Source: Pleionea mediterranea
Lineage (GTDB): Bacteria > Pseudomonadota > Gammaproteobacteria > Enterobacterales > Kangiellaceae
Direction of reading: 5' to 3'
Assembly: GCF_003148745.1 (NCBI RefSeq)
Contig: NZ_QGGU01000001.1
Span: forward strand, 11,536 to 75,535
Length of the DNA: 64,000 nucleotides
Under the pieces are notes generated by a model. It did no database searches. It was not told where the DNA came from and saw only the letters and a list, made by a program, of their open reading frames with translations. Below, one piece after another: positions 1 through 64,000 of the stretch; positions within the stretch are counted from its first letter, which is position 1; every line of letters begins with the position of its first letter. The translations under genes and the position numbers were made by a program.

Positions 1-1
1 T

Positions 2-2317
2 GACTATGGTTTTCTTGAAAGTCCATATCGCCGAGTGGTTAACGGTAAGACAACAGAAGACGTTGATTATTTATCTGCCATCGACGAAGGCAAGTTTGTG
101 GTTGCACAGGCTAATGCTAAAACCGATGACAAAGGCAATCTGAAAGACGATTTAGTGCCTTGCCGACATCAGGGTGAGTTTACTCTGACAACTCCGGACA
201 AGGTTGAGTACATGGACGTTTCTCCGCAACAGATTGTTTCGGTTGCAGCGTCTATGATTCCGTTCCTTGAGCACGATGATGCGAACCGTGCATTGATGGG
301 ATCAAACATGCAACGTCAGGCTGTGCCAACGTTACGTGCTGAGAAACCATTAGTGGGTACCGGTATGGAACGTACCGTTGCCGTGGATTCCGGTGTGACC
401 GTTAAAGCCAATCGTGGCGGCATCATCGACTCAGTTGATGCATCACGAATTGTTGTTCGCGTGCACGATGATGAAACTTCAACGGGTGATTCCGGTGTTG
501 ATATTTACAACCTGACCAAATACACCCGTTCAAATCAGAACACCTGTATCAATCAACGACCCATCGTTAGCCCGGGTGATGTGGTTGAGCGTGGCGATGT
601 ATTGGCCGATGGTCCATCAACCGACTTAGGTGAACTGGCTTTAGGTCAAAACCTTCTTGTGGCGTTTATGCCCTGGAATGGTTATAACTTTGAGGATTCC
701 ATCCTTATTTCTGAGCGTGTTGTTGAGGAAGACCGATTCACCAGCATTCACATTCAAGAACTGACCTGTATTGCTCGTGATACCAAACTTGGACCAGAAG
801 AGATCACTGCTGACATTCCTAATGTTGGTGAGAGTGCTCTGTCTAAACTCGATGAAGCCGGTATCGTTTATATCGGTGCTGAAGTTAAGCCGGGCGATAT
901 TCTGGTGGGTAAAGTAACGCCTAAGGGTGAAACGCAATTAACCCCAGAAGAAAAACTTCTCAGAGCAATATTCGGTGAGAAAGCGAGTGATGTTAAAGAT
1001 ACGTCTTTACGCGTTTCTTCTGGCACCGTGGGTACTGTTATTGATGTACAGGTATTCACTCGTGACGGCGTTGATAAAGATTCTCGCGCCACAGAAATCG
1101 AAAACAGTGAAATCATTGCTGCGAAGAAAGATTTAAACGATCAGTTCCGTATCTTGGAAGGCAACATACATCAACGTGCTTATACTTTATTGGTTGGCGG
1201 CACGGTTGAAAAAGGACCTAACCGAATTAAGAAAGGTTCCAAGATCACCGAAGATTATTTGAAAGAGCTTGAAGCGTCACAGTGGTTAGAAGTTCAACTG
1301 CGTGATGAAGAGAAGCAACAGAAGCTTGAAGAGTTAACTCAGTACCTTGAAGAGCAACGCAAAGAGTTTGAAAAGAAACTTGAAATCAAGCGTATGAAAA
1401 TCACTCAGGGTGATGATCTGGCTCCGGGCGTACTTAAGATAGTTAAAGTTTACATGGCGGTTAAACGTCGCGTACAACCCGGTGACAAAATGGCAGGACG
1501 TCATGGTAACAAAGGTGTTATCTCTAACATTGTTCCCGTAGAAGACATGCCATACCGTGACACGGGTGAGCCGGTTGATATTGTGCTTAACCCGTTGGGT
1601 GTACCGTCGCGTATGAACATCGGTCAGATTCTGGAAACCCACTTAGGTTGGGCTGCCAAAGGTCTTGGGCACAAAATTGGTGCGATGATGCAAGAAAAAC
1701 AGGAAGTCGCAAAAATGCGCGAGTTCCTGGGTCAAGTGTACAACCATCGTGAAGAGCCGACAGTTGATCTGGACGCTATGACCGATGATGAAATTATGAC
1801 CATGGCCAACAACCTGAAACTTGGTGTGCCAATGGCAACGCCGGTGTTCGATGGCGCAGCAGAAACCGAAATCAAGCACATGCTTGAACTGGCAGACTTG
1901 CCATCGTCGGGTCAAACCGATTTATACGACGGTCGAACTGGCGATAAGTTTGATCGCCCGGTTACCGTTGGCTATATGTACATGTTGAAACTGAATCATC
2001 TGGTTGATGACAAGATGCATGCGCGTTCAACGGGCTCTTACAGCCTGGTCACGCAGCAACCATTGGGCGGTAAAGCTCAGTTTGGTGGCCAGCGATTTGG
2101 TGAGATGGAAGTTTGGGCATTAGAAGCATACGGAGCGGCATATACGCTTCAGGAAATGCTTACGGTTAAATCCGATGATGTGAACGGTCGTACACGTATG
2201 TATAAAAACATCGTAGACGGTGATCATCGTATGGAGCCGGGAATGCCAGAATCCTTCAACGTACTGGTGAAGGAAATCCGCTCATTGGGTATCGACATTG
2301 AGCTCGAGGTCGAATAG
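2..2317 (+). CDS. rpoB: DNA-directed RNA polymerase beta subunit, C-terminal ~770 aa (5' end cut by window edge)
   Basis: The frame is open from nt 2. Translation [16 protein letters not shown]...NMQRQAVP...[21 protein letters not shown] matches conserved RpoB blocks. rpoC follows immediately, which is the canonical order. The M at nt 35 in the ORF track is an artefact of the window edge. Confidence 0.97.
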
Positions 2318-2397
2318 GGAGTTTGAACTTTGATTGAGCCGCTAGAGCGGCTCACAACAAACTCTTAGTAACATTAACTCCCTAAAGGAGAATTGCT

Positions 2398-5300
2398 TTG
2401 AAAGACTTACTGAATTTCATTAAACAGCAAAACCAAACTCAAGAATTTGACCGAATTCGAATCGGTCTTGCGTCACCAGAAATGATCCGCAGCTGGTCAT
2501 TTGGTGAGGTGAAAAAACCAGAAACCATCAACTACCGAACCTTCAAGCCGGAGCGTGATGGTTTATTCTGTGCCAAAATTTTTGGTCCAGTAAAAGATTA
2601 CGAATGTTTGTGCGGTAAGTACAAACGAATGAAGCACCGCGGTGTGATCTGTGAAAAGTGTGGCGTTGAAGTCACCTTGGCAAAAGTTCGTCGTGATCGT
2701 ATGGGTCATATTGAACTGGCGTGTCCGGTTGCACATATCTGGTTCTTAAAATCGTTACCATCTCGTATCGGTTTGTTAATGGACATGACCCTGCGCGATA
2801 TCGAACGTGTGCTTTATTTTGAAGCCTTTGTGGTTATCGAACCCGGCATGACAACGCTTGAAAGCGGTCAGTTACTTACTGAAGAAGCCTACCTTGATGC
2901 GTTAGAAGAATTTGGTGATGAATTTGAAGCCAAAATGGGTGCCGAGGCGGTTCAAGAATTATTATCCAAGATTGATTTGGAAGAAGAAGCCGCATCACTG
3001 CGCGAAGAGATCCCGAATACCAATTCAGAAACCAAACTGAAAAAGTTAGGCAAGCGTCTGAAGTTACTGGAAGCCTTTCTGGATTCTGGCAACAATCCAC
3101 AATGGATGATTATGACGGTTCTGCCAGTATTGCCACCTGATTTGCGTCCATTGGTTCCGCTGGAAGGTGGTCGATTTGCAACCTCTGATCTAAATGACTT
3201 GTATCGCCGGGTTATTAACCGTAATAACCGTTTGAAGCGTCTGTTGGACTTGAATGCACCAGACATCATTGTGCGCAATGAAAAGCGTATGCTGCAAGAA
3301 GCCGTGGATGCGTTACTGGATAATGGTCGTCGTGGCCGAGCCATCACCGGCTCCAATAAACGCCCATTAAAATCTTTGGCCGATATGATCAAAGGTAAAC
3401 AGGGTCGTTTCCGTCAAAACTTGCTTGGTAAGCGTGTTGATTACTCAGGCCGTTCGGTAATCGTTGTTGGCCCAACCCTTAAATTGCATCAATGCGGTTT
3501 ACCGAAAAAAATGGCGCTTGAATTATTCAAACCATTTATTTTTGGTAAGTTGGAATTGCGCGGTCTTGCGACAACGATCAAAGCAGCCAAGAAAATGGTT
3601 GAGCGCGAAGAAGCCGTGGTCTGGGATATTCTTGAAGAAGTCATCCGAGAGCATCCGGTGATGCTGAATCGTGCACCAACGCTTCACCGTTTAGGTATCC
3701 AGGCTTTTGAGCCGGTACTGATTGAAGGTAAAGCCATTCAGTTACACCCACTCGTATGTACGGCTTACAACGCCGACTTTGACGGTGACCAAATGGCGGT
3801 ACACGTACCATTGACCATTGAAGCACAGCTTGAAGCGCGTGCGTTAATGATGTCCACCAACAATGTATTGTCACCCGCAAACGGTGAACCCATCATTGTT
3901 CCGACTCAGGACGTTGTACTTGGTTTGTACTTCATGACCCGTGACAAAGTTAATGTTACCGGTGAAGGGATGGTGTTTGCCGATACAGCCGAAGTATTGC
4001 GCGCCTATTCTTGTGGCAAAGCTGAATTGCACGCCAAAATTAAAGTACGCATTAACGAAACCACCATCGACGACGATGGCAATAAAACCACCGCTAATAT
4101 ACTGGTTGATACAACCGTTGGACGTTCTCTACTTTGGGAAATTGTACCGGCGGGCTTACCGTTTGAACTGATTAATCAGGCAATGACGAAAAAGACCATC
4201 TCTCGTCTGGTCAACGCTTGTTATCGTCAACTGGGTTTAAAAACCTCGGTTATCTTTGCCGATCACTTGATGTACACCGGTTATAAATACGCCACGCGTT
4301 CTGGTGCATCGGTTGGTATTAACGATATGGAAGTACCTGCTGTTAAAACTGAAATTATCGGAAAAGCAGAAGCCGAAGTTCGTGAAATTGAAGATCAATA
4401 CGCCTCGGGTCTGGTAACACAGGGTGAGCGTTACAATAAAGTTGTTGATATCTGGTCTCACACCAATGAACAGGTCGCGAAAGCGATGATGGATAACCTT
4501 GCGATCGACAAAGTCGAAGACGCCGAAGGCAACATTGTTGACCAACCTTCGTTTAACTCCATCTTTATGATGGCGGACTCGGGCGCTCGTGGTAGTGCCG
4601 CACAGATTCGTCAGCTAGCGGGTATGCGTGGTTTGATGGCGAAACCGGATGGTTCCATCATCGAAAGTCCGATTAAAGCAAACTTCCGTGAAGGTCTTAA
4701 CGTACTTGAATACTTCATCTCGACCCACGGTGCACGTAAAGGTTTGGCCGATACGGCATTGAAAACCGCTAACTCCGGTTATCTGACCCGTCGTCTGGTT
4801 GACGTGGCACAAGATCTGGTTATCACACAGGTTGACTGTGGCACCGAAGACGGTGTCGAAATGAAACCGCTTATTGAAGGCGGCGATGTTGTTGAGCCAT
4901 TGCGTGAGCGTGTATTGGGACGAGTTGTTGCAGACCACGTTTACGTACCCGGTACCGATGACATCTTATGTGAAGCCAATACACTGCTTGATGAAGCCTG
5001 GGTTGAAGTGTTGGAAGAGCACAGTGTCGATCAGGTAAAAGTTCGCTCGGTCATCACCTGTGATACTCGCTACGGTGTTTGTGCCATGTGTTACGGTCGT
5101 GATTTGGCCCGTGGTCATATCATCAACCAGGGTGAGTCAGTCGGTGTTATTGCGGCACAGTCTATCGGTGAGCCAGGCACACAGTTAACCATGCGTACCT
5201 TCCACATTGGTGGAGCGGCTTCTCGGCAGTCAGCAGAGAATAACGTACAGGTTAAAAACGACGGTGTACTGAAACTGCACAATGCGAAAACCGTAACCCG

Positions 5301-6609
5301 TGACGATGGCCGACTGGTGATTGTATCGCGTTCCGCTGAGATCAATCTGATTGATGAATACGGTCGTGAGCGTGAGCGTTATAAAGTCCCTTATGGTGCT
5401 GTTTTAGAACATAAAGAAGGCAGCAAAGTCACCGGTGGTGAAGTTGTTGCTAACTGGGATCCGCATACGCACCCCATTATCACTGAGCTTAAAGGTAAAA
5501 TTAAGTTCAAAGATTTGGTGGAAGGCGTCAACATGGATCGCCAGACCGATGAACTGACAGGCCTGAGCTCCATTGTGGTTACCGAGTCTAAAGCGCGTGG
5601 TAAAGGGGCCGATCTCAAGCCTATGATTTACCTGCTGGATACCGACGGCAACGAAATGAACTTGCCAAGCACGGACATTCCAGCGCAATACCTGTTACCG
5701 CCTAACTCTCTGGTTAACCTGGAAGATGGCGCTGAAGTAGGTATTGGTGATGCGATTGCCCGTATTCCTCAGGAAAGTTCTAAAACAAAAGATATTACCG
5801 GTGGTCTGCCACGGGTTGCTGACTTGTTCGAAGCGCGTAAGCCAAAAGAACCAGCTATTCTGGCGGAAATTTCCGGTACTGTGAGCTTTGGTAAAGAGAC
5901 CAAAGGCAAGCGCCGTCTGGTGATTACACCACAAGAAGGCGATGTCTATGAAGAACTTATCCCGAAATGGCGTCACCTGAATGTGTTTGAAGGTGAAAAA
6001 GTCGAAAAAGGTGAGGTTGTGTCAGATGGCGCGGATAATCCTCATGACATTCTTCGTCTTAAAGGTATTCACGCTGTGGCAAACTATATCGTTAACGAAG
6101 TGCAGGAGGTTTACCGACTGCAAGGTGTTGGCATTAACGATAAACACATTGAAGTTATTATTCGTCAGATGCTGCGTAAATGTACCATTGCAGCACCGGG
6201 CGACAGTCGTTTCTTACAGGGCGAGCAATTAGAGTTTGTCCGTGTGCTTGAAGCAAATGATGCGCTAATCAAAGAAGGCAAAGAGCCTGCGGCGATCACC
6301 CGTGATCTGATGGGGATCACCAAAGCGTCATTGGCCACTGAGTCCTTTATTTCAGCGGCATCCTTCCAGGAAACCACACGGGTTCTTACGGAAGCGGCTG
6401 TAAGCGGAAAAGTCGATGACTTACGCGGTCTCAAAGAGAACGTTATCGTAGGTCGTCTGATTCCGGCGGGTACTGGTTTGAGTTATCACCAGGAACGTCG
6501 TAAACAATATCTGGAACAATCCTCTGACGATGCTCAGTCTTCGCTATCTGCTTCAGACGCAGAAAAAGCCCTGACTGAAGCGTTAAGCGGCAGCGATTCG
6601 GATATGTAA
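2398..6609 (+). CDS. rpoC: DNA-directed RNA polymerase beta' subunit
   Basis: 1403 aa. The N-terminus [11 protein letters not shown]...[18 protein letters not shown] is like E. coli RpoC, which also uses a non-ATG start (TTG here). The zinc-finger cysteines [21 protein letters not shown] and the catalytic NADFDGD motif are present. An AGGAG sequence sits upstream. Confidence 0.97.
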
Positions 6610-6688
6610 TCGAGCAATGGGCGTGCTGCATTTGCGGCTCGCCTGATTGTTTATAAGACAGGGGCGGTCACTTTGTAACCGTATCGCC

Positions 6689-6717
6689 TTGACACAAATT
6701 GGCGCTCTCTATACAAT
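6689..6717 (+). promoter_or_regulatory. Candidate sigma70 promoter of the str operon
   Basis: -35 TTGACA at 6689-6694 and -10 TACAAT at 6712-6717 are separated by a 17-nt spacer, about 80 nt upstream of the rpsL start. A GCCCTCAAAGGCAGGGC hairpin lies in the leader. Confidence 0.5.
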
Positions 6718-6798
6718 GCCCGCCCTCAAAGGCAGGGCTCATAGGGGGTTTTGTCTTTTTGTAGTCTAGTTTTAAATCTAGGAGCTGGAGTTTAATTA

Positions 6799-7170
6799 AT
6801 GGCAACTGTTAATCAGCTGGTACGCAAACCTCGTAAAAAGGTTATCAAGAAAAGTAACGTACCTGCACTTGAAGCTTGCCCGCAGAAGCGTGGTGTATGT
6901 ACTCGTGTTTACACGACTACTCCGAAGAAACCAAATTCGGCACTTCGTAAAGTCGCTCGTGTGCGTTTAACAAACGGATACGAAGTAACGTCTTATATCG
7001 GCGGTGAAGGTCACAATTTGCAGGAACACAGTGTTGTAATGATCCGTGGTGGTCGTGTTAAAGACTTACCAGGTGTTCGTTATCACTGCGTACGTGGAAC
7101 GCTTGACCTTGCAGGGGTTAAAGACCGCAAACAAGGTCGCTCGAAGTACGGAGCAAAACGACCTAAGTAA
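6799..7170 (+). CDS. rpsL: 30S ribosomal protein S12
   Basis: 123 aa. [12 protein letters not shown]...[11 protein letters not shown]...[13 protein letters not shown] is near-identical to enterobacterial S12. A GGAGCTGGAG RBS precedes it. Confidence 0.98.
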
Positions 7171-7306
7171 TGCTTTGCATTATCTGGGACGTACCTAACT
7201 TATCCAGATTGTGAATCAATCTGAAACATAACATTCCATTCTTACAATTTGTTCGAATGTGAGTAAGGCCGGGCTAAACCGATATCCATCGTCAGTCCCG
7301 GGTTAA

Positions 7307-7795
<489 letters not shown>

Positions 7796-7887
7796 GCGAT
7801 CGCTTTTGCGATCGGTAATCGTTTTGGTTATTACCACTTTGATGACTATGGTTACAGCAGCACACATAATGACGAGAGGTTTCTGTC

Positions 7888-9981
7888 GTGGCGCGTAAAA
7901 CTCCCATTGAGCGATATCGTAATATAGGAATTTGTGCCCACGTGGATGCGGGTAAAACCACCACCACTGAACGCGTTCTGTTTTATACCGGTCTGTCACA
8001 TAAGATCGGTGAAGTCCATGATGGCGCTGCCACCATGGACTGGATGGAGCAAGAGCAGGAACGTGGTATTACCATTACCTCGGCAGCGACCACGACATTT
8101 TGGCGTGGTATGGATGCTCAGTACCCTGAACACCGCATCAATATTATTGATACTCCGGGACACGTTGACTTCACTATCGAAGTTGAACGTTCGTTGCGAG
8201 TACTCGATGGTGCGGTAGTGGTTTTCTGTGGCTCATCAGGTGTTGAGCCTCAGTCCGAAACGGTTTGGCGACAAGCCGATAAATACTCAGTTCCGCGCAT
8301 GGTCTTTGTGAATAAGATGGACCGTGCCGGCGCTGATTTTTTGCGTGTGGTCGATCAAATAAAAAATCGATTAGGCGCACGTCCGGTTCCGGTGCAATTA
8401 CCCATTGGCGCAGAAGATGAGTTTGAAGGGGTCGTAGACCTGCTGAAAATGAAAGCCATTTACTGGAGCGAAGACGACAAAGGCATGACCTTTGAATACC
8501 GTGACATTCCAGAAAACATGCAAAGTGAATGTGATGAGTGGCGTAGCCACATGGTTGAAGCTGCGGCTGAAGCCTCAGAAGAATTAATGGACAAATACCT
8601 GGACTCAGGCGAGCTGTCCGAAGATGAGATTAAAAAAGGATTGCGCATTCAAACATTGGCGAATGAGCTGGTGATTGCCATGTGCGGTTCTGCGTTTAAA
8701 AATAAAGGTGTGCAGGCGGTATTAGATGGCGTAATTGATTATATGCCCGCGCCTGTGGATGTAAAAGCAATAACCGGTGTGCTGGAAGATGGCGAAACCC
8801 TTGAAGAACGTCCGGCCGACGACAAGGCTCCTTTTGCTGCATTAGCGTTTAAAATAGCCACCGATCCGTTTGTTGGAACCTTAACCTTTTTCCGAGTGTA
8901 TTCTGGTACGTTAAAAAGTGGCGATCAGGTTTTTAACTCCGTAAAAGAGAAAAAAGAGCGCATTGGCCGAATCGTTCAAATGCACTCCAACAGTCGAGAA
9001 GAATTAAAAGAAGTACTTGCCGGTGATATTGCCGCAGGCATTGGCTTAAAAGATGTCACCACCGGCGAAACTCTCTGCTCGATGGATCATAAAATTATCC
9101 TTGAGCGTATGGAGTTTCCTGAACCGGTAATATCGGTCGCCGTGGAACCTAAAACCATCGCCGATCAAGATAAAATGAGCATGGCGCTTAGCAAGTTAGC
9201 GCAAGAAGATCCATCATTCCGTGTCGAGACCGATGAAGAGTCCGGGCAAACGATTATTTCTGGCATGGGTGAGTTACATCTGGATATTATCGTTGATCGA
9301 ATGAAGCGAGAATTTAATGTTGTTGCCAATATCGGTAAGCCTCAAGTGGCGTACCGGGAATGTTTGCGACAAGCGGTCGAACAAGAAGGCAAGTTTGTTC
9401 GTCAGTCAGGCGGTCGTGGTCAGTACGGTCATGTCTGGTTGAAAATAGAGCCACAAGAATCTGGCTTTGGTTACGAATTTGTTAATGAAATTGTGGGTGG
9501 TTCGGTACCCAAAGAATACATTCCGGCTGTCGATAAAGGCATTCAGGAACAAATGCAAAACGGCGTGCTGGCCGGTTATCCCGTGCTGGACGTAAAAGTT
9601 ACCTTATTTGACGGCTCCTATCACGATGTCGACTCGAATGAAATGGCATTTAAAATAGCAGGCTCCATGGGGTTCCGGGCGGGTGCGTTAAAAGCAAAAC
9701 CAGCATTGCTCGAACCGATGATGAAAGTTGAAGTGGTTTCCCCAGAAGATTACATGGGAGACGTTATGGGCGACTTAAACCGTCGTCGTGGAATGGTGCA
9801 AGGTATGGACGACGGTGTCGGCGGCATAAAAATAATCCGTGCTGAAGTGCCCTTGTCAGAAATGTTCGGCTACGCCACTGATTTACGCAGTGCGACACAG
9901 GGGCGAGCCAGTTACTCGATGGAATTCTTCAAGTACGCAGAAGCGCCATCGAACATCGCAGAATCAATCATTAACGGTTAA
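7888..9981 (+). CDS. fusA: Elongation factor G
   Basis: 697 aa. GTG start followed by [30 protein letters not shown], which contains the GTPase P-loop AHVDAGKT. Follows rpsG. Confidence 0.97.
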
Positions 9982-10021
9982 CTTTTACTTTTAATATTAA
10001 AACACACACAGAGGGTATCTC

Positions 10022-11206
10022 ATGTCTAAAGAAAAATTTGAACGTAATAAACCCCACGTAAACGTGGGAACCATTGGCCACGTTGACCATGGTAAAACCA
10101 CCCTGACTGCGGCCATGTGTACCGTATTGTCCAAGAAATTTGGCGGTGCAGCGAAAAACTTCGCAGAAATCGACAATGCGCCAGAAGAGAAAGAGCGTGG
10201 TATCACCATCTCTACATCACACGTAGAGTACGAAACAGAAGCGCGTCACTACGCCCACGTTGATTGCCCGGGCCACGCCGATTATGTAAAAAACATGATC
10301 ACCGGTGCGGCACAGATGGACGGCGCAATCCTTGTTTGTTCAGCGGCGGATGGCCCAATGCCACAAACCCGTGAGCACATCCTGTTATCACGTCAGGTAG
10401 GTGTACCAAAAATCGTTGTATTCTTAAACAAATGCGACATGGTAGACGACGAAGAGTTGTTAGAGTTGGTTGAAATGGAAGTGCGTGAGTTATTAGACGC
10501 TTACGAATTCCCAGGCGACGACACACCTGTTATTCAAGGTTCAGCGCTTAAAGCGTTAGAAGGCGACGCCGCTTACGAAGAAAAAATCGTAGAATTAGCG
10601 TTAGCGCTTGACGAGTACATTCCAGAGCCAGAGCGTGCGGTAGACCAACCGTTCTTGTTACCCATCGAAGACGTCTTCTCAATCTCAGGTCGTGGAACGG
10701 TTGTGACCGGACGTGTTGAGAGCGGTATCGTAAAAGTTGGCGAAGAAATCGAAATCGTGGGCATGAAAGACACCACCAAAACAACGGTAACCGGTGTTGA
10801 AATGTTCCGTAAACTTCTTGACGAAGGCCGTGCTGGCGACAACGTAGGTGTACTTCTACGTGGAACCAAGCGTGAAGACGTAGAGCGTGGTCAGGTATTG
10901 GCGCACACAGGTACGATTACGCCACACACCAAGTTCGAGTCAGAAGTTTATGTATTATCAAAAGATGAAGGTGGTCGTCACACACCATTCTTCAAAGGGT
11001 ATCGTCCACAGTTCTACTTCCGTACAACGGATGTGACTGGTGCGGTAGAATTACCCGAAGGCGTTGAAATGGTAATGCCTGGTGATAACATCAAAATGGT
11101 TGTTGAGCTTATTGCTCCAATCGCAATGGACGAAGGTCTTCGCTTTGCAATTCGCGAAGGTGGTCGTACTGTTGGTGCTGGTGTTGTTGCTAAAATTCTG
11201 GACTAA
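10022..11206 (+). CDS. tuf: Elongation factor Tu
   Basis: 394 aa. [31 protein letters not shown]...[24 protein letters not shown] is canonical EF-Tu. An AGAGGG RBS precedes it. Confidence 0.98.
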
Positions 11207-11240
11207 TTTATTTAGCTCGAAAATTTATCAGTATATAAAA

Positions 11241-11266
11241 GGGCGCTCATTGAGCGCCCTTTTTTA
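11241..11266 (+). terminator. Rho-independent terminator after tuf
   Basis: GGGCGCTCAtTGAGCGCCC is a perfect inverted repeat followed by TTTTTT, about 35 nt after the tuf stop. Confidence 0.8.
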
Positions 11267-11460
11267 TGGTTTGTATTAAGTCTGCTTTTTTAAACAGTAA
11301 ATCTATAGTAATTAATAGTTAACCTTTCTTCGATCAAAGCTCTGGCCCTTTCTATTTGTAAAAATTACAGTTTCAGCAATTAAAACTTTAAATATCTCAA
11401 AAAGTAGGTATTATTGCGTTTTTTTGGACATCTATCTTATTTGAATGGAGTTATAAAAAT

Positions 11461-12354
11461 ATGAAACTAAAAATATTTATATCTATTGTTGCTATTGTCA
11501 TTCTTTCTGGCTGCAGTACGTTAACACCGGAACAGCGTTTTCCAAACTTTGCCAAGCAAGTCGGTACAGTTAAATCTATCGATGTAGTCGTTGATGCGAC
11601 AGTTTTATCTGATATTAATGGCGATAATATTGGTTTTAATTTAAAGAAAAATCAAATCGCGCGGGAGCAGGTTGCAACTTCAATTCGTTCAGAGTTTAAC
11701 AAAAAGGGCATTGAGGCAAACATTATTTTTGCCAGTAGTGGACTATTTATAGAGCCCTCAAAAGAAGAAAGTGAGACAAAGTTTGTATTGTCTGATGATT
11801 GGAAAGAGACCGGAGAAGTATTTGTCGAACCTGTTGCAAGTAACAGTGAGTCAGTCTGGTTAACAGAGAAAGGGAAGAAGCTACTTAAAAAGATCAGCTC
11901 TCGTGGATTAGTTGAAAATAAGTCGGAGAAAAGCGACAAGGCGGAGAAGCGCTATAAAGAAAAAGTAGCGAGTACACCAAAGGTGACGGCTGCAGATATC
12001 CCAGAGTCAGTGAGCTTGCTATCTTCAGATTTATTAGCGGTTATTCGTTATTCTGCGAATGAAGTGAGTACAGGGAAAAGTGTAGGCGCTGGAATTGCGA
12101 CAGGAATTTTAACGGCGGTTCTAACGGGTGGAATGTATGTAAGTGTCTCCATGCCAGTTTCATCGATGAATATTGATGCAACTCTGTTTGATCTGAGTAA
12201 GAGTGATGTTGTTTGGAGTAATAATCTCTATTTACAAGGTGCGCAAGTTGATACAGAAGTGGTAAGTCCAAATGTAGTTACTCTGTTAGGGCCATTACCT
12301 TCTGCAATTGCAGATACGGCATTAGAAAAAACTGATTTGGAAGCTAATCGCTAG
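11461..12354 (+). CDS. Lipoprotein of unknown function with C-terminal glycine-zipper segment
   Basis: 297 aa. The signal peptide MKLKIFISIVAIVILSGC has an LSGC lipobox. A Lys/Glu-rich middle is followed by GKSVGAGIATGILTAVLTGGMYVSV, a Gly-zipper-like motif. The gene is very AT-rich and preceded by a GGAG RBS. Confidence 0.6.
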   Translation: MKLKIFISIVAIVILSGCSTLTPEQRFPNFAKQVGTVKSIDVVVDATVLSDINGDNIGFNLKKNQIAREQVATSIRSEFNKKGIEANIIFASSGLFIEPSKEESETKFVLSDDWKETGEVFVEPVASNSESVWLTEKGKKLLKKISSRGLVENKSEKSDKAEKRYKEKVASTPKVTAADIPESVSLLSSDLLAVIRYSANEVSTGKSVGAGIATGILTAVLTGGMYVSVSMPVSSMNIDATLFDLSKSDVVWSNNLYLQGAQVDTEVVSPNVVTLLGPLPSAIADTALEKTDLEANR

Positions 12355-12542
12355 AGTTCAAAGGGCAGGTTAAAAAGTCCTGATATTTTAAATTATGGAG
12401 TAAAATTTCATTAGTAGCTATTTTGCTCAATAGCTTAAAACAGGAAAGTAACAAAATAGCCCTCCCGAATAATATTAAGGTAGGGCTTATAATTCTACAC
12501 TGTTATTACAAGTTTGAAATTTAAGTTAAGAAGAGAAAGGAA

Positions 12543-13112
12543 ATGAGAAATATTGTTTTTGTTATATTAGCAACTGCTCTTGCTCAACCCGTGTTAGCAG
12601 AGAATTCGAGCTCGTTTAGCGCTGGCTGGTATGGTGATATTCACCTAGGGCAAACCGGCACGTCTTTAAAGCAAGGAGAGCAAAGCTTTGATTTTTTATC
12701 CATCGGTGGTTCCTATGGTTATCAATATAATGAGTATTTTGCCGCTGAATTTTTTGGTTCTTTTGCTACTGATGGCGAGCATGACGATATCATGAGTGCA
12801 ATCCTCGGACAGGAAGCTAAGGTGAAATTCGATGCTATTGGTGCATACTTGGTGGGCAAAACTCATGGGAAATATTATTTAAAAGCTCGAGTTGGGTTAA
12901 TTAATTCAAGATTCACATATTCCGCGGGAGGTTTTGAGGATGAAACTGGTAGTGATACCGGCTTTTCCTACGGATTTGGAGCCGGAGTAAGCCTAGAGAA
13001 GGTTAATATCGAGCTTAATTATCTTCAATTTCCGGATGTGGACGATCCTCTTTTTAACTCAACAAGCTATGAATCGGATCAGCTTACAATTTCTATCGGA
13101 ACACAATTTTAA
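12543..13112 (+). CDS. Small outer-membrane beta-barrel protein (OmpA/OmpW-like 8-strand class)
   Basis: 189 aa. Cleavable signal MRNIVFVILATALAQPVLA. Alternating aromatic/hydrophobic pattern and a C-terminal ...ISIGTQF ending in Phe, as in the OMP beta-barrel signature. A GAAAGGAA RBS precedes it. Confidence 0.6.
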   Translation: MRNIVFVILATALAQPVLAENSSSFSAGWYGDIHLGQTGTSLKQGEQSFDFLSIGGSYGYQYNEYFAAEFFGSFATDGEHDDIMSAILGQEAKVKFDAIGAYLVGKTHGKYYLKARVGLINSRFTYSAGGFEDETGSDTGFSYGFGAGVSLEKVNIELNYLQFPDVDDPLFNSTSYESDQLTISIGTQF

Positions 13113-13133
13113 AATACAATAAATAAATTCTAC

Positions 13134-13200
13134 TAGCTCAGATTTAAACCGACAGTTACCCGTTTCATTTATCGTTGTCTGTCATTTTAAATCTGAGCTA
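13134..13200. repeat. Long inverted repeat (15-bp perfect arms, extendable to about 22 bp) downstream of the OMP gene
   Basis: TAGCTCAGATTTAAA at 13134-13148 pairs with TTTAAATCTGAGCTA at 13186-13200. Inner GACAG and CTGTC extend the stem. A T-run (AATTTTTCT) follows, so it may be a terminator or a protein-binding palindrome. The right inner arm reads CTGTCAT, a Pho-box half-site. Confidence 0.45.
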
Positions 13201-13620
13201 AATTTTTCTCATCCGAAATTTCTTCTCATCCTTTTGTATTTCAACAGCCATTCGATTGCAGTTCACTTACCTTGACGGGTGCGTTCATTATTGTAGTAGT
13301 TCATCCGGTCGCCCAGATCCTTTTGTAATTCTTTTAATATACCGTAAGCTTTTTATGTAATGAGACTGGATAGGACTCATTTAGGATTGTTTTATGGAAA
13401 CGCTCATATATATCATTGATTTGCGGTGACATAACCTTCGTCTTTGTGTGTTCGATATCATTGATTGTCAAATGAAGCTGGTAATCAAAAGGAATAATAG
13501 AAAAGTGGGGGCTATTTGTCCCTACAGGTTCTTGCTGGCTAAATAGCTGTGCACTATTCACACTTAATCAACACCATCATCTGATAAAGTAGTCTTATCA
13601 TCGAAAACAGGAGTTAATGG

Positions 13621-15864
13621 ATGAAACTTTTCAGTCTGGTGGCGTTAATGTGTTTCAGCTATTCTTGGGCACAAGCTAAAAACATTAGGCAGTTAATATC
13701 AGTTGAGCAGCAGGGCTGGCAGAATCTGGTACAGGTACAAGCCAAAAGTAAAGAAGACTTTTTTAAACTCAGTATTTCGCATCACGGTGAATTACTGGAA
13801 AGTAATAAAGATGCGCTAACGGTTACCTTAAATCTTACCGACGCACAGCTCGAAAAACTTAACAATCTGGGCTTTGATATCACCGTCGCCGACAGTTGGA
13901 AGCAACAGCGTAAAGCGCAGCTGAACCAATTGCTTGACCGTAAGCTTACCAAGCAACTAACAGGTATTCCCAACTACCCATGTTATCCGACGGTGGAAGA
14001 AACCTATGCTGATGCCGAACAGTTGGCGACAGACCACAGTACTCTAACGGAGTGGATAGACGTAGGCGATTCCTGGAGCAAAACGCGAGAGCGCGGTGGT
14101 TATGATTTAAGGGTATTAAAAATTACCAATCAGTCTGTTACAGATGAAAAGCCCGTATTGTTTGTACACAGCGCTATGCACGCCCGTGAATACACCACCG
14201 CAGCACTCAATCTGGCGTTTGCCAAACAACTACTCAACAGCTACGCTACCGATGCAGATACTCGATGGATTGTTGATCATCATGAAGTTCATTTAATGTT
14301 TCAGATGAATCCCGATGGTCGAAAGTACGCAGAAACCGGCGTGTTATGGCGCAAAAATGTCAACGATCTTCACTGTCAAAGCTCTCCGGGTATCGATTTG
14401 AACCGTAACTTCAGCTACTTTTGGAATTCAACCGATGGCGTTGGCTCCAGTGGCGATGCGTGTGCCAATACTTATCGCGGTCCTTTGGCTGCTTCAGAGC
14501 CCGAAACAGAGGTAGTTGAAGCTTATGTGCGCAGTATTTTTAGCGACAATCGGGGCGAAAGCGATTCTGACGCAGCACCTCTCGACACGCCGGGAATGCA
14601 TATTGATTTACACAGCTACAGTGAGCTGGTTTTATGGCCCTGGGGTCACGATTACGATCCGGCACCTAATGGCCCGCAACTACAAACACTCGGTCGCAAG
14701 CTCGCAAGTTTTAATGACTATTATCCAACGCAAAGTACCGGGCTGTATCCGACCGATGGTACCAGCGACGATGTTAGTTATGGTGAGTTGGGTGTTGCGG
14801 CGATTACTTTTGAGCTGGGTACTGCGTTTTTTCAATCTTGCGAGGTGTACAACACACAAGTAAAGCCAGATAATCTGGAGGCATTAAAATATGCGGCCAA
14901 AGTTGTTCGGGCGCCATATAAGTTGCCTGCTGGCCCCGACCTATTACAGCTGCGAGGAAATACCAGTTCACATCCGCAAATACTTCCTGGTGATACATTA
15001 TCGATCACGGCAACTGCAGACGACACACGATTCAACAACAGCAATGGTGATGAGCCGACGCAAGATATTACTGCGGTATCGCTTTTTGTCAACACGCCAC
15101 CTTGGCAGATGGGGACAACCCCGATTCCCATGACCGCCAGTGATAGCAGTTTTAATAGCGGCGTTGAAGCGGTCAGTGCTGAAGTTAATACCACGGGGTG
15201 GGCACTTGGTGAGTATGTGATTTATATACAAGCACAAGACAGCGAAGGCAACAATGGACCCGTCAGTGCTTTACTGGTGACCGTTAATAGCAACCAAAGT
15301 CCTTTAGCTGATTTCAGTGTAACGTGTGACTCCCTCGATTGTCATTTCGATGCATCCAATAGTAGTGATGACTCATCTATCGAAAGTTACCAATGGCAAC
15401 TCAGTGACGGCGCTCAGTTAACCGGTGTTACTGCTAATCACCGTTTTGTTGAATCAGGAAGTTACCAGATAACCTTAATAGTAACGGACGACCGAGGCGC
15501 AACCGGTGAGCAAAGCATGATGCTAGAAATAACAGCTCCAAATCAGAATCCTGAGGCTGAATTTAGTGTAAGTTGTGAACACCTAAGCTGCACATTGAAT
15601 GCGTCCAGCAGTACCGATGACACTGCAATAAGCAGTTATGATTGGCAATTAAGCGATGGAGCGTCACTTAGCGGACAAACTGTCAGTCATAGTTTTTCTA
15701 ATGCTGGTAGCTATTCTGTTGAACTAACCGTAACCGATGACGCAGGCGCAAACGATGTTCGCACACGAAGTATCACCGTTAAAGCAAAATCGTCTAGTGG
15801 TGGTGCATTAGTCTGGTTCAGCTTAATGTTTTTAACTTTAATTAGGTATCGAATAAAATACTAA
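13621..15864 (+). CDS. Secreted M14-family zinc carboxypeptidase with propeptide, two PKD domains and a GlyGly-CTERM sorting signal
   Basis: 747 aa. Signal peptide MKLFSLVALMCFSYSWAQA. M14 motifs HSAMHAREYTT (HxxE zinc site), NPDG and NRNF are present. Two PKD repeats (FDASNSSDDSSIESYQWQLSDG... and LNASSSTDDTAISSYDWQLSDG...) follow. The C-terminus SSSGGALVWFSLMFLTLIRYRIKY reads Gly-Gly, then a hydrophobic helix, then a basic tail. Confidence 0.8.
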   Translation: MKLFSLVALMCFSYSWAQAKNIRQLISVEQQGWQNLVQVQAKSKEDFFKLSISHHGELLESNKDALTVTLNLTDAQLEKLNNLGFDITVADSWKQQRKAQLNQLLDRKLTKQLTGIPNYPCYPTVEETYADAEQLATDHSTLTEWIDVGDSWSKTRERGGYDLRVLKITNQSVTDEKPVLFVHSAMHAREYTTAALNLAFAKQLLNSYATDADTRWIVDHHEVHLMFQMNPDGRKYAETGVLWRKNVNDLHCQSSPGIDLNRNFSYFWNSTDGVGSSGDACANTYRGPLAASEPETEVVEAYVRSIFSDNRGESDSDAAPLDTPGMHIDLHSYSELVLWPWGHDYDPAPNGPQLQTLGRKLASFNDYYPTQSTGLYPTDGTSDDVSYGELGVAAITFELGTAFFQSCEVYNTQVKPDNLEALKYAAKVVRAPYKLPAGPDLLQLRGNTSSHPQILPGDTLSITATADDTRFNNSNGDEPTQDITAVSLFVNTPPWQMGTTPIPMTASDSSFNSGVEAVSAEVNTTGWALGEYVIYIQAQDSEGNNGPVSALLVTVNSNQSPLADFSVTCDSLDCHFDASNSSDDSSIESYQWQLSDGAQLTGVTANHRFVESGSYQITLIVTDDRGATGEQSMMLEITAPNQNPEAEFSVSCEHLSCTLNASSSTDDTAISSYDWQLSDGASLSGQTVSHSFSNAGSYSVELTVTDDAGANDVRTRSITVKAKSSSGGALVWFSLMFLTLIRYRIKY

Positions 15865-15876
15865 CCTTCTTTTTTA

Positions 15877-15903
15877 AAACGCGGCACAAGCCGCGTTTTA
15901 AAA
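15877..15903. terminator. Bidirectional rho-independent terminator
   Basis: AAAACGCGGCacaaGCCGCGTTTT is a perfect 10-bp stem flanked by T and A runs, immediately after the carboxypeptidase stop. Confidence 0.75.
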
Positions 15904-16415
15904 GTTTATAGGTAACAGGGGCGAGCCATTAAAGCTTCATAGCGAATATTTAAAACATTTTTAGTAGGACTAAAAATTGGACACCTTAATCAAAGGAATT
16001 GTTAAGCACATCACTTAGCGTTATAGATCAACAGCGTATTAACATTAATTGAGACAGAGTGGTTGAATAACTGGAAATAACTTTTAAGCAAGGTTTTCCT
16101 TAATATTAATTGAAAATTAATATCTCAATATAAGAGCTGATTTCAACCGTTTTAGTTGATTTTTAAAACAAAAATACATCTATTGCGTCAATGTACGATA
16201 CAGATAAGCCCTACCTTAAAGTCCACTTAATATGGCTGTTAATTTCTATCTTTATTAAAGCTTATAAGCAGTTTCAATCTTAGAATATTTTTATTTAACG
16301 CTTAGTGACTTTCTCAACGACAAACGTAATTGCGTCGCCTACGCTTTAATTAATAACCGTAGGAACAAGCGAAGTATTACTTTTCGATTAGCACTGAATT
16401 TAATGGAGTATTGAG

Positions 16416-18635
16416 ATGATCGGTTCGGAGCGACTGGCGCAGCAATCACGCTTAGGCAATGTATTAATTGAAAAAGGCTGGATAAGTCAGGAGCAATTGG
16501 GTGAAGCGCTGGTTTATCAGCATCAACGAGAAACAAAACTCGGTGAGGCGTTAATTGAACTTGGCTTTATAAACCAATCTCAATTGAGTCAAGCGTTAAA
16601 GCGCCAAAGCTGGAGTCGTTCTACCATTGCCGGTTTGCTGTTAGCCGCCTCTCAAATGTTTATTGCTGCTTGCAGCAGTGATGGCAGTAAAGAAAACGCT
16701 GTTGAAATTACAGCCGTGGCTCACGCGAAACCATCGGTTGATATTACTTCTCCTACGGGTGGTTCCGAGTTTGATCAAAACACAACCGTTACCTTTACCG
16801 CAAACGCAAGCAATGCGAACGATGAAAATATTACCGGACAAGTTGTCTGGATTTCGGATATTGATGGTGAGCTGGGCACAGGAGGCTCCATCAGCAAAAG
16901 TTTATCGGCGGGCAATCATACCATTATTGCTGAAGTTACTGATTCTAACGGTGCCGAAGCGTCAGAGTCGATTACTATTTCGGTTTCATCGTCGGAAGAT
17001 TCAGCGCCTGTGGTTTTAATTGGCTCGCCATCAAACAGGTCATCTTTCACTGAAGGTACGGTTATTGAATTTGTGGGGGAAGCAAGCGACTCTGAAGATG
17101 GTAATCTTGGCAGTGACATACGTTGGACGTCCAGCATTGATGGTGAGTTGGGCATTGGCGACAGTGTTAACACGACGTTGAGTGCGGGCAGTCATGTCGT
17201 TACAGCAAGGGTAACCGATTCAGCTGATAATGAACGATCTCATTCAATACATCTCTCTGTACAAAGTGCTCCCGATATGGCGCCAGTCGTTTCCATTACT
17301 TCACCTGGTAATGGTTCTAGCTTTAATGCTGGCGATAATATCGCTTTTACTGCGAATGCATCCGATAACGAAGACGGCAATCTGGGTGCATCGATACAAT
17401 GGACTTCTAACATTGATGGTAATCTTGGCAGCGGATCCAGTATTACTTCGGCTCTCAGTACCGGCAGCCATGTCATTACTGCAAGCGTAGCGGACTCAAA
17501 CGGGCAGCAAGTGTCTGAAACCATCAATGTAACCGTTAACAGTGCATCAGCCACTGCGCCTCAGCTTAGTATCACTTCGCCGTCCAGCGGTTCGGAATTT
17601 AATTCCGATGAAAGCATTTCGTTTTCTGCTAATGCTTCCGATAACGAAGACGGTAATTTGGGCAGCAGTATCCTTTGGTCATCGAATCTTGATGGTCAGC
17701 TGGGGAGTGGCGCCAACATCAGCTCTCAGCTCAGCGCCGGCAGTCATACTATCACCGCATCGGTAAATGACTCGGACGGTAATCAGGTGAATAAGGTGAT
17801 TCAGTTGACTGTGAATGATGCCTCAAATGTGCCCCCAGAACTTGCTATCACATCACCTTCCAGTGGTGACAGCTTTAATGATGCTGAGGCGATCAGTTTT
17901 ACCGCGACTGCCAACGATGAAGAAGAGGGCAATATTGGCCATGCCGTACAATGGAATTCGAGCATTGATGGCGATTTTGGCAATGGTGCGAATGTTTCTC
18001 ATACATTAAGTAGTGGCAGTCATGTGATAACGGCAACTGTAAGCGACACTGAAGGTGAGGCCGTCTCACAAGTGATCAATATAAACGTAACAGAAGCAGA
18101 AGACGCTGCTCCTACGGTTGCCATTACTTCGCCTGCTGGCGGTTCCAGTATTCCGGAAAATGAAACGGTGACGTTAACGGCCACTGCTTCCGATGAGGAA
18201 GACGGTGATCTGGGAAGCAGTATCGTCTGGTATTCGGATATGGATGGTCAGATTGGCCAAGGCAGTGAAATAAGCCCTGATCTCACAACTGGAGAACATC
18301 AGATTACCGCTGAAGTTACCGACTCACAAGGTCAGTTCAGCCAGGCGCAAATTCAAATTACAGTAATCGTGGTTGACGGTGTTGCCGTTGTCAGTTGGCA
18401 GCCGCCTGTGTCAAACACCGATGAAACACCATTAAGTGGATTGGCCGGGTTTAAAATCTATTATGGTGATGACCAAAATAATTTAAACAATGTGTTAGTG
18501 ATCAATGATCCATTGCAATTGTCTTATGATTTTGACTCGCTTATCCAGGGTAAAACTTATTATTTTGCTGTGACAGCCGTTGATATTTACGGAATTGAAA
18601 GCAGAAAGTCTGAGGTTGTTTCCAAACAACTTTAA
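16416..18635 (+). CDS. MshEN-domain (c-di-GMP receptor) protein fused via one TM/signal-anchor segment to six PKD/Ig-like repeats and a C-terminal FN3 domain
   Basis: 739 aa with a GGAG-N7-ATG RBS. Residues 12-35 (RLGNVLIEKGWISQEQLGEALVYQ) and 41-64 (KLGEALIELGFINQSQLSQALKRQ) are two tandem 24-residue motifs separated by a 5-residue spacer. Both match the MshEN consensus RLGxxLIxxG(I/F)(L/V)xxxxLxxxLxxQ. Basic residues (KRQSWSR) are followed by the hydrophobic stretch TIAGLLLAASQMFIAAC. Six ~92-aa repeats follow, each ITSP..G..F......I.F.A.A.D.EDG.LG..I.W.S..DG.LG.G......LS.G.H.ITA.V.DS.G. The protein ends in an FN3-like WQPPVSNTDETPLSGLAGFKIYYG...GKTYYFAVTAVDIYGIES. Confidence 0.75.
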   Translation: MIGSERLAQQSRLGNVLIEKGWISQEQLGEALVYQHQRETKLGEALIELGFINQSQLSQALKRQSWSRSTIAGLLLAASQMFIAACSSDGSKENAVEITAVAHAKPSVDITSPTGGSEFDQNTTVTFTANASNANDENITGQVVWISDIDGELGTGGSISKSLSAGNHTIIAEVTDSNGAEASESITISVSSSEDSAPVVLIGSPSNRSSFTEGTVIEFVGEASDSEDGNLGSDIRWTSSIDGELGIGDSVNTTLSAGSHVVTARVTDSADNERSHSIHLSVQSAPDMAPVVSITSPGNGSSFNAGDNIAFTANASDNEDGNLGASIQWTSNIDGNLGSGSSITSALSTGSHVITASVADSNGQQVSETINVTVNSASATAPQLSITSPSSGSEFNSDESISFSANASDNEDGNLGSSILWSSNLDGQLGSGANISSQLSAGSHTITASVNDSDGNQVNKVIQLTVNDASNVPPELAITSPSSGDSFNDAEAISFTATANDEEEGNIGHAVQWNSSIDGDFGNGANVSHTLSSGSHVITATVSDTEGEAVSQVININVTEAEDAAPTVAITSPAGGSSIPENETVTLTATASDEEDGDLGSSIVWYSDMDGQIGQGSEISPDLTTGEHQITAEVTDSQGQFSQAQIQITVIVVDGVAVVSWQPPVSNTDETPLSGLAGFKIYYGDDQNNLNNVLVINDPLQLSYDFDSLIQGKTYYFAVTAVDIYGIESRKSEVVSKQL
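16725..18370 (+). repeat. Six tandem ~276-nt coding repeats (PKD/Ig-like domain array)
   Basis: Periodicity is visible at DNA and protein level. GATGGTGAGCTGGGCA recurs at ~16862 and ~17140. The motifs ...ITSP..G.S.F... and ...DNEDGNLG... recur every ~92 aa. Confidence 0.8.
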
Positions 18636-18842
18636 CTGAGTGACCATAACGTGCTAAGCAAAATAATGATGTTAATGAACAAAAACTCAAGAGCAATGAA
18701 TCATAAATATCAATATTAGGTTCGGTTATTTCATTTGTAATGATATGTTACTAAAAATAAACTGTGTTTATATGCATCAATGTGTTCATTAAAAGATATT
18801 CTGTTAGCATCCTCATTCGTTTTTATAACATAGAGTTGTTTT

Positions 18843-19031
18843 ATGAAATTTTTTATTGTTAGCTTAATTGTTGTTTTAAACTTTGCTATATCTGGCTGCG
18901 CAACGAATGATGTACAGAATTACCCTGACCAGGCGAAATCAGAGCAGCCTAAGCAGGATACAAAGGAAGAAAAAAAGCAGAGGAACTGTCAACCTAAACG
19001 TACTGGCTCTCGTATTGGCGGACGCTGTTAA
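18843..19031 (+). CDS. Small lipoprotein (~42-aa mature, Lys/Glu-rich, 2 Cys)
   Basis: 62 aa. MKFFIVSLIVVLNFAISGC has an ISGC lipobox. The overlapping ORF at 18883-19080 was rejected in favour of this frame because of the signal peptide. Confidence 0.45.
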   Translation: MKFFIVSLIVVLNFAISGCATNDVQNYPDQAKSEQPKQDTKEEKKQRNCQPKRTGSRIGGRC

Positions 19032-19180
19032 ATTAAGCAAAGGTTGTATTTCTATTAAAGCTGCACCTTTAATGAAGTAAAAAGGGCAGCTTTGTGTAGG
19101 TTCAAAACTTTAGAGTTTTTCAAATAATTCAAAGCAACTTGTCGATATGTAAAGCCTACAGTTTAATTCTATCTTAATGT

Positions 19181-19711
19181 TTAGCAATCGGCCGTCACCA
19201 CAGATACGGTACAGTCTGGATTACCAAACGAATCATAAATTACATAACAGCCCTGATTGGTTGGCACGGAAAAGCCGGGAATGTCATAGCCGATTAATGT
19301 GTATTGATTGTTGATCTGACTGATGAGATTGGTGCCAGACAATTCGATAAAATCCAGCATGGTAAGTTGATCAGCAATTTCAGCAACGCTCTCGGGACAT
19401 AAATTTCGCCAGTCCACTTCTGCTGATCCAAAAGGAAAATTAATAACATAAGCCTGTTGGCCTACGCCACCCGGATTGGTTGCGGCAACTGTCAGTCCTG
19501 AGGCCAATGCCTTGGCTTTGGTCATGCCTATGGTTGAACGGAGTCCCCCAGCAATGCCGTTAAGAGTGCTCGCACGAGCGGATGACTGTATATCGATAAA
19601 TTTACTGGCTGCGACGGTTGAAAGAATGGCTAAGATAGTAATTACAACCACCAGTTCGATCAGGGTAAAACCCCTTGTTTTAACACTGATTCCTGCAAAG
19701 CTTTCATGCAT
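19181..19711 (-). CDS. Type IVa pilin, MSHA-like (orphan; no assembly genes nearby)
   Basis: 176 aa. Leader MHESFAGISVKTRG, then FTLIELVVVITILAILSTVAA: a class III prepilin signal with Glu at +5 and a hydrophobic N-terminal helix. The C-terminus carries a Cys pair (DCTVSVVTADC). An AAGGA RBS precedes it. Confidence 0.85.
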   Translation of the reverse strand: MHESFAGISVKTRGFTLIELVVVITILAILSTVAASKFIDIQSSARASTLNGIAGGLRSTIGMTKAKALASGLTVAATNPGGVGQQAYVINFPFGSAEVDWRNLCPESVAEIADQLTMLDFIELSGTNLISQINNQYTLIGYDIPGFSVPTNQGCYVIYDSFGNPDCTVSVVTADC

Positions 19712-20240
19712 TGTTTTTATTGTCCTTATTACTGCAGCACCTACTTAGTATAACCTTAATATAGCAATAGTGAATAGTGTCGAAAGATGTTCCGGTTTAT
19801 TGCTGGCTCTCTTCGAACTGTCCAATGTTAACTCTCCATTGTTAATGGTTGGTGGCGTTTCCTCCGTTAACATTGAGATTACCGCTCATAACACAAATAC
19901 TATTGTTTGCTGAACAAAGTTTAAACGGATTTTACCTTGAAATCAGATAGTTAGGTAAGGTTAAAGCGTCATTACTTTATAAAAAGTAGCGGAGAATAAT
20001 AGACCTGTAAAGTAATTTTGCTCTGTAAACCTCGAGCGGTAATATCCATAGATAGGGCAGTTAGCGAGTGAACACTACAGGGTTGGATAGATAAAATATT
20101 AAAGTGTAAAAATTTAGACTTGCTCTTACAGTGCCAATCAAAAGAGTTCTAGACAAACAGACAATATTATTTCGTCATAATTGGCTCTTCTGGTTTTAGA
20201 GTGACTCTAATTAAGCTCAAAATCATTCATACCGCACACA

Positions 20241-20411
20241 TCCACTGGCATGGACGCCAGTGGAAGTTATTGTCAGCCATGGAAGGCTGTCAATAACGGT
20301 GTGTTGACAGGTATGAGTGATTTTGAGGAACCCGCAGGGCTTAATTGTTGGAGCGTAGGGCCTTTTGCCTTCTTTTTGGCTCTTGAAAAAGAAGGTCGCC
20401 CATAAGGGCGA
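20241..20411. other. Highly structured non-coding region: four consecutive hairpins inside an 890-nt gene-free gap
   Basis: H1 is CCACTGGC-atggac-GCCAGTGG. H2 is TTATTGTCAGCC-atggaa-GGCTGTCAATAA, with matching ATGGA loops. H3 is CCTTCTTTTT-ggctcttg-AAAAAGAAGG. H4 is TCGCCC-ataa-GGGCGA. The region contains several CTGTCA/TGACAG motifs. No ORF of 60 aa or more is present. Confidence 0.4.
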
Positions 20412-20544
20412 AACAGAGATAATGAAATAAAAGTAGGTGTTAATCTGTTTTTAAATTTATATTTTTAAAATATCGACTGTCCACTTAAATCGTGTTCTTT
20501 TCATTTTGCTGCCAGATTGAGTTATACCTTATGCAATTAAAGGA

Positions 20545-20580
20545 ATAAAAAAAGGGACACTCATTTGAGTATCCCTTTTG
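20545..20580 (-). terminator. Rho-independent terminator of the porin gene
   Basis: On the minus strand the stem GGGAUACUCA/UGAGUGUCCC (one G-U pair) is followed by UUUUUUU, about 20 nt after the porin stop. Confidence 0.7.
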
Positions 20581-20601
20581 ACGAATGACTAAATGTCTAA
20601 C

Positions 20602-21597
20602 TTAGAACTTTTGCTCTAAGCCAACGCCAAACCAGGAGTAGTCCTTGTTGTTTGCGTCATCGGAACTGGTGTAGAAGGTAAACAGTTTGGTTTGCTTGCC
20701 AAGCTTAATATCCCAACCCAGAGACGTTGTGTCGTTATCCCAGGTTAATTCATCGCTTTCACCGGTTTGAAGTTTTAATGTGTGGTCGCCAGTTTTATAA
20801 GCAATGCTCACCAGTACACCTTCTTCATCGTAAGTGCCGTTATCAAAGTCATTGTAGATAGCGCCGAACGTCCAGTTATCCATTTTATATTGTGTGGTAA
20901 CACGGGTTGTTTTGGTGTCTTCACCGCTGACGTCATTGTCTTGAGCCAAAGCAACAAAGATATTGTCGTTAGCGTATTCAATTGACATGGAGCTGGCATC
21001 CGTTGCATCACGAGTCAAAAGAATATCTGGTGTATTTGGGTCATTGTCATCATCAACCAGAGTCGAATTTTCCAATTCGCCCTTCATTGTCATGGTGGCT
21101 AATTTAACTTTTAAACCGCCGGCAAATTTAGGTGAGGTGTATTGGAAAAAGTTATCTGCACGAACTTCACCTTGAAACAGGTTTTTAATGTCGCCTTCAA
21201 GGTCATTGAATAAGTCAACTTTACCTTGTGCTTTTTTTAATGGGGTGTCGTGACGCCCTGCAATCACTTCTCCAAAGCCGCCCGCTAAACCAATAAATTG
21301 ATTACGCGCTTTGATGTTGTCTTTAGAGCCTTTTGATTGGTCGGTAGTGTCCACTTGCCACTCAAGCTTGTAGATTGCTTTTAACGAATCAGACAGCTTC
21401 GCTTTACCCTTAAGACCAAAACGCGAGGCATTGCTTTTTAACTCGTTGCCGTCAAGGCTAGCGTCTTCAGTTGATTGATAAGTCACATTGATTTTACCGT
21501 AAGGGGTAACGGTAACGTCGTTTGCCAGTGCACTTCCAGAGAAAGCAAGCGCGCCAAAAGTAACTGCCGCAGCAATTGTGTTTTTGTTGAAGTTCAT
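20602..21597 (-). CDS. Gram-negative general porin (possibly phosphate-starvation associated)
   Basis: 331 aa. Signal MNFNKNTIAAAVTFGALAFSGSALA. Amphipathic beta-strand pattern rich in Asp/Asn/Gly, with C-terminal ...FGVGLEQKF ending in Phe. Located next to the pst locus. Confidence 0.75.
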   Translation of the reverse strand: MNFNKNTIAAAVTFGALAFSGSALANDVTVTPYGKINVTYQSTEDASLDGNELKSNASRFGLKGKAKLSDSLKAIYKLEWQVDTTDQSKGSKDNIKARNQFIGLAGGFGEVIAGRHDTPLKKAQGKVDLFNDLEGDIKNLFQGEVRADNFFQYTSPKFAGGLKVKLATMTMKGELENSTLVDDDNDPNTPDILLTRDATDASSMSIEYANDNIFVALAQDNDVSGEDTKTTRVTTQYKMDNWTFGAIYNDFDNGTYDEEGVLVSIAYKTGDHTLKLQTGESDELTWDNDTTSLGWDIKLGKQTKLFTFYTSSDDANNKDYSWFGVGLEQKF

Positions 21598-21948
21598 GTT
21601 GTTCTCCCAGTTATAAGATTCAATAAAGCGTAATCAATATCGAATTGGCAGCTATACTAATTGAGTTTTGTGACAATTTTATTGCAACTGTCACTTTTTT
21701 GAAGCAAAACCATCAACTTGCTTTTTAAATGCCCAGATCCACGGCAGTGATTGCTCATTTCAATCAGCGAACAAGTGCTGTTAAAGACTGGATTGATGGG
21801 GTCGTTACTGTGTATGTCATATTTGTGACAGTGAGGCGCAAGGATAAACCAATCAAGAGGCTTTTTGAACCTTTTTAATCAAACAAAAATATCTTTAAAA
21901 TCAATAAAATAGAGCGCTAATGTTGAGGCAGGCTAAAATTATGACAGA

Positions 21949-21966
21949 CTGTCATATAACTGTCAT
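21949..21966 (+). promoter_or_regulatory. Pho box (PhoB binding site) upstream of pstC
   Basis: CTGTCAT-ATAA-CTGTCAT is a perfect match to the 7-4-7 Pho-box direct repeat, about 47 nt upstream of the pstC ATG. An additional inverted TGACAG half lies at 21942-21947. Confidence 0.8.
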
Positions 21967-22012
21967 TTTTTACCTCTACAATGGCCGGCAACTTTAAACA
22001 GGTCTGAGATTC

Positions 22013-24286
22013 ATGAACGATTTAAACAACGAATATGACACCGTCAAAGATCGAGTACGTCAACTGCTCGATAAGCAAACCGATAGTGGCCATCACACAT
22101 TCAGGAAAATCAAAGACTTAGCGGCAAAGCAGGGGATCGCCATTGGCGGTATCTCGGTGATTCTGGCCGTGGTGATGATCTTTTTCTATCTGCTGTATGT
22201 GGTGTTTCCAATTTTTAAAAGTGCGGAAATCCTTGAGCAGAAGACCTATCCTGTGGCGGTTGAGTCGTCGGTTTTATGGGGCATGGAAGAATACGGTGAA
22301 ATTGGCTTTCAATTAAAAGCCGATGGTGTTTTTTCTTATTTTGATGCCCTGACCGGTGACAACCTGTCAACTCACACTCTGTCGCTTGAGCCGGGTGAAA
22401 CAGTTACTGCTGCTCAGTTTGCCAGCCATGAAGAAAACCTGGTTATTCTGGGGTTATCGTCAGGTCGTATTTTATTGATTAAACAGGCTTTTCGCCTGAG
22501 CTACCCCGATGGTGTGCGTAAAATCACGCCGGATATTGAATACCCGTTTGGTCAGGACGGTTATGAGTTACATGATGGCCCGATTAAGAAAATATCTGCA
22601 GCAAAAAGCGAAGAGTATTTAAGTATTATCGCATCCGATGGTGATAAAACCATCCGCTACGTTCGTTATATGCTGGAAGAGTCATTCCTGACTGATGAAG
22701 TCACTTTATCTGAGCTGAATGATCAAACCATTGACAGCGAAATATCGGCCGATTACCTGTTGCATGATCCCACCGGATCATGGGCTTATGTTATTTCCTC
22801 CAAAGGAGAACTGCAGAGTTACTGGATGGAAGATGATGAGCTGGTGAGCAATGAACGCTTATCGTTAACCACTCAAAATGTACAGATTACCGATGTGAAA
22901 TTTTTGCTGGGTGGTATTTCGTTACTGGTGGGTGATTCCAAAGGTGATATTCATCAATGGTTCCCGGTAAGGGATGAAACCAATACGTATCGGCTGCAAA
23001 ATATTCGAACCTTTGAGTTCAGCGAACACCCCATCAAAACCATTTATCCTGAAATGCGCCGTAAAGGATTTTTAGCGCTGGACGGTAACAATCAACTGGG
23101 TATTTTTTACGCCACTTCTCATCGCACGGTGTTAACCCACACAATGGAAAATTTGACGCCGGAATCCGAGCTGACGATTAATTCAAGAGCCAACCATATT
23201 TTGATTTCGGGTAATGGGCAATTACAAAGCTGGCAGGTGGAAAATGAACACCCAGATTTATCCTGGTCGGCGCTTTGGGGCGAAGTCTGGTACGAGAGTT
23301 ATCCAGAGCCACAATTCACTTGGCAGTCATCGGCTTCTACGACCGATTTTGAAGCCAAGTTTTCTCTGGTGCCGCTAAGTTTCGGTACGTTAAAAGCGGC
23401 GTTCTATGCCATGTTATTTGCTATGCCTTTGGCCATTTGTGGCGCAATTTTTACCGCTTATTTTATGGCGCCAAAAATGCGCACCATGGTGAAGCCGACG
23501 GTTGAAGTTATGGAAGCATTACCAACGGTTATTTTAGGGTTTATGGCCGGTTTGTGGCTTGCGCCGGTGATGGAAGACAATTTGCCGGGCGTGTTTATGA
23601 TGCTAATGTTTTTGCCCATTTTTATAGTGGCGTTTGGTTTTGCCTGGCATTACATGCCCTCGGTTATTAAGCACAGCATTCCCGATGGTTGGCAAGCCGC
23701 GTTATTGATCCCGGTCATTTTGCTGGTGAGCTGGTTGTGTCTTGAGTTCAGTTATCCCATCGAAAAATTATTATTCGATGGCGACATGAGAGTCTGGCTT
23801 GAATCCATGGGGATTGATTATGATCAACGCAACTCATTGGTGGTCGGTATTGCCATGGGCTTTGCGGTTATTCCTACCATTTTTTCCATCGCGGAAGATG
23901 CCATCTTCAGTGTGCCACGTCACTTAACCAATGGTTCATTAGCGCTTGGTGCCAGTACCTGGCAGACACTGGTTCGTGTGGTGTTACCTACGGCAAGTCC
24001 GGGAATTTTTTCTGCGGTAATGATAGGGCTCGGTCGCGCCGTGGGTGAAACCATGATCGTACTGATGGCGACCGGTAATACGCCGATCATGGAAGCTAAT
24101 ATATTTGAAGGCATGCGAACTTTGTCGGCCAATATTGCGGTAGAGATGCCCGAGTCAGAAGTTGGCTCGTCACATTATCGTGTCTTGTTTTTAGCCGGTT
24201 TTGTCTTGTTTGTGTTTACCTTTGTATTTAACACATTGGCTGAAAACATCCGTCATCGTTTGCGTCGCAAATACGGTTCACTTTAA
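22013..24286 (+). CDS. pstC: Phosphate ABC transporter permease PstC, long form with ~400-aa periplasmic insertion
   Basis: 757 aa. One N-terminal TM, a large periplasmic domain, then the C-terminal permease core ...GIAMGFAVIPTIFSIAEDAIFSVPRHLTNGSLALGAS... (EAA-like loop). Followed by pstA and pstB. Confidence 0.85.
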   Translation: MNDLNNEYDTVKDRVRQLLDKQTDSGHHTFRKIKDLAAKQGIAIGGISVILAVVMIFFYLLYVVFPIFKSAEILEQKTYPVAVESSVLWGMEEYGEIGFQLKADGVFSYFDALTGDNLSTHTLSLEPGETVTAAQFASHEENLVILGLSSGRILLIKQAFRLSYPDGVRKITPDIEYPFGQDGYELHDGPIKKISAAKSEEYLSIIASDGDKTIRYVRYMLEESFLTDEVTLSELNDQTIDSEISADYLLHDPTGSWAYVISSKGELQSYWMEDDELVSNERLSLTTQNVQITDVKFLLGGISLLVGDSKGDIHQWFPVRDETNTYRLQNIRTFEFSEHPIKTIYPEMRRKGFLALDGNNQLGIFYATSHRTVLTHTMENLTPESELTINSRANHILISGNGQLQSWQVENEHPDLSWSALWGEVWYESYPEPQFTWQSSASTTDFEAKFSLVPLSFGTLKAAFYAMLFAMPLAICGAIFTAYFMAPKMRTMVKPTVEVMEALPTVILGFMAGLWLAPVMEDNLPGVFMMLMFLPIFIVAFGFAWHYMPSVIKHSIPDGWQAALLIPVILLVSWLCLEFSYPIEKLLFDGDMRVWLESMGIDYDQRNSLVVGIAMGFAVIPTIFSIAEDAIFSVPRHLTNGSLALGASTWQTLVRVVLPTASPGIFSAVMIGLGRAVGETMIVLMATGNTPIMEANIFEGMRTLSANIAVEMPESEVGSSHYRVLFLAGFVLFVFTFVFNTLAENIRHRLRRKYGSL

Positions 24287-24310
24287 CAAATTTCTAATCA
24301 GGCTATAAAA

Positions 24311-25936
24311 ATGAGAGAAAAGTTTTTTAAATCAGGTGAACATTGGGTTTGGTTTAATGCCGGCGCAATAGCCATTTCTATCATAATGGTAGTGAGCTTG
24401 ATCGCATTGATCGCGATTAGAGGTTTGAGCCATTTTTGGCCCGCCAATGTTCATGTGTATCAAACTCAACTGGATAATGGTACTCAGCAATTATCCATGG
24501 GTGAATTGTATGATGAAGAAGTGCCCAAGGGCGCTGATCCGGCGGTAGAAAAGCAAATACTGCTAAAAGTGGGCAATCGTGATCTTTATGGTCTGGACTT
24601 TCGCTGGTTAAAAGCACGTAACATCACCGATGTTTCCATGCGCGAAGATGTTATGGTGATTGAGCGTCGTGAGTGGGGCAACTTTTACGGGTTTGTTGAA
24701 AATGTTCGCTTCGATGGAAAAAACTATTCGGTTAACGATGAGACTTTTTATGAAAAGTTTCAGATGGCCATTGATCGGGCCAATGAGTTGCACGATACGG
24801 TAAAGGATTTGGAAAAAGGTGACATTGGCTCCATTAATTATCAGTTGGAGCAACTTCGGCTGGATCGTCGCCGATTAGAACTTGAAAACGAAGCCACCGA
24901 TGAAGCGTTGGCGGATATTGCTCAACGCGAACAAGCATTAAAAGACGAGTTTGAAGTGTTGCAGGCAGAAATGTTTGCCATCTATGACAAGGCGAATCGC
25001 GACAGTGTTGATGTGGTGACCATTGATGGTAAGCCATTAACCATTAAAGCATCCAACATTGTTATGGCGTTGCAGCCAAATCAAATGAGCTGGATTGAAA
25101 AAGTAGGACACTATTTTATAAAAGTGGCCGAGTTTATTTTTGATGAGCCCCGTGAAGCGAATACCGAAGGTGGCGTTTTTCCTGCAATTTTTGGCACGGT
25201 CATGATGGTTATTTTAATGTCTATCATGGTGACACCTTTTGGTGTGGTCGCTGCAGTTTATTTGCATGAATACGCGAAACAGGGTTTCTTAACTCGTACC
25301 ATTCGTATCGCGGTGAATAACCTGGCGGGGGTTCCTTCCATTGTTTATGGTGTGTTTGGTCTGGGCTTTTTTGTTTACTTTTTAGGTGGAAGTATTGATG
25401 AGCTGTTCTATCCGGAAGCAAAGCCTGCTCCAACGTTTGGCACCTCCGGCTTACTCTGGGCTTCTATTACATTAGCGTTGTTGACACTACCGGTTGTGAT
25501 TGTTTCAACCGAAGAAGGCTTATCCCGTATTCCCAAATCGATTCGTGAAGGATCATTGGCGTTAGGCGCAACCAAAGTTGAAACTTTATGGCGTACCGTT
25601 TTACCCATGGCAAGTCCCGCGATGATGACGGGATTAATTCTTGCCATTGCACGTGCTGCAGGTGAAGTTGCTCCGTTAATGCTGGTCGGTGTGGTAAAGC
25701 TGGCACCAACGTTGCCGCTCGATGGTAATGCGCCTTTCATTCATCTGGAACGAAAGTTTATGCATCTGGGCTTTCACATTTATGATGTGGGTTTTCAAAG
25801 TCCTAATGTCGAGGCGGCACGGCCATTGGTTTATGCCACCGCATTTTTATTGGTATTGGTAATTATTTTATTGAACATAACCGCAATTAAAATTCGAAAT
25901 CGATTGCGCGAAAAATACAAGTCACTGGAGCATTAA
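24311..25936 (+). CDS. pstA: Phosphate ABC transporter permease PstA, long form
   Basis: 541 aa. N-terminal TM, a periplasmic/coiled-coil insertion, then the permease core with ...SIREGSLALGATKVETLWRTVLPMASPAMMTGLILAIARAAGE... Confidence 0.85.
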   Translation: MREKFFKSGEHWVWFNAGAIAISIIMVVSLIALIAIRGLSHFWPANVHVYQTQLDNGTQQLSMGELYDEEVPKGADPAVEKQILLKVGNRDLYGLDFRWLKARNITDVSMREDVMVIERREWGNFYGFVENVRFDGKNYSVNDETFYEKFQMAIDRANELHDTVKDLEKGDIGSINYQLEQLRLDRRRLELENEATDEALADIAQREQALKDEFEVLQAEMFAIYDKANRDSVDVVTIDGKPLTIKASNIVMALQPNQMSWIEKVGHYFIKVAEFIFDEPREANTEGGVFPAIFGTVMMVILMSIMVTPFGVVAAVYLHEYAKQGFLTRTIRIAVNNLAGVPSIVYGVFGLGFFVYFLGGSIDELFYPEAKPAPTFGTSGLLWASITLALLTLPVVIVSTEEGLSRIPKSIREGSLALGATKVETLWRTVLPMASPAMMTGLILAIARAAGEVAPLMLVGVVKLAPTLPLDGNAPFIHLERKFMHLGFHIYDVGFQSPNVEAARPLVYATAFLLVLVIILLNITAIKIRNRLREKYKSLEH

Positions 25937-25997
25937 GTTTGGTTTTTGGAGCAATGGTAACTTGGGCAATTAATTTTGAATCAAAGCAGGTGAAAAG

Positions 25998-26828
25998 ATG
26001 ACTACAGACGTAACACTCGATTTAACAAAAGAAAACTCTAATGATGGCGTTAATTTTGACGCGGTAAAAGATGAGACGATAGCGCTTAAAGTAGAAGATT
26101 TAAATCTTTACTATGATAAGAAACAGGCGCTGAATAATATCAATCTTCATATACCGGAGAAAAAAGTAACGGCGTTTATTGGGCCGAGTGGTTGTGGTAA
26201 GTCAACTTTGTTGCGTTGTTTTAACCGTATGAATGATCTGGTCGATATTGCCCGGGTTGAAGGCGCGATAAAACTTCACGATAACAACATCTACGGCAAA
26301 GACGTTAATGTGGCAGATTTGCGCCGAAACGTGGGTATGGTATTCCAGAAACCAAATCCATTTCCTAAATCAATTTATGAAAATGTTGCTTACGGATTAA
26401 GACTTCAAGGGATTAATAAACGCAGCGTATTGGATGAAGTGGTTGAGTGGGCATTAAAAGGTGCCGCGCTTTGGGACGAAGTAAAAGACCGTCTGGATGA
26501 AAACGCATTAGGATTATCCGGTGGTCAGCAACAACGACTGGTCATTGCGCGCTCCATTGCGGTACAACCGGAAGTATTATTGCTGGATGAGCCTGCGTCA
26601 GCACTGGATCCTATATCAACTCTTAAAATTGAAGAGTTGATCCATGATCTTAAAGATCAATACACCATTGTCATAGTGACACACAACATGCAGCAAGCGG
26701 CTCGTGTGTCTGACTATACGGCATTTATGTTTATGGGTGATCTGGTAGAGTTTGATGAAACCGATGTGATTTTTACCAATCCTCGTAAAAAGAAAACCGA
26801 AGATTATATTACCGGACGTTATGGTTAG
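25998..26828 (+). CDS. pstB: Phosphate import ATP-binding protein PstB
   Basis: 276 aa. Walker [13 protein letters not shown] signature LSGGQQQRL, Walker B LLLDEP. Confidence 0.95.
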
Positions 26829-26891
26829 TGGTTATGTTGTCTATCAGCCATATTAAAAATTTAAACACTGCTATTAAAGGTGGTTAGTAAC

Positions 26892-27626
26892 ATGGATAAA
26901 AGTCTATTTACCAAACATATATCGCAAAAGTTCAATCAGGAACTGGAAAACGTGCGACAACGCGTGTTAACCATGGGCGGTATGGTTGAAGAACAAATTG
27001 GCGACTCACTGGAAGCTTTGGCATCGCTTGATTCAAATTTATGTAAAAAAGTTATTGAGCGTGATGAAAAAGTGAATGCTTACGAAGTGAGCATTGATGA
27101 AGAGTGTGCTCGCATATTGGCTAAACGACAACCGGCAGCCGGTGATTTGCGATTGGTGGTTGCCATTATTAAAACCATCACAGACCTGGAACGTATTGGT
27201 GATGAAGCGGAAAAAATTGCCCACATGGCAAATCACATTGCTTTATCGCTTGAAGATTCCATGCCATCGAAAAAACAGTTTGGTGCGGTTATGCATTTGG
27301 GCAGCCATGTAAAAACCATGTTAAATGAAGCGCTAGATGCGTTTGCTCGACTCGACGTGGAAGCAGCGTTAAAAGTTGCGCAAAAAGAAACAACGGCGGA
27401 TAAAGAATATAACGCAATCACTCGCCAACTGATCACTTATATGATGGAAGATCCTCGCAGCATAACTTCGGCTCTGGATGTTATGTGGTCGGCCCGTGCA
27501 CTGGAACGAATTGGTGATCACGCGCGAAATATTTGTGAGTACGTAATTTATCTGGTTGAAGGTAAAGATGTACGTCATGTAAGTCTTGAAGAAATGGAAA
27601 AGCTGGCGCAAGGGCGTCAGGAGTAA
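26892..27626 (+). CDS. phoU: Phosphate transport system regulator PhoU
   Basis: MDKSLFTKHISQKFNQELENVRQRVLTMGGMVEEQ... aligns with E. coli PhoU (MDSLNLNKHISGQFNAELE...). The ORF-track start at 26880 adds 4 residues; the ATG at 26892 is preferred. Confidence 0.9.
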   Translation: MDKSLFTKHISQKFNQELENVRQRVLTMGGMVEEQIGDSLEALASLDSNLCKKVIERDEKVNAYEVSIDEECARILAKRQPAAGDLRLVVAIIKTITDLERIGDEAEKIAHMANHIALSLEDSMPSKKQFGAVMHLGSHVKTMLNEALDAFARLDVEAALKVAQKETTADKEYNAITRQLITYMMEDPRSITSALDVMWSARALERIGDHARNICEYVIYLVEGKDVRHVSLEEMEKLAQGRQE

Positions 27627-27692
27627 TACTGAAATTTAGGGTTGTGATGTTCTAATTTATATTAATGGAAAGTGACAATTAAAGGTTAAGTT

Positions 27693-28388
27693 ATGAGTGC
27701 AACAATAATGGTTGTAGAAGACGAGCGCGACATTCGAGAGATGCTGGTTTTCTCACTCGAGCAAGCTGGATATTCAACACTTCAGGCAGGAACGGCTGAA
27801 AAAGCCTTATCACTGCTGCAGGAAGAAACTATTCCTGATTTGTTACTGGTAGACTGGATGTTGCCTGGTGCATCAGGCATTGAAATGACCCGTAAGGTTA
27901 AAAAAAATAATCAGTTTAAAGAAGTGCCGGTGATTATGTTAACGGCACGAGGGGAAGAAGACGACCGAATTAAAGGGCTGGATGCCGGTGCTGACGATTA
28001 CGTAATAAAACCTTTTTCACCTCGAGAATTAATGGCGCGTATTCGAGCAGTACTCAGAAGAACCGACCCCAGCGTTTCTGAAGAAAAAGTCATTGAGTCA
28101 GGACGATTAAAAGTGGATACCGCCAGCTACCGGGTATCCGTTGAAGGGCAAACCGTTAAAATGGGGCCAACCGAATACAAACTGATGTTGTTTTTTCTGG
28201 AGCATCAAGAACGTGTCTTTACCCGTGGTCAATTACTTGATTCCGTTTGGGGGCATCAGGTGATAGTCGAAGAACGTACGGTGGATGTTCACATACGACG
28301 TTTACGTAAAGCGCTTGCGCCCTACGGTATTGAGAATTATGTGCAAACTGTGCGTGGTGCTGGGTATCGCTTTTCACATCGTAGTTAA
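27693..28388 (+). CDS. phoB: Phosphate regulon response regulator PhoB
   Basis: 231 aa. MSATIMVVEDERDIREMLVFSLEQAGY... compares with E. coli [27 protein letters not shown]. An OmpR-type winged helix sits at the C-terminus. Confidence 0.93.
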   Translation: MSATIMVVEDERDIREMLVFSLEQAGYSTLQAGTAEKALSLLQEETIPDLLLVDWMLPGASGIEMTRKVKKNNQFKEVPVIMLTARGEEDDRIKGLDAGADDYVIKPFSPRELMARIRAVLRRTDPSVSEEKVIESGRLKVDTASYRVSVEGQTVKMGPTEYKLMLFFLEHQERVFTRGQLLDSVWGHQVIVEERTVDVHIRRLRKALAPYGIENYVQTVRGAGYRFSHRS

Positions 28389-28427
28389 TCGCTAAGTCGA
28401 TGAATAAGTGGCAACAAAGGAGACGTA

Positions 28428-29714
28428 ATGAGTAGCTTTCGCTATTGGGGTGTCGAGATTTGGTTTGTCTCTTTAATTTCATCGGTTGCGATTTTAATTG
28501 GTCTGTTTACAGGCTATACCGGCGAGATTTTATTTTTGCTGGTAGCCGCTTATCTGGCCTGGCATTTACGACAAATTTATCGATTAAAATATTGGCTCAC
28601 CAAGTCCCGTGATCTTTACCCGCCAGATTCGCAAGGGATCTGGAGTGATATTTTTCACAGCATTTACTTATTACAAAAACGCAATCGTAAATCGAGAAAG
28701 CGTTTAACCAACATACTCAGTGAATTTCGAGCGTCAACGGCAGCCTTGCCTGATGGTGCCATTGTGTTGGGGAAGCTGAGCGACATTATCTGGTTTAACC
28801 GCTCCGCTGAACTGCTGCTTGGTTTTAATACGAAACAGGATATTGGTCAACGCATTAGTAACTTGATCCGAAACCCTCGGTTTGTGAATTATTTAAACAG
28901 TGGTGATTACAGCCTGCCCATTGAAATGACCTCGCCAATTGACGATGACGTTAAATTGAGTTTTCGGTTAACCACCTATAATAAAAATCAACGATTACTG
29001 ATTGTTCGTAACATCAGTCGAATTTATCAACTGGAAAAAATTCGTCAGGACTTTGTGGCCAATGTATCCCATGAACTTAGAACGCCATTAACGGTGGTTA
29101 ATGGCTACGTTGAAATCTTCGCTGACTCCAAAGATCAATTGCCAGCATTTTTTGGTCGCCCTATCGATCAAATGGGGCAGCAGGTTTTGCGTATGCGTTC
29201 ACTGGTGGATGATTTATTAACCTTATCGAAACTGGAGTCGGGCGATGATGCCTCGCGAAACGATAAAGTTAAGCCTCATATTGTGCTTAAACGAATTGCC
29301 GAAGAAGCACGGGCTTTAAGTGATAGTAAACACACCATTGAGTTTAAGTGTGATACCGAATCTGCCATTCTTGGTAACGAAAAAGAGCTGCACAGTGCTT
29401 TCTCTAACTTGGTGTTTAATGCCGTTAGGTACACTCCAGAAGGCGGCACGATTACTATCGGCTGGCAACAGGATCATCAGGGTTTAAAAATGTCGGTACA
29501 GGACACCGGGCCCGGAATTGATGCTGTACATATCCCAAGACTCACCGAACGTTTTTATCGTGTGGATGATGGCCGAGATCGCGAAGTGGGCGGAACTGGG
29601 CTTGGCCTTGCTATTGTGAAACATATACTGGAAGGGCATGGTTCTGAGCTGCGCATTGAAAGCGAGCTGGGTCGTGGCAGTTGTTTTTATTGTTACTTTA
29701 TTGCTGCTGACTGA
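28428..29714 (+). CDS. phoR: Phosphate regulon sensor histidine kinase PhoR
   Basis: 428 aa. H-box FVANVSHELRTPLTVVNGY and the C-terminal ...GGTGLGLAIVKHILEGHGSELRIESELGRGS are closely parallel to E. coli PhoR. Confidence 0.93.
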   Translation: MSSFRYWGVEIWFVSLISSVAILIGLFTGYTGEILFLLVAAYLAWHLRQIYRLKYWLTKSRDLYPPDSQGIWSDIFHSIYLLQKRNRKSRKRLTNILSEFRASTAALPDGAIVLGKLSDIIWFNRSAELLLGFNTKQDIGQRISNLIRNPRFVNYLNSGDYSLPIEMTSPIDDDVKLSFRLTTYNKNQRLLIVRNISRIYQLEKIRQDFVANVSHELRTPLTVVNGYVEIFADSKDQLPAFFGRPIDQMGQQVLRMRSLVDDLLTLSKLESGDDASRNDKVKPHIVLKRIAEEARALSDSKHTIEFKCDTESAILGNEKELHSAFSNLVFNAVRYTPEGGTITIGWQQDHQGLKMSVQDTGPGIDAVHIPRLTERFYRVDDGRDREVGGTGLGLAIVKHILEGHGSELRIESELGRGSCFYCYFIAAD

Positions 29715-29958
29715 GTATAAGAATCAAAAGTTGATTGTTAAAGTTATTTGAAAAACTTTTAATCCACAGTAAAAGCGTTAAAAAAGCGCGATAAAAGTGT
29801 CACATAAGGCTTAATAACATCAAGCAATAGTCTTCTAACCTGTTGATAAATCAATTAAATTATATTTTTTCTAATCTGTCATAAAAACGAAATATAACCA
29901 CCTTACTATGGACGCATCCAAGTTAAGGGTACAACAAATTAAATTTTGGGAGAGTATG

Positions 29959-30921
29959 ATGAAATTATTTAAAAATATTGCCATTGCTGCCGGTATGTCG
30001 GCTGCTCTGGTTAGCACATCAGTTAACGCTGGTGCAGAAGTTGATAAGAACTTGCCAACTTACGAAAAAACCAGTGGTATTTCTGGTAACTTATCGTCGG
30101 TTGGTTCCGATACATTAGCAAATCTTATGACCTTCTGGGCAGAAGAATATAAGCGCATGTATCCGAATGTGAACATTCAAATTCAGGCGGCTGGATCCTC
30201 TACGGCACCTCCTGCGTTAACGCAAGGAACCTCTAATTTTGGCCCAATGAGCCGTCAAATGAAATCTAAAGAATCGGCTGCGTTTGAGAAAAAGCACGGT
30301 TATAAGCCGATGGCTATACCGGTTGCGATTGACGCCCTGGCGGTTTACGTCAACAAAGATAACCCAATTGAAGGGTTAACCATTCCACAGGTTGACGCTA
30401 TTTTTTCTTCAACCCGTAAATGTAAAGCCGATGCTGACATTTCCAACTGGGACGCATTAGGTATTAAAGATTTGGGTGATATTCAATTATTTGGTCGTAA
30501 CTCAGTGTCAGGTACTTACGGTTACTTCAAAAAGAAAGCGCTTTGTAAGGGCGATTTTAAAAACAGTGTTAATGAACAGCCAGGTTCCGCTGCTGTTGTA
30601 CAGGCCATCAGTCAGTCTAAAAATGGCATTGGCTACTCAGGTATTGGTTACATCACTTCCGGTGTTCGACTGGTGCCTCTTGCGAAAAAAGAAGGTCAAC
30701 CGTTTGTTGCAGCAACCCCTGAGAATGCATTAAATGGAAAATTCCCTCTGAGCCGTTACTTGTATATGTACGTGAACAAGCATCCTAATAAACCATTGCA
30801 GCCACTTGAGCGTGAGTTTATTAAAATGGTGTTGTCGAAAGTTGGTCAGGAAATCGTTGTTAAAGATGGTTATGTACCTTTACCTGCCAATGTTGCAGAA
30901 AAGATTTTGAATCAAATTTAA
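29959..30921 (+). CDS. pstS: Periplasmic phosphate-binding protein PstS
   Basis: Signal peptide [24 protein letters not shown]. ...[24 protein letters not shown]... is the PBP-like phosphate-binding fold. The ORF track opens at 29908; the ATG at 29959 (after GGGAGAG) is more consistent with the signal peptide. Confidence 0.85.
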
Positions 30922-31001
30922 ATAACTTTCAGTCTGAATATCGTTCAGTCTAAAAAGACGTCCAGTCTGCAAAACGTTCGTCAATAAAAAGTTGTATGTT
31001 A

Positions 31002-31027
31002 AGCCCGCCTTATGGCGGGCTTTTTTA
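31002..31027 (+). terminator. Rho-independent terminator after pstS
   Basis: AGCCCGCCttatGGCGGGCT followed by TTTTTT. Confidence 0.8.
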
Positions 31028-31148
31028 TGGATGAACGAATGATCATAAATTCAGTTTAAGAATAAAAACTCGGCAAAGCCTGACATATTTTGTAATAAAT
31101 AGCGCAGAGCGATGACTAGGGAGTTATTAATAATGCAAGGAGAGTTTT

Positions 31149-32852
31149 ATGGTTTTAGCAATCATTTCGATTATTTTATTAGTAGTTGGTATCGGATCTG
31201 TCTTTTTTAATAAGGCGATTCCTGGAATAAAAGGATCCGCTGATAATCAGGGGAGGGCTTTAGCCGGCCGATTATTAGGTATTGTATTACTATTACTTGG
31301 CGGACTTGGTTTCTTTACCCGTTCGTTCTTAATCATTGACTCCAATGAAATTGGTCATTTAAAAAAGATATATCTGGGCAGCGACTTACCGGTGGGGAAA
31401 ATTATTGCAACCGATGGTGAAAAAGGGCCCCAGGCTGATATTTTAGGTCCCGGTTTTCACTTTAAATTTTTAGTTAATGTTTTATACGATTCTGATAAAT
31501 TAGACGTAGTGGTTGTTCCTGATGGCTCTTATGCAGAGTTAATTGCCACTGATGGAGAACCATTGCGTCCCGGGCAGTTTATTGCAGATGAATGGCCGGA
31601 AGAAAAATTTAAAAGTATGATGGATGCTACTTACTTTCTTACCGAAGGAAACGGACAAAAAGGGCCGCAGTTAACCATTTTGCCTCCGGGTAAATATCGT
31701 ATTAATCGTTATTTGTTTGATATAAAAATGCACCGAGCGCTGGATGTTCCTGCCGGGCATGTGGCGGTAATCCGTTCCAATGTGGCTGAGCAAAATAAAA
31801 ATTGCCCAGATGTTATTCAGGCGGCGGTAGGAGAGGCTAACTCTAAATTGGCAACGCCGATTGTTCCAAAAGGCTGTATTGGTGTTTGGAACGAGCCTTT
31901 GCCTCCCGGTAAATATTATCTGAATCAAAAAGCTTATGTGCCCACAATTATTCCAACGCGCATTCAAACCTGGACCTATAAAGGTGGGTATACCGAACGC
32001 GCGGTAAAGCTGGCATTAAACGATGATGGCAGCATTCTGCAAAAATTTACTGAAAAAGAAATTCCTATTCCAGATAGCGCTGCGGATAAAGCGATTAATG
32101 TTCGAGTTGAAGGCTGGGTTGTTCCGGTAGACGCCAGAATTCTGGTGTCCGTACAACCCAAGTTTGCGCCTATGGTGGTTGCAACGGTGGGTGACTTAAC
32201 AGCCGTTGAGGATAAAATTATCACGCCAGCGATTCGGGATATTCTAAGAACCATTGGTGGCCATCCTGAACGCAAAGCGCTCGACTTTATTGAAAAGCGT
32301 GATGATTTGGCGAAAGCGGTTGAGGAATCCATCGTTAAAGAAGGTCTTAAAGCCGGTGTTTCGATACAGGAAGTTCGGTTGGGTGAGCCCTCAATTCCAC
32401 CAGAGTTAATGGTGGCCCGATTGCGTGAACAGTTGGCGAACCAATTGAAAAAAACCTACCTTGAAGAGCAAAAAACGCAAAATGAGCGAATTAAAGTTGA
32501 GCGTGAACGTGCTTCTGCTAACCAGCAATCGGTATTAGTGGCGGCTGAAATTGCCAAGCAGGCGGCTGAGTTTAAGAAAGAACAGTTACGCTTAGAAGGT
32601 GAAGGTGAAAAGTTGCGACTGGTCGAAATTGCTCAGGGACAAAAAGCACAAGCCAAAGTACTGGGTGAAGATCGGGTACTTCAATTGCAGTTGCTAAAAG
32701 AAATTTTAGCCGTAGCGAAAGAAAATCCGGATATTATTAAAGTGCCGACGGTGCAAGTGTCTGGTGGAGCCAGTTCGTTAGAAGGCGCAGCAGCGGTATT
32801 GGGAGCGTCTAACTTTGGTCAGATGATGAAAACAAAGCCGAAAGGTAAATGA
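31149..32852 (+). CDS. Flotillin-like SPFH/band-7 membrane protein (YqiK-like)
   Basis: 567 aa. Two N-terminal TM segments, an SPFH-like start (IIDSNEIGHLKKIYLG...ILGPGFHFKF...), and a long C-terminal coiled coil rich in E/K/Q/A. Confidence 0.6.
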   Translation: MVLAIISIILLVVGIGSVFFNKAIPGIKGSADNQGRALAGRLLGIVLLLLGGLGFFTRSFLIIDSNEIGHLKKIYLGSDLPVGKIIATDGEKGPQADILGPGFHFKFLVNVLYDSDKLDVVVVPDGSYAELIATDGEPLRPGQFIADEWPEEKFKSMMDATYFLTEGNGQKGPQLTILPPGKYRINRYLFDIKMHRALDVPAGHVAVIRSNVAEQNKNCPDVIQAAVGEANSKLATPIVPKGCIGVWNEPLPPGKYYLNQKAYVPTIIPTRIQTWTYKGGYTERAVKLALNDDGSILQKFTEKEIPIPDSAADKAINVRVEGWVVPVDARILVSVQPKFAPMVVATVGDLTAVEDKIITPAIRDILRTIGGHPERKALDFIEKRDDLAKAVEESIVKEGLKAGVSIQEVRLGEPSIPPELMVARLREQLANQLKKTYLEEQKTQNERIKVERERASANQQSVLVAAEIAKQAAEFKKEQLRLEGEGEKLRLVEIAQGQKAQAKVLGEDRVLQLQLLKEILAVAKENPDIIKVPTVQVSGGASSLEGAAAVLGASNFGQMMKTKPKGK

Positions 32853-32944
32853 GTCTATTGAGCGACTGATAAAAATACGCCAATGCAGTATTTACTTTGA
32901 CTGTATTGGCGCTTTTTCCTGACTACTAATATTTGTCTCGACGT

Positions 32945-34111
32945 TTATTTAAGCCGCTGTGCGATCAGCGGCTTTTTATCATCTTCACTAAAGGTTACTT
33001 CTAAAGGTTTATTTTGTTTTGTCATTTTAAATGACAACCCTTCTGTTTCACCCCAACCCAAAAATGTAAACTGGTGGTTATCTTTCGGGATCATTAACGA
33101 CATAAAGTCATCTTTATGAAAGGCGTATAAATGAGTGCCATCAGAAAATATTTTTAACAAGCTGTCATCGGCAAACCGGTAGTCGCCAATATAGTTCTGT
33201 TGCTGTTGTGTCGTTAGTGTAGGGTAACTCGCTTGTTTGACCTTTATGGCCCAGTTTATTCTCGGTATCAGACGCTCTGTTGGTAGCCAGTCTGGGTATT
33301 TTCCACCGTGAAACCAGGTCAGTAGTGCAATCGATTTGGGGTGTTCGCTGATCTCTTTCGCGGTCTTTCCTTCATCGTTTAATGCGGTGACATGGGTTAA
33401 CCATTCATCGACTTTTTTACGATAAGTTCTCACATGATTTATATCGGTGATGTCAACGTGGCCCGGTACAATGGCCGTATTGTCGTCTCCTAACTCGTTC
33501 AATAAATTAATTATTGAGCGGTGACTCCAAAGGCCCAGTACACCAATACTTGGTCCCCAATTGGTCGCATGGTTATCACCGGTAAAGATAACATTGCTGT
33601 TGTCGAGTTTGACGATAACGTCGTTCCAGGTATGTGATTTAACATGGTAAAGATCGAATTGTTCAGTTGCAGTGTTTAACTGGTAACGATCGTTAAATTG
33701 TAATTCACGTTCAGCACCTGCGTATTCGGTGTACTCGCCAATCAGGTAGGGTAAGTAGTTGGGATATATAATGGTTGCTCCTTCTTTGACAAAGGCTTCA
33801 TTACCGCCTCTGTGATCCTTATGCTGATGTGTGTTGATAACGTACTTGATGGATTTGTTGGATAACTTGCGAATGGCGTTAATCAGCCGCTGGCCAGATT
33901 GCTGATTCATGGCATCAATAACCACAATGTAGTCGTTATCAATATACACTCCTGCGTTAGCGCCAAGTCCGTTGCCACCATGAAATACCCAAAGTCGTTC
34001 GTTTATCTGGGTGGTTGTAATATCTGTGACCTTGGCGATTAAATGGCCAGATGCACAAATAGCAACAAGGCACAGCAGTGCAATCATTTTGCTTCGAGTA
34101 AAGATATTCAA
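32945..34111 (-). CDS. Periplasmic metallo-beta-lactamase-fold hydrolase
   Basis: 388 aa. Signal peptide present. THQHKDHRGG is the HxHxDH metal motif; GHVDITD lies downstream. Confidence 0.7.
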   Translation of the reverse strand: MNIFTRSKMIALLCLVAICASGHLIAKVTDITTTQINERLWVFHGGNGLGANAGVYIDNDYIVVIDAMNQQSGQRLINAIRKLSNKSIKYVINTHQHKDHRGGNEAFVKEGATIIYPNYLPYLIGEYTEYAGAERELQFNDRYQLNTATEQFDLYHVKSHTWNDVIVKLDNSNVIFTGDNHATNWGPSIGVLGLWSHRSIINLLNELGDDNTAIVPGHVDITDINHVRTYRKKVDEWLTHVTALNDEGKTAKEISEHPKSIALLTWFHGGKYPDWLPTERLIPRINWAIKVKQASYPTLTTQQQQNYIGDYRFADDSLLKIFSDGTHLYAFHKDDFMSLMIPKDNHQFTFLGWGETEGLSFKMTKQNKPLEVTFSEDDKKPLIAQRLK

Positions 34112-34449
34112 GGTATTGTCCTTTTGGTTATTAGATACAAGTTAAATAGTAAAGCTGGCAATGCTTCTTTTTTAAGTGGTAATGACCTACATACACTGGA
34201 CGATAATTTTGGAGCTTACGATCGTCTCAACGGTCAGGATGTATGCAGTCAACACACAAATGCCAGCATTACGATTATTTCAGTCAGGTGCATGAATAAT
34301 GGATGAAAAAAACCTGATTTTTTTCTGATTTAGTGAGGTTGTTGTTTGATAATCAGGCATTCACATTGGCCTGTATCGTTAGTGTGCCCGGCAACTGTGG
34401 TAAAGTTAAAACTTTATGGTGACTGTTAATCAAGCAACCGAGACAGACA

Positions 34450-36666
34450 ATGAATAAATCTTTTTGGCTAGAGGATATTTGTGCCGACCCATCGAGGAAT
34501 TTAATTATTCGTGATGGACAGCCTTATGCTCTACCACCAAAAACATTGGAAGTGTTACTTTATTTGGCTCAACGTCCGGGGCAGGTGTTGAGTCAGGATT
34601 TAATTCTGCAGGATGTCTGGCCAGGTCGGGTTGTGTCGAATAATTCATTGCAACGTTGCATTACTCAATTGCGAAAAGCTCTGGGTGACAATGGTAAGCA
34701 TCAACGAATGATTAAAACTCATTCCAAAAGAGGTTACAGTCTTGAGGTACCAGTATACTGGGAGGCGCCTTCTCATGATGCGCCCAAAATGTCAGGCGAC
34801 AACCAGCAAGATTGCTCTGCACAGATAGTTGATCCAAATCTAGATACTATAACCTCTAATCGCTCAGATAAGACGAAACAGTCGGCTTGGCAAACCTATA
34901 AGTTAAAAAGTGTGTACACCGCGGGCATTGCTGGTTTGCTGTTGTTTGCTATTTACTTTATGAACGGGCTCTTTAAGGGCGGTTTCACTGAACGAGCCGG
35001 TGAATTAGTTTTTTCTACAATGCAGCCGTTAACCTCCAGTGATGCCAAAGAGTTTGATGCCAATTACTCACCCAACGGTCAATACGCGGTTTTTCATCGT
35101 TATACCGGACAGTGTGTGAATAATCTTTGGGTGAAAGATTTAGCGACAGAAAAAGAGTGGTCTTTAACCAATGATTTTGGTCGTTACGGCAGTCACAGCT
35201 TTTCACCCGATGGCGAAAAACTGGTTTTTCTTGCGCGGGAAGAATGTGGTGAAAAGCCTTTAATAAATACTTGTTTTCATTTAATGACGTTAAATTTTAA
35301 AGCTGCGCTGTCCGAGCCTCAGTTTCCTGAAACACTATTGTCTTGTTCGGATGCAAAACTTTCGTCACCACATTGGTTAAAGGATAGCAGTGTTGTTTTT
35401 TTACAGAGCAAAGCGGGTGAATCGAGTCAAATTATCAAGTATATACCCGAACAAAATATCACCATTAATTTATATAAACCGACAAATAAGCGGTTGCTGC
35501 ATTTAAGTTATTCCATTGATCATAATCTAATGGCCGCTATAGCGATCGATCAAAACAACCAATATGTTCTGGAGTTACTGGAACCGTCTGGTCAGGTGTT
35601 GTCTTCTTCACCGTTGATCTGGCCATCGAGTAACCCGTTACGTCAGGCGATTTATCCCAGATTTGATCCGGGAAAGGAGCAGTTACTGTTTTCAACGGGA
35701 ACCCAGTTATTCATCTTAAGTTTTTATGGTCAAATAAAGCCGGTCACGGTGGCGTTGAATCAACACCTGTACCAGCCATTGTTGCATCCTGATGGACAGC
35801 GGTTATTGGCGAGTCATGGAGTGGTTGATGGCGATATTGCGTTACTTGACCTTCTAGAATCAAAACAGCCCAGCTCTGAAATGTTTTCTGATAAATCAAA
35901 GAATAGTGTTTTTCTGAATCAACCTCACCCAAGTTTTGAGCGATCAATTTACGACGATGCTGACGCTATTTTTCAGCCTAATGGCGACATGATTGCTTTT
36001 AGTTCTTTGCGTTCTGGAACTCGGCAAATTTGGCTACATCATAAAGAATCATCCTGGCCAGTGACACAATTTAATAGAGATAGTCATATTAATGGGTTTA
36101 GCTGGCATCCCGAGATTGAATGGTTATTGATTGCTGCCAATGGACAACTCTATCGTATGGATGTCGATGGTAATTACTTAACCATTGAGTCGGCGGGTAT
36201 TGTTACTCAGTTGATGGGTTGGGTGAGTGAGGATATCGCTTTATTGTCAGAACTTTTTCAGGGTGAAGAACAATTAGTATTGTTCAATCTTAAAACCCAG
36301 GCACGAAAAATTATTGTTGAACAAGCTGTTTTATGGGCAGAGCAGTTGGTCAATGGTGACGTAATTTTTCAGGATGATCAGTATCAAATTTGGCGTCATC
36401 CGAAAGGATCGATAGAAGCTTACAAAATAGAGCGCTTGTCGGGTATGAATGATGCGCGCCGATTTACAGCAGAAGCAAACACTTTGTATGGCATCAGTGA
36501 CGATGCCCGACTTTGGTCCTATCAGGTTGATACTGAACAGTTTCAGTACCACAGAAGGGTGAGTCATCTGGTTAACTATATTAGTGATAAACGTGATGAT
36601 CAGATACTGGTGAAGCAGGCTATTTCAGCAAAAAAAGAAGTCATCGAGCTAATCGCGCCAGATTAA
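34450..36666 (+). CDS. ToxR/CadC-like membrane-bound transcriptional regulator with periplasmic TolB-like beta-propeller
   Basis: 738 aa. An N-terminal OmpR/PhoB-type winged-helix DNA-binding domain (...PPKTLEVLLYLAQRPGQVLSQDLILQDVW...RGYSL) is followed by a single TM (IAGLLLFAIYFM) and a long periplasmic domain with PD40/WD40-like repeats. Confidence 0.7.
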   Translation: MNKSFWLEDICADPSRNLIIRDGQPYALPPKTLEVLLYLAQRPGQVLSQDLILQDVWPGRVVSNNSLQRCITQLRKALGDNGKHQRMIKTHSKRGYSLEVPVYWEAPSHDAPKMSGDNQQDCSAQIVDPNLDTITSNRSDKTKQSAWQTYKLKSVYTAGIAGLLLFAIYFMNGLFKGGFTERAGELVFSTMQPLTSSDAKEFDANYSPNGQYAVFHRYTGQCVNNLWVKDLATEKEWSLTNDFGRYGSHSFSPDGEKLVFLAREECGEKPLINTCFHLMTLNFKAALSEPQFPETLLSCSDAKLSSPHWLKDSSVVFLQSKAGESSQIIKYIPEQNITINLYKPTNKRLLHLSYSIDHNLMAAIAIDQNNQYVLELLEPSGQVLSSSPLIWPSSNPLRQAIYPRFDPGKEQLLFSTGTQLFILSFYGQIKPVTVALNQHLYQPLLHPDGQRLLASHGVVDGDIALLDLLESKQPSSEMFSDKSKNSVFLNQPHPSFERSIYDDADAIFQPNGDMIAFSSLRSGTRQIWLHHKESSWPVTQFNRDSHINGFSWHPEIEWLLIAANGQLYRMDVDGNYLTIESAGIVTQLMGWVSEDIALLSELFQGEEQLVLFNLKTQARKIIVEQAVLWAEQLVNGDVIFQDDQYQIWRHPKGSIEAYKIERLSGMNDARRFTAEANTLYGISDDARLWSYQVDTEQFQYHRRVSHLVNYISDKRDDQILVKQAISAKKEVIELIAPD

Positions 36667-36700
36667 TCCACTAAAGATCGCCTGAGTCGAATTAAACACT

Positions 36701-37327
36701 TCAGGCGATTTGATCGTTGATAAATTCTGCTGACAACTTAGCGGCTAACATCATATTTTCATTCAGAGTTAATCCTGAGGATTTTCGGGGTTTAAAGCTG
36801 TGATCGCCATCGGGGATCCAGTTTACATTGATTGATTGGCTTAATGGGTATTGGTCGACTTCGTGTTTGGTGCCAAAGGTGTCTCGTTCACCCTGAACAA
36901 TTAAGCAAGGTTTGGTCATGGTCATTAAATGATCGGTGCGAAGTTTGTCGGGTTTTCCTGGCGGATGAAACGGGTAGCCCAGTGCCAGCGTCGCTAAAAC
37001 TTTTGGGTGATCAGCACACAGTGTTGCTACCCGGCCGCCCATGGATTTACCGCCAATGATCAATGGCATATCGGGCAGCTCATCAATTAAACCATTCAAA
37101 CTTTGAATAAGCTGTTTCACAGGGTTTGGCGGACGACGTTTGTTTTGTGATATCATCTCAACCATATAAGGGAAATTAAAGCGAACAATCTGGATGTTGT
37201 ACTGACCGATGAAATCTTTCATCTGAGTCATAAACTCCGATTGCGCCGGCGCTCCGGCACCATGAGCCAGTAAAAGTGTGACTTTTTTACCTGGACTCAG
37301 ATTATCAATTAACTGCATAATCACCAC
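36701..37327 (-). CDS. Alpha/beta-fold hydrolase (small esterase-like)
   Basis: 208 aa. Nucleophile elbow GGKSMGG (GxSxG). HGAGAP near the N-terminus. Confidence 0.6.
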   Translation of the reverse strand: MVIMQLIDNLSPGKKVTLLLAHGAGAPAQSEFMTQMKDFIGQYNIQIVRFNFPYMVEMISQNKRRPPNPVKQLIQSLNGLIDELPDMPLIIGGKSMGGRVATLCADHPKVLATLALGYPFHPPGKPDKLRTDHLMTMTKPCLIVQGERDTFGTKHEVDQYPLSQSINVNWIPDGDHSFKPRKSSGLTLNENMMLAAKLSAEFINDQIA

Positions 37328-37503
37328 CGTTTTAATCTCTGATTGAAATATGCGTACAAATTAGGCCCTATTATCCGCGATAATTCACCGAATATCTCGG
37401 AAACTTTTGGAAAAAGCAGGGGATAAGGCTACAATGCCAAGGACTGTATGAATTTTAAACAAGTTTGTGCAGATAATCTTTTATTTAAAAGAGGTGGTAA
37501 ACA

Positions 37504-37713
37504 ATGAGTGATACACCAAAAGCATTTTTTGAAGAAATGGATGGTGAACGTTGCTACATTGGACCCGAGCGTCGTATTGATCGTCGCCGAACCAATAACA
37601 ATCGTCGGCTGGAAAGTTTATTAAATGATTTTGGACTGGATCGCAGAGTTAGTCGTGAACGTCGAAATCGTAATACGTCATGGCTGATAATGTCGCAAGC
37701 CGCTAACCTCTAG
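37504..37713 (+). CDS. Small Arg-rich hypothetical protein
   Basis: 69 aa. A GAGGTGG RBS precedes it. Repeated ERR/DRR motifs: ERRIDRRRTNNNRRLE...DRRVSRERRNRN. Confidence 0.35.
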   Translation: MSDTPKAFFEEMDGERCYIGPERRIDRRRTNNNRRLESLLNDFGLDRRVSRERRNRNTSWLIMSQAANL

Positions 37714-37964
37714 TTGCTTGCATGGTTGAGATTGTATCGGCAAAAATTGCCGAGGTGGTTTCGACACTCTTAATTTGAGCCTCGTTACTCGAGGTCTTTA
37801 AGCCGATAGTCAATGCGAAGCATGAGTTGTAGTTGGCTCAATATTAAAATTCTTAGTTCCCTAGATCGTGTTTATCTTTACCAGTTGCGAGTTTGACTTG
37901 TTGCATTCTTTGTTGCACAAAATTATTCAGCCAACTTAAAAATTCAAGATGCTCAATGGAGTAA

Positions 37965-38963
37965 TTGATAAATCTTCTCCGACTGATAAGATCATTGGCA
38001 GTTTTTCAACTCAGGATCTTGTCATCAGTGGCAATAAAACACCCTCAATACCCGAATGACTGGCAACTTCCTTCAGCAATTCAGTGTTTGCCTTCTCCAG
38101 ACTGGGCTTCGCGTGTCAGCTTGTCGATTAAACGAGACGACACTATTCACCCTTTTATTTCTGGCAATAAAGCAAGAAAACTTTATTCACTGATACAGCG
38201 TTGGCAGGTAAGTCCTCCGCAGCAGGTGGTTACCATGGGGGGAAATCGCTCAAACTATCTGCATGCGTTAGGTTATTTATGTTATCAAAAATCGATTCCA
38301 CTCTTAGCACTGGTTCGTGGTCACGAACCGGAACACTATCATTCAACGCTGTCTGATTTAAAACGTTGGCAGGTAAAGCTGACATTTGTGGATAAATTAA
38401 CGTTTCGACAGTGTCGAGAAAACTTTGAAAATGTCCGGTTATTGGTTAAAGAAAAAGATTTGTTAAGTGAAGCTGAGTCATCGATTGAATGGCTGCCGGA
38501 AGGTGGTAGCAATGTCGAAGCGTTTAACGGCATTATGTTGGCGGTGGATGAATTAACACAGATCCCTGATGTGATTTTTGTACCGGCAGGCACCGGCTGT
38601 ACCGCTTTAGGTATTGCTGCTGCCATCGATAAAAAGGGCTGGCATACACAGGTGATTGCCGTGGTGGTTTTAAAAGGAGCCGAGTCAATCAGCCAGTCAT
38701 TAGGTAAATTGGCGAAGCAGGCGAATACCCCCTGGCCAAAATCGCTGACTTTAGAGCATCGATTTTGCGACAAAGGATTTGCAAAGATTACGCCTGAAAT
38801 TAAAAAGCAGAAAGCCTATTATGAGCAGCTCTGGTCGTTGCCACTAGAACCTGTTTACTCCGTTAAAATGCTCAATGCGGTTAAGGCTTATTGTGACTCG
38901 GGCATGCTCGACAATAAACAGGTCCTGTTGTGGCATACCGGGGGGTTACAAGGTGACACCTGA
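37965..38963 (+). CDS. PLP-dependent D-cysteine desulfhydrase / ACC deaminase family enzyme
   Basis: IKRDDTIHPFISGNKARKL matches the DcyD/ACC-deaminase motif KRDD...GNKxRKL. The true start may lie downstream of the ORF-track ATG. Confidence 0.65.
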   Translation: MINLLRLIRSLAVFQLRILSSVAIKHPQYPNDWQLPSAIQCLPSPDWASRVSLSIKRDDTIHPFISGNKARKLYSLIQRWQVSPPQQVVTMGGNRSNYLHALGYLCYQKSIPLLALVRGHEPEHYHSTLSDLKRWQVKLTFVDKLTFRQCRENFENVRLLVKEKDLLSEAESSIEWLPEGGSNVEAFNGIMLAVDELTQIPDVIFVPAGTGCTALGIAAAIDKKGWHTQVIAVVVLKGAESISQSLGKLAKQANTPWPKSLTLEHRFCDKGFAKITPEIKKQKAYYEQLWSLPLEPVYSVKMLNAVKAYCDSGMLDNKQVLLWHTGGLQGDT

Positions 38964-39113
38964 GCAAAGAGCATTTTGTGTTTACATGGGCTGCTTTTTA
39001 AAGAGTACTCTTAAAATGCCTCTGGTATTAATAACCTTGCAGTTTGTTTGAGCTGGGTTAAGCTTATACTGATGAGCTGTTGTATTCGAATAATCAAAAG
39101 GGGTTGAACAAGT

Positions 39114-42100
39114 GTGAGTAACTGTACAGCACCTTATAATATCAAGTCTATTGCTGCACTTCTTTGCGGTTTATTTTTGCTGGCAAGTGTCAACAGTTTT
39201 GCCAGTAGCCCTATCTATCATCAGCTTGAAACCATTGATGTGGAGTCTGGATTACCTCAGTCGACAGTTAGAGCGATTACTCAGGATCAATTTGGGTTCA
39301 TTTATTTTGCCACCGATGAAGGGATCTCTCAGTTTGATGGCATTAGTCACAAAAATATCCAGTCGACTGCTAAAGAACTACAGTCTCTGTTTAGCTTTTC
39401 TTCATTATGTGACTCCGAAAATGGATTATGGGCGGGCTCTCTGGATGGCGGTGTGCTTTATTACTCAGCTTCGAGCCGGCAGTGGAAAGAATTTTTACTC
39501 AGTGACATATTTGGTGCCGAAGCTGGCAAACAAGTGATTGGTTGCAGCAAAGATATTGATAACAATATCTGGTTTATTACTGAGCGGGGCTTATTTTCAC
39601 TGGGTGTCGATGAAAATATTGAGTTAATCAGAAAAGATTCATTCTGGATTGAAGGCAACAATCAGGTGAATCATTTAATGATCACGGAAGAAAATCGTTT
39701 TTATATTGCTACTGAGCAAGGGCTGTATACATTGAACTATGGCAGGTTTACGAAACTGGCATCGTATAGTCAGCCTGCGACACGAGTCGTGCAAACATTA
39801 CTGGATGCTCGAGGTCGGCTTTGGGTACTTAATGAATCCTCCGTATCGGTATACAACAATAACAAAGGCGAGTGGGAAATAATTGCTTCTTCGCTTATTG
39901 GCCAGCTTAATCGAAAAGTTGCTCATGAACGGTTAATTGATATTTTTCAGGATTCGGCCGGGCGCACATGGATTGGAACCGAAACACAGGGAATACTGAT
40001 AATTGATGAAAACAATCAGTCGTTGCATCATTTGAAAAAAAATCCCTCATACGGAAATTTACCGGATAACCATATTACTTCTATATATCAGTCACGAGAC
40101 AATGTTATGTGGCTAGGTACCTGGTTAAGTGGGGCGATAAAACTAATCCCGTCATTGCAAGGTATAGACACCACCCGAGTTTTTTCAACCAACAATGGAG
40201 AGATTGTTGAGCCCAGCATTCGATCCATTTATCGTTCCGAGACAGGTGAGCTATGGGTAGGTACTGATAATGCTGGCGTATTGCTTTCTGATGGTAATGG
40301 TAAGTCTTATACTCAATATAAGCGAGTGAGTGACGCGAGTGGGCTTGCAATGAGTGCTGAAAATTATTACCAAAAGCAACCCAGTTTTACGTTACCCAGT
40401 AATACGGTTCGAAACTTTTATCAGCGCAATAATGGTGATTTTTTGATTGGTACTGATCGAGGATTATTAAAGCTTACCGATCAAGGTTTTGAATACTTGG
40501 GACAAAATATTGAAGCAGCTCTAAGTACTGGTGACTTAATTCGCGGTGTGCTTGAAGACTCAAAAAATACACTTTGGGTTGGCACTTATGATAAAGGCTT
40601 GTTCTGGTTTAATGATGAAACAGGACAATATAATCGAATATCATTATCACAAAATTCACTGATTGATAGAGTGGCGCAGGTGCATCTTTCGATGGATGGG
40701 ATGCTCTGGGTGGGCACGGATACACAAGGCTATTTTATTGTAGATCCGATACAAAAAAGCGTAGTTGAACATATCCATTTTAATATGCCGAACCGACTGA
40801 GAGCTCCCGGTAATTCAATATGGAGTTTTTATCAGCCTAACTCGCAGACCATGTGGGTGGGTTCTTATGGACAGGGCTTAGGGCAATTAAATCTTCAGTC
40901 AAGAGTATTCACTTATTTTCGCGAGTCGGATGGATTACCAAACGATGTAATCTATAGCATTACGCAAGATCAGCAAGGTTGGTTTTGGGTTTCTACCAAT
41001 CAGGGATTAGCTCGATTTTCTCCAGGCAAAAAAAAGTTTATCAGCTTAAATAAAGTACATGGCTTGCCACATTCTGAGTTTAATTCGGGGGCGTATTTTA
41101 AGGATGATTCCGGACGACTTTATTATGGCTCACTAAAAGGATTGGTGATTATTGACCCTTCCAAGTTAATGCCCAATACGGGTGAGCATCAAGTCTACTT
41201 AAGTGACTTAAGAGTCAATAACCAGTCAGTTGAGCAAGCGACTAATCATTTAAGTATGCAAGGTGATGTTTTTTCACCAAAACAACTTACGTTTGAAAAG
41301 GATTACGAACAGTTGTTTTTTTCTTTTGCAGTAAGTGACTATTTGGCACCTGATAAAAATATTTTTGCTTATCGATTGTTGGGGTATCAGGATGATTGGG
41401 TATTCAATGAAGGAAAAGTAAGAAGCGCCAGCTTTAATAGTTTACCGGCTGGGTATTATCGGTTAGAAGTAAAAGCAAAAAATAGTTATGGCGTATGGAG
41501 CGATAAGCTTTTAAAAATTGATATACAGTTACAGCCTCCCTGGTGGCTTAGTGGCTGGGCATATTTTTCTTATTTAATTTTAATTATGTCTGTAATCTGG
41601 GGCAGCTTTGAACTTTGGCGTCGCTATCGCAGACAACATAAGTTAATGCTTGAACGATTGCATTATCTGGTTGAGCACCGAACGCAGGAGTTAAAAAATA
41701 AAAATGAGCAACTGAAGTCATTAAACAGTGAATTGCAACATGCTAACGAAAAACTTGAAAAGGTCAGTATGACCGATAGCCTGACAGGGCTGGGCAATCG
41801 ACGTATGATGTACCAGTATCTTGAAAAAGATGTCGGCCGTGTTAATCGGGCTTATATTAGCCTGGAGACCGATCTTCTTAATTTGCCGGACATCCAAAAG
41901 CATGACCTACAATTTTATCTGGTTGATATTGATGATTTTAAAAGCATCAATGATCGTTATGGTCATACTGTTGGCGACAAAGTGCTTATTCAAATAAGTC
42001 AAATACTCACCGCTGTTAGTCGTGAAGGTGATTATGTGGTGCGTTATGGTGGAGAGGAGTTTTTACTGGTGATGCGTGATACACCTCGTAGTGAATCCGC

Positions 42101-42452
42101 TCTCATCGCAGAAAGGATACAGCAAGCATTCCATAGCGAAGAGATAAATATTAGTGCTGACTTAACGATTCCCTTGCGTTGCTCCATTGGTTTTGCACCT
42201 TACCCTTTTTCCAGTCTTTGTCCGGCTCAATTGTTACCTGAACAGGTGATTCAAATTGCAGATATTGCTCTTTATTGTGCAAAAGCCAGTGGGAAAAATT
42301 GCTGGATAGGTTTGAATGGTCATTACAAAAAAGACGAAGTGATAGTTTCGGATGTACTGAATAACACAGAGCAACTTATAGAGCAGGGATTAGTCGAAGT
42401 CATTACTTCTGATAATGTTTCTAAGCTAAACTGGACGCAAGGAAGGCATTAA
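39114..42452 (+). CDS. Sensor diguanylate cyclase: periplasmic two-component-regulator beta-propeller + Y_Y_Y domain, TM, GGDEF
   Basis: 1112 aa. Signal peptide, then a repetitive propeller (WVGT/WIGT repeats). The Y_Y_Y region reads YRLLGYQDDWVF...GYYRLEVKAKNSYGVWSD. After a TM and coiled coil, the GGDEF domain has an intact RYGGEEFLLV. Confidence 0.8.
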   Translation: MSNCTAPYNIKSIAALLCGLFLLASVNSFASSPIYHQLETIDVESGLPQSTVRAITQDQFGFIYFATDEGISQFDGISHKNIQSTAKELQSLFSFSSLCDSENGLWAGSLDGGVLYYSASSRQWKEFLLSDIFGAEAGKQVIGCSKDIDNNIWFITERGLFSLGVDENIELIRKDSFWIEGNNQVNHLMITEENRFYIATEQGLYTLNYGRFTKLASYSQPATRVVQTLLDARGRLWVLNESSVSVYNNNKGEWEIIASSLIGQLNRKVAHERLIDIFQDSAGRTWIGTETQGILIIDENNQSLHHLKKNPSYGNLPDNHITSIYQSRDNVMWLGTWLSGAIKLIPSLQGIDTTRVFSTNNGEIVEPSIRSIYRSETGELWVGTDNAGVLLSDGNGKSYTQYKRVSDASGLAMSAENYYQKQPSFTLPSNTVRNFYQRNNGDFLIGTDRGLLKLTDQGFEYLGQNIEAALSTGDLIRGVLEDSKNTLWVGTYDKGLFWFNDETGQYNRISLSQNSLIDRVAQVHLSMDGMLWVGTDTQGYFIVDPIQKSVVEHIHFNMPNRLRAPGNSIWSFYQPNSQTMWVGSYGQGLGQLNLQSRVFTYFRESDGLPNDVIYSITQDQQGWFWVSTNQGLARFSPGKKKFISLNKVHGLPHSEFNSGAYFKDDSGRLYYGSLKGLVIIDPSKLMPNTGEHQVYLSDLRVNNQSVEQATNHLSMQGDVFSPKQLTFEKDYEQLFFSFAVSDYLAPDKNIFAYRLLGYQDDWVFNEGKVRSASFNSLPAGYYRLEVKAKNSYGVWSDKLLKIDIQLQPPWWLSGWAYFSYLILIMSVIWGSFELWRRYRRQHKLMLERLHYLVEHRTQELKNKNEQLKSLNSELQHANEKLEKVSMTDSLTGLGNRRMMYQYLEKDVGRVNRAYISLETDLLNLPDIQKHDLQFYLVDIDDFKSINDRYGHTVGDKVLIQISQILTAVSREGDYVVRYGGEEFLLVMRDTPRSESALIAERIQQAFHSEEINISADLTIPLRCSIGFAPYPFSSLCPAQLLPEQVIQIADIALYCAKASGKNCWIGLNGHYKKDEVIVSDVLNNTEQLIEQGLVEVITSDNVSKLNWTQGRH

Positions 42453-42510
42453 ATAGCCGTCGTCCAGTTTTTTGTAAATCAGAATGATTAAACCTGTTTT
42501 TTAGCCAAAG

Positions 42511-43611
42511 TTAATTTGGCATCAGTAAGGTGTAGTCGAGCTCAAGAACGCATTGCTTTGATATTCGTAATTGTTCAGGTTCCATCATTAGCTCATTGAT
42601 TGTCTCTTCATCGATATTCTTAAAGCCATAGGTTTTTAGACGCAGCCAACCAATATCTTCACGGTTATCAAAATGGCCTTTATCCAGAATTATGGATGCG
42701 GCATAAACCGTATCACCAGCAAAACTTGGATTTAAATGAGCGCCACCATTTATGGCCGTTAACCATAGACCATTTGCCAGACCACTGTGAGTGATGGCAC
42801 GGCAAAGGGACATAATATGACCGCCATACACCAGTCTTTTCCCGGCAGCAGACTGCGACATCATATGCTGATCAAAATGAACACGGGCATTATTCTGGTA
42901 TAGACGTGTGGCGAGTGAGTGATCGGAATCGTTTATCGTCATGCCCTGACGATGATTGATGATTTCGCCAACTTGATAATGAGTTAAACGGTGTTTACAA
43001 GCTGTCCAGTCACTGGAAAAGTTATCAAAATTTAAATCATCAGGTATTAGATTCTGATTAATTGTGACCGATGATTCAAGATCCGGTATATGGTCAATAC
43101 CCATTGGTGCTGAGGGTGTTTTTTTATGCACCATCACCCAACGTTTCCATTCAACTACGGTTGTGTCGTGTTGATTTTTAGCGATTGAATGAACGTAAAC
43201 AATACCCGTTTTTCCGTTACTGTTTTCTTTTAATCCGATAACCTTTGAAGTAACACTGATGGTATCGCCTGCAAAAATCGGAGATGAAAAGCGGCAGTTG
43301 GCATAACCGAGATTGGCTACGGCGTTTAATGAAATATCCGGAACGGTTTTACCAAAGGCAATATGAAACAGCAGCAGGTTATCAATCGGTAGTCGCTTAA
43401 ACCCACAGGCCTGCGCCACCGTTTCGGCGCAATTGAGTAGGTGCTGACTTCCGGTTAATGCAATGTAGAGGCTGATGTCGCCAGAAGTAATGGTTCGCGG
43501 CGTACCATGAATTAGCTGTTGATTGATTTCAAAGTCTTCAAAAAAATAACCCTGAAAGGTTTTTTCCGTCAAAAACCGCTTAGGTAATTTGGAATTGGTT
43601 GTTTGGTTCAT
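42511..43611 (-). CDS. Double hot-dog (2x MaoC-like) enoyl-CoA hydratase, mesaconyl-CoA/itaconyl-CoA hydratase-like
   Basis: About 366 aa from the ATG at 43611, preceded by a GGAG RBS. This start avoids the 62-nt overlap with the upstream gene implied by the ORF-track start at 43674. Two MaoC dehydratase-like halves are present. Confidence 0.6.
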   Translation of the reverse strand: MNQTTNSKLPKRFLTEKTFQGYFFEDFEINQQLIHGTPRTITSGDISLYIALTGSQHLLNCAETVAQACGFKRLPIDNLLLFHIAFGKTVPDISLNAVANLGYANCRFSSPIFAGDTISVTSKVIGLKENSNGKTGIVYVHSIAKNQHDTTVVEWKRWVMVHKKTPSAPMGIDHIPDLESSVTINQNLIPDDLNFDNFSSDWTACKHRLTHYQVGEIINHRQGMTINDSDHSLATRLYQNNARVHFDQHMMSQSAAGKRLVYGGHIMSLCRAITHSGLANGLWLTAINGGAHLNPSFAGDTVYAASIILDKGHFDNREDIGWLRLKTYGFKNIDEETINELMMEPEQLRISKQCVLELDYTLLMPN

Positions 43612-43612
43612 G

Positions 43613-44545
43613 TTACTTCTCCGGACCACAGAGCTCGCTTTGACCAATTTTATGAACCGTTTTATACACCGCAAGTACTCTTTCTGCCCACTCGGCCAGT
43701 GAAGGCTCTACCAGTCGATCATCAATGACTGCCATTGATCGATCGTTTTTATTCGCCTGTTCAATAGCGTCTAATATCTTTTTTGCTCGATTAATTTCAT
43801 CACGCTTTGGGGTAAAGGCATCGTTGGTGTAATCCAGTTGAATTGGATGTATAACGGTTTTGCCATCAAAGCCCAGATCACGTGCCTGTCGACAGGAAAA
43901 CTCACAGGCTTCTACATTTTTAAGATTAAAGTGGGGTCCATCAATGACACATTTTTTATAAGCTCTTGCGGCTAAAATAACCAGCGATAAACTGGTGATT
44001 AAACCACTGCGATCGGGTGTTGGATTAAGCTTCAATTCATTGGCAAGATCCGTCGTTCCCATAACAATGACTTCCAGCCTTGGGTTGGCTGCAATCTCTT
44101 TAGCGTTTAGTACACCTAATGGACTTTCAATATTGACCATGACTTTTAAGTGTTGACCACCGGCTTGATCAAGATGATAGATGGCTTCTTCAAGTTGTTG
44201 CTGGCTTTCCATTCGTGGAAACGTAACGGCATCAACATTCAGTGTCACCAGAGTTTTTAAGTCATCAAAACCCCAGGGGGAATTTAACGGATTGATGCGA
44301 ACTATTTTTTCCGAATGACCAAACTCACCCTGTTTTAAATATTGCTTTAGGTTTTCACGAGCTTGCTCTTTTTGTTGCGGTGGAACCGATTCCTGTTGAT
44401 CAAAAATAATTGAATCGGCATCGAGAGTGCGTGACTTTTCAATGTGTCGTTCAATATGAGCCGGAACATACAGCATGGTCCGTCTTGGTCGATAGTTAAA
44501 AGGCATGGACGATGTTTCGGTTAAAACCTGTTGTGATGAATTCAT
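43613..44545 (-). CDS. CitE/HpcH-family CoA-ester lyase (citryl/citramalyl/malyl-CoA lyase-like), paralog 2
   Basis: 310 aa. ...RTMLYVPA...VRINPL...HPIQL... fits the CitE beta-subunit-like fold. Its start overlaps the stop of the upstream ligase gene (ATGA). Confidence 0.6.
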   Translation of the reverse strand: MNSSQQVLTETSSMPFNYRPRRTMLYVPAHIERHIEKSRTLDADSIIFDQQESVPPQQKEQARENLKQYLKQGEFGHSEKIVRINPLNSPWGFDDLKTLVTLNVDAVTFPRMESQQQLEEAIYHLDQAGGQHLKVMVNIESPLGVLNAKEIAANPRLEVIVMGTTDLANELKLNPTPDRSGLITSLSLVILAARAYKKCVIDGPHFNLKNVEACEFSCRQARDLGFDGKTVIHPIQLDYTNDAFTPKRDEINRAKKILDAIEQANKNDRSMAVIDDRLVEPSLAEWAERVLAVYKTVHKIGQSELCGPEK

Positions 44546-46191
44546 GCCGTTTGCTCCCTGTTTAATTGTTGGACGAGTTGTTTGCGCAACACTTTTCCAT
44601 TTTTTGTGCGTGGAAACTCGCTCATAAAGTGTATCACTTTTGGTGCTTTATATTTCGCCAGATGTTCTGCACCAAATGCGAGTAAATCATCTTCGCTAAC
44701 CTGGGCATCGGTATGAGTGATCACACACACCGAAACCAGTGTTTTATCTTTAGAAATGGTTTCTCCAAGCGCCACACAATCGGCAATGGCCGGATGGGTT
44801 TTCATAACGCGTTCCACTTCGTGAGGTGAGACCCGATAACCAAAGGTATTTATAATGTCGTCTTTGCGACCAATAAACCAGATATACCCCTCGGCATCTA
44901 CCCGGGCGTAATCGCCAGTTAAAAAGTAGCCTTGTTGCTTGGCTTTATCGGTTTCTTCGGGCAGGTTCCAGTAACGAATGAATAATCCAGGATCGTTCAG
45001 CGGCAGGCAAATCATGCCTTCTTCTCCGGCAGCTACCGGATTCAGGTTTTCATCGCGCAAGCTGACTTGATGACCCGGTTGAGCAAAGCCTGCGGCACCC
45101 GGCCGGATAGGTTTACCTTTGTGCTGAGAAATATAATAGGACAGCTCGGACATGCCAATGGCTTCATACACATCCTGCCCGAATCTTGCGCGCCAGGCTA
45201 ATAACATTTCATCGGAGAGGTGTTCGCCCGCGCTCATGCAGTGATTCAGTGACGGAACGTCTTTTTTGTCTAGATTGGTCTTCTGAATAATTTGCCGATA
45301 AATGGTCGGTACGCCTATAAAGGTAGTGCACTGGTGTTTTTTGATAAGACGCGGCCAGGTGGTGGCGTCATTCGGTCCTTCATACACCACGACGGTTTTG
45401 CCGTGAAACAGCGGATCCATCAGGGCGGAGCCCAGTACGTAAGTCCAGTTGAATTTACCGGAGTGAAGAATGCGATCCTTGCCCTGAAAATTAAACCAGA
45501 ACTCAGAAGCTGGCAATCGACCAATCAGTGCCCGGTGAGCATGCAATACGCCTTTAGGAAACCCGGTGGTACCAGAGGTATAAACCAGATAAGCCGGATC
45601 ATCGGCTCGTGTTTTATGGCAGCGAAAACTTTTACGTTGACTGTTTAACTCTGCGTCCAGATCAATCAACTGGATATTGCCGACGCTGGGCAGGTCGCGC
45701 AGATTTCCGTCACCTGTAAGCAGTACCTGTTTTAACTGGGGGCAATCGGCCAGTGAGTCAGCAAGCTCGCTCCACATGGCTTTATCCGTAACCAGTGCCC
45801 GTGCACCCGAATCTTTCGCCAGATAGGCCACTTCATCCGCGGACAGCAAGGTGGATGTCGGTACGGCAATGGCACCGTATTTTAAACAGCCAAAAAATGC
45901 AGTGGGGTATTCAAGCGAGTTGGGCAGTCGAATGAGTAATCGATCACTTACATCAAACTTAAGGCTGGCAAGCAGGTTAGCAAATGCGCATGTGCGTTGA
46001 TAGAGTTGTTCGTAAGTCAGTGCCGAGGTGCCTCTATGGGCATCTTCCAGAATAAACGCCGTGCTGTCTGGCTGATGTTCAAGATGACGATCGATACAGG
46101 CTTCACCAATATTAAAATGGTCGGGCAGTTGCCATTCCCATTGTTCTGGTGCGGCAACATCGGATCTCAGGTATTGGTTTAATTCATTCAT
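44542..46191 (-). CDS. AMP-dependent acyl-CoA synthetase/ligase
   Basis: 549 aa. AMP-binding motif YTSGTTGFPKGV. Length and layout are typical of medium-chain or aromatic acid-CoA ligases. Confidence 0.85.
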   Translation of the reverse strand: MNELNQYLRSDVAAPEQWEWQLPDHFNIGEACIDRHLEHQPDSTAFILEDAHRGTSALTYEQLYQRTCAFANLLASLKFDVSDRLLIRLPNSLEYPTAFFGCLKYGAIAVPTSTLLSADEVAYLAKDSGARALVTDKAMWSELADSLADCPQLKQVLLTGDGNLRDLPSVGNIQLIDLDAELNSQRKSFRCHKTRADDPAYLVYTSGTTGFPKGVLHAHRALIGRLPASEFWFNFQGKDRILHSGKFNWTYVLGSALMDPLFHGKTVVVYEGPNDATTWPRLIKKHQCTTFIGVPTIYRQIIQKTNLDKKDVPSLNHCMSAGEHLSDEMLLAWRARFGQDVYEAIGMSELSYYISQHKGKPIRPGAAGFAQPGHQVSLRDENLNPVAAGEEGMICLPLNDPGLFIRYWNLPEETDKAKQQGYFLTGDYARVDAEGYIWFIGRKDDIINTFGYRVSPHEVERVMKTHPAIADCVALGETISKDKTLVSVCVITHTDAQVSEDDLLAFGAEHLAKYKAPKVIHFMSEFPRTKNGKVLRKQLVQQLNREQTA

Positions 46192-46193
46192 AA

Positions 46194-47315
46194 TTAAATT
46201 TTCCCATACGGCCAGTTTTCACGGATCACATGCACGGGCAGTCGTTTCAGTACATCCATGGCAAAGGCTTTGTTGTCGTCGCTTAAGGCTTTTAACGCGT
46301 AGGCGCGTAACAAGGTTTGCAGTGCTTTACCAAACATGGGGGGATCCAGCATTTCGCCTTCAAACCGTATGGCACCACCTAACAGAGCATCGGCATCAAT
46401 CGCCGCCTGTAAAACCTTCACGTTACGATTAATTTGCAGAGGGCTCGGCGTAAAGGCCACTTTACACAGGTGGATATGGTAGGGGTGAATAACCTGTTTT
46501 CCGGTAAGCCCCATTTGTGCTTCTTCCACGGCATGGCGATGCACTACATGGGAATTATGATCACCGTGCAAATCGAGCCAGCGTCTTACATCGTGCGGCT
46601 CAATAAAGTTTTCGGGCATCGCGGTTTCATTGATCAGAACTTCTACCCCACCAATTACGCCTTTACCGGCAATTCGGGCTTCAAGTAACAAGTTACGTAA
46701 ATAAGTTCTTAATTCATCGATCCAGCCTTCTGGCGTTAAGTGGATCGCCATGGCTTTGGAAAAATCGTGTATACCGAATACCACATGAGTCACCGATGAA
46801 AACTGCATCAAATCGGGTGCCAGTTTCAGTGAGCGGGGGTGTTCGATGATCGGCTGAATTTCAATTTTTTCATTCACGCCAACCAGCCAGGAAGACAGAT
46901 CGCGAATTTCAGCGGCGCCATAGACTTCACCGGCTTTGGCCAGAATAATCACATCAATGTGTTCTTTGACGGCTTTTATTAATTCCAGATCTTTTTCGTA
47001 TTCTGGCGTACGAAAAGGGTTGATCCGCAGGGCAATCTGAAAGTCGCGCTCGGGAAATTTCGGCAGTTCCTGCTTGAGCAGTTCGCGACTCATTTCTTTT
47101 TGTCGGCAACCGTCTTCCAGATCAAAGAGCAGTGTGTGAGCCGGACAATGATGCGCGTGTCTGCGTATGCGATCTGCGGCCTGTTCCATGGTTTCATACT
47201 GACCTTGCGCGGGATTGTACTTAACCGGGGGATAATAAAGCTGTATCCCCGGCCAAAATCCGCCCAATACTAACTGTTCGTCGACATTGTCGAGAAATGC
47301 GTATTCGTAGTTCAT
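46194..47315 (-). CDS. Divergent CitE/HpcH-family lyase-like protein, paralog 1 (first gene of the operon)
   Basis: 373 aa. FDLEDGCRQ (DLED motif), ALRINPF, IEHPRS and GIHDF occupy positions corresponding to CitE metal/substrate motifs. A long C-terminal extension follows. Confidence 0.45.
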   Translation of the reverse strand: MNYEYAFLDNVDEQLVLGGFWPGIQLYYPPVKYNPAQGQYETMEQAADRIRRHAHHCPAHTLLFDLEDGCRQKEMSRELLKQELPKFPERDFQIALRINPFRTPEYEKDLELIKAVKEHIDVIILAKAGEVYGAAEIRDLSSWLVGVNEKIEIQPIIEHPRSLKLAPDLMQFSSVTHVVFGIHDFSKAMAIHLTPEGWIDELRTYLRNLLLEARIAGKGVIGGVEVLINETAMPENFIEPHDVRRWLDLHGDHNSHVVHRHAVEEAQMGLTGKQVIHPYHIHLCKVAFTPSPLQINRNVKVLQAAIDADALLGGAIRFEGEMLDPPMFGKALQTLLRAYALKALSDDNKAFAMDVLKRLPVHVIRENWPYGKI

Positions 47316-47397
47316 GATCGGGTCCTATCCAATTGTACCTTGTGGCAGAGACGGCTTGGTAAGGGCTGACTCTGGTCTACCATTATTATGGTTTTAT

Positions 47398-47515
47398 ATT
47401 GCAGCGCAATAATACTAAAGCATAGTTAAACGCTCATTTCAATCACTTGTTTGAATTTTTTGTTGCCATAAAAATCCGACTTTAGTATGGTTGTATTCGG
47501 TTTATTGCGGTGCAA
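47398..47515. promoter_or_regulatory. Pair of palindromic TTGC-N3-GCAA motifs in the divergent promoter region
   Basis: ATTGCAGCGCAAT at 47398-47410 and ATTGCGGTGCAA at 47504-47515, about 105 bp apart, lie between the minus-strand lyase operon and the plus-strand lyase gene. Confidence 0.3.
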
Positions 47516-47610
47516 AAATTAATCAGGATCAACACCCGTAGCGGATATGGTATTTACAATACGGGGTCTGAAATCTTAAAAGTGCTTAACATTTAACAAG
47601 TTACAGGAGG

Positions 47611-48609
47611 TTGGCCATGAGCCAGACAGTGCACCCTAACGATGCATTATTTGAGGGAGAGAAGCCGTTTCCGGTGATCCCAAGCTGTGAACATTTTGCC
47701 GGAAGTGAAAAACTGATCCGCAAAGCCATGTCGCTGCAAGAGAAAATAGGCCCTGTGTTTGACATTACCTGCGATTGTGAAGACGGTGCGGCATCGGGTA
47801 AAGAAGTTGAGCACGCGGAAATGGTCGCCGCTGTCATCGGTTCGGACGATAACAAACACAATATGGCCGGGGTACGGATCCACGATTATTCTCACCCGGA
47901 CTGGAAACAGGACGTGGATATTCTGGTGCCCAAAATAGGCGAGCGGGTGGCTTATATCACTATTCCCAAGGCAACCGAAGCCAGCCAGGTGGCTGAAATG
48001 GTTGACTATATTCAGCAGGTGGCGAAAAAGTCTGGCATTGAACGTGAAATCCCAATCCATGTATTAATCGAAACCCACGGTGCGCTAAAAGAGGTTTGGG
48101 ATATTGCAAAAGTTCCCTGGTTGCAAGTTCTTGACTTTGGCATGATGGACTTTGTTTCGGCTCATCAGGGGGCCATACCGGCTTCGGCGATGCGTTCACC
48201 AGGACAATTTGATCACCCCATTCTGGCACGCGCTAAAGCCGAAATGACCGCTGCCGCTTTGGCCAATGGTATTGTTCCTGCGCACAACGTTACCCTTGAT
48301 CTAAAAAATCCCTACCAGACTTATAAAGACGCGGAGCGCGCCCGAAATGAGTTTGGATTTCTACGCATGTGGAGCATTTACCCGACACAAATTAACGCCA
48401 TCATCGATGCCATGAAACCGGATTATTCCGAAATAGAAGATGCCATTGGTATCCTGACGGCGGCGCAAGATTCTGAGTGGGGACCTATTCAGTTTAAAGG
48501 CGAGCTTCATGATCGGGCGACCTATCGTTATTACTGGCAACTATTGCAACGCGCCCATGTGATGGGGCAAACATTACCGGATGATGTTCGACAGCGCTTT
48601 TTCGAATGA
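47611..48609 (+). CDS. CitE-family malyl-CoA/citramalyl-CoA lyase-like protein, paralog 3
   Basis: 332 aa with a GGAGG RBS. ...FDITCDCEDGA..., ...VPKIG... and ...HVLIETHGAL... match an Mcl/CitE-like layout. Confidence 0.6.
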   Translation: MAMSQTVHPNDALFEGEKPFPVIPSCEHFAGSEKLIRKAMSLQEKIGPVFDITCDCEDGAASGKEVEHAEMVAAVIGSDDNKHNMAGVRIHDYSHPDWKQDVDILVPKIGERVAYITIPKATEASQVAEMVDYIQQVAKKSGIEREIPIHVLIETHGALKEVWDIAKVPWLQVLDFGMMDFVSAHQGAIPASAMRSPGQFDHPILARAKAEMTAAALANGIVPAHNVTLDLKNPYQTYKDAERARNEFGFLRMWSIYPTQINAIIDAMKPDYSEIEDAIGILTAAQDSEWGPIQFKGELHDRATYRYYWQLLQRAHVMGQTLPDDVRQRFFE

Positions 48610-48698
48610 AGTTTTTGACAGATGCTCTTTGATAGAAAAGTAAAGGGATGATGAGTTGTGCGACACTTACCTGGGGTAAGGTCGCACTTTTGGTCTTA

Positions 48699-49559
48699 TT
48701 ACTGCTTAAACCTCATAATGCCTTCCTGAGCGGTGCTGGCAACCAGCCGGCCCTGTTGATCATAGACCTTACCTAATACAAATCCTCGTTGATGCGATGA
48801 TGATGGGCTATCTATAACGTACAGAAGCCAGTCATCAAAACGAAATTCACGGTGGAACCACATTGAGTGATCGATGGTGGCCATTTGCAGTTTGGGGGTT
48901 AAAAACGAAACGCCATGGGGCAACGCTGCGGTGGGTAAAAAGCCAAAGTCGGAAGCATAGGCGAGTATATATTTATGGATCCTTAAATCATCGGGCAGCT
49001 TGCCGTTGGTTTTCATCCAGATGTGGCGCTGCGGGGAGGCTTTTTCTGGTTTAAGTGGGTTGTGAAATTCAACCGGTCGCATTTCAATCGGTTTTTCACA
49101 AATAAAACGGGTGCGTAAATTTTCCGGAATATGTTCGGCGTATTGTCGGGCAATATCGAGTTCCGAAGGCAGATCATCGGGCAGAGTAACATTTGGCATG
49201 GACGCCTGATGATCGAAGCCATCGTTTGATATATGAAACGATGCCGTCATATAAAAGATGGTTTTGCCATTCTGGATGGCTTTTACCCGACGGGTAGAGA
49301 TGCTGCGGCCATCACGGATGGATTCTACGTCGTAAACAACCGGTCTTGAGGAATCGCCTGGTAATAAAAAGTAGCTGTGGAAAGAGTGAGAGACTCGATC
49401 GACATCAAGTGTTTGTTTGGCTGCTGATAGAGCCTGACCAATAACTTGACCTCCAAACAGTTGTGGAAAGCCAAGATCCTGACTTTGCCCACGGAACAAG
49501 TTGGTTTCTATGGGTTCCAGCTGCAACAATTCAACCAGTTCTTCTAGCACTTGGCTCAT
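48699..49559 (-). CDS. tesB: Acyl-CoA thioesterase II
   Basis: 286 aa. [44 protein letters not shown]...IDHSMWFHR is collinear with E. coli TesB. Confidence 0.9.
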
Positions 49560-49723
49560 AATAACTCTCTATTAATGTTTTGTAGTTACTATTGTAGGTG
49601 AATATTTTTTACAGGCAATAGCATTGACTCCGGAGTACGCACCGCAGAGAATGGCAATAGATTAAAGGTTTCAATTAATGCTGCTGTTGTTCAGGTAGAT
49701 CTTTACTAAAGAGAGATTGATTT

Positions 49724-50236
49724 ATGTTAAGTGATCGTTTTTTCATCCATGGAATAGTCAGGCTGTTTTGTTCAGTGATCATCGTTTGTTTGATCAGCAG
49801 TTGCGCCAACTTAACCTCAATGGAAAAAAGTATTGATACATTGACTAGCGAAGCCAATGAAGGTGATCTCAATGCCGCACATGCACTGTGCTTTCGTTTT
49901 AGTAATGGCGTAGGAGCAGAAATAGACGATGATGCTGCATTTAACTGGTGTCACCGAGCTTCGTCCACGCAAAATCCAAAGTCGATGACCTTACTGGCGG
50001 ATCTTTATTATCATGGTCGTGGCACCGAGCAAGATTACCATCAAGCAGCCAAGCTGTATTATTTTGCCGCCCAGCGTGGCATCGATAAAGCCATGCTAAT
50101 GCTTTATCATCACTATATTAATGGCTATGGCGTGGCCAAAGATGAAACGGAAGCGCGTTATTATTTAAATCGTGCCGCGCAGAGAAATTACGCGCCAGCA
50201 AAACAATTAAAACAACAATTACTATTACAACCTTAA
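49724..50236 (+). CDS. Sel1-repeat (TPR-like) protein, probable lipoprotein
   Basis: 170 aa. Hydrophobic N-terminus with Cys (LISSCANL). Sel1-like repeats around ...ADLYYHGRGTEQDYHQAAKLYYFAAQRG... and ...YINGYGVAKDETEARYYL... Confidence 0.6.
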   Translation: MLSDRFFIHGIVRLFCSVIIVCLISSCANLTSMEKSIDTLTSEANEGDLNAAHALCFRFSNGVGAEIDDDAAFNWCHRASSTQNPKSMTLLADLYYHGRGTEQDYHQAAKLYYFAAQRGIDKAMLMLYHHYINGYGVAKDETEARYYLNRAAQRNYAPAKQLKQQLLLQP

Positions 50237-50246
50237 GATATATTTT

Positions 50247-52157
50247 ATGACATTACGTTTTCTATTATGCAGTGTACTCTACTCGTTAAGTCTTATTGTT
50301 TCAGCAAGCACTTTTGATATTAACGACTGGTTTTCTAACGATGGTATATCGCCCGTGGCATTATCGCCAAGCGGTGAGCGCATATTATGGCTCGAACAAG
50401 GAATTGAGCAGGCGCTTTTACTACAGGCGGTTAAGGATGATAAGCACTTACAAATAGAGCTGCCCATTGAGACTCAATTTGTCGATGCCAGGTTTTCTGG
50501 AAGCAATCGACTTTTATTTATTGTAAAAGCCAGCCAATGGCATTATGTGTATGAATTCGATATTGAGAATAAAAAGCAGACGTTGGTTCTTAAAAAACAA
50601 TCCAGTGTTTCTTTTGTCAATGGTCAAAACAATAAAGGTGGCTACTGGTTACTGAGTCAACAGCAGCTTATATGGTTTGATTTTTTACGTCGTCAAATTA
50701 CTCAAGTAATGCAAGTGCCCGAAGGCATTGTTTCATTAACCGTCGATAGTAATGATAATCCCTGTCTTGCGATAAAAAATAACGGACAAGTTTTATTGCA
50801 TTCGCAGTTTTATAATGGAAATAACTCCAGCCATCAGTCGATAGAAAATTCCGAAGCATCGGAACAAGTTGATTCAGGTAAACAGTGGCACACTTTTGAT
50901 AAACTCTCATCGGTTACAGGTGTTAAAGTTGATGCCAGCTGTCAAAAACTATGGGCTTTATCCTCCAATAATCTGAATACCGAGAGTTTACTGGCGTATT
51001 CAGTCAGTAATGGTTTATCAATCTTATTCAGTAACAACTCTTTTGATTTATCTGGCTTTACTCTGACAGCGAACGGCGAAGCTGTTGATTCTGTTTCTTA
51101 TGACGGTCAAAAGCCAGAAGTCGTTACCTTTAGCCCCGCAATGGCGAAACTAAAAAGTATTCTTAATAAATATAATGATGATATTTATTGGAAAGTATTG
51201 GAAAGAAGTAATGATGACTCCGTTTTTCTGGTACATGCTGAGTCGCCGACTTTACCGCCACAAATTCTATGGGTGGCGATTAAATCGCGAACGTTGAAAG
51301 TTGTAAATCAATCCTTGGCTTACTATAAGGGCCATTCATGGCATCAAACCACTCCTTTTTCAATTAATCGTTTTCAAAGTGGGGAGCTTACCGGTTACCT
51401 GACAGTGCCAGCAAAACAGAAAACGGAAAATGATACAGAATCATTAACCATAAGCGATTCATCAGCCACAAAGTTTATCATTGTTAAACTGCATGGTGGT
51501 CCGTTTCAGGTTAGAGATAACTGGAGGTTTGATCCTGAGGCGCAGTGGTTTGCAGAACAGGGAATAGCAACCTTAACAGTAAACTATCGTGGCTCAGCAG
51601 GATTTGGAAAGCTGCATCAAGCAAAAGCATTTGGTCAGTTACGTGCAACACTGGAGCAAGATATTGATGACGCACTGGACTGGGCTCGTGAGCAGTACAG
51701 TGGAACGGAACATTCTATTTGTTTATACGGTTCAAGCTTTGGTGCTTTTGCCGTGTTATCGGAGTTGATTGAGAATCCTGATGATTATAGTTGTGGGATC
51801 ATGTTGTCAGGCGTTAGCAGCTTACCCGAGATTTATCGCGAGCTGGATACACAGCAAGATAAGGAATTATTTAAACGGCAGTTTGGTGATCCTGAAAATA
51901 TTGACTGGCACAATGAAAATAATTTATTAAAGCATATCGCCAGGTTATCCAAACCATTACTTGTGATTTACGGTAACCAAGATTCTGTTGTGTCACCGAT
52001 GCAGAGTGAACGATTAGTTGAAAAACTTAAGGCACACAGTAAGATCTTTGAGCAACAGGTTTTTCCTGAAGGTCAGCATCAACTTGACACTGTAAGCACG
52101 AGGCATCTTATTAACGATAAAATCAAATCGTTTTTAATGAAGTATCTACGAAAATAA
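50247..52157 (+). CDS. Secreted S9-family serine peptidase (prolyl oligopeptidase/dipeptidyl-peptidase-like) with N-terminal beta-propeller
   Basis: 636 aa. Signal peptide. A C-terminal alpha/beta hydrolase domain carries the GxSxG elbow LYGSSFGAF and downstream Asp/His. Confidence 0.7.
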   Translation: MTLRFLLCSVLYSLSLIVSASTFDINDWFSNDGISPVALSPSGERILWLEQGIEQALLLQAVKDDKHLQIELPIETQFVDARFSGSNRLLFIVKASQWHYVYEFDIENKKQTLVLKKQSSVSFVNGQNNKGGYWLLSQQQLIWFDFLRRQITQVMQVPEGIVSLTVDSNDNPCLAIKNNGQVLLHSQFYNGNNSSHQSIENSEASEQVDSGKQWHTFDKLSSVTGVKVDASCQKLWALSSNNLNTESLLAYSVSNGLSILFSNNSFDLSGFTLTANGEAVDSVSYDGQKPEVVTFSPAMAKLKSILNKYNDDIYWKVLERSNDDSVFLVHAESPTLPPQILWVAIKSRTLKVVNQSLAYYKGHSWHQTTPFSINRFQSGELTGYLTVPAKQKTENDTESLTISDSSATKFIIVKLHGGPFQVRDNWRFDPEAQWFAEQGIATLTVNYRGSAGFGKLHQAKAFGQLRATLEQDIDDALDWAREQYSGTEHSICLYGSSFGAFAVLSELIENPDDYSCGIMLSGVSSLPEIYRELDTQQDKELFKRQFGDPENIDWHNENNLLKHIARLSKPLLVIYGNQDSVVSPMQSERLVEKLKAHSKIFEQQVFPEGQHQLDTVSTRHLINDKIKSFLMKYLRK

Positions 52158-52225
52158 TTGAGGCCTTAGCGGTTAATAGCTAAGGCTACAAAATTTTCAA
52201 GGACTAGTTTTGTCAGTCAATAGAC

Positions 52226-52714
52226 TTAAATATCTTTTGCATTGACAAATAACAACACAATGCCGCTGGTTGCTGCAAAGACAAATGCATCTTTAAAAGA
52301 ATTAGCGCCTATTGTTGTTTGCCACATTTGGAATAATGCACCACCAATCACAACAAAGCCTCCAAACCAAACAACTAAGGCCATACCAGAACCAAGAATC
52401 GCAAAACCTTTAGATGAGTTAAAGACATCTGAACTATCATGCCGAACCTTCCAGAGATCCCATGCTCCTTTAAGTGAAAATGCGCCAACCAGAAACTCAC
52501 CAATAATAATACAAATAAATATTAAGGTTATTATTATTGGGTTGGTAATCGGGGGGAATATATGAGTGCTGTATACATTATGCTCCGCCATACCAGTAAC
52601 ATAGGCGATAGCTTCGAGACCTGTACTCCAGTTTGCAATATTACCGGCAACATAGAACCATCCCTGCAATCCAACGAAAGTGATTAATATGATTTTTAGT
52701 ATGCGAATTGCCAT
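52226..52714 (-). CDS. Small integral membrane protein (4 predicted TM helices), unknown function
   Basis: 162 aa, hydrophobic throughout. Confidence 0.5.
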   Translation of the reverse strand: MAIRILKIILITFVGLQGWFYVAGNIANWSTGLEAIAYVTGMAEHNVYSTHIFPPITNPIIITLIFICIIIGEFLVGAFSLKGAWDLWKVRHDSSDVFNSSKGFAILGSGMALVVWFGGFVVIGGALFQMWQTTIGANSFKDAFVFAATSGIVLLFVNAKDI

Positions 52715-52947
52715 GGGATACTCTCCTTATAATTAATTTAAATCCTCAAAAAGTATGATAATAAATATCAGATTTTACTTTGTATTGGTTACCATTCAAA
52801 TAATAGTCTAGTTTAGCTGACAATCAAGATGTAAGCCTGATATCGGTAAAGGTGATAGAGACAAAGGGTGATAGCCATCAAAAGTTGTACGTGGGAAAGG
52901 GCGATGAACTTATATAATATCTATCGAATAGGCAATAAAAATGATGA

Positions 52948-53769
52948 TCAGAAGTTTGTGGTCAACTGATACAGTTTTTCGCTGTGAGAAAGTGGACAGA
53001 CAAAAGCAAGTTTAACAGCCATAAGCATTAAATCATCATCAAGTATCGTACTATCATAAAGACGATCACCAACTATTGGAAATCCCGACTCTGCAAGATG
53101 TCGCCTTATTTGATGTTTACGTCCTGTTTCAATGGATACTTCAAGTAGTGATGTTTCATTAACCTTATCGATTGTCAGGGGGATCACATGACTAACACTC
53201 GGCTTGCCATCTATTGGCTGATTGATTGTTTGAGAGGCTTCAAACGGCCATACACCTTCGACCATAGCGTGGTAGGTTTTGCTAATAGCGCGTGTTGCAA
53301 ATAGGTGCGATAATTTTGCGGCAGCGGTTTTAGAATGAGCCACTAAAATAATGCCGCTGGCTGCTCTATCGAGTCGATGGACCACAAAACTATTTCGTTG
53401 TGGTGTTAAATGCTGTTCTGCCCATCGTGTAATGGTGCAATGATCACCCCATTTTGAGCCTTGAGACAATAGCCCTGACGGTTTATTCCAAACACTGTAG
53501 TCGCTTTCGTCGGCAATTAGCTCTGGTACAGAGGGCTCGGCTGAAAGTACCTTTTCATCATAATATATGTGTAAGGTTTGACCGCATTTTAATGTTTTTT
53601 TAGCACGACGAATGCGTTGTGTCTTTTTGCCAGCCGTAAGCCAGACGCAACCCTTATTCATAGCTTCTTTTAGTTTTTGTTTTGATAGTTCAGTATGTGA
53701 GGCAAGGCACTCGATCGCCAGTTGATTGTCAGTAGCAATCTTGATGTGTTGCTCGAACGACTTTAACAT
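52948..53769 (-). CDS. RluA-family pseudouridine synthase
   Basis: 273 aa. HRLDRAASGIILVAHS is the catalytic HRLD...SG motif. Its start overlaps the stop of the upstream GGDEF gene (TAATG). Confidence 0.75.
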   Translation of the reverse strand: MLKSFEQHIKIATDNQLAIECLASHTELSKQKLKEAMNKGCVWLTAGKKTQRIRRAKKTLKCGQTLHIYYDEKVLSAEPSVPELIADESDYSVWNKPSGLLSQGSKWGDHCTITRWAEQHLTPQRNSFVVHRLDRAASGIILVAHSKTAAAKLSHLFATRAISKTYHAMVEGVWPFEASQTINQPIDGKPSVSHVIPLTIDKVNETSLLEVSIETGRKHQIRRHLAESGFPIVGDRLYDSTILDDDLMLMAVKLAFVCPLSHSEKLYQLTTNF

Positions 53770-55508
53770 TATGAGGTTTGATGCTCATCATTGGATGACG
53801 AGTAAATCATACAACGATTTCTACCTGCATGTTTTGCGTCATAAAGCGCTTCATCGGAATGTTTCATTAGCGTATCAAAGTTATATCCGGAAATACGGCT
53901 TACGGTAATACCGAAGCTTGCGGTTATAGTGATTGCTTTATCGTTTACTTTTATATCCAGCTCTGAAATTTCTGTTCTTATTTTATCGGCAATTTCGGAT
54001 GCTTTTTCTAACTCACATCCTGGAAGCAGTATTGCAAATTCCTCACCGCCAATACGGCCAAACAAGTCTACTTTTCTGGTGTGCTTTAAAACCGGTGTTT
54101 TTAACGACTGAAGAACTTGATCACCAATGGGATGACCATGGGTGTCATTAATAAATTTGAATTTATCCAGATCAAATAAGATAAAGCTAACCACTTGTCC
54201 TGTTGATTGATTGTGTAGCAACGCTGACTCGGATTCTTTTGTAAAGTGACGTCGATTGGATATACCGGTTAATGAGTCAAACTCTGCCAGTTGCTTCAGC
54301 TTTATGTGAGTTTGTTTTGTTCGATAAAGCCAAATAAAGATAAAGCTAATCACAAGAGTTAATAGTAGTATCACTAATGATTTATTGGTAGCTTCTTTTT
54401 TAGACAGTGAGCGTTGCAAGGTTAATGACTCATTTTCTTTATTAAGAATTTCGATCTCATTGTTTTTTTCATTAACTTTGTGTTTAATAGTTTGAACAGC
54501 CATACTCTTTAGCTTTGCTTGGTTTAGATTTTTTTTGTCGTAACTATGGTACTTTTCAAAATATTGAATGGCTTTTTTATAGTTATTATTTATAATCGAG
54601 ACTTCATAAAGTGTTTTATAGGCTGCAACAAAAGGTTTATAAGGAATGTTGTCTTCACTCATGGATATGATTTTTTCGGCAAAACTTTTGGCACTCACCA
54701 AGTCATTTTTTTGAAGATAGATTTGGGCTAATAATTGGTAGTGTTCGGATATTAAATAGTTGTATTGAGTGTTTTCTGTACTTGCCAAATGCTTCTTAAG
54801 TAGTTTTTCAGCACCATCAAGGTTCCCTTTGTTAATATTATTTCTTGCGACAAAAGTAATTAAAAAGCTACTGTAGACAGGCTCATTGGCTTTGCTGCAG
54901 TTTTGCAAGACATTCTCTGCCCTTTTCAGTGAGCCGGTGAGATTAAATCGAGACTCAATGATAATGCTATTAGCGGCACAAATTGTTCTTTCGTTAGCAT
55001 TAAACAACAAAGCTTTTTTGGCATTAATTTGACCAAGATCATATTCACCTAACTGGTTATAGAAAATAGCAATGGCCAGATAAGCTCTGCTTGAGACATT
55101 GCTTTGAGAGCTTGTTTCAAGGTGCTTGTTTAAGAACTCGATTTCAGATAAACCTTCCGTCCAATCTCTAGTTATAGCGTAAGTATTCAGTAAAAGAATG
55201 CTGGATTTTGTTTTAAGGTCAGAAGTAGATGCAGATTGTTTTACAAGCTTAACTTTTTGAATGGATGCTTTTGAATTTCCGAGAAGTAAATCCTCCATAC
55301 CTCTTAAAAAACTTAAATAAATTTGCTCTTCTTTAGATAGTTTTTCAGACATTCTCTCTATTTGCTTAAGATCGTGAGAGAATTTTTTTAGATCAGATGT
55401 TCGTAGCTTTTCGGTTTTTTCAAGCTGCTTCCAAAAACTGCTTTTCTCTGTTTCTGAAAAGACATATAGGGATGTTAATAAAATGGAAAAGCACAAAAGG
55501 AACTTCAT
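53769..55508 (-). CDS. Diguanylate cyclase: periplasmic TPR-like helical sensor, TM, GGDEF (paralog A)
   Basis: 579 aa. Signal peptide, helical-repeat region, coiled coil, TM (LVILLLTLVISFIFIWLY). The GGDEF domain has RIGGEEFAILLPG. Confidence 0.85.
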   Translation of the reverse strand: MKFLLCFSILLTSLYVFSETEKSSFWKQLEKTEKLRTSDLKKFSHDLKQIERMSEKLSKEEQIYLSFLRGMEDLLLGNSKASIQKVKLVKQSASTSDLKTKSSILLLNTYAITRDWTEGLSEIEFLNKHLETSSQSNVSSRAYLAIAIFYNQLGEYDLGQINAKKALLFNANERTICAANSIIIESRFNLTGSLKRAENVLQNCSKANEPVYSSFLITFVARNNINKGNLDGAEKLLKKHLASTENTQYNYLISEHYQLLAQIYLQKNDLVSAKSFAEKIISMSEDNIPYKPFVAAYKTLYEVSIINNNYKKAIQYFEKYHSYDKKNLNQAKLKSMAVQTIKHKVNEKNNEIEILNKENESLTLQRSLSKKEATNKSLVILLLTLVISFIFIWLYRTKQTHIKLKQLAEFDSLTGISNRRHFTKESESALLHNQSTGQVVSFILFDLDKFKFINDTHGHPIGDQVLQSLKTPVLKHTRKVDLFGRIGGEEFAILLPGCELEKASEIADKIRTEISELDIKVNDKAITITASFGITVSRISGYNFDTLMKHSDEALYDAKHAGRNRCMIYSSSNDEHQTS

Positions 55509-55509
55509 A

Positions 55510-57273
55510 TTATTTTAAGCTCTCTATTTCGTCATTACTTTCTGTAGGAGGCATAGAGTATACGGTCGTTTTATTTCTACCACTGTGCTTCGATTCATAA
55601 AGCGCTAAGTCAGAGTGCTTCATTAGTGTATCAAAATTGTAGCCTGATATACGGCTGACAGTAACACCAAAGCTGGCTGTTACTGTGAACTCAAACCCTG
55701 ACTCTTTAGTATTCAGTTGCATTAATCCTTTACGAATACCCTCTGCAATTTCTCTTGCTTGTTCTAGCTCACAGCCGGGTAATAATATAGCAAACTCTTC
55801 ACCTCCCATACGGCCAAACAAATCAATCTTTCTTGTAGCATCTAAGACAGGTTTGGGTATGTTTTTTAATACCCAGTCACCTGTAGGGTGGCCGTAAGAG
55901 TCATTTATAGATTTAAATTTATCCAGGTCGAATAAGATTATGCTGACGGCTTGGCCGCTTGCTTTACAATGTATGAGACTCATTTTACATTTTTTTGCAA
56001 AGTGGCGTCGGTTATGAATTCCTGTTAATGAATCAAATTCTGCCAGGTGGCGAAGTTTTATTTGCGTCTTTTTAGTTCTATATGCCCAAAGAGATGTGAA
56101 AATAATTATTAGTATTAAAATTATAATCATTAATGATTTATTTTGAGCTTCTTCCTTTGCTAGCGATTGCTCTAAATTTAATGCTTTATTTTCTTTGTTA
56201 AGTAATTCAATCGTACTGTTTTTCTCAACTATTCTATGATTTGCTAACTGAACTGACATATTTCGAGCTTTTATATCATCGAGATAGAGCTTTTCATATA
56301 AGCTATACTTTTCAAGGAATAATAATGATTTCTGATAATTGCTCTTGATCTTTTCTATTTTATAAAGAACATTGAGAGCCGAAACTAAAGGCTTTAATGG
56401 TGTCTTAGAGTCAGTGTTATCAACAACTTTTGAAGCAAAAGAAGTTGAGCTTGAGTAATCTTTGAGTTGGAAAAAAGCTTCTGCAAGGAGTCTGTAATAT
56501 TCTAAAATAAGTATTTTATAATTGGTTTTTTCTACACTGTTTAAACTGCGGGTTAAAATATCCACTACTTCACCATACTTATTTTGCTCCAGCAAATAAA
56601 TTGCCAAATAGGTATTGTTTAAATTTTCCCATATATGCTCATTTAAAGAGTGACATAAGTTAATTGTATCTTTTAGTGTATTAGTACGTTGTAAAGTATT
56701 AAGATAAATAGATGACTCATTAACCAGTGTCCTTGAAATGCATATATTGCGGTTGCTGTTACTGCTTTTCAATACCCGTGATGCATACTCTTGACCGAGA
56801 TTAAACTCTTCAACTTGATTGTAAAAGATAGCGGCGGTAATAATCCCTCTTTCAAATAAATCCGGATCATTATTGACCTGAGAACTAATACTAAATAATT
56901 CTTCAATGAGTATAAGTCCTTTTGTCCATTCTCTTTGTATTGCGTATATATTGATTAAAACAATAAGTGATTTGTTTTTTAATACAGGAACGCTTGATTT
57001 TTCACGTATAAACTCTAATGTATTTATGGCAGGTAATAGCTGCCCAGATTTCATCTGTTTCAGAGATTTTAAAAACAAAAGGAAATATAGTTCTTCTTGA
57101 TTAAGCTTATCTGCTTTTTCTTCGAATCTGGCTATTTTAAAATTGAATTCAGTTGGATCTGAGCTTCTTAGAGCTTCTATTCTTTCGAGTTCAGCCCATG
57201 CTTCTGAGCCATCATACGCATTACAAATACGTATGATGGCTAATATGACCAAAAGTAATAGCTTTACTTTCAT
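55510..57273 (-). CDS. Diguanylate cyclase: periplasmic TPR-like helical sensor, TM, GGDEF (paralog B)
   Basis: 587 aa with the same architecture. The GGDEF region is highly similar to paralog A (LAEFDSLTGI.NRRHF...ILFDLDKFK.IND..GHP.GD...GR.GGEEFAILLPGCELE...SGYNFDTLMKHSD.ALY). The stop lies 1 nt before paralog A's start. Confidence 0.85.
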   Translation of the reverse strand: MKVKLLLLVILAIIRICNAYDGSEAWAELERIEALRSSDPTEFNFKIARFEEKADKLNQEELYFLLFLKSLKQMKSGQLLPAINTLEFIREKSSVPVLKNKSLIVLINIYAIQREWTKGLILIEELFSISSQVNNDPDLFERGIITAAIFYNQVEEFNLGQEYASRVLKSSNSNRNICISRTLVNESSIYLNTLQRTNTLKDTINLCHSLNEHIWENLNNTYLAIYLLEQNKYGEVVDILTRSLNSVEKTNYKILILEYYRLLAEAFFQLKDYSSSTSFASKVVDNTDSKTPLKPLVSALNVLYKIEKIKSNYQKSLLFLEKYSLYEKLYLDDIKARNMSVQLANHRIVEKNSTIELLNKENKALNLEQSLAKEEAQNKSLMIIILILIIIFTSLWAYRTKKTQIKLRHLAEFDSLTGIHNRRHFAKKCKMSLIHCKASGQAVSIILFDLDKFKSINDSYGHPTGDWVLKNIPKPVLDATRKIDLFGRMGGEEFAILLPGCELEQAREIAEGIRKGLMQLNTKESGFEFTVTASFGVTVSRISGYNFDTLMKHSDLALYESKHSGRNKTTVYSMPPTESNDEIESLK

Positions 57274-57276
57274 AGC

Positions 57277-57525
57277 TTAAGCTGTTTTTTCAGTCTCTTT
57301 TGGCTCTTCTTGAGGCTCTTCTTGAGGCTCTTCATTTGGTTCATCATCTTCAGCAGGCGCTAAACCACATATGATATTTTGAGGAGCATTCAAAAGGGAT
57401 ATTAATGTATCTTCATCTTTCTCCCTAATTGCCGAGCAAACTTGTTCCTCAAGACTTTCTAGTCCATCAAGGTAAACACTACCTTTTTCACCGGACATTT
57501 CAAGATGCTTTATTATTGTACTCAT
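57277..57525 (-). CDS. Small highly acidic protein with C-terminal EEPQ-repeat tail
   Basis: 82 aa with a strong AGGAGA-N5-ATG RBS. MSTIIKHLEMSGEKGSVYLDGLESLEEQVCSAIREKDEDTLISLLNAPQNIICGLAPAEDDEPNEEPQEEPQEEPKETEKTA. The tail is encoded by a 15-nt tandem DNA repeat (CTCTTCTTGAGGCTC). Confidence 0.6.
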   Translation of the reverse strand: MSTIIKHLEMSGEKGSVYLDGLESLEEQVCSAIREKDEDTLISLLNAPQNIICGLAPAEDDEPNEEPQEEPQEEPKETEKTA

Positions 57526-57539
57526 CGCTTTCTCCTAGT

Positions 57540-58343
57540 TTATATTGGTTGTAGTAAATCAATATTTTTAAGTTGGTTGTGTATTAGATTATTTTTAGTT
57601 AACTCTCTAGCGGGTGGAATGATTAATGTTGATTTCATTGAGATTGTTTGCTCAACTAACTCGGCTAAAGGAATGGTTTTCTTTATTATTTCGTTAAGTT
57701 CATTTGTGGGTGCTTCATAAATAATAATATGATGTTGTGATGAATAATGCTCTAAAAGCAATGTCTTTAGAATTTCCAAGTACCGTTTATCTGACTTGGT
57801 AATAGTATGAGAGTTATCTCCTGCAAAGGCGAGTTGCCACAATATTAAGTATGCAGAAGTATCAACGATGCGTTTATAAAACATAAACTGACTGGCTTCG
57901 TAATGCTGGCAACCATATTTCCCAGGGTCAATGCCCAGGTCGGCGTATAAGCAGTCTTCGGCTGATATGCCCGGAAGCATTTTTGCCTCATAACCTTCAT
58001 CACGAGCTTTTTTGATGGCTTTATGTGAAGGATTTACGAACACACCCGGATGTCCATAAAATGCACCAACCACTTTTTTGCCGTTACGGACTTCATTGAG
58101 AAGTGCATCAGCCATTTCTTGATAGGAAATCTTTCTTGATTTACCTGTGGCGTAATACTGTTGCAGTGAAACCACATTAGGGTGGATATCTTGTAGCCAG
58201 AGTTCGAACAAACCATCGGATGACGCTGCGAATACAACATCTGCCGATTGTATAGTGGTTCTTACAATAGGACTAATGTGAGCGCCGATAGAAATACCCA
58301 CGCCAACACAGGTTAAACTTCCTTTTAATTTTTCTTCTGACAT
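57540..58343 (-). CDS. Divergent tetrapyrrole-methylase-fold (TP_methylase/RsmI-like) protein, unknown substrate
   Basis: 267 aa. CVGVGISIGAHISP lies where the GxGPGDP/IGNLADIT loop sits. ADVVFAA. GKKVVGAFYGHPGVF corresponds to G..V.L.GGDPFVFG. LPGISA. The C-terminal IIIYEAPTNEL corresponds to the RsmI LIFYESTHRL motif. Confidence 0.55.
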   Translation of the reverse strand: MSEEKLKGSLTCVGVGISIGAHISPIVRTTIQSADVVFAASSDGLFELWLQDIHPNVVSLQQYYATGKSRKISYQEMADALLNEVRNGKKVVGAFYGHPGVFVNPSHKAIKKARDEGYEAKMLPGISAEDCLYADLGIDPGKYGCQHYEASQFMFYKRIVDTSAYLILWQLAFAGDNSHTITKSDKRYLEILKTLLLEHYSSQHHIIIYEAPTNELNEIIKKTIPLAELVEQTISMKSTLIIPPARELTKNNLIHNQLKNIDLLQPI

Positions 58344-58419
58344 AGTTAAGGCTGAGGTTGCACAATATGCCTATAAGATACTGATGTGACCGTATATTGC
58401 AATAAAAATGTGAGCTAAT

Positions 58420-58932
58420 TCAAAGCGTTTGTTTTGAAATAGTATAAGAGAAGTGAGGTGCGTTCTGACTTTTGTCTGTTTTTTGAACTCTACTAAATCC
58501 TATTCGTTCAACCAAACGCAAGATCGGTTTATTCATGGTTTGGAAGCTCGCTGAAACATGTTGGATGTTAAGCGTGTCGAGTAAATATTTCAGAGTGGCC
58601 ATGGTGGCTTCATAAGGAATGTTTTTTCCCTGAGCGTGTCGTGTCAGGATTATTCCAATGTCAGCAGTAGATTGCGGATAATCAATATTATCAATTCCCA
58701 TTACTCCCAAAGGAATGGATGACTGCTTTTGCTCTATTACGAACAGCTTGTATTTCGGCTTGGGCTTGTTGATGGCTTTAAGTGTGTTTTCAAAATAGCC
58801 TTCTACTTTTGAGTTTGCATTATCTATTTCTATGAATCGCATTAACTCATCGTCAGAATAGAGTGCGCAATAAAAGTCTTTATCATAATTGGTCAGGTTA
58901 CGATAAGTTAGTCTTTCGGACTCGAATAGCAT
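58420..58932 (-). CDS. GNAT family N-acetyltransferase (RimJ/RimL-like)
   Basis: 170 aa. MLFESERLTYRNLTNYDKDFYCALYSDDELMRFI... is the typical RimL-type N-terminus, followed by the GNAT core. Confidence 0.7.
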   Translation of the reverse strand: MLFESERLTYRNLTNYDKDFYCALYSDDELMRFIEIDNANSKVEGYFENTLKAINKPKPKYKLFVIEQKQSSIPLGVMGIDNIDYPQSTADIGIILTRHAQGKNIPYEATMATLKYLLDTLNIQHVSASFQTMNKPILRLVERIGFSRVQKTDKSQNAPHFSYTISKQTL

Positions 58933-59176
58933 ACTCTCTCCCGAGTATTCGATTTAAAATTTATTCGCTAAACGAATAGCGATTTTTGGAAAGGCTATTG
59001 AGAAAAGCCATTTTCCTCAGCGTTTCTCTATCTTGCTTAACAGGCGGGCCTCGCGTACTATTATGCCCCTTTTTTAGCGGCCTGTTTGGGCGCGCATCGT
59101 ATCGCCAGAACAGGGTTCTGATGTTTGATATTTGACCGCTTTCTGGCTGTAAAATCAAGGCGTTATGGGAAAAGTT

Positions 59177-60952
59177 ATGCGAAGTCATTATTGTGCTGAT
59201 CTGGTTGCTCTGGAAGATGGGGCTGAAATATCCATTGCAGGATGGGTTCATCGTCGCCGGGATCTGGGCGGTTTGATTTTTTTACAGATACGGGATCGCA
59301 GCGGCATCGTTCAGGTGACAGTTGAGCCGGATCAGGGTGATGTGTTTGCCGCCGCCGACGAGTTACGTTCGGAATTTGTGGTGCAGGTCAGTGGAAAAAT
59401 TCGTCAACGTCCCGAAAGCATGGTCAACAAAGACATGGCAACCGGTGCCATCGAAGTGGTTGCCGATGCCATTACTTGCTTGAATAAGTCGCAAACACCG
59501 GCGATTTTAGTGGATGGCCATGAAGACGTATCTGAAGAAACCCGTTTAAAGTATCGTTATCTGGATTTGCGTCGTCCGGAAATGACCAATAAGTTTTTAT
59601 TCCGCACTCGCGTAACGCAATTGTTACGAAAGTATCTGGATGAGCAAGGTTTCCTTGATATGGAAACACCCATACTGACCAAAGCAACGCCAGAAGGCGC
59701 GCGCGATTACCTGGTGCCGAGTCGCACTCACAAGCAATCCTTCTTTGCTTTGCCTCAATCACCACAACTGTTTAAACAATTACTGATGATGAGCGGTTTT
59801 GATCGCTACTATCAGGTGGTGCGTTGTTTCCGCGACGAAGATTTACGCGCCGATCGCCAGCCAGAATTTACCCAGCTCGATATTGAAACTTCGTTTATGG
59901 ACGAAGAGGGTATTATGGGGATGATGGAGAATATGATCCGCTCGGTGTTTAAAGAATTATTAAATGTTGAGCTGGCTAATCCTTTCCCTCGTATGCCTTA
60001 TTCCGAAGCGATGGAAAAATACGGCTCAGATAAACCCGATTTACGCGTCGATATGCCCATTCACACGGTTGATGATCTGGTTAAAGATGTTGATTTTAAA
60101 GTATTCAGCGGACCGGCAAACGATGAAAAAGGGCGCGTTGGTGTACTGAATTTGAAAGGTGGTGCAGAAAAAGTCAGTCGTAAGAAGATTGATGAGTTCA
60201 CCAAGTTTGTGGGCATTTATGGTGCGAAAGGATTGGCGTTTATTAAAGTTAACGACCGTGCTGCAGGACTGGAAGGCTTGCAGTCGCCAATCGTTAAGTT
60301 TTTATCAACCGACGTTGCCGAATCCATTTTACAACGAACGGACGCCGAGTCAGGCGATATTCTGTTTTTTGGTTCAGACAGTCAGTCGGTCGTGGCCGAT
60401 GCACTGGGTGCGTTGCGACTTAAACTGGCCGGCGATTTTGAGTTATTTAGTAACGAATGGAAGCCTCTGTGGGTTGTGGATTTTCCAATGTTTGAAGACG
60501 ATGATGGACAACTGCAAGCGTTGCACCATCCGTTTACGTCGCCCAAAGAACTTGATCCTGCTGCGTTAAAAGGTAACCCAACCGGCACGCTTTCACGGGC
60601 TTACGATATGGTATTAAACGGCTGTGAAGTGGGTGGTGGTTCCATTCGTATCCATGATACGGATTTGCAGCAAACCATTTTTGATATTCTTGGCATTGGT
60701 GAGCAGGAAGCGCGCGAAAAATTTGGCTTTCTGTTAGATGCCCTTAAATTTGGTTGCCCGCCACATGGCGGTATTGCCTTTGGACTGGACCGACTGGTAA
60801 TGTTGATGGTGGGTGCGGACTCTATTAGAGACGTTATTGCATTCCCTAAAACAACCACTGCCGGTTGCCCATTGACCGAAGCGCCGGCAAAAGTTTCACA
60901 GGCGCAACTGGACGAGTTAGGTATTGCGATAAAACAAAAGCCAAGTGCTTAA
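59177..60952 (+). CDS. aspS: Aspartate--tRNA ligase
   Basis: [47 protein letters not shown]... is collinear with E. coli AspRS. Class II motifs are present. The ORF-track start at 59165 adds 4 residues. Confidence 0.95.
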
Positions 60953-61018
60953 ATGATAGTGGTTAGTAACGAATTAATAATACTAGACAATAAAGATAAG
61001 TAGATACCGGAGACAACC

Positions 61019-61762
61019 ATGGCTGGACACAGTAAATGGGCCAATATAAAGCATAGAAAAGCGGCACAAGACGCTAAGCGCGGTAAAATTTTTACCAAGA
61101 TCATTCGTGAACTGGTGGTCGCTGCGAAAACAGGCGGACCCAATCCAGAAGACAATCCATCGCTACGGGCAACCATTGATAAAGCCTTGGGTGCCAATAT
61201 GAAAAAGGATACGGTCGAAAAAGCGATTGCTCGGGGTGCCGGTAATAACGAAGGCGATAACTACGAAAACCTGTCTTATGAAGGTTATGGGCCAGGTGGT
61301 GTGGCTGTACTGGTTGATTGCCTGACGGATAATAAAAACCGTACCGTTGGTGAAGTGCGCCATGCCTTTACCAAACACGGTGGCAATCTGGGAACATCTG
61401 GCTCGGTAGCTTATTTATTCGATAAAAAAGGCCAGATGATTTTTGGCGACGATATTAACGAAGACGATTTAATGGAAGCTGCACTGGAAGCCGGTGCCGA
61501 AGATGTGGTCAATCATGATGATGGCAGTTTTGAAGTTTTGACCGCGCCGGATGAGTTTATTGCGGTAAAAGAAACCATAGTCGCCGCCGGATTTAAGCCT
61601 GAAAATGCCGAAGTGGCGATGCTGCCTTCCACACAGGCTGAACTCGACGCTGACGAAGGCGCAAAAGTATTACGATTGATTGAGCGACTGGAAGATCTGG
61701 ATGATGTGCAAAATGTTTACACCAATGCAGATATTCCGGATGAGGCGTACGATCAGCTTTAA
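61019..61762 (+). CDS. yebC: YebC/PmpR family DNA-binding regulatory protein
   Basis: 247 aa. [31 protein letters not shown]... is the YebC signature. It sits upstream of ruvC, as in E. coli. Confidence 0.93.
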
Positions 61763-61904
61763 TGGGAATAATTCCTGGCCTAGGCCAATGCTGATTGGTT
61801 GACCATTTGAATATTTATTCTTATGTATCGGGCCGCTTTATTCGAGCATCAATTGATTAAAGCATCATTTTATAACTATCGAGTAATCTTAACGAGGTGC
61901 CGTA

Positions 61905-62423
61905 TTGGCGAGAATTTTAGGGATTGATCCCGGCTCCAGAATTACGGGCTTCGGTATTATTGAGTCAAGCGGTCGGCAACTGTCTTATGTCACCAGCGGT
62001 TGCATTCGCGTTAAAGATGGCTCTTTATCGGAACGCTTGCAGCAAATTTATGACAACCTTTCTGAAGTGATTCGAAAATACAATCCAACGGAAGCGGCTA
62101 TTGAGCAGGTGTTTATGGCAAAAAATGCCGACTCGGCGCTTAAACTTGGTCAAGCCCGAGGTGTGGCGATTGTCGCCGCTTCATCACACGCTTTAGACGT
62201 TGCCGAATATTCTGCGCGACAAATTAAACAGGCGGTTGTAGGGCACGGTGGTGCCGATAAATCTCAAGTACAACACATGGTAACATCACTGCTTAAGTTA
62301 TCCGCAACCCCACAGGCGGATGCAGCGGACGGTCTGGCCGTTGCCATTTGTCATTGCAACACCATGCAGTCCATGGTGTCACAACTTGGCGCCAATAAAC
62401 GAAGAAGAGGGCGAGTGCGTTGA
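61905..62423 (+). CDS. ruvC: Holliday junction resolvase RuvC
   Basis: 172 aa. TTG start after a [28 protein letters not shown] compares with E. coli [19 protein letters not shown]. Confidence 0.93.
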
Positions 62424-63028
62424 TAGGTCGATTAAAAGGTACCATTGTTGAAAAGGCGCCACCGGAATTATTGATAGATGTGAATGGTGTTGGCTACGAA
62501 GTTCAGGCGCCCATGACCACCATTTTTAATCTGCCAGACGTTGGCCACACAGTGACTTTATTTACTCATCTGTCGGTGAGTGAAAACGCTCAAAACCTTT
62601 ACGCCTTTGGCAGCAAAAAAGATCGTCAGATGTTTCGTGAGTTGATTAAAGTCAGTGGTGTTGGACCTAAGCTTGGGATTGCTATTTTATCGGGCATGAC
62701 CGCCGATGAATTTGTTGCCAATGTCAATGAAGGGGAAAGCAGCGCACTGGTGAAACTGCCAGGCGTGGGCAAAAAAACCGCTGACAGATTGATCATAGAA
62801 ATGCGTGACCGACTGAAAGGTTGGAGCAGTGCCACGGTAAGTGTTGGTGCAAACAATCAATCGACCGGTACTGGCTCATCACACAGTTTAAAACAGGAAG
62901 CCGAGAGCGCATTAATCGCTTTAGGCTACAAACCTCAGGATGCGTCCAAAGCCATCAGCCGAATTAAAGACGATGTGACTTCCAGTGGCGAATTGATTCG
63001 ACTGGCACTAAAAAATATGGGTAAATAA
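62420..63028 (+). CDS. ruvA: Holliday junction DNA helicase RuvA
   Basis: 202 aa. TTG start overlapping the ruvC stop. [28 protein letters not shown]... compares with E. coli [28 protein letters not shown]. Confidence 0.93.
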
Positions 63029-63131
63029 GCCGTAGGTATAAGTTACTGTATAGGCCGTTGATGCAGCTGCCAGCTAAATACGCTCTTAGACGACTAATCC
63101 TTTTTAAACGGCTGTTCTTAATAGGCACAAG

Positions 63132-64000
63132 ATGATCGAAGAAGACAGAATAATTGCCGGCTCCACTCAAACCATTGAAGAAGATCGCTTTGATCGGGCC
63201 ATTCGACCAACACAGTTGAAAGATTATGTGGGCCAGCCGCAGGTTAAAGAGCAGATGGAGATTTTTCTTCAGGCGTCGAAAAACCGTAACGATGCGCTCG
63301 ATCATGTGCTGATTTTTGGGCCTCCCGGACTTGGTAAGACCACCTTGGCGAATATCATTGCCAATGAAATGGGGGTCGCGATTAAATATACCTCCGGTCC
63401 GGTGCTTGAGAAAGCCGGTGATCTGGCGGCACTACTCACCAATCTTGAAGAAAACGATGTGTTGTTTATTGATGAAATACATCGGCTTAGTCCCATGGTG
63501 GAAGAGATTTTATACCCCGCCATGGAAGACTACCAGATTGATATTATGATTGGAGAAGGCCCAGCGGCACGATCCATCAAGCTCGACCTCCCTCCGTTTA
63601 CTCTGGTGGGTGCAACCACCCGTGCAGGGTTGTTGACCTCGCCACTGCGCGATCGTTTTGGCATCGTGCAGCGACTCGAATTTTATAATATTGATGAGCT
63701 GAGCAGTATCGTTATGCGCAGCGCGTCGATTTTGGGCCTAAAAGCCGAAGCAGAAGGTGCCAGAGAAGTGGCCTGTCGCTCACGCGGCACCCCAAGGATC
63801 GCCAATCGGCTTTTGCGTCGAGTGCGTGATTACGCCGAAGTAAAAGCCGATGGAGTTATAAGCAATGATGTGGCCGCAAAAGCACTCAACATGCTGGAAG
63901 TGGATGAAAAGGGCTTCGATACCATGGATCGCAAACTGCTGCTGGCGATTATCGATAAGTTTTCCGGCGGTCCGGTAGGGCTTGATACCTTGGCTGCGGC
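63132..64000 (+). CDS. ruvB: Holliday junction helicase RuvB (3' end beyond window)
   Basis: [42 protein letters not shown]... Walker [10 protein letters not shown]. The frame is open to the window end and the gene follows ruvA. Confidence 0.93.

Follow-up and report, generated by a model that had tools for sequence, protein, structure and literature searches.

Replacement flexible genomic islands keep the same fixed position in very close lineages of aquatic bacteria while their content differs. Homologous recombination exchanges these islands, whose genes specify exposed structures (Lopez-Perez, Martin-Cuadrado and Rodriguez-Valera 2014, PMC4033161). In the classical examples each island serves a single function, as a coherent biosynthetic cluster for O-antigen, flagellar glycosylation or pili. 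Genomic or pathogenicity islands of the classical, horizontally acquired type are tRNA-linked, integrase-bearing and deviant in composition. In E. coli K-12, 16.9 kb (chiA, bfd, bfr and gspA-O) separate tufA from rpsJ, so a model gammaproteobacterium also carries accessory genes 3' of tufA.

Here we analyse the DNA that follows tufA in Pleionea mediterranea (Kangiellaceae), within a window of 64 kb, the whole stretch of DNA studied. The M14 peptidase and FusA encoded here match P. mediterranea proteins at 100% identity. Position 11272 to about 20550 (~9.3 kb) is probably a flexible, replacement-type region at a synteny breakpoint past the tufA terminator, not a functional module. It shares with replacement islands a fixed position with differing content in very close lineages, exposed or envelope products, native composition, the lack of an integrase or tRNA, and a boundary set sharply by a conserved core gene. 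Unlike the classical cases, it is a miscellany of single genes for unrelated envelope or secreted proteins, with the stump of an insertion sequence (IS). Like the horizontally acquired islands, it combines accessory DNA that varies between strains with the remnant of a mobile element; it differs from them in having no tRNA, no integrase, native GC content and codon usage, and no proven att repeats. In the E. coli interval, too, accessory genes lie directly after tufA, coding for a secreted enzyme and for a secretion system that contains pseudopilins. There, however, the S10 operon remains 17 kb downstream, unlike in P. mediterranea, and the two loci have no gene in common.

Table 1. Features of the tufA-pst interval, in window coordinates. 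The seven genes of the locus are PWK54177-54183.
Feature	Position	Strand	Details
tufA (tuf)	10022-11206		upstream of variable region
tufA intrinsic terminator	11237-11263	+	12-bp stem, 7 G-C pairs, T-run
24-nt imperfect direct repeat, left copy	11400-11423	+	20/24 identity; att-like candidate
297-aa lipoprotein	11461-12354	+	lipobox LSGC; Gly-rich hydrophobic segment near C-terminus
Perfect 16-nt inverted repeat	12475-12490; partner 16204-16219	+ (left copy)	brackets OMP gene, IS remnant and M14
Small outer-membrane beta-barrel (OMP_b-brl), 189 aa	12543-13112	+	PF13505, 53 bits
IS481-family remnant	13110-13487	-	truncated and frameshifted; 3' end and roughly last 100 transposase codons
Secreted M14 zinc carboxypeptidase (carboxypeptidase T-like)	13621-15864	+	Peptidase_M14, two PKD, GlyGly-CTERM
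MshEN-Ig-FN3 lipoprotein	16416-18635	+	NF053729, 62 bits (cut-off 38)
Indel segment	18645-19180	+	contains 62-aa lipoprotein ORF, 18843-19031
Prepilin	19181-19711	-	class III signal G|FTLIE
TwoAYGGAY RNA (RF01731), candidate small RNA	20196-20348	+	60.9 bits vs gathering score 43
24-nt imperfect direct repeat, right copy	20429-20452	+	
Porin terminator	20550-20579		
Porin	20602-21597	-	conserved divergent partner of pstC
Pho box	21949-21965	+	exact match CTGTCATATAACTGTCA; upstream of pstC
pstCAB-phoU-phoBR-pstS			genes to the right of porin

Edges of the variable region

The tufA terminator, which is conserved in Pleionea litopenaei and Aliikangiella marina, is the final stretch that the window has in common with its relatives. 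Homology to alternative alleles stops at 11265-11271, and the left boundary falls directly past the terminator, at 11271/11272. The original prediction had noted a strong terminator after tuf and set the left edge at 11270, within one or two bases of the breakpoint against close relatives; both observations hold.

What lies beyond this boundary in other lineages? Ten ocean contigs encode an identical Tuf, and in eight the tufA-specific 3' flank and terminator are retained, with divergence at 11265-11272. These near-conspecific contigs share a 65-nt tufA 3' flank with the window and beyond it carry two other genes, whose secreted products have FN3 repeats. Six samples yielded an assembly of allele A, whose FN3-repeat protein has at least 568 aa, two of them with fusA upstream, and two samples yielded allele B; both alleles are known from short metagenome contigs only (3.3 kb or less). 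An assembly chimera across tufA/tufB was seen in one locus (L007); for alleles A and B the junction runs through the tufA-specific flank and recurs in several independent assemblies. Nucleotide identity between the ocean contigs and the window is 98.7-99.2% in tuf and 98.8-99.3% at the fusA 3' end; the corresponding values for another Pleionea species are 86% and 79%. Because of this difference in fusA, we take the contigs to represent very close lineages.

More distant relatives also differ here. The genes after tufA in P. litopenaei and A. marina are unrelated, and none of them is present in the window. The synteny comparison that had been proposed thus does reveal different genes after tufA in relatives, but its premise, that the S10 operon normally follows tuf directly, fails in P. 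litopenaei, A. marina and E. coli K-12. The S10 operon does not lie within 10-50 kb of tufA in P. mediterranea, P. litopenaei or A. marina. We regard as supported the view that accessory, variable DNA with predicted envelope or secreted products lies directly past the tufA terminator.

The right edge lies short of the porin, which had been counted as part of the island. In all seven relatives examined (L012-L017, L054) a porin with 56-76% amino acid identity occupies the same position beside pstC, divergent from it. Beyond it in those genomes lie GGDEF-EAL, ssb, MFS and uvrA genes, none of which is in the window, and the TwoAYGGAY RNA is absent from the porin flanks of these seven relatives. 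The porin is therefore conserved core of the Pho/pst locus, outside the variable region; the pst genes do follow, as had been stated.

Composition and content

The region is not compositionally foreign. Its GC content (0.415 at 11270-21600) is close to that of the rest of the window (0.424 at 22000-64000), so the outlier is the GC-rich rpoBC/str block (0.470 at 1-11206). The large genes lie at or above background (M14 0.462, MshEN 0.463, pilin 0.456), and what lowers the average is about 3 kb of spacers with 28-37% GC, together with three small genes. Codon usage in the M14, MshEN and pilin genes is inside the background range; only the 297-aa lipoprotein gene is somewhat atypical, the most so for its size. 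GC also falls after tuf in relatives, from 0.45 to 0.41 in P. litopenaei and from 0.44 to 0.355 in A. marina. The AT-rich island and composition break of the original prediction are contradicted by these values; its gene identities are confirmed.

Nor is the region an operon, since each gene has its own long spacer (149-890 nt) and often its own terminator; hairpins follow tuf, the OMP gene, M14 and the porin, and the one behind M14 (15872-15903) has perfect 14-bp arms. The genes are predicted to be transcribed separately. There is no tRNA or integrase in the region, and the truncated IS481 element is its only mobile DNA.

On sequence comparisons, the best reading is a patchwork of at least four pieces, probably inherited independently: the 297-aa lipoprotein with the small OMP; the IS481 stump with the M14-PKD-GlyGly-CTERM peptidase; the MshEN-Ig-FN3 lipoprotein and the MshA-like pilin, with or without the 62-aa ORF; and the spacer with the TwoAYGGAY RNA. 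The 297-aa lipoprotein has no Pfam or NCBIfam match and forms part of a small family without characterised members (132 cluster representatives at E<=1e-3 among 1.84 billion). Nine environmental contigs carry a 99%-identical copy of it, and a protein identical to the OMP is encoded on 16 contigs. In 405 records, IS481 transposase genes on plasmids of Pseudoalteromonas, Vibrio and E. coli match the IS481 remnant at 73% nucleotide identity (E=9e-50). The remnant, which adjoins the OMP stop codon, also matches rve_3 after frameshift repair (E=3.3e-5).

M14 copies with at least 90% identity were found in the type strain only: the 90% cluster has one member, and the protein is absent from environmental clusters at that identity. 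In L085 and L086, orthologs with 78-79% identity have unrelated surroundings. The GlyGly-CTERM match is to TIGR03501, at 16.2 bits (cut-off 15.5). The PKD domains said to be shared by two genes reflect generic fold-family similarity, with 25-31% identity and E about 1e-4.

The third piece can be followed in a relative, L083, which has a 93% MshEN-Ig ortholog. Its MshEN-Ig gene and pilin are adjacent, with a different upstream flank, and homology to the window starts at the right copy of the 16-nt inverted repeat. An 88-bp spacer replaces the segment with the 62-aa ORF, which is also found on 20 other contigs. Identity to the window is 92.8% in the MshEN gene, where differences cluster in codons 181-300 and 721-739, and 99.0% in the pilin. 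This mosaic within 3 kb indicates recombination. The pilin is a lone one, as described earlier, with no pilus assembly or secretin genes across the 64-kb window. UniProt and IMG name it MshA-like; PGAP assigns it to the FimT family.

The region's one unusual item is a predicted c-di-GMP-receptor (MshEN) domain ahead of a lipoprotein signal peptide. MshEN domains are known from MshE, PilB/PilF and NfrB (Wang et al. 2016, PMC5013675; PDB 5HTL), where their fusion partners are cytoplasmic ATPase, glycosyltransferase or similar modules. The P. mediterranea domain (residues 12-64) has the same two 24-residue motifs with the exact 5-residue spacer. Unlike known MshEN domains, it precedes a signal-anchor, a lipobox and an extracytoplasmic Ig-repeat protein: a hydrophobic segment with lipobox Cys86 is followed by six 92-aa Ig-like (Big_7/PKD-like) repeats and a C-terminal FN3 domain. 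Paralogs and orthologs of the Ig-FN3 protein that lack MshEN have ordinary lipoprotein signal peptides. A literature search found no description of MshEN before a lipobox/Ig-repeat protein.

Alternative readings and allele exchange

Could the interval (11270-21600) instead be one AT-rich island that was acquired horizontally, came to lie between tuf and the S10 operon and works as a cooperating surface-adhesion module? Every product is envelope or secreted, the left boundary is a true breakpoint, and the MshEN-Ig gene adjoins the pilin in L083. Near-identical copies of the 297-aa lipoprotein, MshEN-Ig and pilin, each with a longest contig of 48,606 bp, may even be linked in a close relative. 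Yet native composition, the core status of the porin, the generic PKD similarity, the finding that S10 follows tufA neither in any relative examined nor in E. coli K-12, and the want of operon structure, integrase and tRNA all count against it. M14 is unlinked in relatives and missing from the environmental clusters, and MshEN-Ig orthologs at 57-58% have other neighbours, with neither M14 nor a pilin adjoining. What survives is an accessory, variable region with envelope or secreted products; the genes do not travel together, and the single-island reading is largely refuted and very improbable. Much the same improbability attaches to one ~9.0-kb element that entered by site-specific integration and later lost its integrase, with the 24-nt repeats as att scars. 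The search for att-like repeats did find this pair near both ends, with a 10-nt exact core, unique in the 64 kb. The variable segment extends about 130 nt beyond the left copy and about 100 nt beyond the right one. Block shuffling yields 0.03 such pairs, a figure that overstates the significance because A/T runs were not preserved. Against the att reading, no integrase, excisionase or tRNA was found, alleles diverge at 11272 rather than 11400, and the interior is itself mosaic. None of the other loci fetched carries the repeat, and hence they provide no empty site.

A more serious competitor, though still unlikely, dispenses with exchange: vertically inherited Pleionea genes would have been placed by inversions, translocations, deletions and IS-mediated events, and the ocean 'alleles' would belong to different species with nearly identical tuf. 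The native composition and the truncated IS fit such a history, as do M14 orthologs and Ig-FN3 paralogs elsewhere in Pleionea and Aliikangiella genomes, and the neighbours of both flanks are not conserved across the family. Allele A contigs, however, are nearly identical to the window in the fusA 3' end and yet diverge exactly from the base after the terminator onward, and the L083 mosaic likewise speaks for recombination.

We therefore return to the flexible, replacement-type region as the preferred reading. Co-existing lineages may swap alleles at this site through homologous recombination, for which the extremely conserved tufA/str genes would serve as the anchor, with IS activity and deletions contributing local rearrangements. 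Selection that favours diverse exposed proteins, whether by phage, grazers or attachment substrates, would then maintain several alleles in the population. Comparable variable regions are common in marine bacteria.

Boundaries and gene content

The original prediction placed an island directly after tuf, and its left edge is real. An exact look-up of the Tuf protein returned ten ocean metagenome contigs, two of which run on into tRNA-Trp, secE and nusG, the context of tufB. The other eight keep the 65 nt past the tufA stop codon, terminator included, and diverge completely from the window at 11265-11272. Six of these carry allele A, which encodes a secreted protein with FN3 repeats, 568 aa long or longer (fusA lies upstream in two of the six); two carry allele B, encoding a different secreted FN3-type protein about 30% identical to that of A. 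The contigs are 98.7-99.2% identical to the window in tuf and 98.8-99.3% at the 3' end of fusA, compared with 86% and 79% for P. litopenaei, and their lineages are nearly conspecific with that of the window. Counting the window's, three alleles start with the base that follows the tufA terminator, in lineages about 99% alike in tuf and fusA. Because the contigs share the tufA flank and then diverge, the start coordinate is a genuine, base-precise polymorphism boundary. The contigs with allele A or B end within 2 kb, short of any right boundary. No longer relatives were found with a tufA-terminator pattern in a DNA scan of JGI metagenomes or with the 297-aa lipoprotein in a protein scan, and exact look-ups of a P. 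mediterranea paralog (P0007) and of P. sediminis FusA returned no record.

Metagenome synteny near tuf calls for caution. One TARA contig (L007, compared with L003) looks like an assembly chimera over the near-identical tufA and tufB copies, because it has fusA upstream yet the tufB context (tRNA-Trp-secE) downstream. For many of the FusA-bearing contigs the length is about 16 kb, possibly the spacing between tufB and tufA.

What normally follows tuf? The S10 operon was expected directly after it, and the window has no ribosomal protein genes downstream of tuf. In the complete genome of P. litopenaei the order is rplL-rpoBC-rpsLG-fusA-tuf, then genes for a DegS-like protease, hppD and phenylalanine hydroxylase; in Aliikangiella marina 16 small ORFs, none with a Pfam match, come after tuf. 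The genes after tufA in these two genomes are unrelated over at least 8.7 kb, and none of them is present in the window. In E. coli K-12, chiA, bfd, bfr and the gsp type II secretion genes make up 16.9 kb between tufA and rpsJ. The expected arrangement fails in all three genomes, so that S10 directly after tuf is not the rule here. Across the family the tufA 3' flank is a synteny breakpoint, with the terminator itself conserved. The A. marina array (13620-22088 of its locus, L088) comprises at least 16 same-strand ORFs of 44-344 aa at 35.5% GC; it may represent mobile or phage-like DNA inserted at the corresponding site.

On the right, the island had been extended too far. A genome scan with PstC gave seven Kangiellaceae loci, each with a porin (56-76% identity) divergent from and upstream of pstC. 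A site identical to the E. coli Pho-box consensus (CTGTCATATAACTGTCA) stands 48 nt before the pstC start; the porin side has only a 3-mismatch site. Since the divergent adjacency holds in 7/7 relatives and a Pho box precedes pstC, the porin belongs to a conserved Pho/pst locus and is not part of the island. Neither tuf, fusA nor the six other supposed island genes lie near the porin in these seven relatives, which carry, past the porin, genes for a GGDEF-EAL protein, ssb, an MFS transporter and uvrA, all absent from the window. The window's pstC and pstA encode long forms of 757 and 541 aa.

The 890-bp spacer between pilin and porin has no plasmid or phage match. It holds a TwoAYGGAY RNA (RF01731; 60.9 bits against a gathering score of 43 in a covariance-model search) with two hairpins, whose loops are AUGGAC and AUGGAA; the second deviates from AYGGAY at the last base. 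This RNA was rejected as a piece of the conserved porin flank, being absent from the porin flanks of the seven relatives.

ORF calls and domain searches of the window bear out the gene list first drawn up, along with the terminator after tuf, the pst locus 3' of the region and the solitary pilin: no pilus assembly genes are present in the window. The seven ORFs between the tuf terminator and pstC are PWK54177-PWK54183, and every product of the window allele has a signal peptide, a lipobox, a prepilin signal or a sorting signal. Two proteins of the window, M14 and FusA, match P. mediterranea (Kangiellaceae) proteins at 100% identity. The C-terminus of the M14 protein (SSGGALVWFSLMFLTLIRYRIKY) consists of Gly-Gly, a hydrophobic helix and a basic tail and scores 16.2 bits with TIGR03501 (cut-off 15.5). 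From this tail match the protein is a predicted rhombosortase substrate of the GlyGly-CTERM type; no rhombosortase gene lies within the 64-kb window. The pilin has a class III signal peptide (KTRG/FTLIELV; G-1/F+1/E+5) and matches PF07963 (32.8 bits) and TIGR02532 (32.3 bits), with no equivalog model matched in the profile search. By source names only it is a putative MshA ortholog: UniProt and IMG call it 'MshA' and PGAP 'FimT family'.

Features of the window, with positions and strands where assigned
Feature	Position	Description
rpoB (partial), rpoC, rpsL, rpsG, fusA, tuf	window start to 11206	
tuf terminator	11237-11263	12-bp G+C-rich hairpin and T-run
24-nt direct repeat	11400-11423 and 20429-20452	imperfect
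Lipoprotein, 297 aa	11461-12354	no family match
16-nt inverted repeat	12475-12490 and 16204-16219	perfect
OMP beta-barrel, 189 aa		
IS481-family element, 3' end	13110-13487 (-)	
M14 carboxypeptidase, 747 aa	13621-15864	two PKD domains and GlyGly-CTERM tail
MshEN-Ig protein, 739 aa	16416-18635	N-terminal MshEN motif, six 92-aa Ig-like repeats, FN3 domain
Lipoprotein ORF, 62 aa		
Prepilin	19181-19711 (-)	
TwoAYGGAY RNA	20196-20348 (+)	
Porin	(-)	
Pho box	21949-21965 (+)	
pstC, pstA, pstB, phoU, phoB, phoR, pstS	after porin	in this order
GGDEF gene	39114-42452	Reg_prop/Y_Y_Y sensor domains
Two GGDEF diguanylate cyclase genes	53769-57273 (-)	tandem paralogs, 579 and 587 aa

Composition and linkage of the genes

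GC is 0.470 for 1-11206, 0.415 for 11270-21600 and 0.424 for 22000-64000. The step at tuf is real, yet the outlier is the rpoBC/str block rather than the island; highly expressed rpo and str genes are unsuitable as a composition baseline. Set against the background, the reported composition break dissolves (0.415 versus 0.424), and the GC and codon-usage profiles reveal no deviation. The genes for M14 (0.462), MshEN-Ig (0.463), the pilin (0.456) and the porin (0.432) are all at or above background; the low mean of the region arises because it includes about 3 kb of spacers of 28-37% GC and three small genes. In synonymous codon usage the large genes fall within the background range, those for M14, MshEN-Ig and the pilin being typical, and only the 297-aa lipoprotein gene is mildly atypical for its length. 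The tetranucleotide correlation is only slightly lowered. GC falls likewise after tuf in P. litopenaei (0.45 to 0.41) and A. marina (0.44 to 0.355). The AT drop and the missing S10 operon, which made the region look foreign, are normal in this bacterial family. A classical horizontally acquired island deviates in composition or codon usage; here both are native, and transfer inferred from composition is rejected.

The truly AT-rich stretch of the window lies elsewhere, at the two tandem GGDEF genes, where GC (0.33-0.35) is lowest. By composition this stretch is a better foreign-DNA candidate than the flagged region. The third GGDEF gene lies apart from these two.

In the nearest genome, Pleionea sp. 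MAG07, the M14 ortholog (78% identity) is found among unrelated genes, as is a 79% JGI ortholog. At 90% identity the M14 cluster contains the type-strain protein only; the other genes of the region have near-identical environmental copies. Full-length MshEN-Ig orthologs of 57-58% identity (L082, L084) have different neighbours, and an Aliikangiella homolog without MshEN adjoins a TonB receptor. At five loci (L081, L082, L084, L085 and L086) the query gene alone is common with the window. The locus of a 93% MshEN-Ig ortholog (L083) keeps the convergent pilin, differs in its 5' flank from about 16200 and lacks a 536-bp segment that contains the 62-aa ORF. It matches the window at 92.8% over the Ig gene and 99.0% over the pilin. 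The differences between L083 465-2684 and window 16416-18635 cluster in codons 181-300 and 721-739, two divergent tracts that suggest gene conversion, either between Ig repeats or involving paralogs. A functional pairing of pilin and MshEN-Ig was considered and rejected, the two being adjacent in the near-identical L083 only and not at the locus of a 58% ortholog (L082).

According to the original interpretation, the region is one acquired adhesion module, its coherence supported by PKD domains shared between two genes. The surface-directed products of the region fit such a module. Identity between the M14 PKD domains and the Ig repeats is only 25-31%, and a common origin is rejected. Functional modules and operons are recognized by co-occurrence across genomes and co-transcription; in the five contexts named above only the query gene is shared. 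Spacers in the region measure 149-890 nt, and hairpins follow tuf, the OMP gene, M14 and the porin, features that argue for separate transcription units. With genes unlinked in relatives, long spacers and terminator hairpins, a single module is very improbable.

Origin of the P. mediterranea allele

The IS481-family stump shares 73% nucleotide identity (E=9e-50) with copies carried by Pseudoalteromonas, Vibrio and E. coli plasmids. Frameshifted and without the 5' two-thirds of the element, it lies directly against the OMP gene's stop codon. Across the region nothing else matches plasmids or phages, and a plasmid or phage origin is rejected. The OMP gene, the stump and M14 are bracketed by the perfect inverted repeat (TTAAGGTAGGGCTTAT), at whose right copy the homology of L083 to the window starts.

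Classical genomic islands possess an integrase or recombinase and a tRNA, tmRNA or att site with direct repeats. This region has no integrase, its sole mobility gene being the truncated IS481 transposase, and there is no tRNA in the 64 kb. A check of the flanks did yield one 24-nt direct repeat near both ends of the variable segment, matching at 20/24 positions with a 10-nt exact core; it has no further copy in the window, is absent from the other loci and is of uncertain significance. An att scar and a chance match are both conceivable. Lacking tRNA support, tRNA or att insertion was rejected and the repeat kept only as unexplained; a site-specifically integrated element bounded by the copies at 11400 and 20429 is the least probable origin of all. 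The native GC and codon usage would suit vertically inherited genes that underwent rearrangement only, a reading we regard as unlikely in view of three alleles at one base-precise site.

Probably, then, the DNA from 11272 to about 20550 is a flexible, replacement-type region. Replacement flexible genomic islands hold different genes at the same site in close lineages, as the three alleles do here, and encode exposed cell structures, as does the region with alleles A and B included. For such islands in aquatic bacteria, exchange by homologous recombination and selection for surface diversity have been proposed (PMC4033161). On this reading, co-existing lineages have several alleles for exposed proteins just past the tufA terminator, that of P. 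mediterranea being itself a patchwork formed by recombination, IS insertion and deletions; we infer both the recombination mechanism and the selective force. Of the original observation, then, the genes and the left edge stand and the composition and the porin do not; its interpretation is supported in part. As an island the region is of little consequence, one more surface-protein-encoding flexible region of a marine bacterium and a further case of an already known type of variable region. In Pleionea the tufA terminator marks, to the base, the edge of a population-level variable locus and is a possible strain-diversity marker for ocean metagenomes.

An MshEN domain joined to a lipoprotein signal

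The MshEN domain binds c-di-GMP through two 24-residue motifs, RLGxxhhxxGhhxxxxLxxxLxxQ, separated by a 5-residue spacer (Wang et al. 2016, PMC5013675). The MshEN-Ig protein has both motifs with the exact spacing, RLGNVLIEKGWISQEQLGEALVYQ-HQRET-KLGEALIELGFINQSQLSQALKRQ; motif II begins with K, as the relaxed consensus permits. The segment scores 62 bits with NF053729 (cut-off 38) and matches V. cholerae MshE (5HTL) at E=2.9e-7. Within residues 1-90 it is followed directly by a hydrophobic stretch and a lipobox, IAAC, with Cys86. At this position a standard lipoprotein signal peptide is seen in paralogs and orthologs, both from Pleionea and from environmental contigs. Among the matches listed from a database of 5.8 billion sequences, only three other clusters align over the full query, MshEN N-terminus included, and all three conserve the motifs. 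The motifs are kept in the proteins P0003 and P0004 and are intact in orthologs of only 57-58% overall identity. A literature search found no paper describing MshEN fused to a lipoprotein signal.

How might such a protein work? The predicted cytoplasmic MshEN would bind c-di-GMP, making the signal peptide second-messenger controlled; alternatively, LapD-like inside-out signalling could take place within one polypeptide. We tentatively raise the possibility, doubtful as it is, that the protein links c-di-GMP to the surface by itself, with c-di-GMP gating export, LspA processing or surface display. This reading covers one gene and not the whole island, and the gene merits separate follow-up. The fusion is rare and, if functional, would couple c-di-GMP to the display of a surface protein in a new manner.

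Follow-up and report, generated by a model that had tools for sequence, protein, structure and literature searches.

A predicted c-di-GMP-binding MshEN_N module in the n-region of a putative lipoprotein signal peptide of Pleionea mediterranea

The control of bacterial surface structures by c-di-GMP is known to operate through transcription factors, through PilZ and MshEN domains on cytoplasmic enzymes and secretion ATPases, and through the LapD/LapG system. In MshE of Vibrio cholerae (VC0405; PDB 5HTL), two 24-residue motifs with a 5-residue spacer between them are followed by MshEN_C (T2SSE_N1) and then by a secretion ATPase in the cytoplasm. The GSPII-B domain of Thermus thermophilus PilF (8PDK and others) is soluble and cytoplasmic, and lies within a type IV pilus ATPase with three GSPII domains. 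In NfrB (E. coli) and EpsG (Methylobacillus), MshEN/MshEN_N provides the c-di-GMP input to envelope or biofilm functions, and the regulated domain (glycosyltransferase or tyrosine kinase) is again cytoplasmic and stays covalently joined to the sensor. In the Lap system, cytoplasmic c-di-GMP sets the fate of a surface repeat adhesin. The receptor LapD is a stable dimeric inner-membrane protein with HAMP and degenerate GGDEF-EAL domains that sequesters a periplasmic protease, and the LapA-type adhesin is a separate protein that leaves by type I secretion.

The n-region of a Sec signal peptide can itself be extended. The ESPR of autotransporters and TpsA proteins is such an extension and modulates export of the precursor; it is about 25 residues long, has no known ligand and is not a folded second-messenger receptor. 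The one published architecture of MshEN_N with an extracytoplasmic enzyme that we found in the literature is MshEN_N-Peptidase_M23, tabulated for Acaryochloris marina (Wang et al., 2016, Suppl. Table 4) as a domain combination only, without a membrane or secretion segment or a mechanism. A layout of MshEN_N followed by a signal peptide was not described in the literature covered, most subscription journals lying outside that coverage.

Here we analyse a protein of Pleionea mediterranea that appears to have this layout. Its gene lies in a stretch of 64,000 nucleotides (the window), and the product (WP_109761309.1; PWK54180.1; UniProt A0A316G305) carries only the label "Ig-like domain-containing protein" in the databases. 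The features are as follows.

16416..18635, + strand: whole gene, 739 aa plus stop
16405..16408, + strand: ribosome-binding site GGAG, read directly, with a 7 nt spacer to the ATG at 16416-16418
16449..16520, + strand: MshEN motif I, residues R12-Q35, RLGNVLIEKGWISQEQLGEALVYQ
16521..16535, + strand: spacer HQRET, residues 36-40, read directly; spacing equal to that of MshE
16536..16607, + strand: MshEN motif II, residues K41-Q64, KLGEALIELGFINQSQLSQALKRQ
16608..16622, + strand: juxtamembrane SWSRS, residues 65-69 (alignment A1)
16623..16670, + strand: h-region TIAGLLLAASQMFIAA, residues 70-85, weakly hydrophobic, with Ser and Gln
16662..16673, + strand: lipobox IAA/C, residues 83-86, with predicted cleavage and lipidation at Cys86 (16671-16673)
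16674..16727, + strand: polar S/G-rich tether SSDGSKENAVEITAVAHA, residues 87-104 (in an ortholog, GGGGGSEKAGTEIN...)
16728..18365, + strand: six tandem Ig-like repeats (Big_7 / PKD_4), residues 105-650, with an exact 92-residue period
18366..18632, + strand: C-terminal fn3, residues 651-739 (Pfam match 657-735)

The reading frame and its GGAG-N7-ATG start, reported in a first-pass annotation of this DNA, agree with what we find, including the 7-nt spacer. An in-frame stop 15 nt 5′ of the ATG leaves ORF 16416-18635 no room for a longer 5′-end.

Judged from its sequence, the N-terminus is a complete MshEN_N-type c-di-GMP-binding module without an ATPase. Residues 12-35 and 41-64 fit the two copies of the MshEN_N consensus, RLGxx(L/V/I)(L/V/I)xxG(L/V/I/F)(L/V/I)xxxxLxxxLxxQ (Wang et al., 2016), with W22 (position 11) and K41 (position 1) as the sole departures. 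W22 is as in PilF GSPII-B, whose motif I is very similar, down to the 'KGWIS' turn. The relaxed motif allows K41, and PilF provides a precedent: its GSPII-B domain carries K and L at position 1, yet binds with a Kd of 6 nM (PMC11731258). For the isolated MshEN_N of V. cholerae MshE (residues 1-62), the c-di-GMP Kd is 0.35 uM (PMC5013675). When all six frames of the 64-kb window were searched with the 24-residue motif as a strict regular expression, motifs I and II were the only matches, and with the five-residue spacer these make a 53-residue unit (residues 12-64). The two tandem motifs around HQRET claimed by the first-pass annotation thus stand.

A curated profile agrees. NCBIfam NF053729 ('cyclic di-GMP-binding domain, MshE-related') aligns end to end (1-53/53) with residues 12-64, scoring 62 bits against a cutoff of 38, and gives 67.8 bits with the N-terminal 75 aa alone; NfrB and EpsG are secondary NCBIfam matches of the protein. 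The first-pass annotation had asked for a match to MshEN/T2SSE_N profiles. Pfam T2SSE_N (PF05157) found nothing at E<=1 in this protein, as expected, because the MshEN_C half is absent. MshEN_C (T2SSE_N1) has no place after the bundle, as the hydrophobic segment begins 5 residues past Q64. Neither T2SSE nor any other ATPase family is among the Pfam/NCBIfam matches, and the claim that no ATPase is attached is therefore sound. Against PDB sequences, phmmer finds PilF (E 3e-17) and MshE 5HTL (E 3e-7, residues 10-64 aligned to 7-61).

The predicted structure also resembles the known receptors. The AlphaFold2 model is a four-helix bundle (helices 12-19, 25-38, 42-49 and 54 onward) with block-mean pLDDT of 84-89 over residues 11-60. 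Its best eleven Foldseek matches in the PDB are all c-di-GMP-bound structures of MshE or PilF GSPII-B; the best, 5HTL (MshE with c-di-GMP), superposes with an rmsd of 1.7 A over 55 columns at 42% identity. Given the small size of the domain, the Foldseek E-values are weak (0.02-0.5).

What follows the bundle sets the protein apart. MshE proceeds to MshEN_C and its ATPase, and PilF GSPII-B stays in the cytoplasm, whereas here the module runs straight into a signal-peptide-like segment and a putatively exported Ig/fn3 array. The array itself was correctly described at first pass as six repeats of about 92 aa plus an FN3 domain. The repeats start at residues 105, 197, 289, 381, 473 and 565 and are 40-66% identical to one another, a divergence at which Tandem Repeats Finder finds no DNA-level repeats. 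Pfam scores Big_7 (104.9 bits, six stretches), PKD_4 (61.1) and PKD (44.9) above their gathering cutoffs, and fn3 at 25.7 bits, just over its cutoff of 25; the fn3 is also present in the ortholog P0003. The mature part would be very acidic (89 D+E vs. 13 K+R).

The features of the hydrophobic segment suggest a cleavable SPII signal peptide rather than a stable anchor. Its positively charged n-region consists of K62 and R63 together with SWSRS; the 17 single-copy sequences of alignment A1 all have R68, and at least 90% of them have W66. The charges K62, R63 and R68 and the 16-residue h-region fit an SPII-type signal, although a folded n-region of 69 residues is far beyond that of normal signal peptides. 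The lipobox rule that we used ([LVI][ASTVI][GAS]C closing the h-region) draws on rules and conservation, not on a trained predictor. The lipobox is kept in three orthologs, as IAAC in P0001 and as ITAC in P0003 (ITA|CGGGGGS), and Cys86 is the sole cysteine among 739 residues, as is the single Cys of the 741-residue, 66%-identical ortholog. The first-pass suggestion that IAAC might be an SPII site is strengthened by these findings. The charge distribution supports a topology with the N-terminus inside and the Ig/fn3 array extracytoplasmic.

The protein turned out to have many relatives. An exhaustive HMMER search covered 1.84 billion representative proteins, and the best 150 matches were examined. 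About 53 of these 150 have 1-8 MshEN_N copies and then, within 0-8 residues, a signal-peptide-like segment of about 17-25 uncharged residues. The segment ends in a lipobox in about 11 of the approximately 53, and many of the remaining members have an AxA-type site with a preceding Pro. NF053729 confirms P0068, P0092, P0033, P0040 and P0054. Pfam T2SSE_N scored none of the members tested, and Pfam-based architecture searches are therefore likely to miss the class. Word-indexed homolog searches were nearly blind to it (1 and 3 matches), and with a 38-sequence profile such a search returned only small stand-alone tandem MshEN_N proteins. A scan of genome contigs gave only an unrelated Ig-domain match in a Fimbriimonadaceae MAG, and a metagenome scan with the single protein gave a fragment of 97% identity and a pair of ordinary PilB-type ATPases. 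The first-pass annotation did not recognise the architecture, which is fair; it is nevertheless one member of a much larger class, of which the MshEN_N-Peptidase_M23 combination tabulated in 2016 is one instance. The A. marina M23 proteins (AM1_1153 type; WP_238549350.1) share the Q-R-W-R juxtamembrane motif and the short hydrophobic segment, and differ in their M23 peptidase cargo and in having no lipobox.

The class carries extracytoplasmic cargoes, namely Ig/fn3 arrays, C39 peptidases, a beta-helix protein and products of chaperone-usher pilus operons; Pfam names Peptidase_C39_2, fn3 with Big_7, and Beta_helix. The group of orthologs with Ig-repeat cargo is small (one 90%-identity cluster and P0003). 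P0068 lies within an SCPU-PapD-usher operon on three independent contigs, P0304 adjoins another SCPU/PapD/usher cluster, and P0092 is in an EPS / PEP-CTERM locus. P0117 comes from the group most closely sister to the N-module of the window; its gene opens an operon that also encodes a PapD-like chaperone and a TcfC/CooC usher. The chaperone-usher-associated cargo has no Pfam match. AlphaFold2 models it confidently as a beta-sandwich (pLDDT 87), for which Foldseek against the PDB gives weak, mixed matches to FlhE, PapA and FimA (TM 0.36-0.42), and hhalign against the neighbouring SCPU proteins is also weak (16% and 32% probability).

Our preferred explanation, to which we give about an even chance, is that the gene encodes a lipoprotein precursor with MshEN_N as its n-region and that its export or maturation is gated by c-di-GMP. 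The product would be an acidic lipoprotein, at the surface or in the periplasm, built from six Ig-like repeats plus fn3. Its 69-residue n-region would be a complete four-helix c-di-GMP receptor, kept cytoplasmic by the basic K62, R63 and R68, and the last receptor helix would run, with five residues between, into the weak h-region ending in IAA|C86. The cargo would be translocated, lipidated at Cys86 and released by signal peptidase II. Since the cargo would be cut off, the action of c-di-GMP would be confined to the steps before and during export, or to the fragment that stays behind. As for function, a post-translational checkpoint seems most likely: c-di-GMP on the membrane-apposed bundle would alter the use of the signal sequence by the Sec machinery, Lgt or LspA, and the export or maturation of an adhesin- or matrix-like protein would track the cellular c-di-GMP level. 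Our results cover the intact motifs, the predicted fold, the translated N-terminus, the lipobox with its lone Cys, the recurring layout and the gene neighbourhoods; the c-di-GMP binding, the cleavage, and the effect on export with its direction we infer. Like the ESPR, the module would be an extension of a Sec-signal n-region.

As the module (1-8 copies) and an SPI or SPII signal precede many cargoes, the combination looks like a portable c-di-GMP-responsive export signal. That MshEN_N before a Sec signal serves generally as a c-di-GMP-gated signal peptide, exerting control precursor by precursor, is a tentative extension that we consider rather doubtful. The cargoes so controlled would be lipoproteins, chaperone-usher pilus components, matrix Ig/fn3 proteins and envelope peptidases.

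The segment could instead be an uncleaved N-in signal anchor, as the first-pass annotation had it, which would make the protein a bitopic inner-membrane receptor with LapD-like inside-out signalling; the periplasmic Ig/fn3 array would then respond to cytoplasmic c-di-GMP binding with a change of conformation, oligomeric state or sensitivity to proteases. We consider this unlikely. The topology is the same as in the lipoprotein reading, and that part of the earlier claim is retained. AlphaFold2 models the h-region as a continuation of MshEN helix 4 (helix 54-85), which could pass on movement. In P0008, P0014 and P0015, about 960 cytoplasmic residues precede the hydrophobic segment, and these resemble bitopic proteins and are more naturally named type II membrane proteins than signal peptides. 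The beta-sandwich proteins at chaperone-usher loci are not demonstrably pilins and could be membrane-tethered regulators. However, an anchor does not account for the lipobox, the single conserved Cys and the Gly/Ser tether, or for the classical c-regions (Pro, then AxA) of many relatives. The apolar stretch is only about 17 residues long with Ser and Gln, and its hydrophobicity is marginal, the crude 19-mer insertion energy being +3.3, and positive in 53/53 class members. A monomeric 53-residue bundle with one helix would also have scant means of transmitting a signal. The LapD-like wiring in particular finds no backing: cleavage at Cys86 would part the sensor from the repeats, making conformational inside-out signalling unlikely, and Pfam/NCBIfam detect no HAMP, degenerate GGDEF-EAL or LapG-binding domain and no LapG-like or LapA-like partner in the protein or its immediate neighbours.

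The signal peptide could also be cleaved with export being constitutive, the functional product then being the 85-residue membrane-tethered N-terminal fragment, possibly released by a signal-peptide peptidase or RseP. It would serve as a small c-di-GMP receptor, a sink, or a docking or localisation tag whose amount reports how much cargo is made. The N-module is in fact conserved independently of its cargo and is common to proteins with unrelated C-termini, W66, R68 and A72 are as conserved as the ligand-contact residues (alignment A1), and abundant stand-alone tandem MshEN_N proteins of 105-170 aa show that such small receptors exist. Even so, the frequent attachment to surface, pilus or matrix cargoes would go unexplained, and signal-peptide remnants are normally degraded fast; we give this account a small share of the probability.

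It is improbable that the segment has lost c-di-GMP binding, or that binding is inconsequential, so that it survives as a remnant or helical spacer before an ordinary lipoprotein signal. MshEN domains that have lost binding exist, namely XpsE and PilF GSPII-A (PMC5013675; PMC11731258), and the silence of Pfam T2SSE_N on the segment would fit such a loss. But XpsE and PilF GSPII-A differ at several key positions and the module here does not: both halves keep every constrained motif position, and the Gly, Leu and Gln that contact the ligand vary little or not at all in 38 class members. The codons of the N-terminus (11-64) are under purifying selection, with a dN/dS of about 0.11 against a close ortholog.

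An annotation artefact, with an internal start (e.g., TTG57 or ATG81) that leaves the MshEN-like part outside the protein, deserves hardly any weight. Starting at TTG57 would yield a lipoprotein signal peptide of textbook form, MSQALKRQSWSRSTIAGLLLAASQMFIAAC, but this codon is absent from the P0003 gene and we rejected it; ATG81 would leave no h-region. L003 and L004, the orthologous loci, keep GGAG/GAGGG and the ATG, and the ATG is shared by three orthologs that have an in-frame stop upstream. The N-terminus shows strong purifying selection and scores 62 bits against a curated HMM, and dozens of unrelated proteins carry this fusion as well. By these comparisons the MshEN_N segment is translated as part of the Ig-repeat protein, as the first-pass annotation had held.

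With a ligand receptor inside a signal-peptide n-region, control would differ in principle from the known c-di-GMP routes, in that the precursor itself would bear the sensor. If true, it would amount to a secretion checkpoint without a dedicated secretion ATPase or a separate receptor, and would add a class of c-di-GMP effectors. No transmembrane relay would then be needed for c-di-GMP to reach processes of the periplasm and outer membrane, such as lipoprotein adhesins and chaperone-usher pili. As chaperone-usher assembly has no cytoplasmic component, a gated signal would give c-di-GMP a route in. It would also offer a compact tag, portable and 70-90 residues long, with which protein export could be made to depend on the messenger. 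Even without gating of export, a fusion found in about one-third of the closest MshEN_N relatives (the best 150) wants explanation.

The gene had been placed in an island with a pilin and a carboxypeptidase. These do adjoin it, the former with an N_methyl domain and the latter an M14 enzyme with PKD domains, but neither is beside the ortholog gene at the P0003 locus, and a functional link to them was rejected for lack of this synteny. The tail of the M14 carboxypeptidase fits GlyGly-CTERM by eye; the HMM gave no match. Promoter and terminator scans performed no better than on shuffled sequence, and the operon statements made here do not rest on them. The three diguanylate cyclases reported for the window are indeed there: GGDEF was found in three proteins, none with an EAL domain by Pfam, and all lie more than 20 kb from the gene.

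The window gene encodes a protein of 739 residues, identified by exact-sequence look-up as WP_109761309.1 / PWK54180.1 / UniProt A0A316G305 of Pleionea mediterranea, for which the database names are solely 'Ig-like domain-containing protein' or 'Ig-like protein group 3'.

16416-18635, + strand: open reading frame of the window gene, 739 residues; GGAG 7 nt 5' of the ATG; in-frame stop 15 nt upstream

Two 24-residue MshEN motifs occupy residues 12-35 (RLGNVLIEKGWISQEQLGEALVYQ) and 41-64 (KLGEALIELGFINQSQLSQALKRQ), separated by the five-residue spacer HQRET. A strict pattern search for the 24-residue motif across the window (64 kb, six frames) yields no further site. The departures from the 2016 consensus are two in all, W22 and K41, and residues of both types are present or explicitly tolerated in PilF GSPII-B, where c-di-GMP binding is 6 nM (PMC11731258). 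The first-pass annotation had read the sequence correctly throughout: the reading frame, both motifs, the spacer, the ribosome binding site and the six repeats with a terminal fn3 domain are all as it described.

It had further proposed an MshEN-type sensor at the N-terminus, a proposal upheld by profile, sequence and fold. NF053729 (NCBIfam, 'cyclic di-GMP-binding domain, MshE-related') is matched from end to end, with 62 bits where the cutoff is 38, and the PDB sequences retrieved by phmmer include T. thermophilus PilF (E 3e-17) and V. cholerae MshE 5HTL (E 3e-7). The other profile it had named, Pfam T2SSE_N, matched neither the window protein nor any of the related proteins scanned with Pfam; its silence on the window protein fits the missing MshEN_C half. 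Modeled with AlphaFold2 from a 17-sequence alignment, residues 1-100 form helices at 12-19, 25-38, 42-49 and 54-85, with a block-mean pLDDT of 84-89 over residues 11-60. MshE or PilF GSPII-B with bound c-di-GMP accounts for all eleven top PDB matches of the model, 5HTL ranking first (rmsd 1.7 Å over 55 columns, 42% identity); the E-values of these matches are weak (0.02-0.5) because the MshEN_N domain is small. Judged by sequence, with every defining feature tested being present, the window protein is an MshEN_N member as a domain. It lies outside the full MshEN/T2SSE_N family and the secretion ATPases, since their features were tested and are absent. Sub-threshold Pfam matches to FumaraseC_C, DUF4388/PatA_N and DUF2949 recur on MshEN_N modules, here and in related proteins, and fumarase C-terminal domains are also among the Foldseek matches; a structural relation between these helical-hairpin families and MshEN_N is possible, and so are mistaken catches.

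A hydrophobic stretch, T70-A85, follows the module. It is only 16 residues long, includes Ser and Gln, and ends I-A-A-C86, directly after which comes the polar tether SSDGSKE. The lipobox is IAAC in the ortholog P0001 and ITAC, followed by GGGGGS, in a second ortholog, P0003 (741 aa, 66% identical, with the same six repeats plus fn3). Cys86 is the sole cysteine of the window protein, and P0003 likewise has a single one. K62, R63 and R68 precede the stretch and acidic residues follow it, which argues for the N-in orientation that the first-pass annotation had assigned. A crude insertion-energy sum over 19 residues, on the Hessa scale, is +3.3, and the segment is thus weakly hydrophobic. By a rule-based signal peptidase II (SPII) assignment, T70-C86 looks like a lipoprotein signal peptide. 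The predicted mature part is strongly acidic (89 D+E vs. 13 K+R) and contains six repeats of exactly 92 residues each (residues 105-650; mutual identity 40-66%), which score as Big_7, PKD_4 and PKD, with the fn3 domain C-terminal to the array.

The layout is recurrent. When residues 1-96 were searched exhaustively with HMMER against 1.84 billion representative proteins, 3710 matched at E<=1e-3, and among the best 150 of these about 53 share it: 1-8 MshEN motif copies, 0-8 mostly basic residues past the terminal Gln, then ~17-25 uncharged residues. A lipobox closes the segment in ~11 of the ~53 (LSAC|GGGG, LTGC|G, LNAC|G, LASC|S, MTGC|G, LAGC|GGGG); many other members have a typical signal peptidase I c-region (e.g., SPICPVLA|SE, PFSPAFA|AS, SAPVMA|SS, APAAQA|GG, TSPANA|D). 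The crude insertion energy is positive in 53/53. NF053729 confirms the module in the members P0068 (172 bits, three copies), P0092 (145), P0033 (160), P0040 (59) and P0054 (60), and a 38-sequence alignment shows little or no variation at the Gly, Leu and Gln positions that contact the ligand. Nearest to the window module is a single-copy group with a juxtamembrane 'RQxWxRS' motif, in which R68 and A72 never vary and W66 hardly does, a conservation equal to that of the binding residues. The cargo domains, of extracytoplasmic types, include Peptidase_C39_2, fn3 with Big_7 (in P0092 and P0114, where these two kinds, shared with the window protein, come in another order), a right-handed beta-helix and several unassigned beta-rich domains. 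In three proteins of 1158-1184 aa (P0008, P0014, P0015), ~8 motif copies extend across ~960 residues, after which come a stretch resembling a signal peptide (…SSPLAAAA|E) and a tail of 175 residues; this is an extreme form of the layout, which is hard to name a signal peptide. In the P0183/P0040 family (~240 aa; L007:2192-2920, L008:536-1264), MshEN_N and the 'SPICPVLA|SE' signal precede a conserved, Phe-terminal C-terminal domain (…DRYKNTIPAVYRLTLKGYS…YELMFSVTKQF) that matches no Pfam family, and the gene is convergent with that of a 955-aa trypsin/PDZ protease.

Three members lie in or next to chaperone-usher loci.

L011:10001-11092, L012:1948-3039, L013:1141-2232: P0068, three MshEN_N copies, signal segment and 135-residue beta-sandwich
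L018:3638-4750: P0304, three MshEN_N copies, signal-like segment and 135-residue beta-sandwich
L016:8001-8714, L017:6046-6759: P0117, single-copy MshEN_N and 'PAFA|AG' signal

On three independent contigs the P0068 gene is flanked by an SCPU subunit gene and by genes for a PapD-like chaperone, an usher and a second SCPU protein, and P0304 adjoins a separate SCPU-SCPU-PapD-usher-SCPU cluster. Both operons are of the archaic (SCPU/Csu) type, and they hint at post-translational c-di-GMP control of a pathway without a cytoplasmic component. P0117, from the sister group of the window module, heads an operon that also encodes a PapD_N chaperone (28.8 bits vs. 23) and a TcfC/CooC_C usher. Judged by eye, the mature part of P0117 has pilin-like traits: an N-terminal strand rich in Ser, a pair of Cys and 'YSGHLTITIAAE' at the C-terminus. 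The cargo in these loci is a confident beta-sandwich in AlphaFold2; it is at most a candidate pilin, as both its PDB matches and its profile comparisons with SCPU proteins are weak. The P0092 gene lies within an exopolysaccharide / PEP-CTERM locus, where glycosyltransferases and a two-component pair of the sigma-54 kind are also encoded; the neighbors of the P0183 and P0033 genes are uninformative. The junction of MshEN_N and signal segment recurs before numerous exported cargoes that have links to pili and matrix.

Among autotransporters, the extended signal peptide region (ESPR) is an n-region extension, and this is its sole likeness to the window protein. In Wang et al. (2016), the MshEN partners listed are ATPase, glycosyltransferase, REC, HD-GYP, CheA, CheX, cyclase and kinase domains, and the searched parts of the text and supplement mention no transmembrane segment, signal peptide or lipoprotein. 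Their Supplementary Table 4 does contain an 'MshEN_N - Peptidase_M23' protein from Acaryochloris; it has the 'QRWR' motif and then a short hydrophobic segment, and so belongs to the class. A literature search, mostly outside subscription journals, for MshEN with a signal peptide, lipoprotein, transmembrane or periplasmic domain, or chaperone-usher system found no description of the layout. Read conservatively, a known c-di-GMP module is present in a new, recurrent and unannotated context.

In the window precursor, an intact MshEN_N bundle under selection lies on the cytoplasmic side; five residues, probably within a single unbroken helix, connect it to a segment that resembles a signal peptide and ends in a conserved lipobox. 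For MshE, the MshEN_N part on its own (residues 1-62) has a Kd of 0.35 µM for c-di-GMP (PMC5013675), and from the established relation of motif to function the bundle here would bind it too. Sec would translocate the precursor, which would then be acylated and cut at Cys86. Since cleavage parts the sensor from its cargo, c-di-GMP would have to act on targeting, translocation or processing. We give this overall reading, a c-di-GMP-gated signal peptide, about an even chance; it may also, though this is more doubtful, stand for a new principle by which a second messenger controls the export of proteins.

The first-pass annotation had read the segment as a signal anchor and had found the logic reminiscent of LapD/LapG inside-out signaling. 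A permanent anchor is probably wrong, given the short, weakly hydrophobic segment, the conserved lipobox and the sole Cys86. The logic is common with LapD, but none of the parts of LapD is here, nor any HAMP, GGDEF-EAL, LapG-like or LapA-like partner, and the predicted cleavage would leave sensor and repeat array as separate molecules, which argues against conformational signaling between them; we consider an uncleaved anchor of this kind unlikely. That the leftover N-terminal fragment is itself the functional receptor seems distinctly unlikely, and that the segment is a silent relic improbable: in codons 11-64, dN/dS against the close ortholog P0001 (locus L003) is ~0.11, with dS 0.69. Initiation at an internal codon such as TTG57 would give an ordinary lipoprotein signal peptide, but is hardly credible, as TTG57 is missing in the more distant locus L004, codons 11-64 are constrained, and the ATG, its ribosome binding site and the close upstream stop are kept in both L003 and L004; the start codon is almost certainly genuine, as had been argued, and on this comparison the MshEN_N part belongs to the translated protein.

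The window gene is near an M14 carboxypeptidase gene, an orphan MshA/FimT-like pilin gene, a porin gene and the pst operon.

13621-15864, + strand: M14 zinc carboxypeptidase with two PKD domains and C-terminal tail SSSGGALVWFSLMFLTLIRYRIKY
18843-19031, + strand: 62-aa open reading frame, a Logan assembly call (L002:7674-7862), lying between window gene and pilin gene
19181-19711, - strand: orphan type IV pilin-like gene (N_methyl; annotated MshA / FimT family), convergent with the window gene
39114-42452 (+), 53769-55508 (-), 55510-57273 (-): three GGDEF-domain proteins

The island suggested earlier exists insofar as the pilin and carboxypeptidase genes adjoin the window gene, and pilin and window gene co-occur in close relatives; none of these neighbors is conserved at the P0003 locus, and the surroundings therefore carry little weight. 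No pilus assembly genes are near the pilin gene. By eye, the tail of the carboxypeptidase agrees with the GlyGly-CTERM (rhombosortase) pattern, as had been noted; no HMM picked it up. The three GGDEF proteins are likewise confirmed, but lie >20 kb from the window gene; two are adjacent, and the set includes one protein with Reg_prop/Y_Y_Y sensor repeats and one with TPR.

What the first reader, a model, noticed from the sequence alone, without database searches (positions are those of the whole stretch)
42511..49559. CoA-ester cluster with three distinct CitE/HpcH-family lyase paralogs, a double-hot-dog hydratase, an acyl-CoA ligase and TesB: candidate C4/C5-dicarboxylate (itaconate, mesaconate or citramalate type) pathway
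The minus-strand operon (47315 to 42511) reads: divergent CitE-like lyase (373 aa), AMP-dependent ligase, CitE-like lyase (310 aa), 2x MaoC hydratase. Stop and start codons overlap or abut (ATGA; 2-nt and 1-nt gaps). A third CitE/Mcl-like gene is divergently transcribed from the shared 295-bp promoter region, and tesB lies beyond it.

The enzyme set mirrors the Mcl/Mch/Mct module of the 3-hydroxypropionate bi-cycle and methylaspartate cycles, and the Ict/Ich/Ccl itaconate degradation route. It uses a ligase instead of a CoA transferase, and has three lyases where known pathways need one or two.

Each of the three lyases alters the canonical CitE DLEDAV metal-binding motif: DQQESV in the 43613-44545 gene, DLEDG in the 46194-47315 gene and DCEDG in the 47611-48609 gene. 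This hints at different substrates. It could be an undescribed route for a methyl-branched dicarboxylic acid.
Basis: partly seen in the sequence, partly recalled or inferred. Interest (0 to 1): 0.6.

Follow-up and report, generated by a model that had tools for sequence, protein, structure and literature searches.

The report
Conserved mesaconyl-CoA / methylmalyl-CoA enzyme gene module
This is a real five-gene enzyme cluster, found from marine bacteria to iron oxidisers, that most likely links acetyl-CoA plus pyruvate with propionyl-CoA plus glyoxylate through five-carbon diacids; it was predicted on paper in 2007 and, in the literature I could search, has never been tested.

Summary
The genes, domains, tight junctions and motifs are as described. 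Two start codons need small corrections.

The organism is a Pleionea species (Kangiellaceae).

Five genes form a conserved module: lyA (373 aa), ligase, lyB (310 aa), hydratase and lyC (330 aa). The module occurs in Gamma- and Betaproteobacteria, Campylobacterota and Nitrospirota. It persists through rearrangements and through ligase::lyB fusions.

tesB adjoins the module only in the Pleionea clade. In 11 other Kangiellaceae loci a 4HBT thioesterase sits in that place.

The hydratase is a close relative of characterised mesaconyl-C1-CoA hydratase (Mch). It is 49% identical, and all nine active-site residues are kept. [quoted passage not shown]

Only lyA and lyC keep the full CitE catalytic set. 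lyB is degenerate and is probably not a lyase.

Neighbours in other lineages point the same way: class I fumarase (a mesaconase), acs/prpE, malic enzyme and methylcitrate genes. They suggest a shunt between acetyl-CoA + pyruvate and propionyl-CoA + glyoxylate.

The same pathway was proposed in silico for Arcobacter butzleri ab1917-ab1921 in 2007. I found no experimental test.

The direction of flux, the ligase substrate and the role of lyB remain inferred.

The parts
46194..47315 (-). lyA: 373-aa divergent CitE-like CoA-ester lyase, first gene of the operon. Proposed (S)-citramalyl-CoA lyase (acetyl-CoA + pyruvate).
   Evidence: Pfam HpcH_HpaI, E 3.8e-10. It keeps DLED(G), Arg (LRIN), Glu (IEH), Asp (IHDF) and the lid Asp (EMLDPP), invariant or nearly so in 81 orthologues. 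It is 68-96% identical across classes and 66% identical in Arcobacter. The family is compact: about ten full-length 50%-cluster representatives score above 280 bits, and the next relatives score 84 bits or less. Its best solved relatives are citramalyl-CoA lyases (CLYBL, P. aeruginosa Ccl), but weakly at 41 bits or less. It is always adjacent to the ligase.
44542..46191 (-). lig: 549-aa AMP-forming acyl-CoA ligase (ANL family). Proposed mesaconate (or citramalate) CoA ligase, taking the place of a CoA transferase.
   Evidence: Pfam AMP-binding (E 7e-74) plus AMP-binding_C. No NCBIfam equivalog cut-off is reached. The nearest solved relatives are benzoate-CoA, 2-methylbutyrate-type and medium-chain ligases. 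It overlaps lyB by ATGA. It is fused to the lyB domain in Campylobacterota, Nitrospirota and some Gammaproteobacteria.
43613..44545 (-). lyB: 310-aa CitE-like paralogue with a degenerate catalytic set. Probably not a C-C lyase. It may be a partner of the ligase, a thioesterase or an adaptor.
   Evidence: Pfam HpcH_HpaI, E 8e-42. It has DQQES in place of DLED, and Glu280 at the lid catalytic Asp position. Across orthologues the DLED position reads DLQES, DLHES, DLGDP, DL-EG or DLHRS. The Mg-ligand Asp is replaced by N, A, G or Q in some lineages, and the Mg-ligand Glu by A or S in others. The lid Asp position holds E, Q, S or D, and the catalytic Arg is Gly in Inmirania. At long range it is the fastest-diverging of the five genes: 39-46% identical where lyA is 66-73%.
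42511..43611 (-). hyd: 366-aa double hot-dog (R)-specific enoyl-CoA hydratase of the Mch/MeaC type. Proposed mesaconyl-C1-CoA hydratase / beta-methylmalyl-CoA dehydratase.
   Evidence: PDB 4E3E (Chloroflexus Caur_0173), E 2e-108, 49% identity. PDB 8HGN (M. extorquens MeaC), E 1.5e-92, 46% identity. The residues F71, S79, N85, K113, R142, N226, H231, Y248 and G249 of MeaC (PMC10164722) are all conserved here, and in 72 of 72 orthologues apart from K-to-R in six and Y-to-F in one. The RipB/Ich equivalog scores 112 bits against a cut-off of 340.
47316..47616 (.). Divergent intergenic region between lyA and lyC. It holds two TTGC-N3-GCAA palindromes (47399-47409 and 47505-47515, 106 bp apart) and a TTCAA-N8-TTGAA element (47438-47455).
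   Evidence: Sequence read. The palindrome pair is present at the same spacing in all five Pleionea-clade loci; in four of them (L001, L002, L003, L005) the two are the only occurrences in 11-21 kb, while L004 has three more copies. The pair is absent in other genera. TTCAA-N8-TTGAA occurs in Pleionea, in 77% of Kangiella loci and in Permianibacter. Promoter-like matches are not above chance. No Rfam match.
47617..48609 (+). lyC: 330-aa CitE-like lyase of the 3QQW/Reut_B4148 family, divergently transcribed. Proposed beta-methylmalyl-CoA / malyl-CoA lyase (propionyl- or acetyl-CoA + glyoxylate).
   Evidence: PDB 3QQW, E 8.5e-155, and 3R4I, E 1.8e-113; both are structural-genomics entries of unknown function. 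The next hits are malyl-CoA lyases 4L9Y, 5UGR and 4L7Z. DCEDG, Arg (VRIH), Glu (IET), Asp (MDF) and the lid Asp (ELHDRA) are invariant in 69 orthologues. It sits next to hyd in the Gallionellaceae, Campylobacterota and Nitrospirota arrangements.
48699..49559 (-). tesB: acyl-CoA thioesterase II, convergent with lyC. A clade-specific neighbour and a possible accessory thioesterase.
   Evidence: NCBIfam TIGR00189 tesB scores 318 bits against a cut-off of 293. It adjoins the module only in L001-L005. In 11 other Kangiellaceae loci a 144-aa 4HBT thioesterase (PF03061) lies directly downstream of lyC on the same strand.

Best explanation
The five genes lyA, lig, lyB and hyd (one operon) plus the divergent lyC form a self-contained metabolic module. 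I propose that it interconverts acetyl-CoA + pyruvate with propionyl-CoA + glyoxylate through C5 dicarboxylates.

Proposed steps:
1. lyA handles (S)-citramalyl-CoA <-> acetyl-CoA + pyruvate.
2. A thioesterase releases the free acid. Candidates are lyB, or the TesB or 4HBT enzyme beside lyC.
3. A class I fumarase encoded elsewhere interconverts (S)-citramalate and mesaconate.
4. The AMP-forming ligase re-activates the free acid, most simply mesaconate to mesaconyl-C1-CoA. This replaces the CoA transferase of known pathways at the cost of ATP.
5. hyd (Mch type) interconverts mesaconyl-C1-CoA and beta-methylmalyl-CoA.
6. lyC handles beta-methylmalyl-CoA <-> propionyl-CoA + glyoxylate. With a thioesterase it may also make malate from glyoxylate + acetyl-CoA.

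What is shown: gene content, conservation, fusions, catalytic-residue states and the close kinship of hyd to characterised Mch.

What is inferred: the substrates of lig, lyA and lyC, the role of lyB, the involvement of fumarase, and the direction of flux. I rate 'propionyl-CoA + glyoxylate consumed' and 'acetyl-CoA + pyruvate consumed' as about equally likely.
For: - The module is conserved in about 70 of 80 genome loci. These include Kangiellaceae, Thalassotalea, Permianibacter, Sedimenticola, Chromatiaceae and Gallionellaceae. The order is rearranged in Betaproteobacteria, to lyC-hyd-lyB opposite lyA-lig.
- It is also present in Campylobacterota and Nitrospirota. There lyA is 66% identical, lyC 67-70%, lig 56-58%, hyd 49-51% and the lyB domain 39-42%.
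- hyd matches characterised Mch: 49% identity to Chloroflexus Mch and 46% to MeaC, with 9 of 9 active-site residues conserved, in all 72 orthologues apart from conservative K-to-R (six) and Y-to-F (one) changes (PMC10164722).
- lyA and lyC keep the full CitE catalytic set invariantly. After its own family, lyC's nearest characterised relatives are malyl-CoA lyases. lyA's are citramalyl-CoA lyases.
- lig and lyB are translationally coupled. They are fused in at least two sequence types.
- Class I fumarase lies near the module in four distant lineages (PMC2147049). Class I fumarases are mesaconases and class II fumarases are not (PMC4682846).
- In a Thermodesulfovibrionales MAG the module sits between PycB-like genes and prpE/acs, fumarase, prpB-prpC and prpD.
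- acs and actP are divergent from lyA-lig in a Usitatibacter-type lineage.
- MaeB follows the module in a Chromatiaceae locus and a Gallionellaceae locus.
- The same scheme was proposed independently for A. butzleri.
Against: - No experiment exists for any member.
- No fumarase, prp gene or transporter lies within the 64-kb window.
- The ligase's closest characterised relatives act on monocarboxylates: benzoate, 2-methylbutyrate and acetate. A dicarboxylate substrate is therefore only inferred.
- The assignments of lyA and lyC rest on weak similarity (58 bits or less) and on gene adjacency.
- lyB has no consistent catalytic signature. Its lid residue is E, Q, S or D, so calling it a thioesterase is uncertain.
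- A. nitrofigilis has a class II fumarase beside the module, not a class I enzyme.
- A. butzleri carries the cluster but does not grow on acetate or propionate.
- The role of the module in obligate or facultative CO2-fixing lithotrophs is unexplained.
Confidence: 0.5

Rival explanations
1. The module only degrades mesaconate, in the manner of the end of the methylaspartate cycle or the ethylmalonyl-CoA pathway. Mesaconate goes to mesaconyl-C1-CoA (lig), then to beta-methylmalyl-CoA (hyd), then to propionyl-CoA + glyoxylate (one lyase). Glyoxylate + acetyl-CoA then gives malyl-CoA (the other lyase) and malate (lyB or TesB as thioesterase). No citramalyl-CoA step is involved.
For: Five genes map onto five reactions. 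hyd is of the Mch type. Haloarchaea and Rhodobacter also use two CitE-like proteins here, Mcl plus a malate synthase or Mcl2 (PMC3832036). The window's lyB has Glu at the lid Asp position, as the Mcl2 thioesterase clade does. Malic enzyme lies next to the module in two lineages. A thioesterase recurs beside lyC.
Against: No source of mesaconate is evident. No glutamate mutase, methylaspartase, crotonyl-CoA carboxylase or transporter was seen in any of about 90 loci. Recurrent class I fumarase (mesaconase) and acs/prp neighbours fit a citramalate link better. The Glu in lyB is not conserved; it is Q, S or D elsewhere.
Confidence: 0.2
2. The module degrades or detoxifies itaconate with a ligase instead of Ict. 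Itaconate goes to itaconyl-CoA (lig), then to (S)-citramalyl-CoA (hyd acting as Ich), then to acetyl-CoA + pyruvate (a CitE-like Ccl).
For: The logic is the same: activation, MaoC hydratase, CitE-like lyase. The weak best NCBIfam hits include RipB_Ich and RipC_Ccl. lyA's weak best solved relatives are citramalyl-CoA lyases.
Against: RipB_Ich scores 112 bits against a cut-off of 340. RipC_Ccl scores 140, 49 and 45 bits against 375. hyd matches Mch, the C1-CoA hydratase, with all active-site residues. Two extra conserved CitE paralogues are left unexplained. The module occurs in iron- and sulfur-oxidising lithotrophs and marine proteolytic bacteria, with prp, acs and fumarase neighbours.
Confidence: 0.07
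3. The module acts on a different hydroxy- or enoyl-dicarboxyl-CoA, for example fumaryl- or malyl-CoA only, or an as yet unknown C4-C6 acid. The likeness to Mch reflects chemistry, not the exact substrate.
For: None of the five proteins reaches an NCBIfam equivalog cut-off. lyA and lyC belong to families with no characterised member. MeaC crystallised with malate in its pocket. A class II fumarase and malic enzyme lie next to the module in some genomes.
Against: At 49% identity with 9 of 9 pocket residues conserved across 72 orthologues, hyd has most likely retained Mch specificity. The association with methylcitrate and propionate genes fits a propionyl-CoA-yielding C5 substrate.
Confidence: 0.15

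Closest known systems
Arcobacter (Aliarcobacter) butzleri RM4018 cluster ab1917-ab1921 (Miller et al. 2007, PMC2147049), an in-silico 'citramalate cycle / 3-hydroxypropionate-like' segment
   Same: The gene set is the same: two CitE-like genes, an acyl-CoA synthetase with a third CitE domain, and a MaoC hydratase. The proposed function is also the same: glyoxylate + propionyl-CoA <-> pyruvate + acetyl-CoA via mesaconate and citramalate. Orthology was checked on the A. nitrofigilis and Sulfurospirillum versions: lyA 66% identical, lyC 67-70%, lig 56-58%, hyd 49-51%, lyB domain 39-42%.
   Different: Here lyB is a separate gene, coupled by ATGA, rather than fused to the ligase. lyC is divergently transcribed. 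No fumarase or IclR regulator is adjacent. tesB is adjacent. The 2007 proposal treated all three CitE domains as possible lyases, and it was never tested.
Glyoxylate-assimilation half of the 3-hydroxypropionate bi-cycle (Chloroflexus Mcl, Mch, Mct, Meh)
   Same: The overall conversion is the same, and so is the Mch step; hyd is 49% identical to Caur_0173/4E3E. CitE-like lyases act at both ends.
   Different: There is no Mct (intramolecular CoA transferase) and no Meh. In their place are an ATP-consuming ligase, probably with a thioesterase and a class I fumarase acting on the free acids. Two dedicated, deeply divergent lyases replace the single trifunctional Mcl. There is also a degenerate third paralogue.
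Methylaspartate cycle (Haloarcula Mct, Mch, Mcl, CitE-like malate synthase) and the end of the ethylmalonyl-CoA pathway (Rhodobacter Mch, Mcl1, Mcl2)
   Same: Mesaconate or mesaconyl-CoA is converted to beta-methylmalyl-CoA and then to propionyl-CoA + glyoxylate. A second CitE-like protein deals with glyoxylate + acetyl-CoA. The thioesterase Mcl2 has Glu at the lid Asp position, as lyB does in this window.
   Different: Activation is by a ligase, not a succinyl-CoA-dependent CoA transferase. No glutamate mutase, methylaspartase or crotonyl-CoA carboxylase genes lie nearby. The haloarchaeal NCBIfam equivalogs score far below their cut-offs.
Itaconate degradation Ict/Ich/Ccl (Yersinia RipABC, Pseudomonas PA0878-0883)
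   Same: The logic is the same: activation, then a MaoC-type hydratase, then a CitE-like lyase giving acetyl-CoA + pyruvate.
   Different: The hydratase is of the Mch type, not the Ich type. There is no CoA transferase. The equivalog models are not met. Two further CitE paralogues are present.
Citramalate cycle proposed for Rhodospirillum rubrum (Ivanovsky et al. 1997; reviewed in PMC8307300)
   Same: The intermediates run in the same order: acetyl-CoA + pyruvate, citramalate, mesaconate, mesaconyl-CoA, beta-methylmalyl-CoA, then glyoxylate + propionyl-CoA.
   Different: That cycle was a physiological proposal without assigned genes. The review notes that no data are available on enzymes for citramalyl-CoA hydrolysis and for the citramalate-to-mesaconate step. 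Here there is a candidate gene set but no physiology.
PDB 3QQW (Reut_B4148, Cupriavidus pinatubonensis JMP134) and 3R4I (Burkholderia xenovorans), 'putative citrate lyase'
   Same: lyC belongs to this family (E 8.5e-155 and 1.8e-113), so a crystal structure of a close orthologue exists.
   Different: Both are structural-genomics entries. They were listed as CitE-like proteins of unknown function in PMC3832036.

Membership tests
CitE-like / HpcH_HpaI superfamily (PF03328) | Significant match to the family profile above Pfam's gathering score | tested here: met
   lyB scores 143.5 bits, lyC 47.7 bits and lyA 39.9 bits against a cut-off of 25. Foldseek top hits for a low-confidence lyA model are all CitE-like lyases.
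Catalytically competent CitE-like CoA-ester lyase | DxED motif, enolate-stabilising Arg, Mg-binding Glu and Asp, and the lid-domain catalytic Asp (PMC3832036) | tested here: met
   This holds for lyA and lyC. All positions are present and invariant, or nearly so, in 81 and 69 orthologues.
Catalytically competent CitE-like CoA-ester lyase (lyB) | The same five catalytic positions | tested here: not met
   The window's lyB has DQQES and a lid Glu. Across orthologues the Mg-ligand Asp is N, A, G or Q in some lineages and the Mg-ligand Glu is A or S in others. The lid residue is E, Q, S or D, and the Arg is Gly in Inmirania.
(3S)-malyl-CoA thioesterase Mcl2 clade | Glu replacing the lid catalytic Asp (PMC3832036); clustering with Rhodobacter Mcl2 | tested here: inconclusive
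   Glu is present in the window and in most Kangiellaceae and Gallionellaceae lyB, but it is Q, S or D in other orthologues. No Mcl2 sequence was available for a tree.
Mesaconyl-C1-CoA hydratase Mch/MeaC (EC 4.2.1.148) | Double hot-dog fold of about 350 aa; high identity to characterised Mch; conserved substrate and catalytic residues (F71, S79, N85, K113, R142, N226, H231, Y248, G249 of MeaC) | tested here: met
   49% identity to 4E3E (Caur_0173) and 46% to 8HGN. All nine residues are conserved here, and in 72 of 72 orthologues apart from K-to-R in six and Y-to-F in one.
Mesaconyl-C1-CoA hydratase Mch/MeaC (EC 4.2.1.148) | Measured hydratase activity on mesaconyl-C1-CoA | not testable with these tools
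   This needs an enzyme assay.
Haloarchaeal 2-methylfumaryl-CoA hydratase (NF041625) | Score above the equivalog cut-off | tested here: not met
   65 bits against a cut-off of 560. That model is specific to haloarchaea.
Itaconate degradation RipB/Ich and RipC/Ccl (NF038241, NF038242) | Scores above the equivalog cut-offs; an associated itaconate CoA transferase | tested here: not met
   hyd scores 112 bits against 340. lyB, lyA and lyC score 140, 49 and 45 bits against 375. No CoA transferase gene was found in the window's locus or in any related locus.
Citrate lyase beta subunit CitE (TIGR01588) | Score above the equivalog cut-off; citD, citF and citC partners | tested here: not met
   The best score is lyB at 182 bits against a cut-off of 443. 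No citD, citF or citC lies nearby.
Malyl-CoA / beta-methylmalyl-CoA lyase (Mcl) | Clustering with characterised Mcl; measured lyase activity | tested here: inconclusive
   After its own 3QQW family, lyC's next solved relatives are all malyl-CoA lyases, but only at 58 bits or less. NF041626 scores 43 bits against a cut-off of 500. Activity was not tested.
ANL (AMP-forming) acyl-CoA ligase | AMP-binding plus AMP-binding_C domains | tested here: met
   249 and 45 bits. No substrate-level equivalog is reached.
Acyl-CoA thioesterase II TesB | Score above the TIGR00189 equivalog cut-off | tested here: met
   318 bits against a cut-off of 293. PRK10526 scores 459 bits against 481, just below.
A. butzleri ab1917-ab1921-type cluster (PMC2147049) | Co-located lyA-like and lyC-like CitE genes, a ligase with or next to a third CitE domain, and an Mch-like hydratase | tested here: met
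   All components are present. Orthology to the Campylobacterota versions is 39-70% identity, component by component. The fumarase member (ab1921) is absent from the window.

The most novel reading that the evidence does not exclude
The module supplies the missing genes for the long-disputed 'citramalate cycle'. Running from acetyl-CoA + pyruvate to glyoxylate + propionyl-CoA, it would need only the methylcitrate cycle (propionyl-CoA + oxaloacetate to pyruvate + succinate) or propionyl-CoA carboxylation to complete the loop. The net result would be that of isocitrate lyase: acetyl-CoA + oxaloacetate to glyoxylate + succinate. That would be a fourth acetyl-CoA assimilation route, independent of isocitrate lyase and of vitamin B12, and spread over several bacterial phyla. 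Within it, a degenerate CitE paralogue (lyB) would act as a dedicated partner or thioesterase domain of the ligase.
Probability: 0.15. Interest if true: 0.8.

Novelty: new variant of a known kind. Interest (0 to 1): 0.5.

Why it matters
- Two of the five proteins, lyA and lyC, define very strongly conserved CitE-like families with no characterised member. They are 66-96% identical between bacterial phyla. lyC already has a crystal structure, 3QQW.
- A relative of the marker gene lyA was confirmed in at least 573 stretches of the 185,579 species-representative genomes scanned; the module itself was checked in the best 80 loci. The hosts include marine protein degraders, Arcobacter and Sulfurospirillum, and iron- and sulfur-oxidising autotrophs.
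- If the proposed conversion is right, these organisms have an unrecognised link between C2/C3 metabolism and glyoxylate/propionyl-CoA. Genome-based metabolic models currently miss it, or mis-annotate it as 'citrate lyase beta subunit' or as a partial 3-hydroxypropionate bi-cycle.
- It would also give a defined gene set for testing the old citramalate-cycle hypothesis.
- It would add an ATP-driven alternative to mesaconyl-CoA transferase for pathway engineering.

Tried and rejected
- **Literature.** Only the 2007 A. butzleri genome paper describes the cluster. No experimental follow-up turned up. The Zarzycki 2008 Mch paper is not held.
- **Conserved neighbours.** All-against-all clustering of ORFs in 81 loci found no transporter, regulator or further enzyme shared across lineages beyond the five genes.
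- **tesB as a core member.** Rejected. It is present in only 5 of 81 loci.
- **A shared operator.** A palindrome screen of the lyC/lyA intergenic regions found nothing universal. The TTGC-N3-GCAA pair is specific to the Pleionea clade.
- **Riboswitch or RNA element.** No Rfam match at E of 1 or below in 42000-50300.
- **Promoter and terminator scans.** Not above the shuffled expectation.
- **AlphaFold model of lyA.** Built from 12 similar sequences, it was poor: mean pLDDT 62, with residues 181-289 below 50. The Foldseek result supports only the fold family.
- **A more distant lyA relative.** P0242 (51% identical) lies in an unrelated context, so it is not part of the module.
- **Phylogeny with Mcl2, Ccl and CitE references.** Not built, because reference sequences could not be imported. 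Profile and pairwise scores were used instead.
- **Whole-genome co-occurrence** with aceA, prpBCD or mcm could not be computed with these tools.

Full report
**1.

The ORFs are at the stated coordinates. Pfam finds the following:
- Three HpcH_HpaI (CitE-like) proteins: lyB at 43613-44545, lyA at 46194-47315 and lyC at 47611/47617-48609.
- An AMP-binding ligase at 44542-46191.
- A double MaoC/MC_hydratase protein at 42511-43611/43674.
- An acyl-CoA thioesterase II at 48699-49559.

The junctions were read on the minus strand. The motifs DQQESV, DLEDG and DCEDG are in the translations.

Two starts need correcting. The hydratase begins at the ATG at 43611 (366 aa). lyC most likely begins at the ATG at 47617 (330 aa). 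Public gene calls agree on both, and the 3QQW alignment supports the lyC start. The intergenic region is then 301 bp.

Only TesB reaches an NCBIfam equivalog cut-off.

**2. Source and surroundings**

The closest genome loci are Pleionea and Kangiellaceae MAGs, at 95-96% identity for lyA. The named relatives are Pleionea sediminis and Pleionea sp..

The rest of the window carries rpoBC-rpsLG-fusA, pst-phoU-phoBR, GGDEF proteins and peptidases. None of these is related metabolism, and there is no transporter or regulator for the cluster.

**3. A five-gene module conserved across phyla**

lyA is unusually conserved. It is 68-84% identical in other Gammaproteobacteria, Betaproteobacteria and Sorangium.

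Of these, 573 encode a relative of lyA.

In the 80 best loci, lyC, lyA, lig, lyB and hyd co-occur in about 70. These include Kangiellaceae, Thalassotalea, Permianibacter, Sedimenticola, Chromatiaceae, Sideroxydans/Gallionellaceae and Inmirania.

In Gallionellaceae the order is lyC-hyd-lyB on one strand. A GntR/UTRA regulator gene and then lyA-lig lie on the other strand.

tesB is adjacent only in the five Pleionea-clade loci. All-against-all clustering of neighbouring ORFs found no sixth gene shared across lineages.

Against 1.84 billion 50%-identity cluster representatives, lyA has only about ten full-length relatives above 280 bits. The next relatives are generic CitE-like proteins at 84 bits or less. 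lyA therefore belongs to a compact, isolated family.

**4. The hydratase fixes one step**

hyd matches PDB 4E3E (Chloroflexus aurantiacus) at E 2e-108, with 49% identity. It matches 8HGN (Methylorubrum extorquens MeaC, mesaconyl-CoA hydratase) at E 1.5e-92, with 46% identity.

4E3E and 8HGN are 61% identical over shared positions. The MeaC structure paper gives 59.9% for Caur_0173 against MeaC. So 4E3E is the characterised Chloroflexus Mch (PMC10164722).

The paper names nine residues as lining the malate/methylmalyl pocket, the catalytic pair and the CoA site. All nine are conserved in hyd. They are also conserved in 72 of 72 orthologues, apart from K-to-R in six and Y-to-F in one.

The Ich (itaconyl-CoA hydratase) equivalog is far from met, at 112 bits against 340.

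I conclude that beta-methylmalyl-CoA <-> mesaconyl-C1-CoA is very likely a reaction of this module. Enzyme activity itself is untested.

**5. Two real lyases and one degenerate paralogue**

I mapped the proteins onto solved CitE-like enzymes and onto the catalytic residues described for malyl-CoA lyases (PMC3832036).
- lyA has DLEDG, LRIN, IEH, IHDF and EMLDPP.
- lyC has DCEDG, VRIH, IET, MDF and ELHDRA.

Both keep the Glu-Asp pair, the Arg, both Mg ligands and the lid Asp. These positions are invariant, or nearly so, in 81 and 69 orthologues.

lyC belongs to the family of the structural-genomics entries 3QQW (Reut_B4148) and 3R4I, which were listed as 'unknown function' in 2013. Its next relatives are all malyl-CoA lyases.

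lyA's weak best relatives are the citramalyl-CoA lyases CLYBL and P. aeruginosa Ccl.

lyB is different. In the window it has DQQES in place of DLED, and Glu at the lid Asp position. Across orthologues every catalytic position drifts:
- The DLED position reads DLQES, DLHES, DLGDP, DL-EG or DLHRS.
- The Mg-ligand Asp becomes N, A, G or Q.
- The Mg-ligand Glu becomes A or S.
- The lid residue is E, Q, S or D.
- The Arg becomes Gly in Inmirania.

At long range lyB diverges fastest: 39-46% identity where lyA keeps 66-73%.

A lid Glu is the hallmark of the Mcl2 malyl-CoA thioesterase clade. It is not consistent here, so 'thioesterase' remains only one possibility.

**6. lyB belongs with the ligase**

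The ligase and lyB genes overlap by ATGA in the window.

They are one 839-852-aa polypeptide (AMP-binding + AMP-binding_C + HpcH_HpaI) in several groups:
- some Chromatiales and Sedimenticolaceae;
- Arcobacter, Halarcobacter, Malaciobacter, Sulfurospirillum and Ca. Marinarcus;
- Thermodesulfovibrionales.

A second fusion occurs in one gammaproteobacterial MAG. Its lyB part is 64-68% identical to unfused Sedimenticola lyB and only 37% identical to the other fusion type. It therefore looks independent. A lost stop codon in a single MAG cannot be excluded.

**7. Informative neighbours elsewhere**

(a) Class I fumarase lies near the module in four distant lineages:
- A. butzleri (ab1921);
- Sulfurospirillum;
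- a Usitatibacter-type betaproteobacterial lineage, where lyA-lig-UPF0114-fumarase is divergent from acs, with actP, DUF294 and a two-component system further on;
- a Thermodesulfovibrionales MAG.

Class I fumarases hydrate mesaconate to (S)-citramalate. Class II FumC does not (PMC4682846). However, A. nitrofigilis has FumC beside the module.

(b) In the Thermodesulfovibrionales MAG the module sits on one strand among related genes. On one side are two PycB/OadA-like genes. On the other are a PrpE/Acs-like ligase, fumarase alpha, a PrpB-PrpC fusion and PrpD. All the prp genes score above their equivalog cut-offs. The module there is part of a propionate/methylcitrate locus.

(c) NADP-malic enzyme (MaeB) directly follows the module in a Chromatiaceae locus and a Gallionellaceae locus.

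(d) In 11 Kangiellaceae loci a 144-aa 4HBT thioesterase lies immediately downstream of lyC on the same strand. In the Pleionea clade tesB occupies that side. A thioesterase beside lyC therefore recurs by non-homologous replacement.

**8. Most likely mechanism (inferred)**

The pieces fit a shunt between {acetyl-CoA + pyruvate} and {propionyl-CoA + glyoxylate}:
- lyA at the citramalyl-CoA end.
- A thioesterase and a class I fumarase acting on the free acids citramalate and mesaconate.
- The AMP-forming ligase re-activating the acid, most simply mesaconate at C1.
- hyd acting as Mch.
- lyC at the beta-methylmalyl-CoA end. With a thioesterase it may also make malate from glyoxylate + acetyl-CoA, as Mcl1 and Mcl2 do in Rhodobacter.

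The assignment of lyA and lyC rests on two things. One is their weak nearest characterised relatives. The other is sub-module adjacency: lyA goes with lig and fumarase, and lyC goes with hyd.

The direction is open.
- With the methylcitrate cycle, the forward direction would give the net reaction of isocitrate lyase.
- The reverse direction would be a B12-independent sink for propionyl-CoA and glyoxylate. That would suit amino-acid-degrading Kangiellaceae.

A. butzleri, which has the cluster, does not grow on acetate or propionate. That argues against a simple role in acetate assimilation there.

**9. Prior knowledge and novelty**

Miller et al. 2007 described ab1917-ab1921 in A. butzleri. The cluster holds two CitE-like genes, a synthetase-CitE fusion, an enoyl-CoA hydratase and an anaerobic fumarase. 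[quoted passage not shown]

I confirmed that Campylobacterota clusters of this architecture (checked in A. nitrofigilis and Sulfurospirillum, not in A. butzleri itself) are orthologous to the window's module. The pathway idea is therefore not new.

I found no experimental test in the searchable library. A 2021 review still states that no data are available on the enzymes for citramalyl-CoA hydrolysis and mesaconate formation in a citramalate cycle.

The analysis here adds:
- the breadth of the module's distribution;
- the firm Mch assignment;
- the finding that only two of the three CitE paralogues are catalytically intact;
- the ligase-lyB coupling;
- the recurrent fumarase, thioesterase, prp, acs and malic-enzyme neighbours.

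I rate it a new variant of a known kind, of moderate interest.

**10. Limits**

- The lyA structure model was poor (pLDDT 62). It supports only the fold family.
- No tree with Mcl2, Ccl or CitE references could be built.
- Whole-genome co-occurrence could not be computed.
- No regulatory RNA was found, and promoter-like and terminator-like matches were not above the shuffled expectation.

Noticed in passing
window 47399-47409 and 47505-47515: Two TTGC-N3-GCAA palindromes lie 106 bp apart in the lyA/lyC divergent region. All five Pleionea-clade loci conserve them at the same spacing; in four of the five they are the only copies in 11-21 kb (L004 has three more). Other genera lack them. They are a candidate operator pair for an unknown regulator.
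   Followed up: partly
window 47438-47455: A TTCAA-N8-TTGAA inverted repeat lies in the same intergenic region. It is also present in the equivalent region of 77% of Kangiella loci and all Permianibacter loci, but not in Thalassotalea or Sedimenticola. It could be chance in AT-rich DNA.
   Followed up: partly
L006, L007, L009, L011-L013, L015, L016, L026, L027, L039 (immediately downstream of lyC): A 144-aa 4HBT hot-dog thioesterase gene is co-directional with lyC, mostly at gaps of a few to about 100 nt (up to ~225 nt in L012; overlapping in L026). It sits at the place where the Pleionea clade has tesB.
   Followed up: yes
L090:12057-14063: A single 668-aa protein fuses methylisocitrate lyase (PrpB) to 2-methylcitrate synthase (PrpC). 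Both halves score above their equivalog cut-offs. It occurs in a Thermodesulfovibrionales MAG, next to the module.
   Followed up: partly
L061:8786-11683; L067, L071, L075; L088-L092: Ligase::lyB fusions of two sequence types. The L061 type looks like an independent fusion, or a lost stop codon in one MAG.
   Followed up: yes
L030 (JBLIBL010000047.1, labelled 'MAG: Polaribacter sp.'): The contig carries a Kangiella-like module, with lyA 82% identical and the same synteny. The contig is probably mis-binned into a Bacteroidota MAG.
   Followed up: no
window 39114-42452, 53769-55508, 55510-57273: Three large genes flank the cluster. Two are GGDEF signalling proteins: the 1112-aa protein (Reg_prop/Y_Y_Y + GGDEF) directly downstream of hyd, and the 579-aa protein at 53769-55508 (TPR + GGDEF). 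The 587-aa ORF at 55510-57273 was not annotated. GC falls to 33-35% at 54-58 kb, against about 43% elsewhere.
   Followed up: no
L086:18603-19643 versus window 32852-32945: A close relative carries transposase remnants (rve_3, HTH) between the Band_7 and metallo-beta-lactamase-fold genes. In the window those two genes are directly adjacent.
   Followed up: no
L084 / L085 (Inmirania thermothiophila) lyB: The otherwise universal catalytic Arg of CitE-like proteins is Gly (VGVN) in this lyB orthologue. The rest of the module is intact.
   Followed up: partly

Follow-up and report, generated by a model that had tools for sequence, protein, structure and literature searches.

A probable type IV borosin cluster of the sam type with a hypervariable cassette in Pleionea mediterranea

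Introduction

Why would two diguanylate cyclases share a compact six-gene block with a methylase, an acetyltransferase, a tiny acidic protein and a pseudouridine synthase? The block lies on the minus strand of a 64,000-nt stretch of the Pleionea mediterranea genome (the window). A sequence-only reading had proposed that a TP-methylase-fold enzyme with RNA or a translation factor as its target is coupled here, along with pseudouridylation and RimL-type acetylation, to c-di-GMP synthesis. Homology, synteny and conserved motifs instead make it very probable that the block belongs among the type IV ('split') borosin RiPP clusters, that it shares the type of the sam cluster of Shewanella amazonensis, and that it operates by the mechanism proposed below. 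This cluster type is already known. The linkage of methyltransferase, peptide and GGDEF protein, which had been put forward as a new regulatory link, is not new, because it has already been published for the son cluster of S. oneidensis (PMC10549244).

Results

Six genuine genes in operon-like packing

All six minus-strand ORFs called in the block were confirmed in the sequence, and the junctions, read again, are as first described: 76 nt between the acetyltransferase and methyltransferase genes, 14 nt from there down to the small acidic ORF, then 3 nt, 1 nt and a 1-nt overlap (−1; TAATG), which amounts to operon-like packing. From spacing alone we infer that the six genes are co-transcribed; a promoter and terminator scan of the block gave signals no better than those of shuffled sequence. 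An AGGAG Shine-Dalgarno motif stands 8 nt upstream of the 82-aa ORF. The order GNAT–methyltransferase–precursor–GGDEF(–GGDEF)–RluA recurs in seven independent related contigs, three of which also hold an A1 peptidase gene, and a profile search with the small protein picks up homologous ORFs beside the methyltransferase gene in 80 of 89 loci; the six ORFs are therefore genuine genes and not chance ORFs.

The domain calls PF13302, PF00590, PF00990 (twice) and PF00849 held, while the periplasmic TPR assignment came down to weak matches. Both the GISIGAH loop and the EEPQEEPQEEP repeat were found where they had been reported, the small protein having 22 Asp or Glu among its 82 residues. The block is AT-rich, as noted earlier (gene GC 0.33–0.43, compared with 0.47 in aspS/yebC and 0.430 across the window), and the low-GC stretch extends into the adjoining DUF2165 and S9 peptidase genes. 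On the chromosome, the cluster sits between aspS and the RluA-family gene.

A borosin methyltransferase and its precursor

The 267-aa protein (57540–58343, minus strand; PF00590) aligns over residues 8–254 with the SonM structure 7ltc in the PDB (E = 1.8e-67) and shares 50% identity with SamM1 (E = 1e-100). Fungal OphMA-type structures match as well (OphMA at E of about 5e-50; range about 1e-45 to 1e-51). It contains both signature motifs of borosin methyltransferases, YGHP (from Y96) and DCL[FY]AD (here within EDCLYADLG; bioRxiv 10.1101/2021.12.24.474128). The SonM active-site residues Y58, R67, Y71 and Y93 and lock residues F99, E146, W166 and Q167 (PMC8429565) correspond to Y64, R70, Y74, Y96, F102, E149, W169 and Q170, and these residues and motifs are invariant across 25 relatives. 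Judged by these matches, the protein is a SonM/SamM-type borosin backbone α-N-methyltransferase with all catalytic residues kept. It had been described as divergent, unplaced or RsmI/Dph5-like, with a non-canonical SAM loop; rather, it is a standard enzyme of its family, in which the GISIGAH loop is normal. In NCBIfam, the RsmI model gave no match, and weak matches to YabN and precorrin methylases lay far under their cut-offs. With no RsmI match, the finding named beforehand as refuting the sequence-only reading, that the protein is the ordinary RsmI orthologue, does not apply.

The 82-aa acidic protein (57277–57525, minus strand) had been guessed to be a substrate of the methylase, and alignment, profile and position agree with that guess. 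BLASTP aligns it with SamA1 without gaps (E = 6e-6), superposing C53 on C50, L55 on the methylated F52, and A56|P57 on the cut site F53|P54. Its family profile matches SamA1 in hhalign at 98.8% (E = 1e-16). Against the PDB, the top seven matches of this profile are all SonA, though weak (E = 0.04), and a single-sequence search detected no SonA similarity. An AF2 model of low confidence (pLDDT 66) shows four helices followed by disorder, and Foldseek returned 12 weak matches, every one to OphA, LigA or SonA. No precursor relative above 48% identity was found. By homology the protein is a SamA1-type borosin precursor, built of a helical leader (borosin-binding domain; residues 1 to ~47), a core of residues 50–58 (NIICGLA|PA; 57352–57378, minus strand) and a polyanionic tail (P57–A82) with 12 Asp or Glu in 26 residues, the junction reading IICGLA|PAEDDEPNEE... 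Among 32 family members, C53, P57 and A58 are conserved at 90% or more. N-methylation is predicted at L55 and cleavage at A56|P57 from the homologous SamA1 sites.

Acetyltransferase and peptide maturation

The gene at 58420–58932 (minus strand) encodes a GNAT acetyltransferase (PF13302, E = 2e-20) of the RimJ/RimL type, in keeping with the initial RimL-type call. A homologous GNAT gene is found no more than 1.6 kb from the methyltransferase gene in 40 of 70 related loci, and PF13302 occurs in the sam cluster and in ~26% of split borosin clusters (bioRxiv 10.1101/2021.12.24.474128; 10.1101/2024.01.09.574750). As an accessory enzyme of borosin clusters of the sam type, it presumably has the peptide as its substrate.

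When three cluster peptidases were used as tblastn queries, no A1 aspartic peptidase was found in the 64-kb window. One is present in sister loci L006, L007 and L090, and an aspartic peptidase in 17 of 71 related methyltransferase loci; the sam-type A1 gene may be encoded distally (bioRxiv 10.1101/2024.01.09.574750). SamA1 is cleaved at F53|P54 in a methylation-dependent manner, giving PAEDEPEKE..., and an Ala-Ala variant is cut only weakly by SamP (bioRxiv 10.1101/2024.01.09.574750). Since the predicted P1 residue of the Pleionea precursor is Ala, its maturation may differ from that in sam or may not occur.

Two diguanylate cyclases in a conserved module

Cyclases 1 (55510–57273) and 2 (53769–55508), both on the minus strand with PF00990 domains, are tandem paralogous sensor proteins, as had been recognised, with 45% identity over their full length. 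Each has an N-terminal signal-like segment and one TM helix (residues 374–401 and 372–398, respectively). In cyclase 1, the signal/TM1 segment is followed by a periplasmic TPR-like sensor (~24–373), the TM helix and a GGEEF domain with an RxxD I-site. With GGEEF at 490 and 487 and I-sites at 481 (RKID) and 478 (RKVD), both carry the GG[DE]EF motif of active diguanylate cyclases together with the I-site placed five residues upstream of it, and activity is predicted. Cyclase 2 has no precursor gene of its own in front.

Along its whole length, cyclase 1 shares 33% identity with a borosin-linked GGDEF protein of Shewanella electrodiphila. At 65 of 66 related loci a homologous TPR-GGDEF gene comes after that of the methyltransferase, which reproduces the published linkage. 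Two cyclase copies are present in 14 of the 66, and also in L001 and L002. GGDEF domains occur in 56% of split borosin clusters, and methyltransferase–GGDEF fusions have been reported (bioRxiv 10.1101/2021.12.24.474128). The cyclases belong to a conserved borosin module and link it with c-di-GMP signalling through a mechanism that is hypothetical.

A lineage-specific RluA-family neighbour

The start of the last gene (52948–53769, minus strand; 273 aa) overlaps the stop of cyclase 2 by 1 nt, and it is probably co-transcribed with the cluster. PF00849 and the catalytic motif HRLD at residue 131 place its product in the RluA family. None of the named equivalogs RluA, RluC, RluD and TruC scores above cut-off (best TruC, 80.8 bits against 328), and the subfamily model TIGR00005 gives 130 against a cut-off of 192.7. 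Orthologues are common in marine metagenomes. Among 36 metagenome loci holding one, a single locus contains a borosin cluster and the other 35 have none nearby, which defeats the RNA-modification angle; conversely, within the set of 80 methyltransferase loci, any RluA-family gene lies within 10 kb in only 5 of 52. Linkage to the cluster is confined to Pleionea-like loci, with the 1-nt overlap kept in every one. The gene therefore looks like a lineage-specific neighbour outside the conserved borosin module whose translational coupling arose only in this lineage, although coupling this tight could carry function.

A hypervariable cassette

Between exactly two breakpoints, 56211 and 57805 (minus-strand genes; set against near-conspecific contig L001), a 1.6-kb stretch has no blastn match to either L001 or L002. 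It contains methyltransferase residues ~180–267, the whole precursor gene and the periplasmic sensor of cyclase 1 (residues 1 to ~354). In 150-nt bins, identity to L001 is 0.41–0.60 inside this cassette and 0.95–1.00 in the distant flanks, with shoulders of divergence tapering off on either side; at the amino-acid level the three parts are 42, 32 and 35% identical, against 99% for aspS, 98% for RluA and 100% for DUF2165. This Pleionea comparison comprises one close genome pair, the window and a TARA relative. The swapped part of the methyltransferase contains the top clamp and the loop wrapped by the SonA leader (SonM 172–182 and 208–216). Among 1.84 billion representatives, no relative of the window's sensor allele exceeds 39% identity.

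Independent mosaics occur in Shewanella, where the methyltransferase is 98–99% identical while the precursor past helix 1 (34–45%) and the first 120 sensor residues (30–43%) diverge; a separate valley covers the GNAT as well, and the variable patches are non-contiguous. In eight loci, a precursor-then-cyclase unit is repeated behind a single methyltransferase. The cassette swap suggests a peptide–receptor pair without proving it, and hints that the peptide could act as a signal specific to the strain.

Discussion

Proposed mechanism and relation to known borosins

We propose that the precursor docks through its N-terminal helical bundle, the borosin-binding domain, onto domain B of the SAM-dependent methyltransferase, which would methylate one backbone amide of the hydrophobic core, at L55 if SamA1 Phe52 is a guide. 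A protease, in relatives the A1 aspartic peptidase whose gene is absent from the 64-kb window, would then cleave A56|P57. The polyanionic 26-aa peptide so released, PAEDDEPNEEPQEEPQEEPKETEKTA, would be unmethylated and may be acetylated by the GNAT. The two TPR-like/TM/GGEEF cyclases would connect the module to c-di-GMP signalling, mechanism hypothetical, and the RluA-family gene would be an ordinary neighbour, translationally coupled in this lineage only. Methylation site, cut site, acetylation and co-transcription are the predicted parts of this explanation.

The closest known system is the sam cluster, comprising SamP/shewasin A, a PF13302 GNAT, SamM1, SamA1 and a GGDEF protein (bioRxiv 10.1101/2024.01.09.574750). 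The Pleionea cluster shares its methyltransferase and GNAT families, TPR-like/TM/GGDEF partner, gene order and precursor family, including the Cys-x-hydrophobic-hydrophobic|Pro-Ala-Glu-Asp junction and acidic tail. It differs in lacking the A1 peptidase in cluster and window, in its predicted P1 residue (Ala, by assignment from sequence, against Phe in SamA1), in a leader ~9 residues shorter than those of Shewanella members, in the tandem duplication of the cyclase and in the RluA-family gene joined to the operon. The son cluster of S. oneidensis MR-1 (SonM SO1478, SonA SO1479, GGDEF SO1480 and cation efflux SO1481; product shewanellamide A; PMC8429565, PMC10549244) likewise combines a split methyltransferase, a precursor with a helical borosin-binding leader and an adjoining GGDEF protein, and the catalytic residues and domain-B/leader interface defined by its crystal structures are both conserved in Pleionea. 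However, the SonA core is C-terminal and its methylated residues remain in the product, whereas in Pleionea methylation would, by homology with SamA1, mark the leader side and leave the released tail unmethylated; moreover, son has an efflux pump that the Pleionea cluster lacks, and Pleionea has the GNAT. Fungal type I borosins (OphMA/omphalotin, dbOphMA, MroMA) share a homologous methyltransferase domain and the same proposed chemistry but, unlike the split Pleionea pair, are autocatalytic fusions of enzyme and substrate, matured by prolyl oligopeptidase to macrocyclic products.

What might the module be for?

In comQXP, conserved flanks enclose a hypervariable cassette that takes in the 3' part of the gene for the modifying enzyme, all of the peptide precursor gene and the sensor-encoding 5' part of the gene for the receptor. 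The hypervariable region of agr comprises the agrB 3' end, agrD and the agrC 5' end (PMC3673130). The likeness of the Pleionea cassette to these Firmicutes systems lies in its layout between conserved flanks; it is an analogy of organisation, with no homology. The protein families are unrelated, the Pleionea receptor candidate is a diguanylate cyclase and not a histidine kinase, and Pleionea is Gram-negative with a periplasmic sensor.

One extension of the borosin explanation, possible though on balance unlikely, is that the processed peptide or modified precursor binds the adjoining cyclase's periplasmic TPR-like domain as a strain-specific ligand and that peptide production controls c-di-GMP, with enzyme-binding surface, peptide and receptor co-diversifying as specificity groups, as in agr and comQXP. 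The sharp breakpoints between near-conspecifics, which span exactly methyltransferase domain B, precursor and cyclase-1 sensor and take in the clamp and leader-wrapped loop, speak for such a pherotype-like module, as do the tapering shoulders, the independent Shewanella mosaics, the repeated precursor–cyclase units, the lack of close sensor and precursor relatives and the agr-like layout. Yet the variable genes are contiguous, and the sensor may hitch-hike between the nearest conserved stretches that permit recombination; sensor domains and acidic tails are fast-evolving in any case, Pleionea contributes a single close genome pair, no exporter gene lies within the cluster, and Shewanella peptides were found in cell extracts only and were absent from supernatants. 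It is quite possible, if short of probable, that we are instead looking at a conventional secondary-metabolite cluster, whose end product is the anionic peptide, with antimicrobial or other bioactivity, whose cyclases only regulate or accompany its production and whose mosaic reflects neutral recombination or horizontal replacement. The borosin literature treats such clusters as natural-product BGCs and points out that anionic peptides can have antimicrobial activity, and a contiguous cassette is compatible with a single recombination tract; but linkage to one specific cyclase family at nearly every locus, the reported fusions, the duplicated precursor–cyclase units, the non-contiguous Shewanella patches and the lack of an exporter or immunity gene at the Pleionea cluster all count against it. 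The initial proposal of RNA or protein modification coupled to c-di-GMP synthesis draws on gene adjacency, the overlap of cyclase 2 with the RluA-family gene and the presence of that gene after the cluster in all Pleionea-like loci, and we consider it highly improbable: the methyltransferase has its peptide-contacting catalytic residues intact and no RsmI match, its borosin identity refutes an RNA or translation-factor methylase, and RluA orthologues are widespread and almost always cluster-free.

Tentatively, then, and with more doubt than confidence, we suggest that the methyltransferase–precursor–TPR/GGDEF triad is a peptide-signal-to-c-di-GMP circuit with pherotype-like specificity groups and not an antibiotic-style pathway. 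If so, the cyclase directly behind the precursor would sense the processed peptide or modified precursor, and allelic cassettes would carry the enzyme's docking surface, the peptide and the sensor jointly from one strain to another. Two such specificity alleles would be those of the Pleionea window and of its near-conspecific relative from TARA. Such a signalling reading would cover the triad of about 1,500–2,700 reported bacterial borosin pathways.

A borosin methyltransferase in a six-gene block

The block comprises minus-strand genes for a GNAT protein (58420-58932; PF13302 by Pfam/NCBIfam), a 267-aa methyltransferase of the TP_methylase fold (57540-58343; PF00590), an acidic 82-aa protein (57277-57525; from ORF calling), two GGDEF proteins, cyclase 1 (55510-57273; PF00990) and cyclase 2 (53769-55508; PF00990), and an RluA-family protein (52948-53769; PF00849). 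All six ORFs lie exactly where the sequence-only reading had placed them, and the junctions read from the sequence measure 76, 14, 3, 1 and -1 nt, the last being a TAATG overlap. AGGAG stands 8 nt ahead of the 82-aa ORF. In both cyclases a signal-like N-terminus is combined with a single TM helix, a GGEEF motif and an RxxD I-site; from end to end, the two share 45% identity. A promoter and terminator scan of 52100-59300 gave counts at shuffle level, uninformative on operon structure, and Rfam (E up to 1) returned neither a riboswitch nor any other RNA in 49000-60000, so we infer co-transcription of the six genes from their spacing alone. Genes of the block have a GC of 0.33-0.43, against 0.47 for aspS/yebC, and low GC runs on through the adjoining genes for DUF2165 and the S9 peptidase. 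A 96-aa ORF between aspS and the GNAT gene (58961-59251, minus) overlaps the aspS start on the opposite strand and is probably spurious. Current annotation labels all proteins of the block either 'hypothetical' or 'SAM-dependent methyltransferase'.

The methyltransferase and the 82-aa protein have identical counterparts in the NCBI records of Pleionea mediterranea, a gammaproteobacterium of the Pleioneaceae. In a PDB search, the methyltransferase matched crystallised SonM, the borosin alpha-N-methyltransferase of Shewanella oneidensis, over residues 8-254 (E=1.8e-67), and the fungal OphMA, dbOphMA and MroMA with E values of about 1e-45 to 1e-51. It shares 50% identity with SamM1 from Shewanella amazonensis (sequence in bioRxiv 10.1101/2024.01.09.574750). 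All SonM residues important by mutagenesis (Y58, R67, Y71, Y93, F99, E146, W166 and Q167; PMC8429565) have counterparts in the Pleionea protein (Y64, R70, Y74, Y96, F102, E149, W169 and Q170). These are invariant across 25 relatives, and the YGHP and DCLYAD motifs are present as well. The SAM-loop that had looked non-canonical is the norm for the borosin methyltransferase family, and the thought that the protein might be RsmI can be dropped, as no RsmI model in NCBIfam matched it.

The precursor and its predicted maturation

Searched alone, the 82-aa protein gave one weak, irrelevant match in the PDB and only itself in a database of 5.8 billion proteins. Small ORFs that can be aligned with it occupy the equivalent position in every related contig, and the homology is visible only through a profile built from these collected syntenic ORFs. 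A profile from eight of them recovered 32 family members, all unannotated. Against the whole PDB, the 32-member profile ranks seven SonA chains first, in a weak match (E=0.04) that is colinear from Met1 through the borosin-binding domain; against SamA1, hhalign gives a probability of 98.8% (E=1e-16). The window protein itself aligns with SamA1 without gaps (E=6e-6), pairing C53 with C50, L55 with Phe52, and the A56-P57 bond with the Phe53-Pro54 bond. Its AlphaFold model (pLDDT 66) has four helices (3-14, 19-24, 27-34 and 38-46) followed by disorder. All 12 Foldseek matches of this model in the PDB are OphA, LigA or SonA, each with E >1; that all of them relate to borosins or LigA is no more than suggestive. 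Judged by the sequence alignments, the 82-aa protein is a borosin precursor.

SamA1 of S. amazonensis is methylated at Phe52, and its Phe53/Pro54 bond is cut by SamP (shewasin A), an A1 aspartic peptidase, only once methylation has taken place, freeing the unmethylated anionic peptide PAEDEPEKE... (bioRxiv 10.1101/2024.01.09.574750). By homology with SamA1, the Pleionea product would be PAEDDEPNEEPQEEPQEEPKETEKTA, a predicted peptide of 26 residues, 12 of them acidic and two basic. The predicted P1 residue is Ala, and SamP cleaves an Ala-Ala variant of SamA1 weakly (bioRxiv 10.1101/2024.01.09.574750), which puts maturation in P. mediterranea in question. Precursors elsewhere vary in architecture. 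In those of two Povalibacter/Steroidobacter loci (L074:11461-11892 and L080:11417-11848), a leader and an acidic core of the usual kind are followed by a long tail rich in lysine (...KKKGGKKKGGGKKKAPKKPAPKK...), combining polyanionic and polycationic segments within one peptide. Two others (L044:6527-6859 and L078:11387-11764) carry the Cys-containing core motif twice per ORF (e.g. ...NVCCAIYAP...NVCCLIYAPP...) and may each yield two peptides.

The 64-kb window encodes no A1 peptidase; in the Pleionea-like loci L006, L007 and L090, one lies between aspS and the GNAT gene. A secreted S9 (prolyl-oligopeptidase-family) peptidase is encoded on the plus strand at 49724-52157, and all Pleionea-like loci have this gene and a Sel1-like gene in convergent orientation to the cluster. 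A DUF2165 membrane protein gene (52226-52714, minus) stands between this pair and the RluA-family gene only in the window and the related contigs L001 and L002. Fungal borosin maturation uses an S9 protease. As a maturation protease here, the S9 peptidase was rejected, being syntenic with the cluster in Pleionea-like loci only; none of 47 RluA loci contains it, and 80 methyltransferase loci gave just three weak matches.

Conserved partners and a passenger gene

The son cluster of S. oneidensis, which is conserved across Shewanella and whose native role is given as unknown, encodes SonM, SonA, a GGDEF protein and a cation efflux pump (PMC10549244). Among split borosin clusters, 56% contain GGDEF and about 26% PF13302, and TPR/TM/GGDEF-methyltransferase fusions have been reported; this 2021 preprint treats the borosin-GGDEF link descriptively only (bioRxiv 10.1101/2021.12.24.474128). 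The sam cluster, cloned from the peptidase gene through the GGDEF gene, includes a PF13302 GNAT (bioRxiv 10.1101/2024.01.09.574750).

These published associations recurred in 80 genome loci (Lysobacterales, Alteromonadales, Steroidobacterales and others) with methyltransferases 50-56% identical to that of the window; partners were counted over the loci with enough DNA. A profile-positive precursor ORF lies near the methyltransferase in 80 of 89 loci (the 80 plus the related loci L001-L009). A cyclase on the same strand, homologous in its periplasmic domain, follows within 5 kb downstream in 65/66, and two such cyclases in 14/66. A GNAT gene lies within 1.6 kb of the methyltransferase in 40 of 70 loci, and an A1 aspartic peptidase upstream of it in 17 of 71. 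Along its whole length, cyclase 1 shares 33% identity with the cyclase in the Shewanella electrodiphila cluster. In the window, the cyclase is present as a tandem pair with only one precursor. Eight loci (L033, L042, L056, L047, L062, L066, L079 and L089) have at least two precursor genes beside a single methyltransferase, each precursor with a TPR-GGDEF gene of its own directly behind it; precursor and cyclase behave as a pair that duplicates together.

The RluA-family protein has the catalytic HRLD motif and structural matches to RluA, RluD and RluC, and scores under every equivalog cut-off in NCBIfam. In every Pleionea-like locus, its gene lies downstream of the cyclase. Of the 80 methyltransferase loci, 5/52 have an RluA-family gene of any kind within 10 kb of the methyltransferase, and none has one adjacent to it. 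For a reverse test, an alignment of RluA-family orthologues was searched against metagenome contigs, and the best 80 (50-60% identity) of more than 569 relatives were inspected. Of these 80, 36 loci had 5 kb or more of upstream DNA, and only one of the 36, itself Pleionea-like, carried a borosin methyltransferase or the cyclase; aspS was not found adjoining RluA in other lineages. RluA was rejected as a member of the system after this search: common elsewhere and rarely found with borosin genes, it is therefore an ordinary gene that the cluster abuts in this lineage. In Shewanella intestini, an orthologue (L020:15017-15856, 45% identical) lies 5 kb downstream of the borosin cluster with two other genes between, probably through coincidence or old synteny.

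The block is a sam-type split borosin cluster with the usual GNAT and TPR-GGDEF partners. It differs from the sam cluster in having no in-cluster peptidase and in its passenger RluA-family gene. The new link from macromolecule modification to c-di-GMP that the gene combination had suggested is unsupported as stated.

An allelic cassette in Pleionea and mosaics in Shewanella

L001, a TARA Oceans scaffold, is near-conspecific with the window (amino acid identity 99% for aspS, 98% for RluA, 100% for DUF2165 and 96% for the S9 peptidase). In blastn, the two align over 64000-57805 (96.8%) and 56211-50700 (92.9%) with an unaligned gap between, and both breakpoints recur against the more distant L002. 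At the protein level, methyltransferase residues 1-179 are 93% identical between window and L001 and residues 180-267 only 42%; the precursor is at 32%, cyclase 1 at 35% over 1-354 and 80% over 355-587, and cyclase 2 at 86-99%. In 150-nt bins, nucleotide identity is 0.95-1.00 in the distant flanks, 0.86-0.93 in the GNAT gene, 0.89-0.96 in the methyltransferase 5' part and 0.41-0.60 in the cassette (57850-56201), then climbs from 0.69 to 0.90 in the cyclase-1 3' part, with 0.80-0.89 in the cyclase-2 5' part and 0.93-0.99 beyond. The cassettes of L001 and L002 are of a single type (64, 63 and 74% identity over the methyltransferase part, precursor and sensor part).

The exchanged methyltransferase part is the equivalent of the SonM top clamp (172-182) and domain-B loop 208-216, around which the SonA leader wraps (PMC8429565); all catalytic residues fall in the conserved part, outside the cassette. 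No donor was found for the window cassette, which lies equally far (29-48% aa) from every allele compared. Among 1.84 billion representatives, the window sensor domain has 330 matching proteins, none above 39% identity and nearly all about 580-600 aa long with the domain at about 25-360. L090 (metagenome contig Ga0209475_10004958), one of the Pleionea-like loci with an A1 peptidase, has an aspS 88% and a methyltransferase only 50% identical to the window's, and may represent a third allele of the cluster, very unlike the others, at this chromosomal site.

Shewanella clusters are mosaic as well. S. sairae (L019) and S. pneumatophori (L021) are 86% identical in the Asp peptidase, 97% in the GNAT and 99% in the methyltransferase; the precursor falls from 95% (1-20) to 34% (21-end), and the cyclase is at 43% (1-120), 98% (121-370) and 89% (371-end). 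Against Shewanella sp. 1CM18E (L034), the same regions give, for L019, 88%, 38% and 98%, then 90% and 45%, then 38%, 72% and 100%; and for L021, 91%, 38% and 98%, then 90% and 44%, then 30%, 73% and 90%. S. electrodiphila (L008) against sp. TC10 (L013) gives 94%, 39% and 84%, then 80% and 46%, then 45%, 56% and 94%. Sliding identity shows two separate valleys, one at the GNAT gene and one over the precursor 3' and cyclase 5' parts, around a methyltransferase at 0.91-0.97. The GNAT gene is itself hypervariable (about 9320-9900 in L019/L021/L034; 7376-7885 in L008 versus 9370-9900 in L013), at 38-39% aa identity where its neighbours are far closer (Asp peptidase 88-94%, methyltransferase 84-98%).

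What the cassette may mean

What varies repeatedly is the precursor together with the beginning of the cyclase sensor, joined by the precursor-binding part of the methyltransferase in Pleionea and by the GNAT in Shewanella. This mosaic layout has a parallel in comQXP. The hypervariable region of agr is laid out alike, taking in the 3' end of agrB, agrD and the 5' end of agrC (PMC3673130). The mosaic suggests co-adaptation of enzyme surface, peptide and sensor, and the peptide may be a ligand of the cyclase, although the cluster has no exporter and the Shewanella peptides were detected in cell extracts only, both of which speak against a ligand role. The sensor may instead merely hitch-hike between the nearest conserved stretches, as the contiguity of the variable genes in Pleionea would allow. 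Among the top-ranked papers of a literature search on quorum sensing, pherotypes or hypervariability, none mentions borosins.

The block belongs to a published family, of which it is an ordinary member that had gone unrecognised, and the first gain is its correct annotation. The second is that the allelic cassette makes the role of the borosin-GGDEF pairing open to experiment: two natural alleles in near-identical genomic backgrounds, together with the Shewanella mosaics, offer a concrete and cheap test. Should methylation prove allele-specific through domain B, and should the cognate peptide bind the cognate sensor and change c-di-GMP, this would be Gram-negative peptide signalling feeding directly into c-di-GMP.
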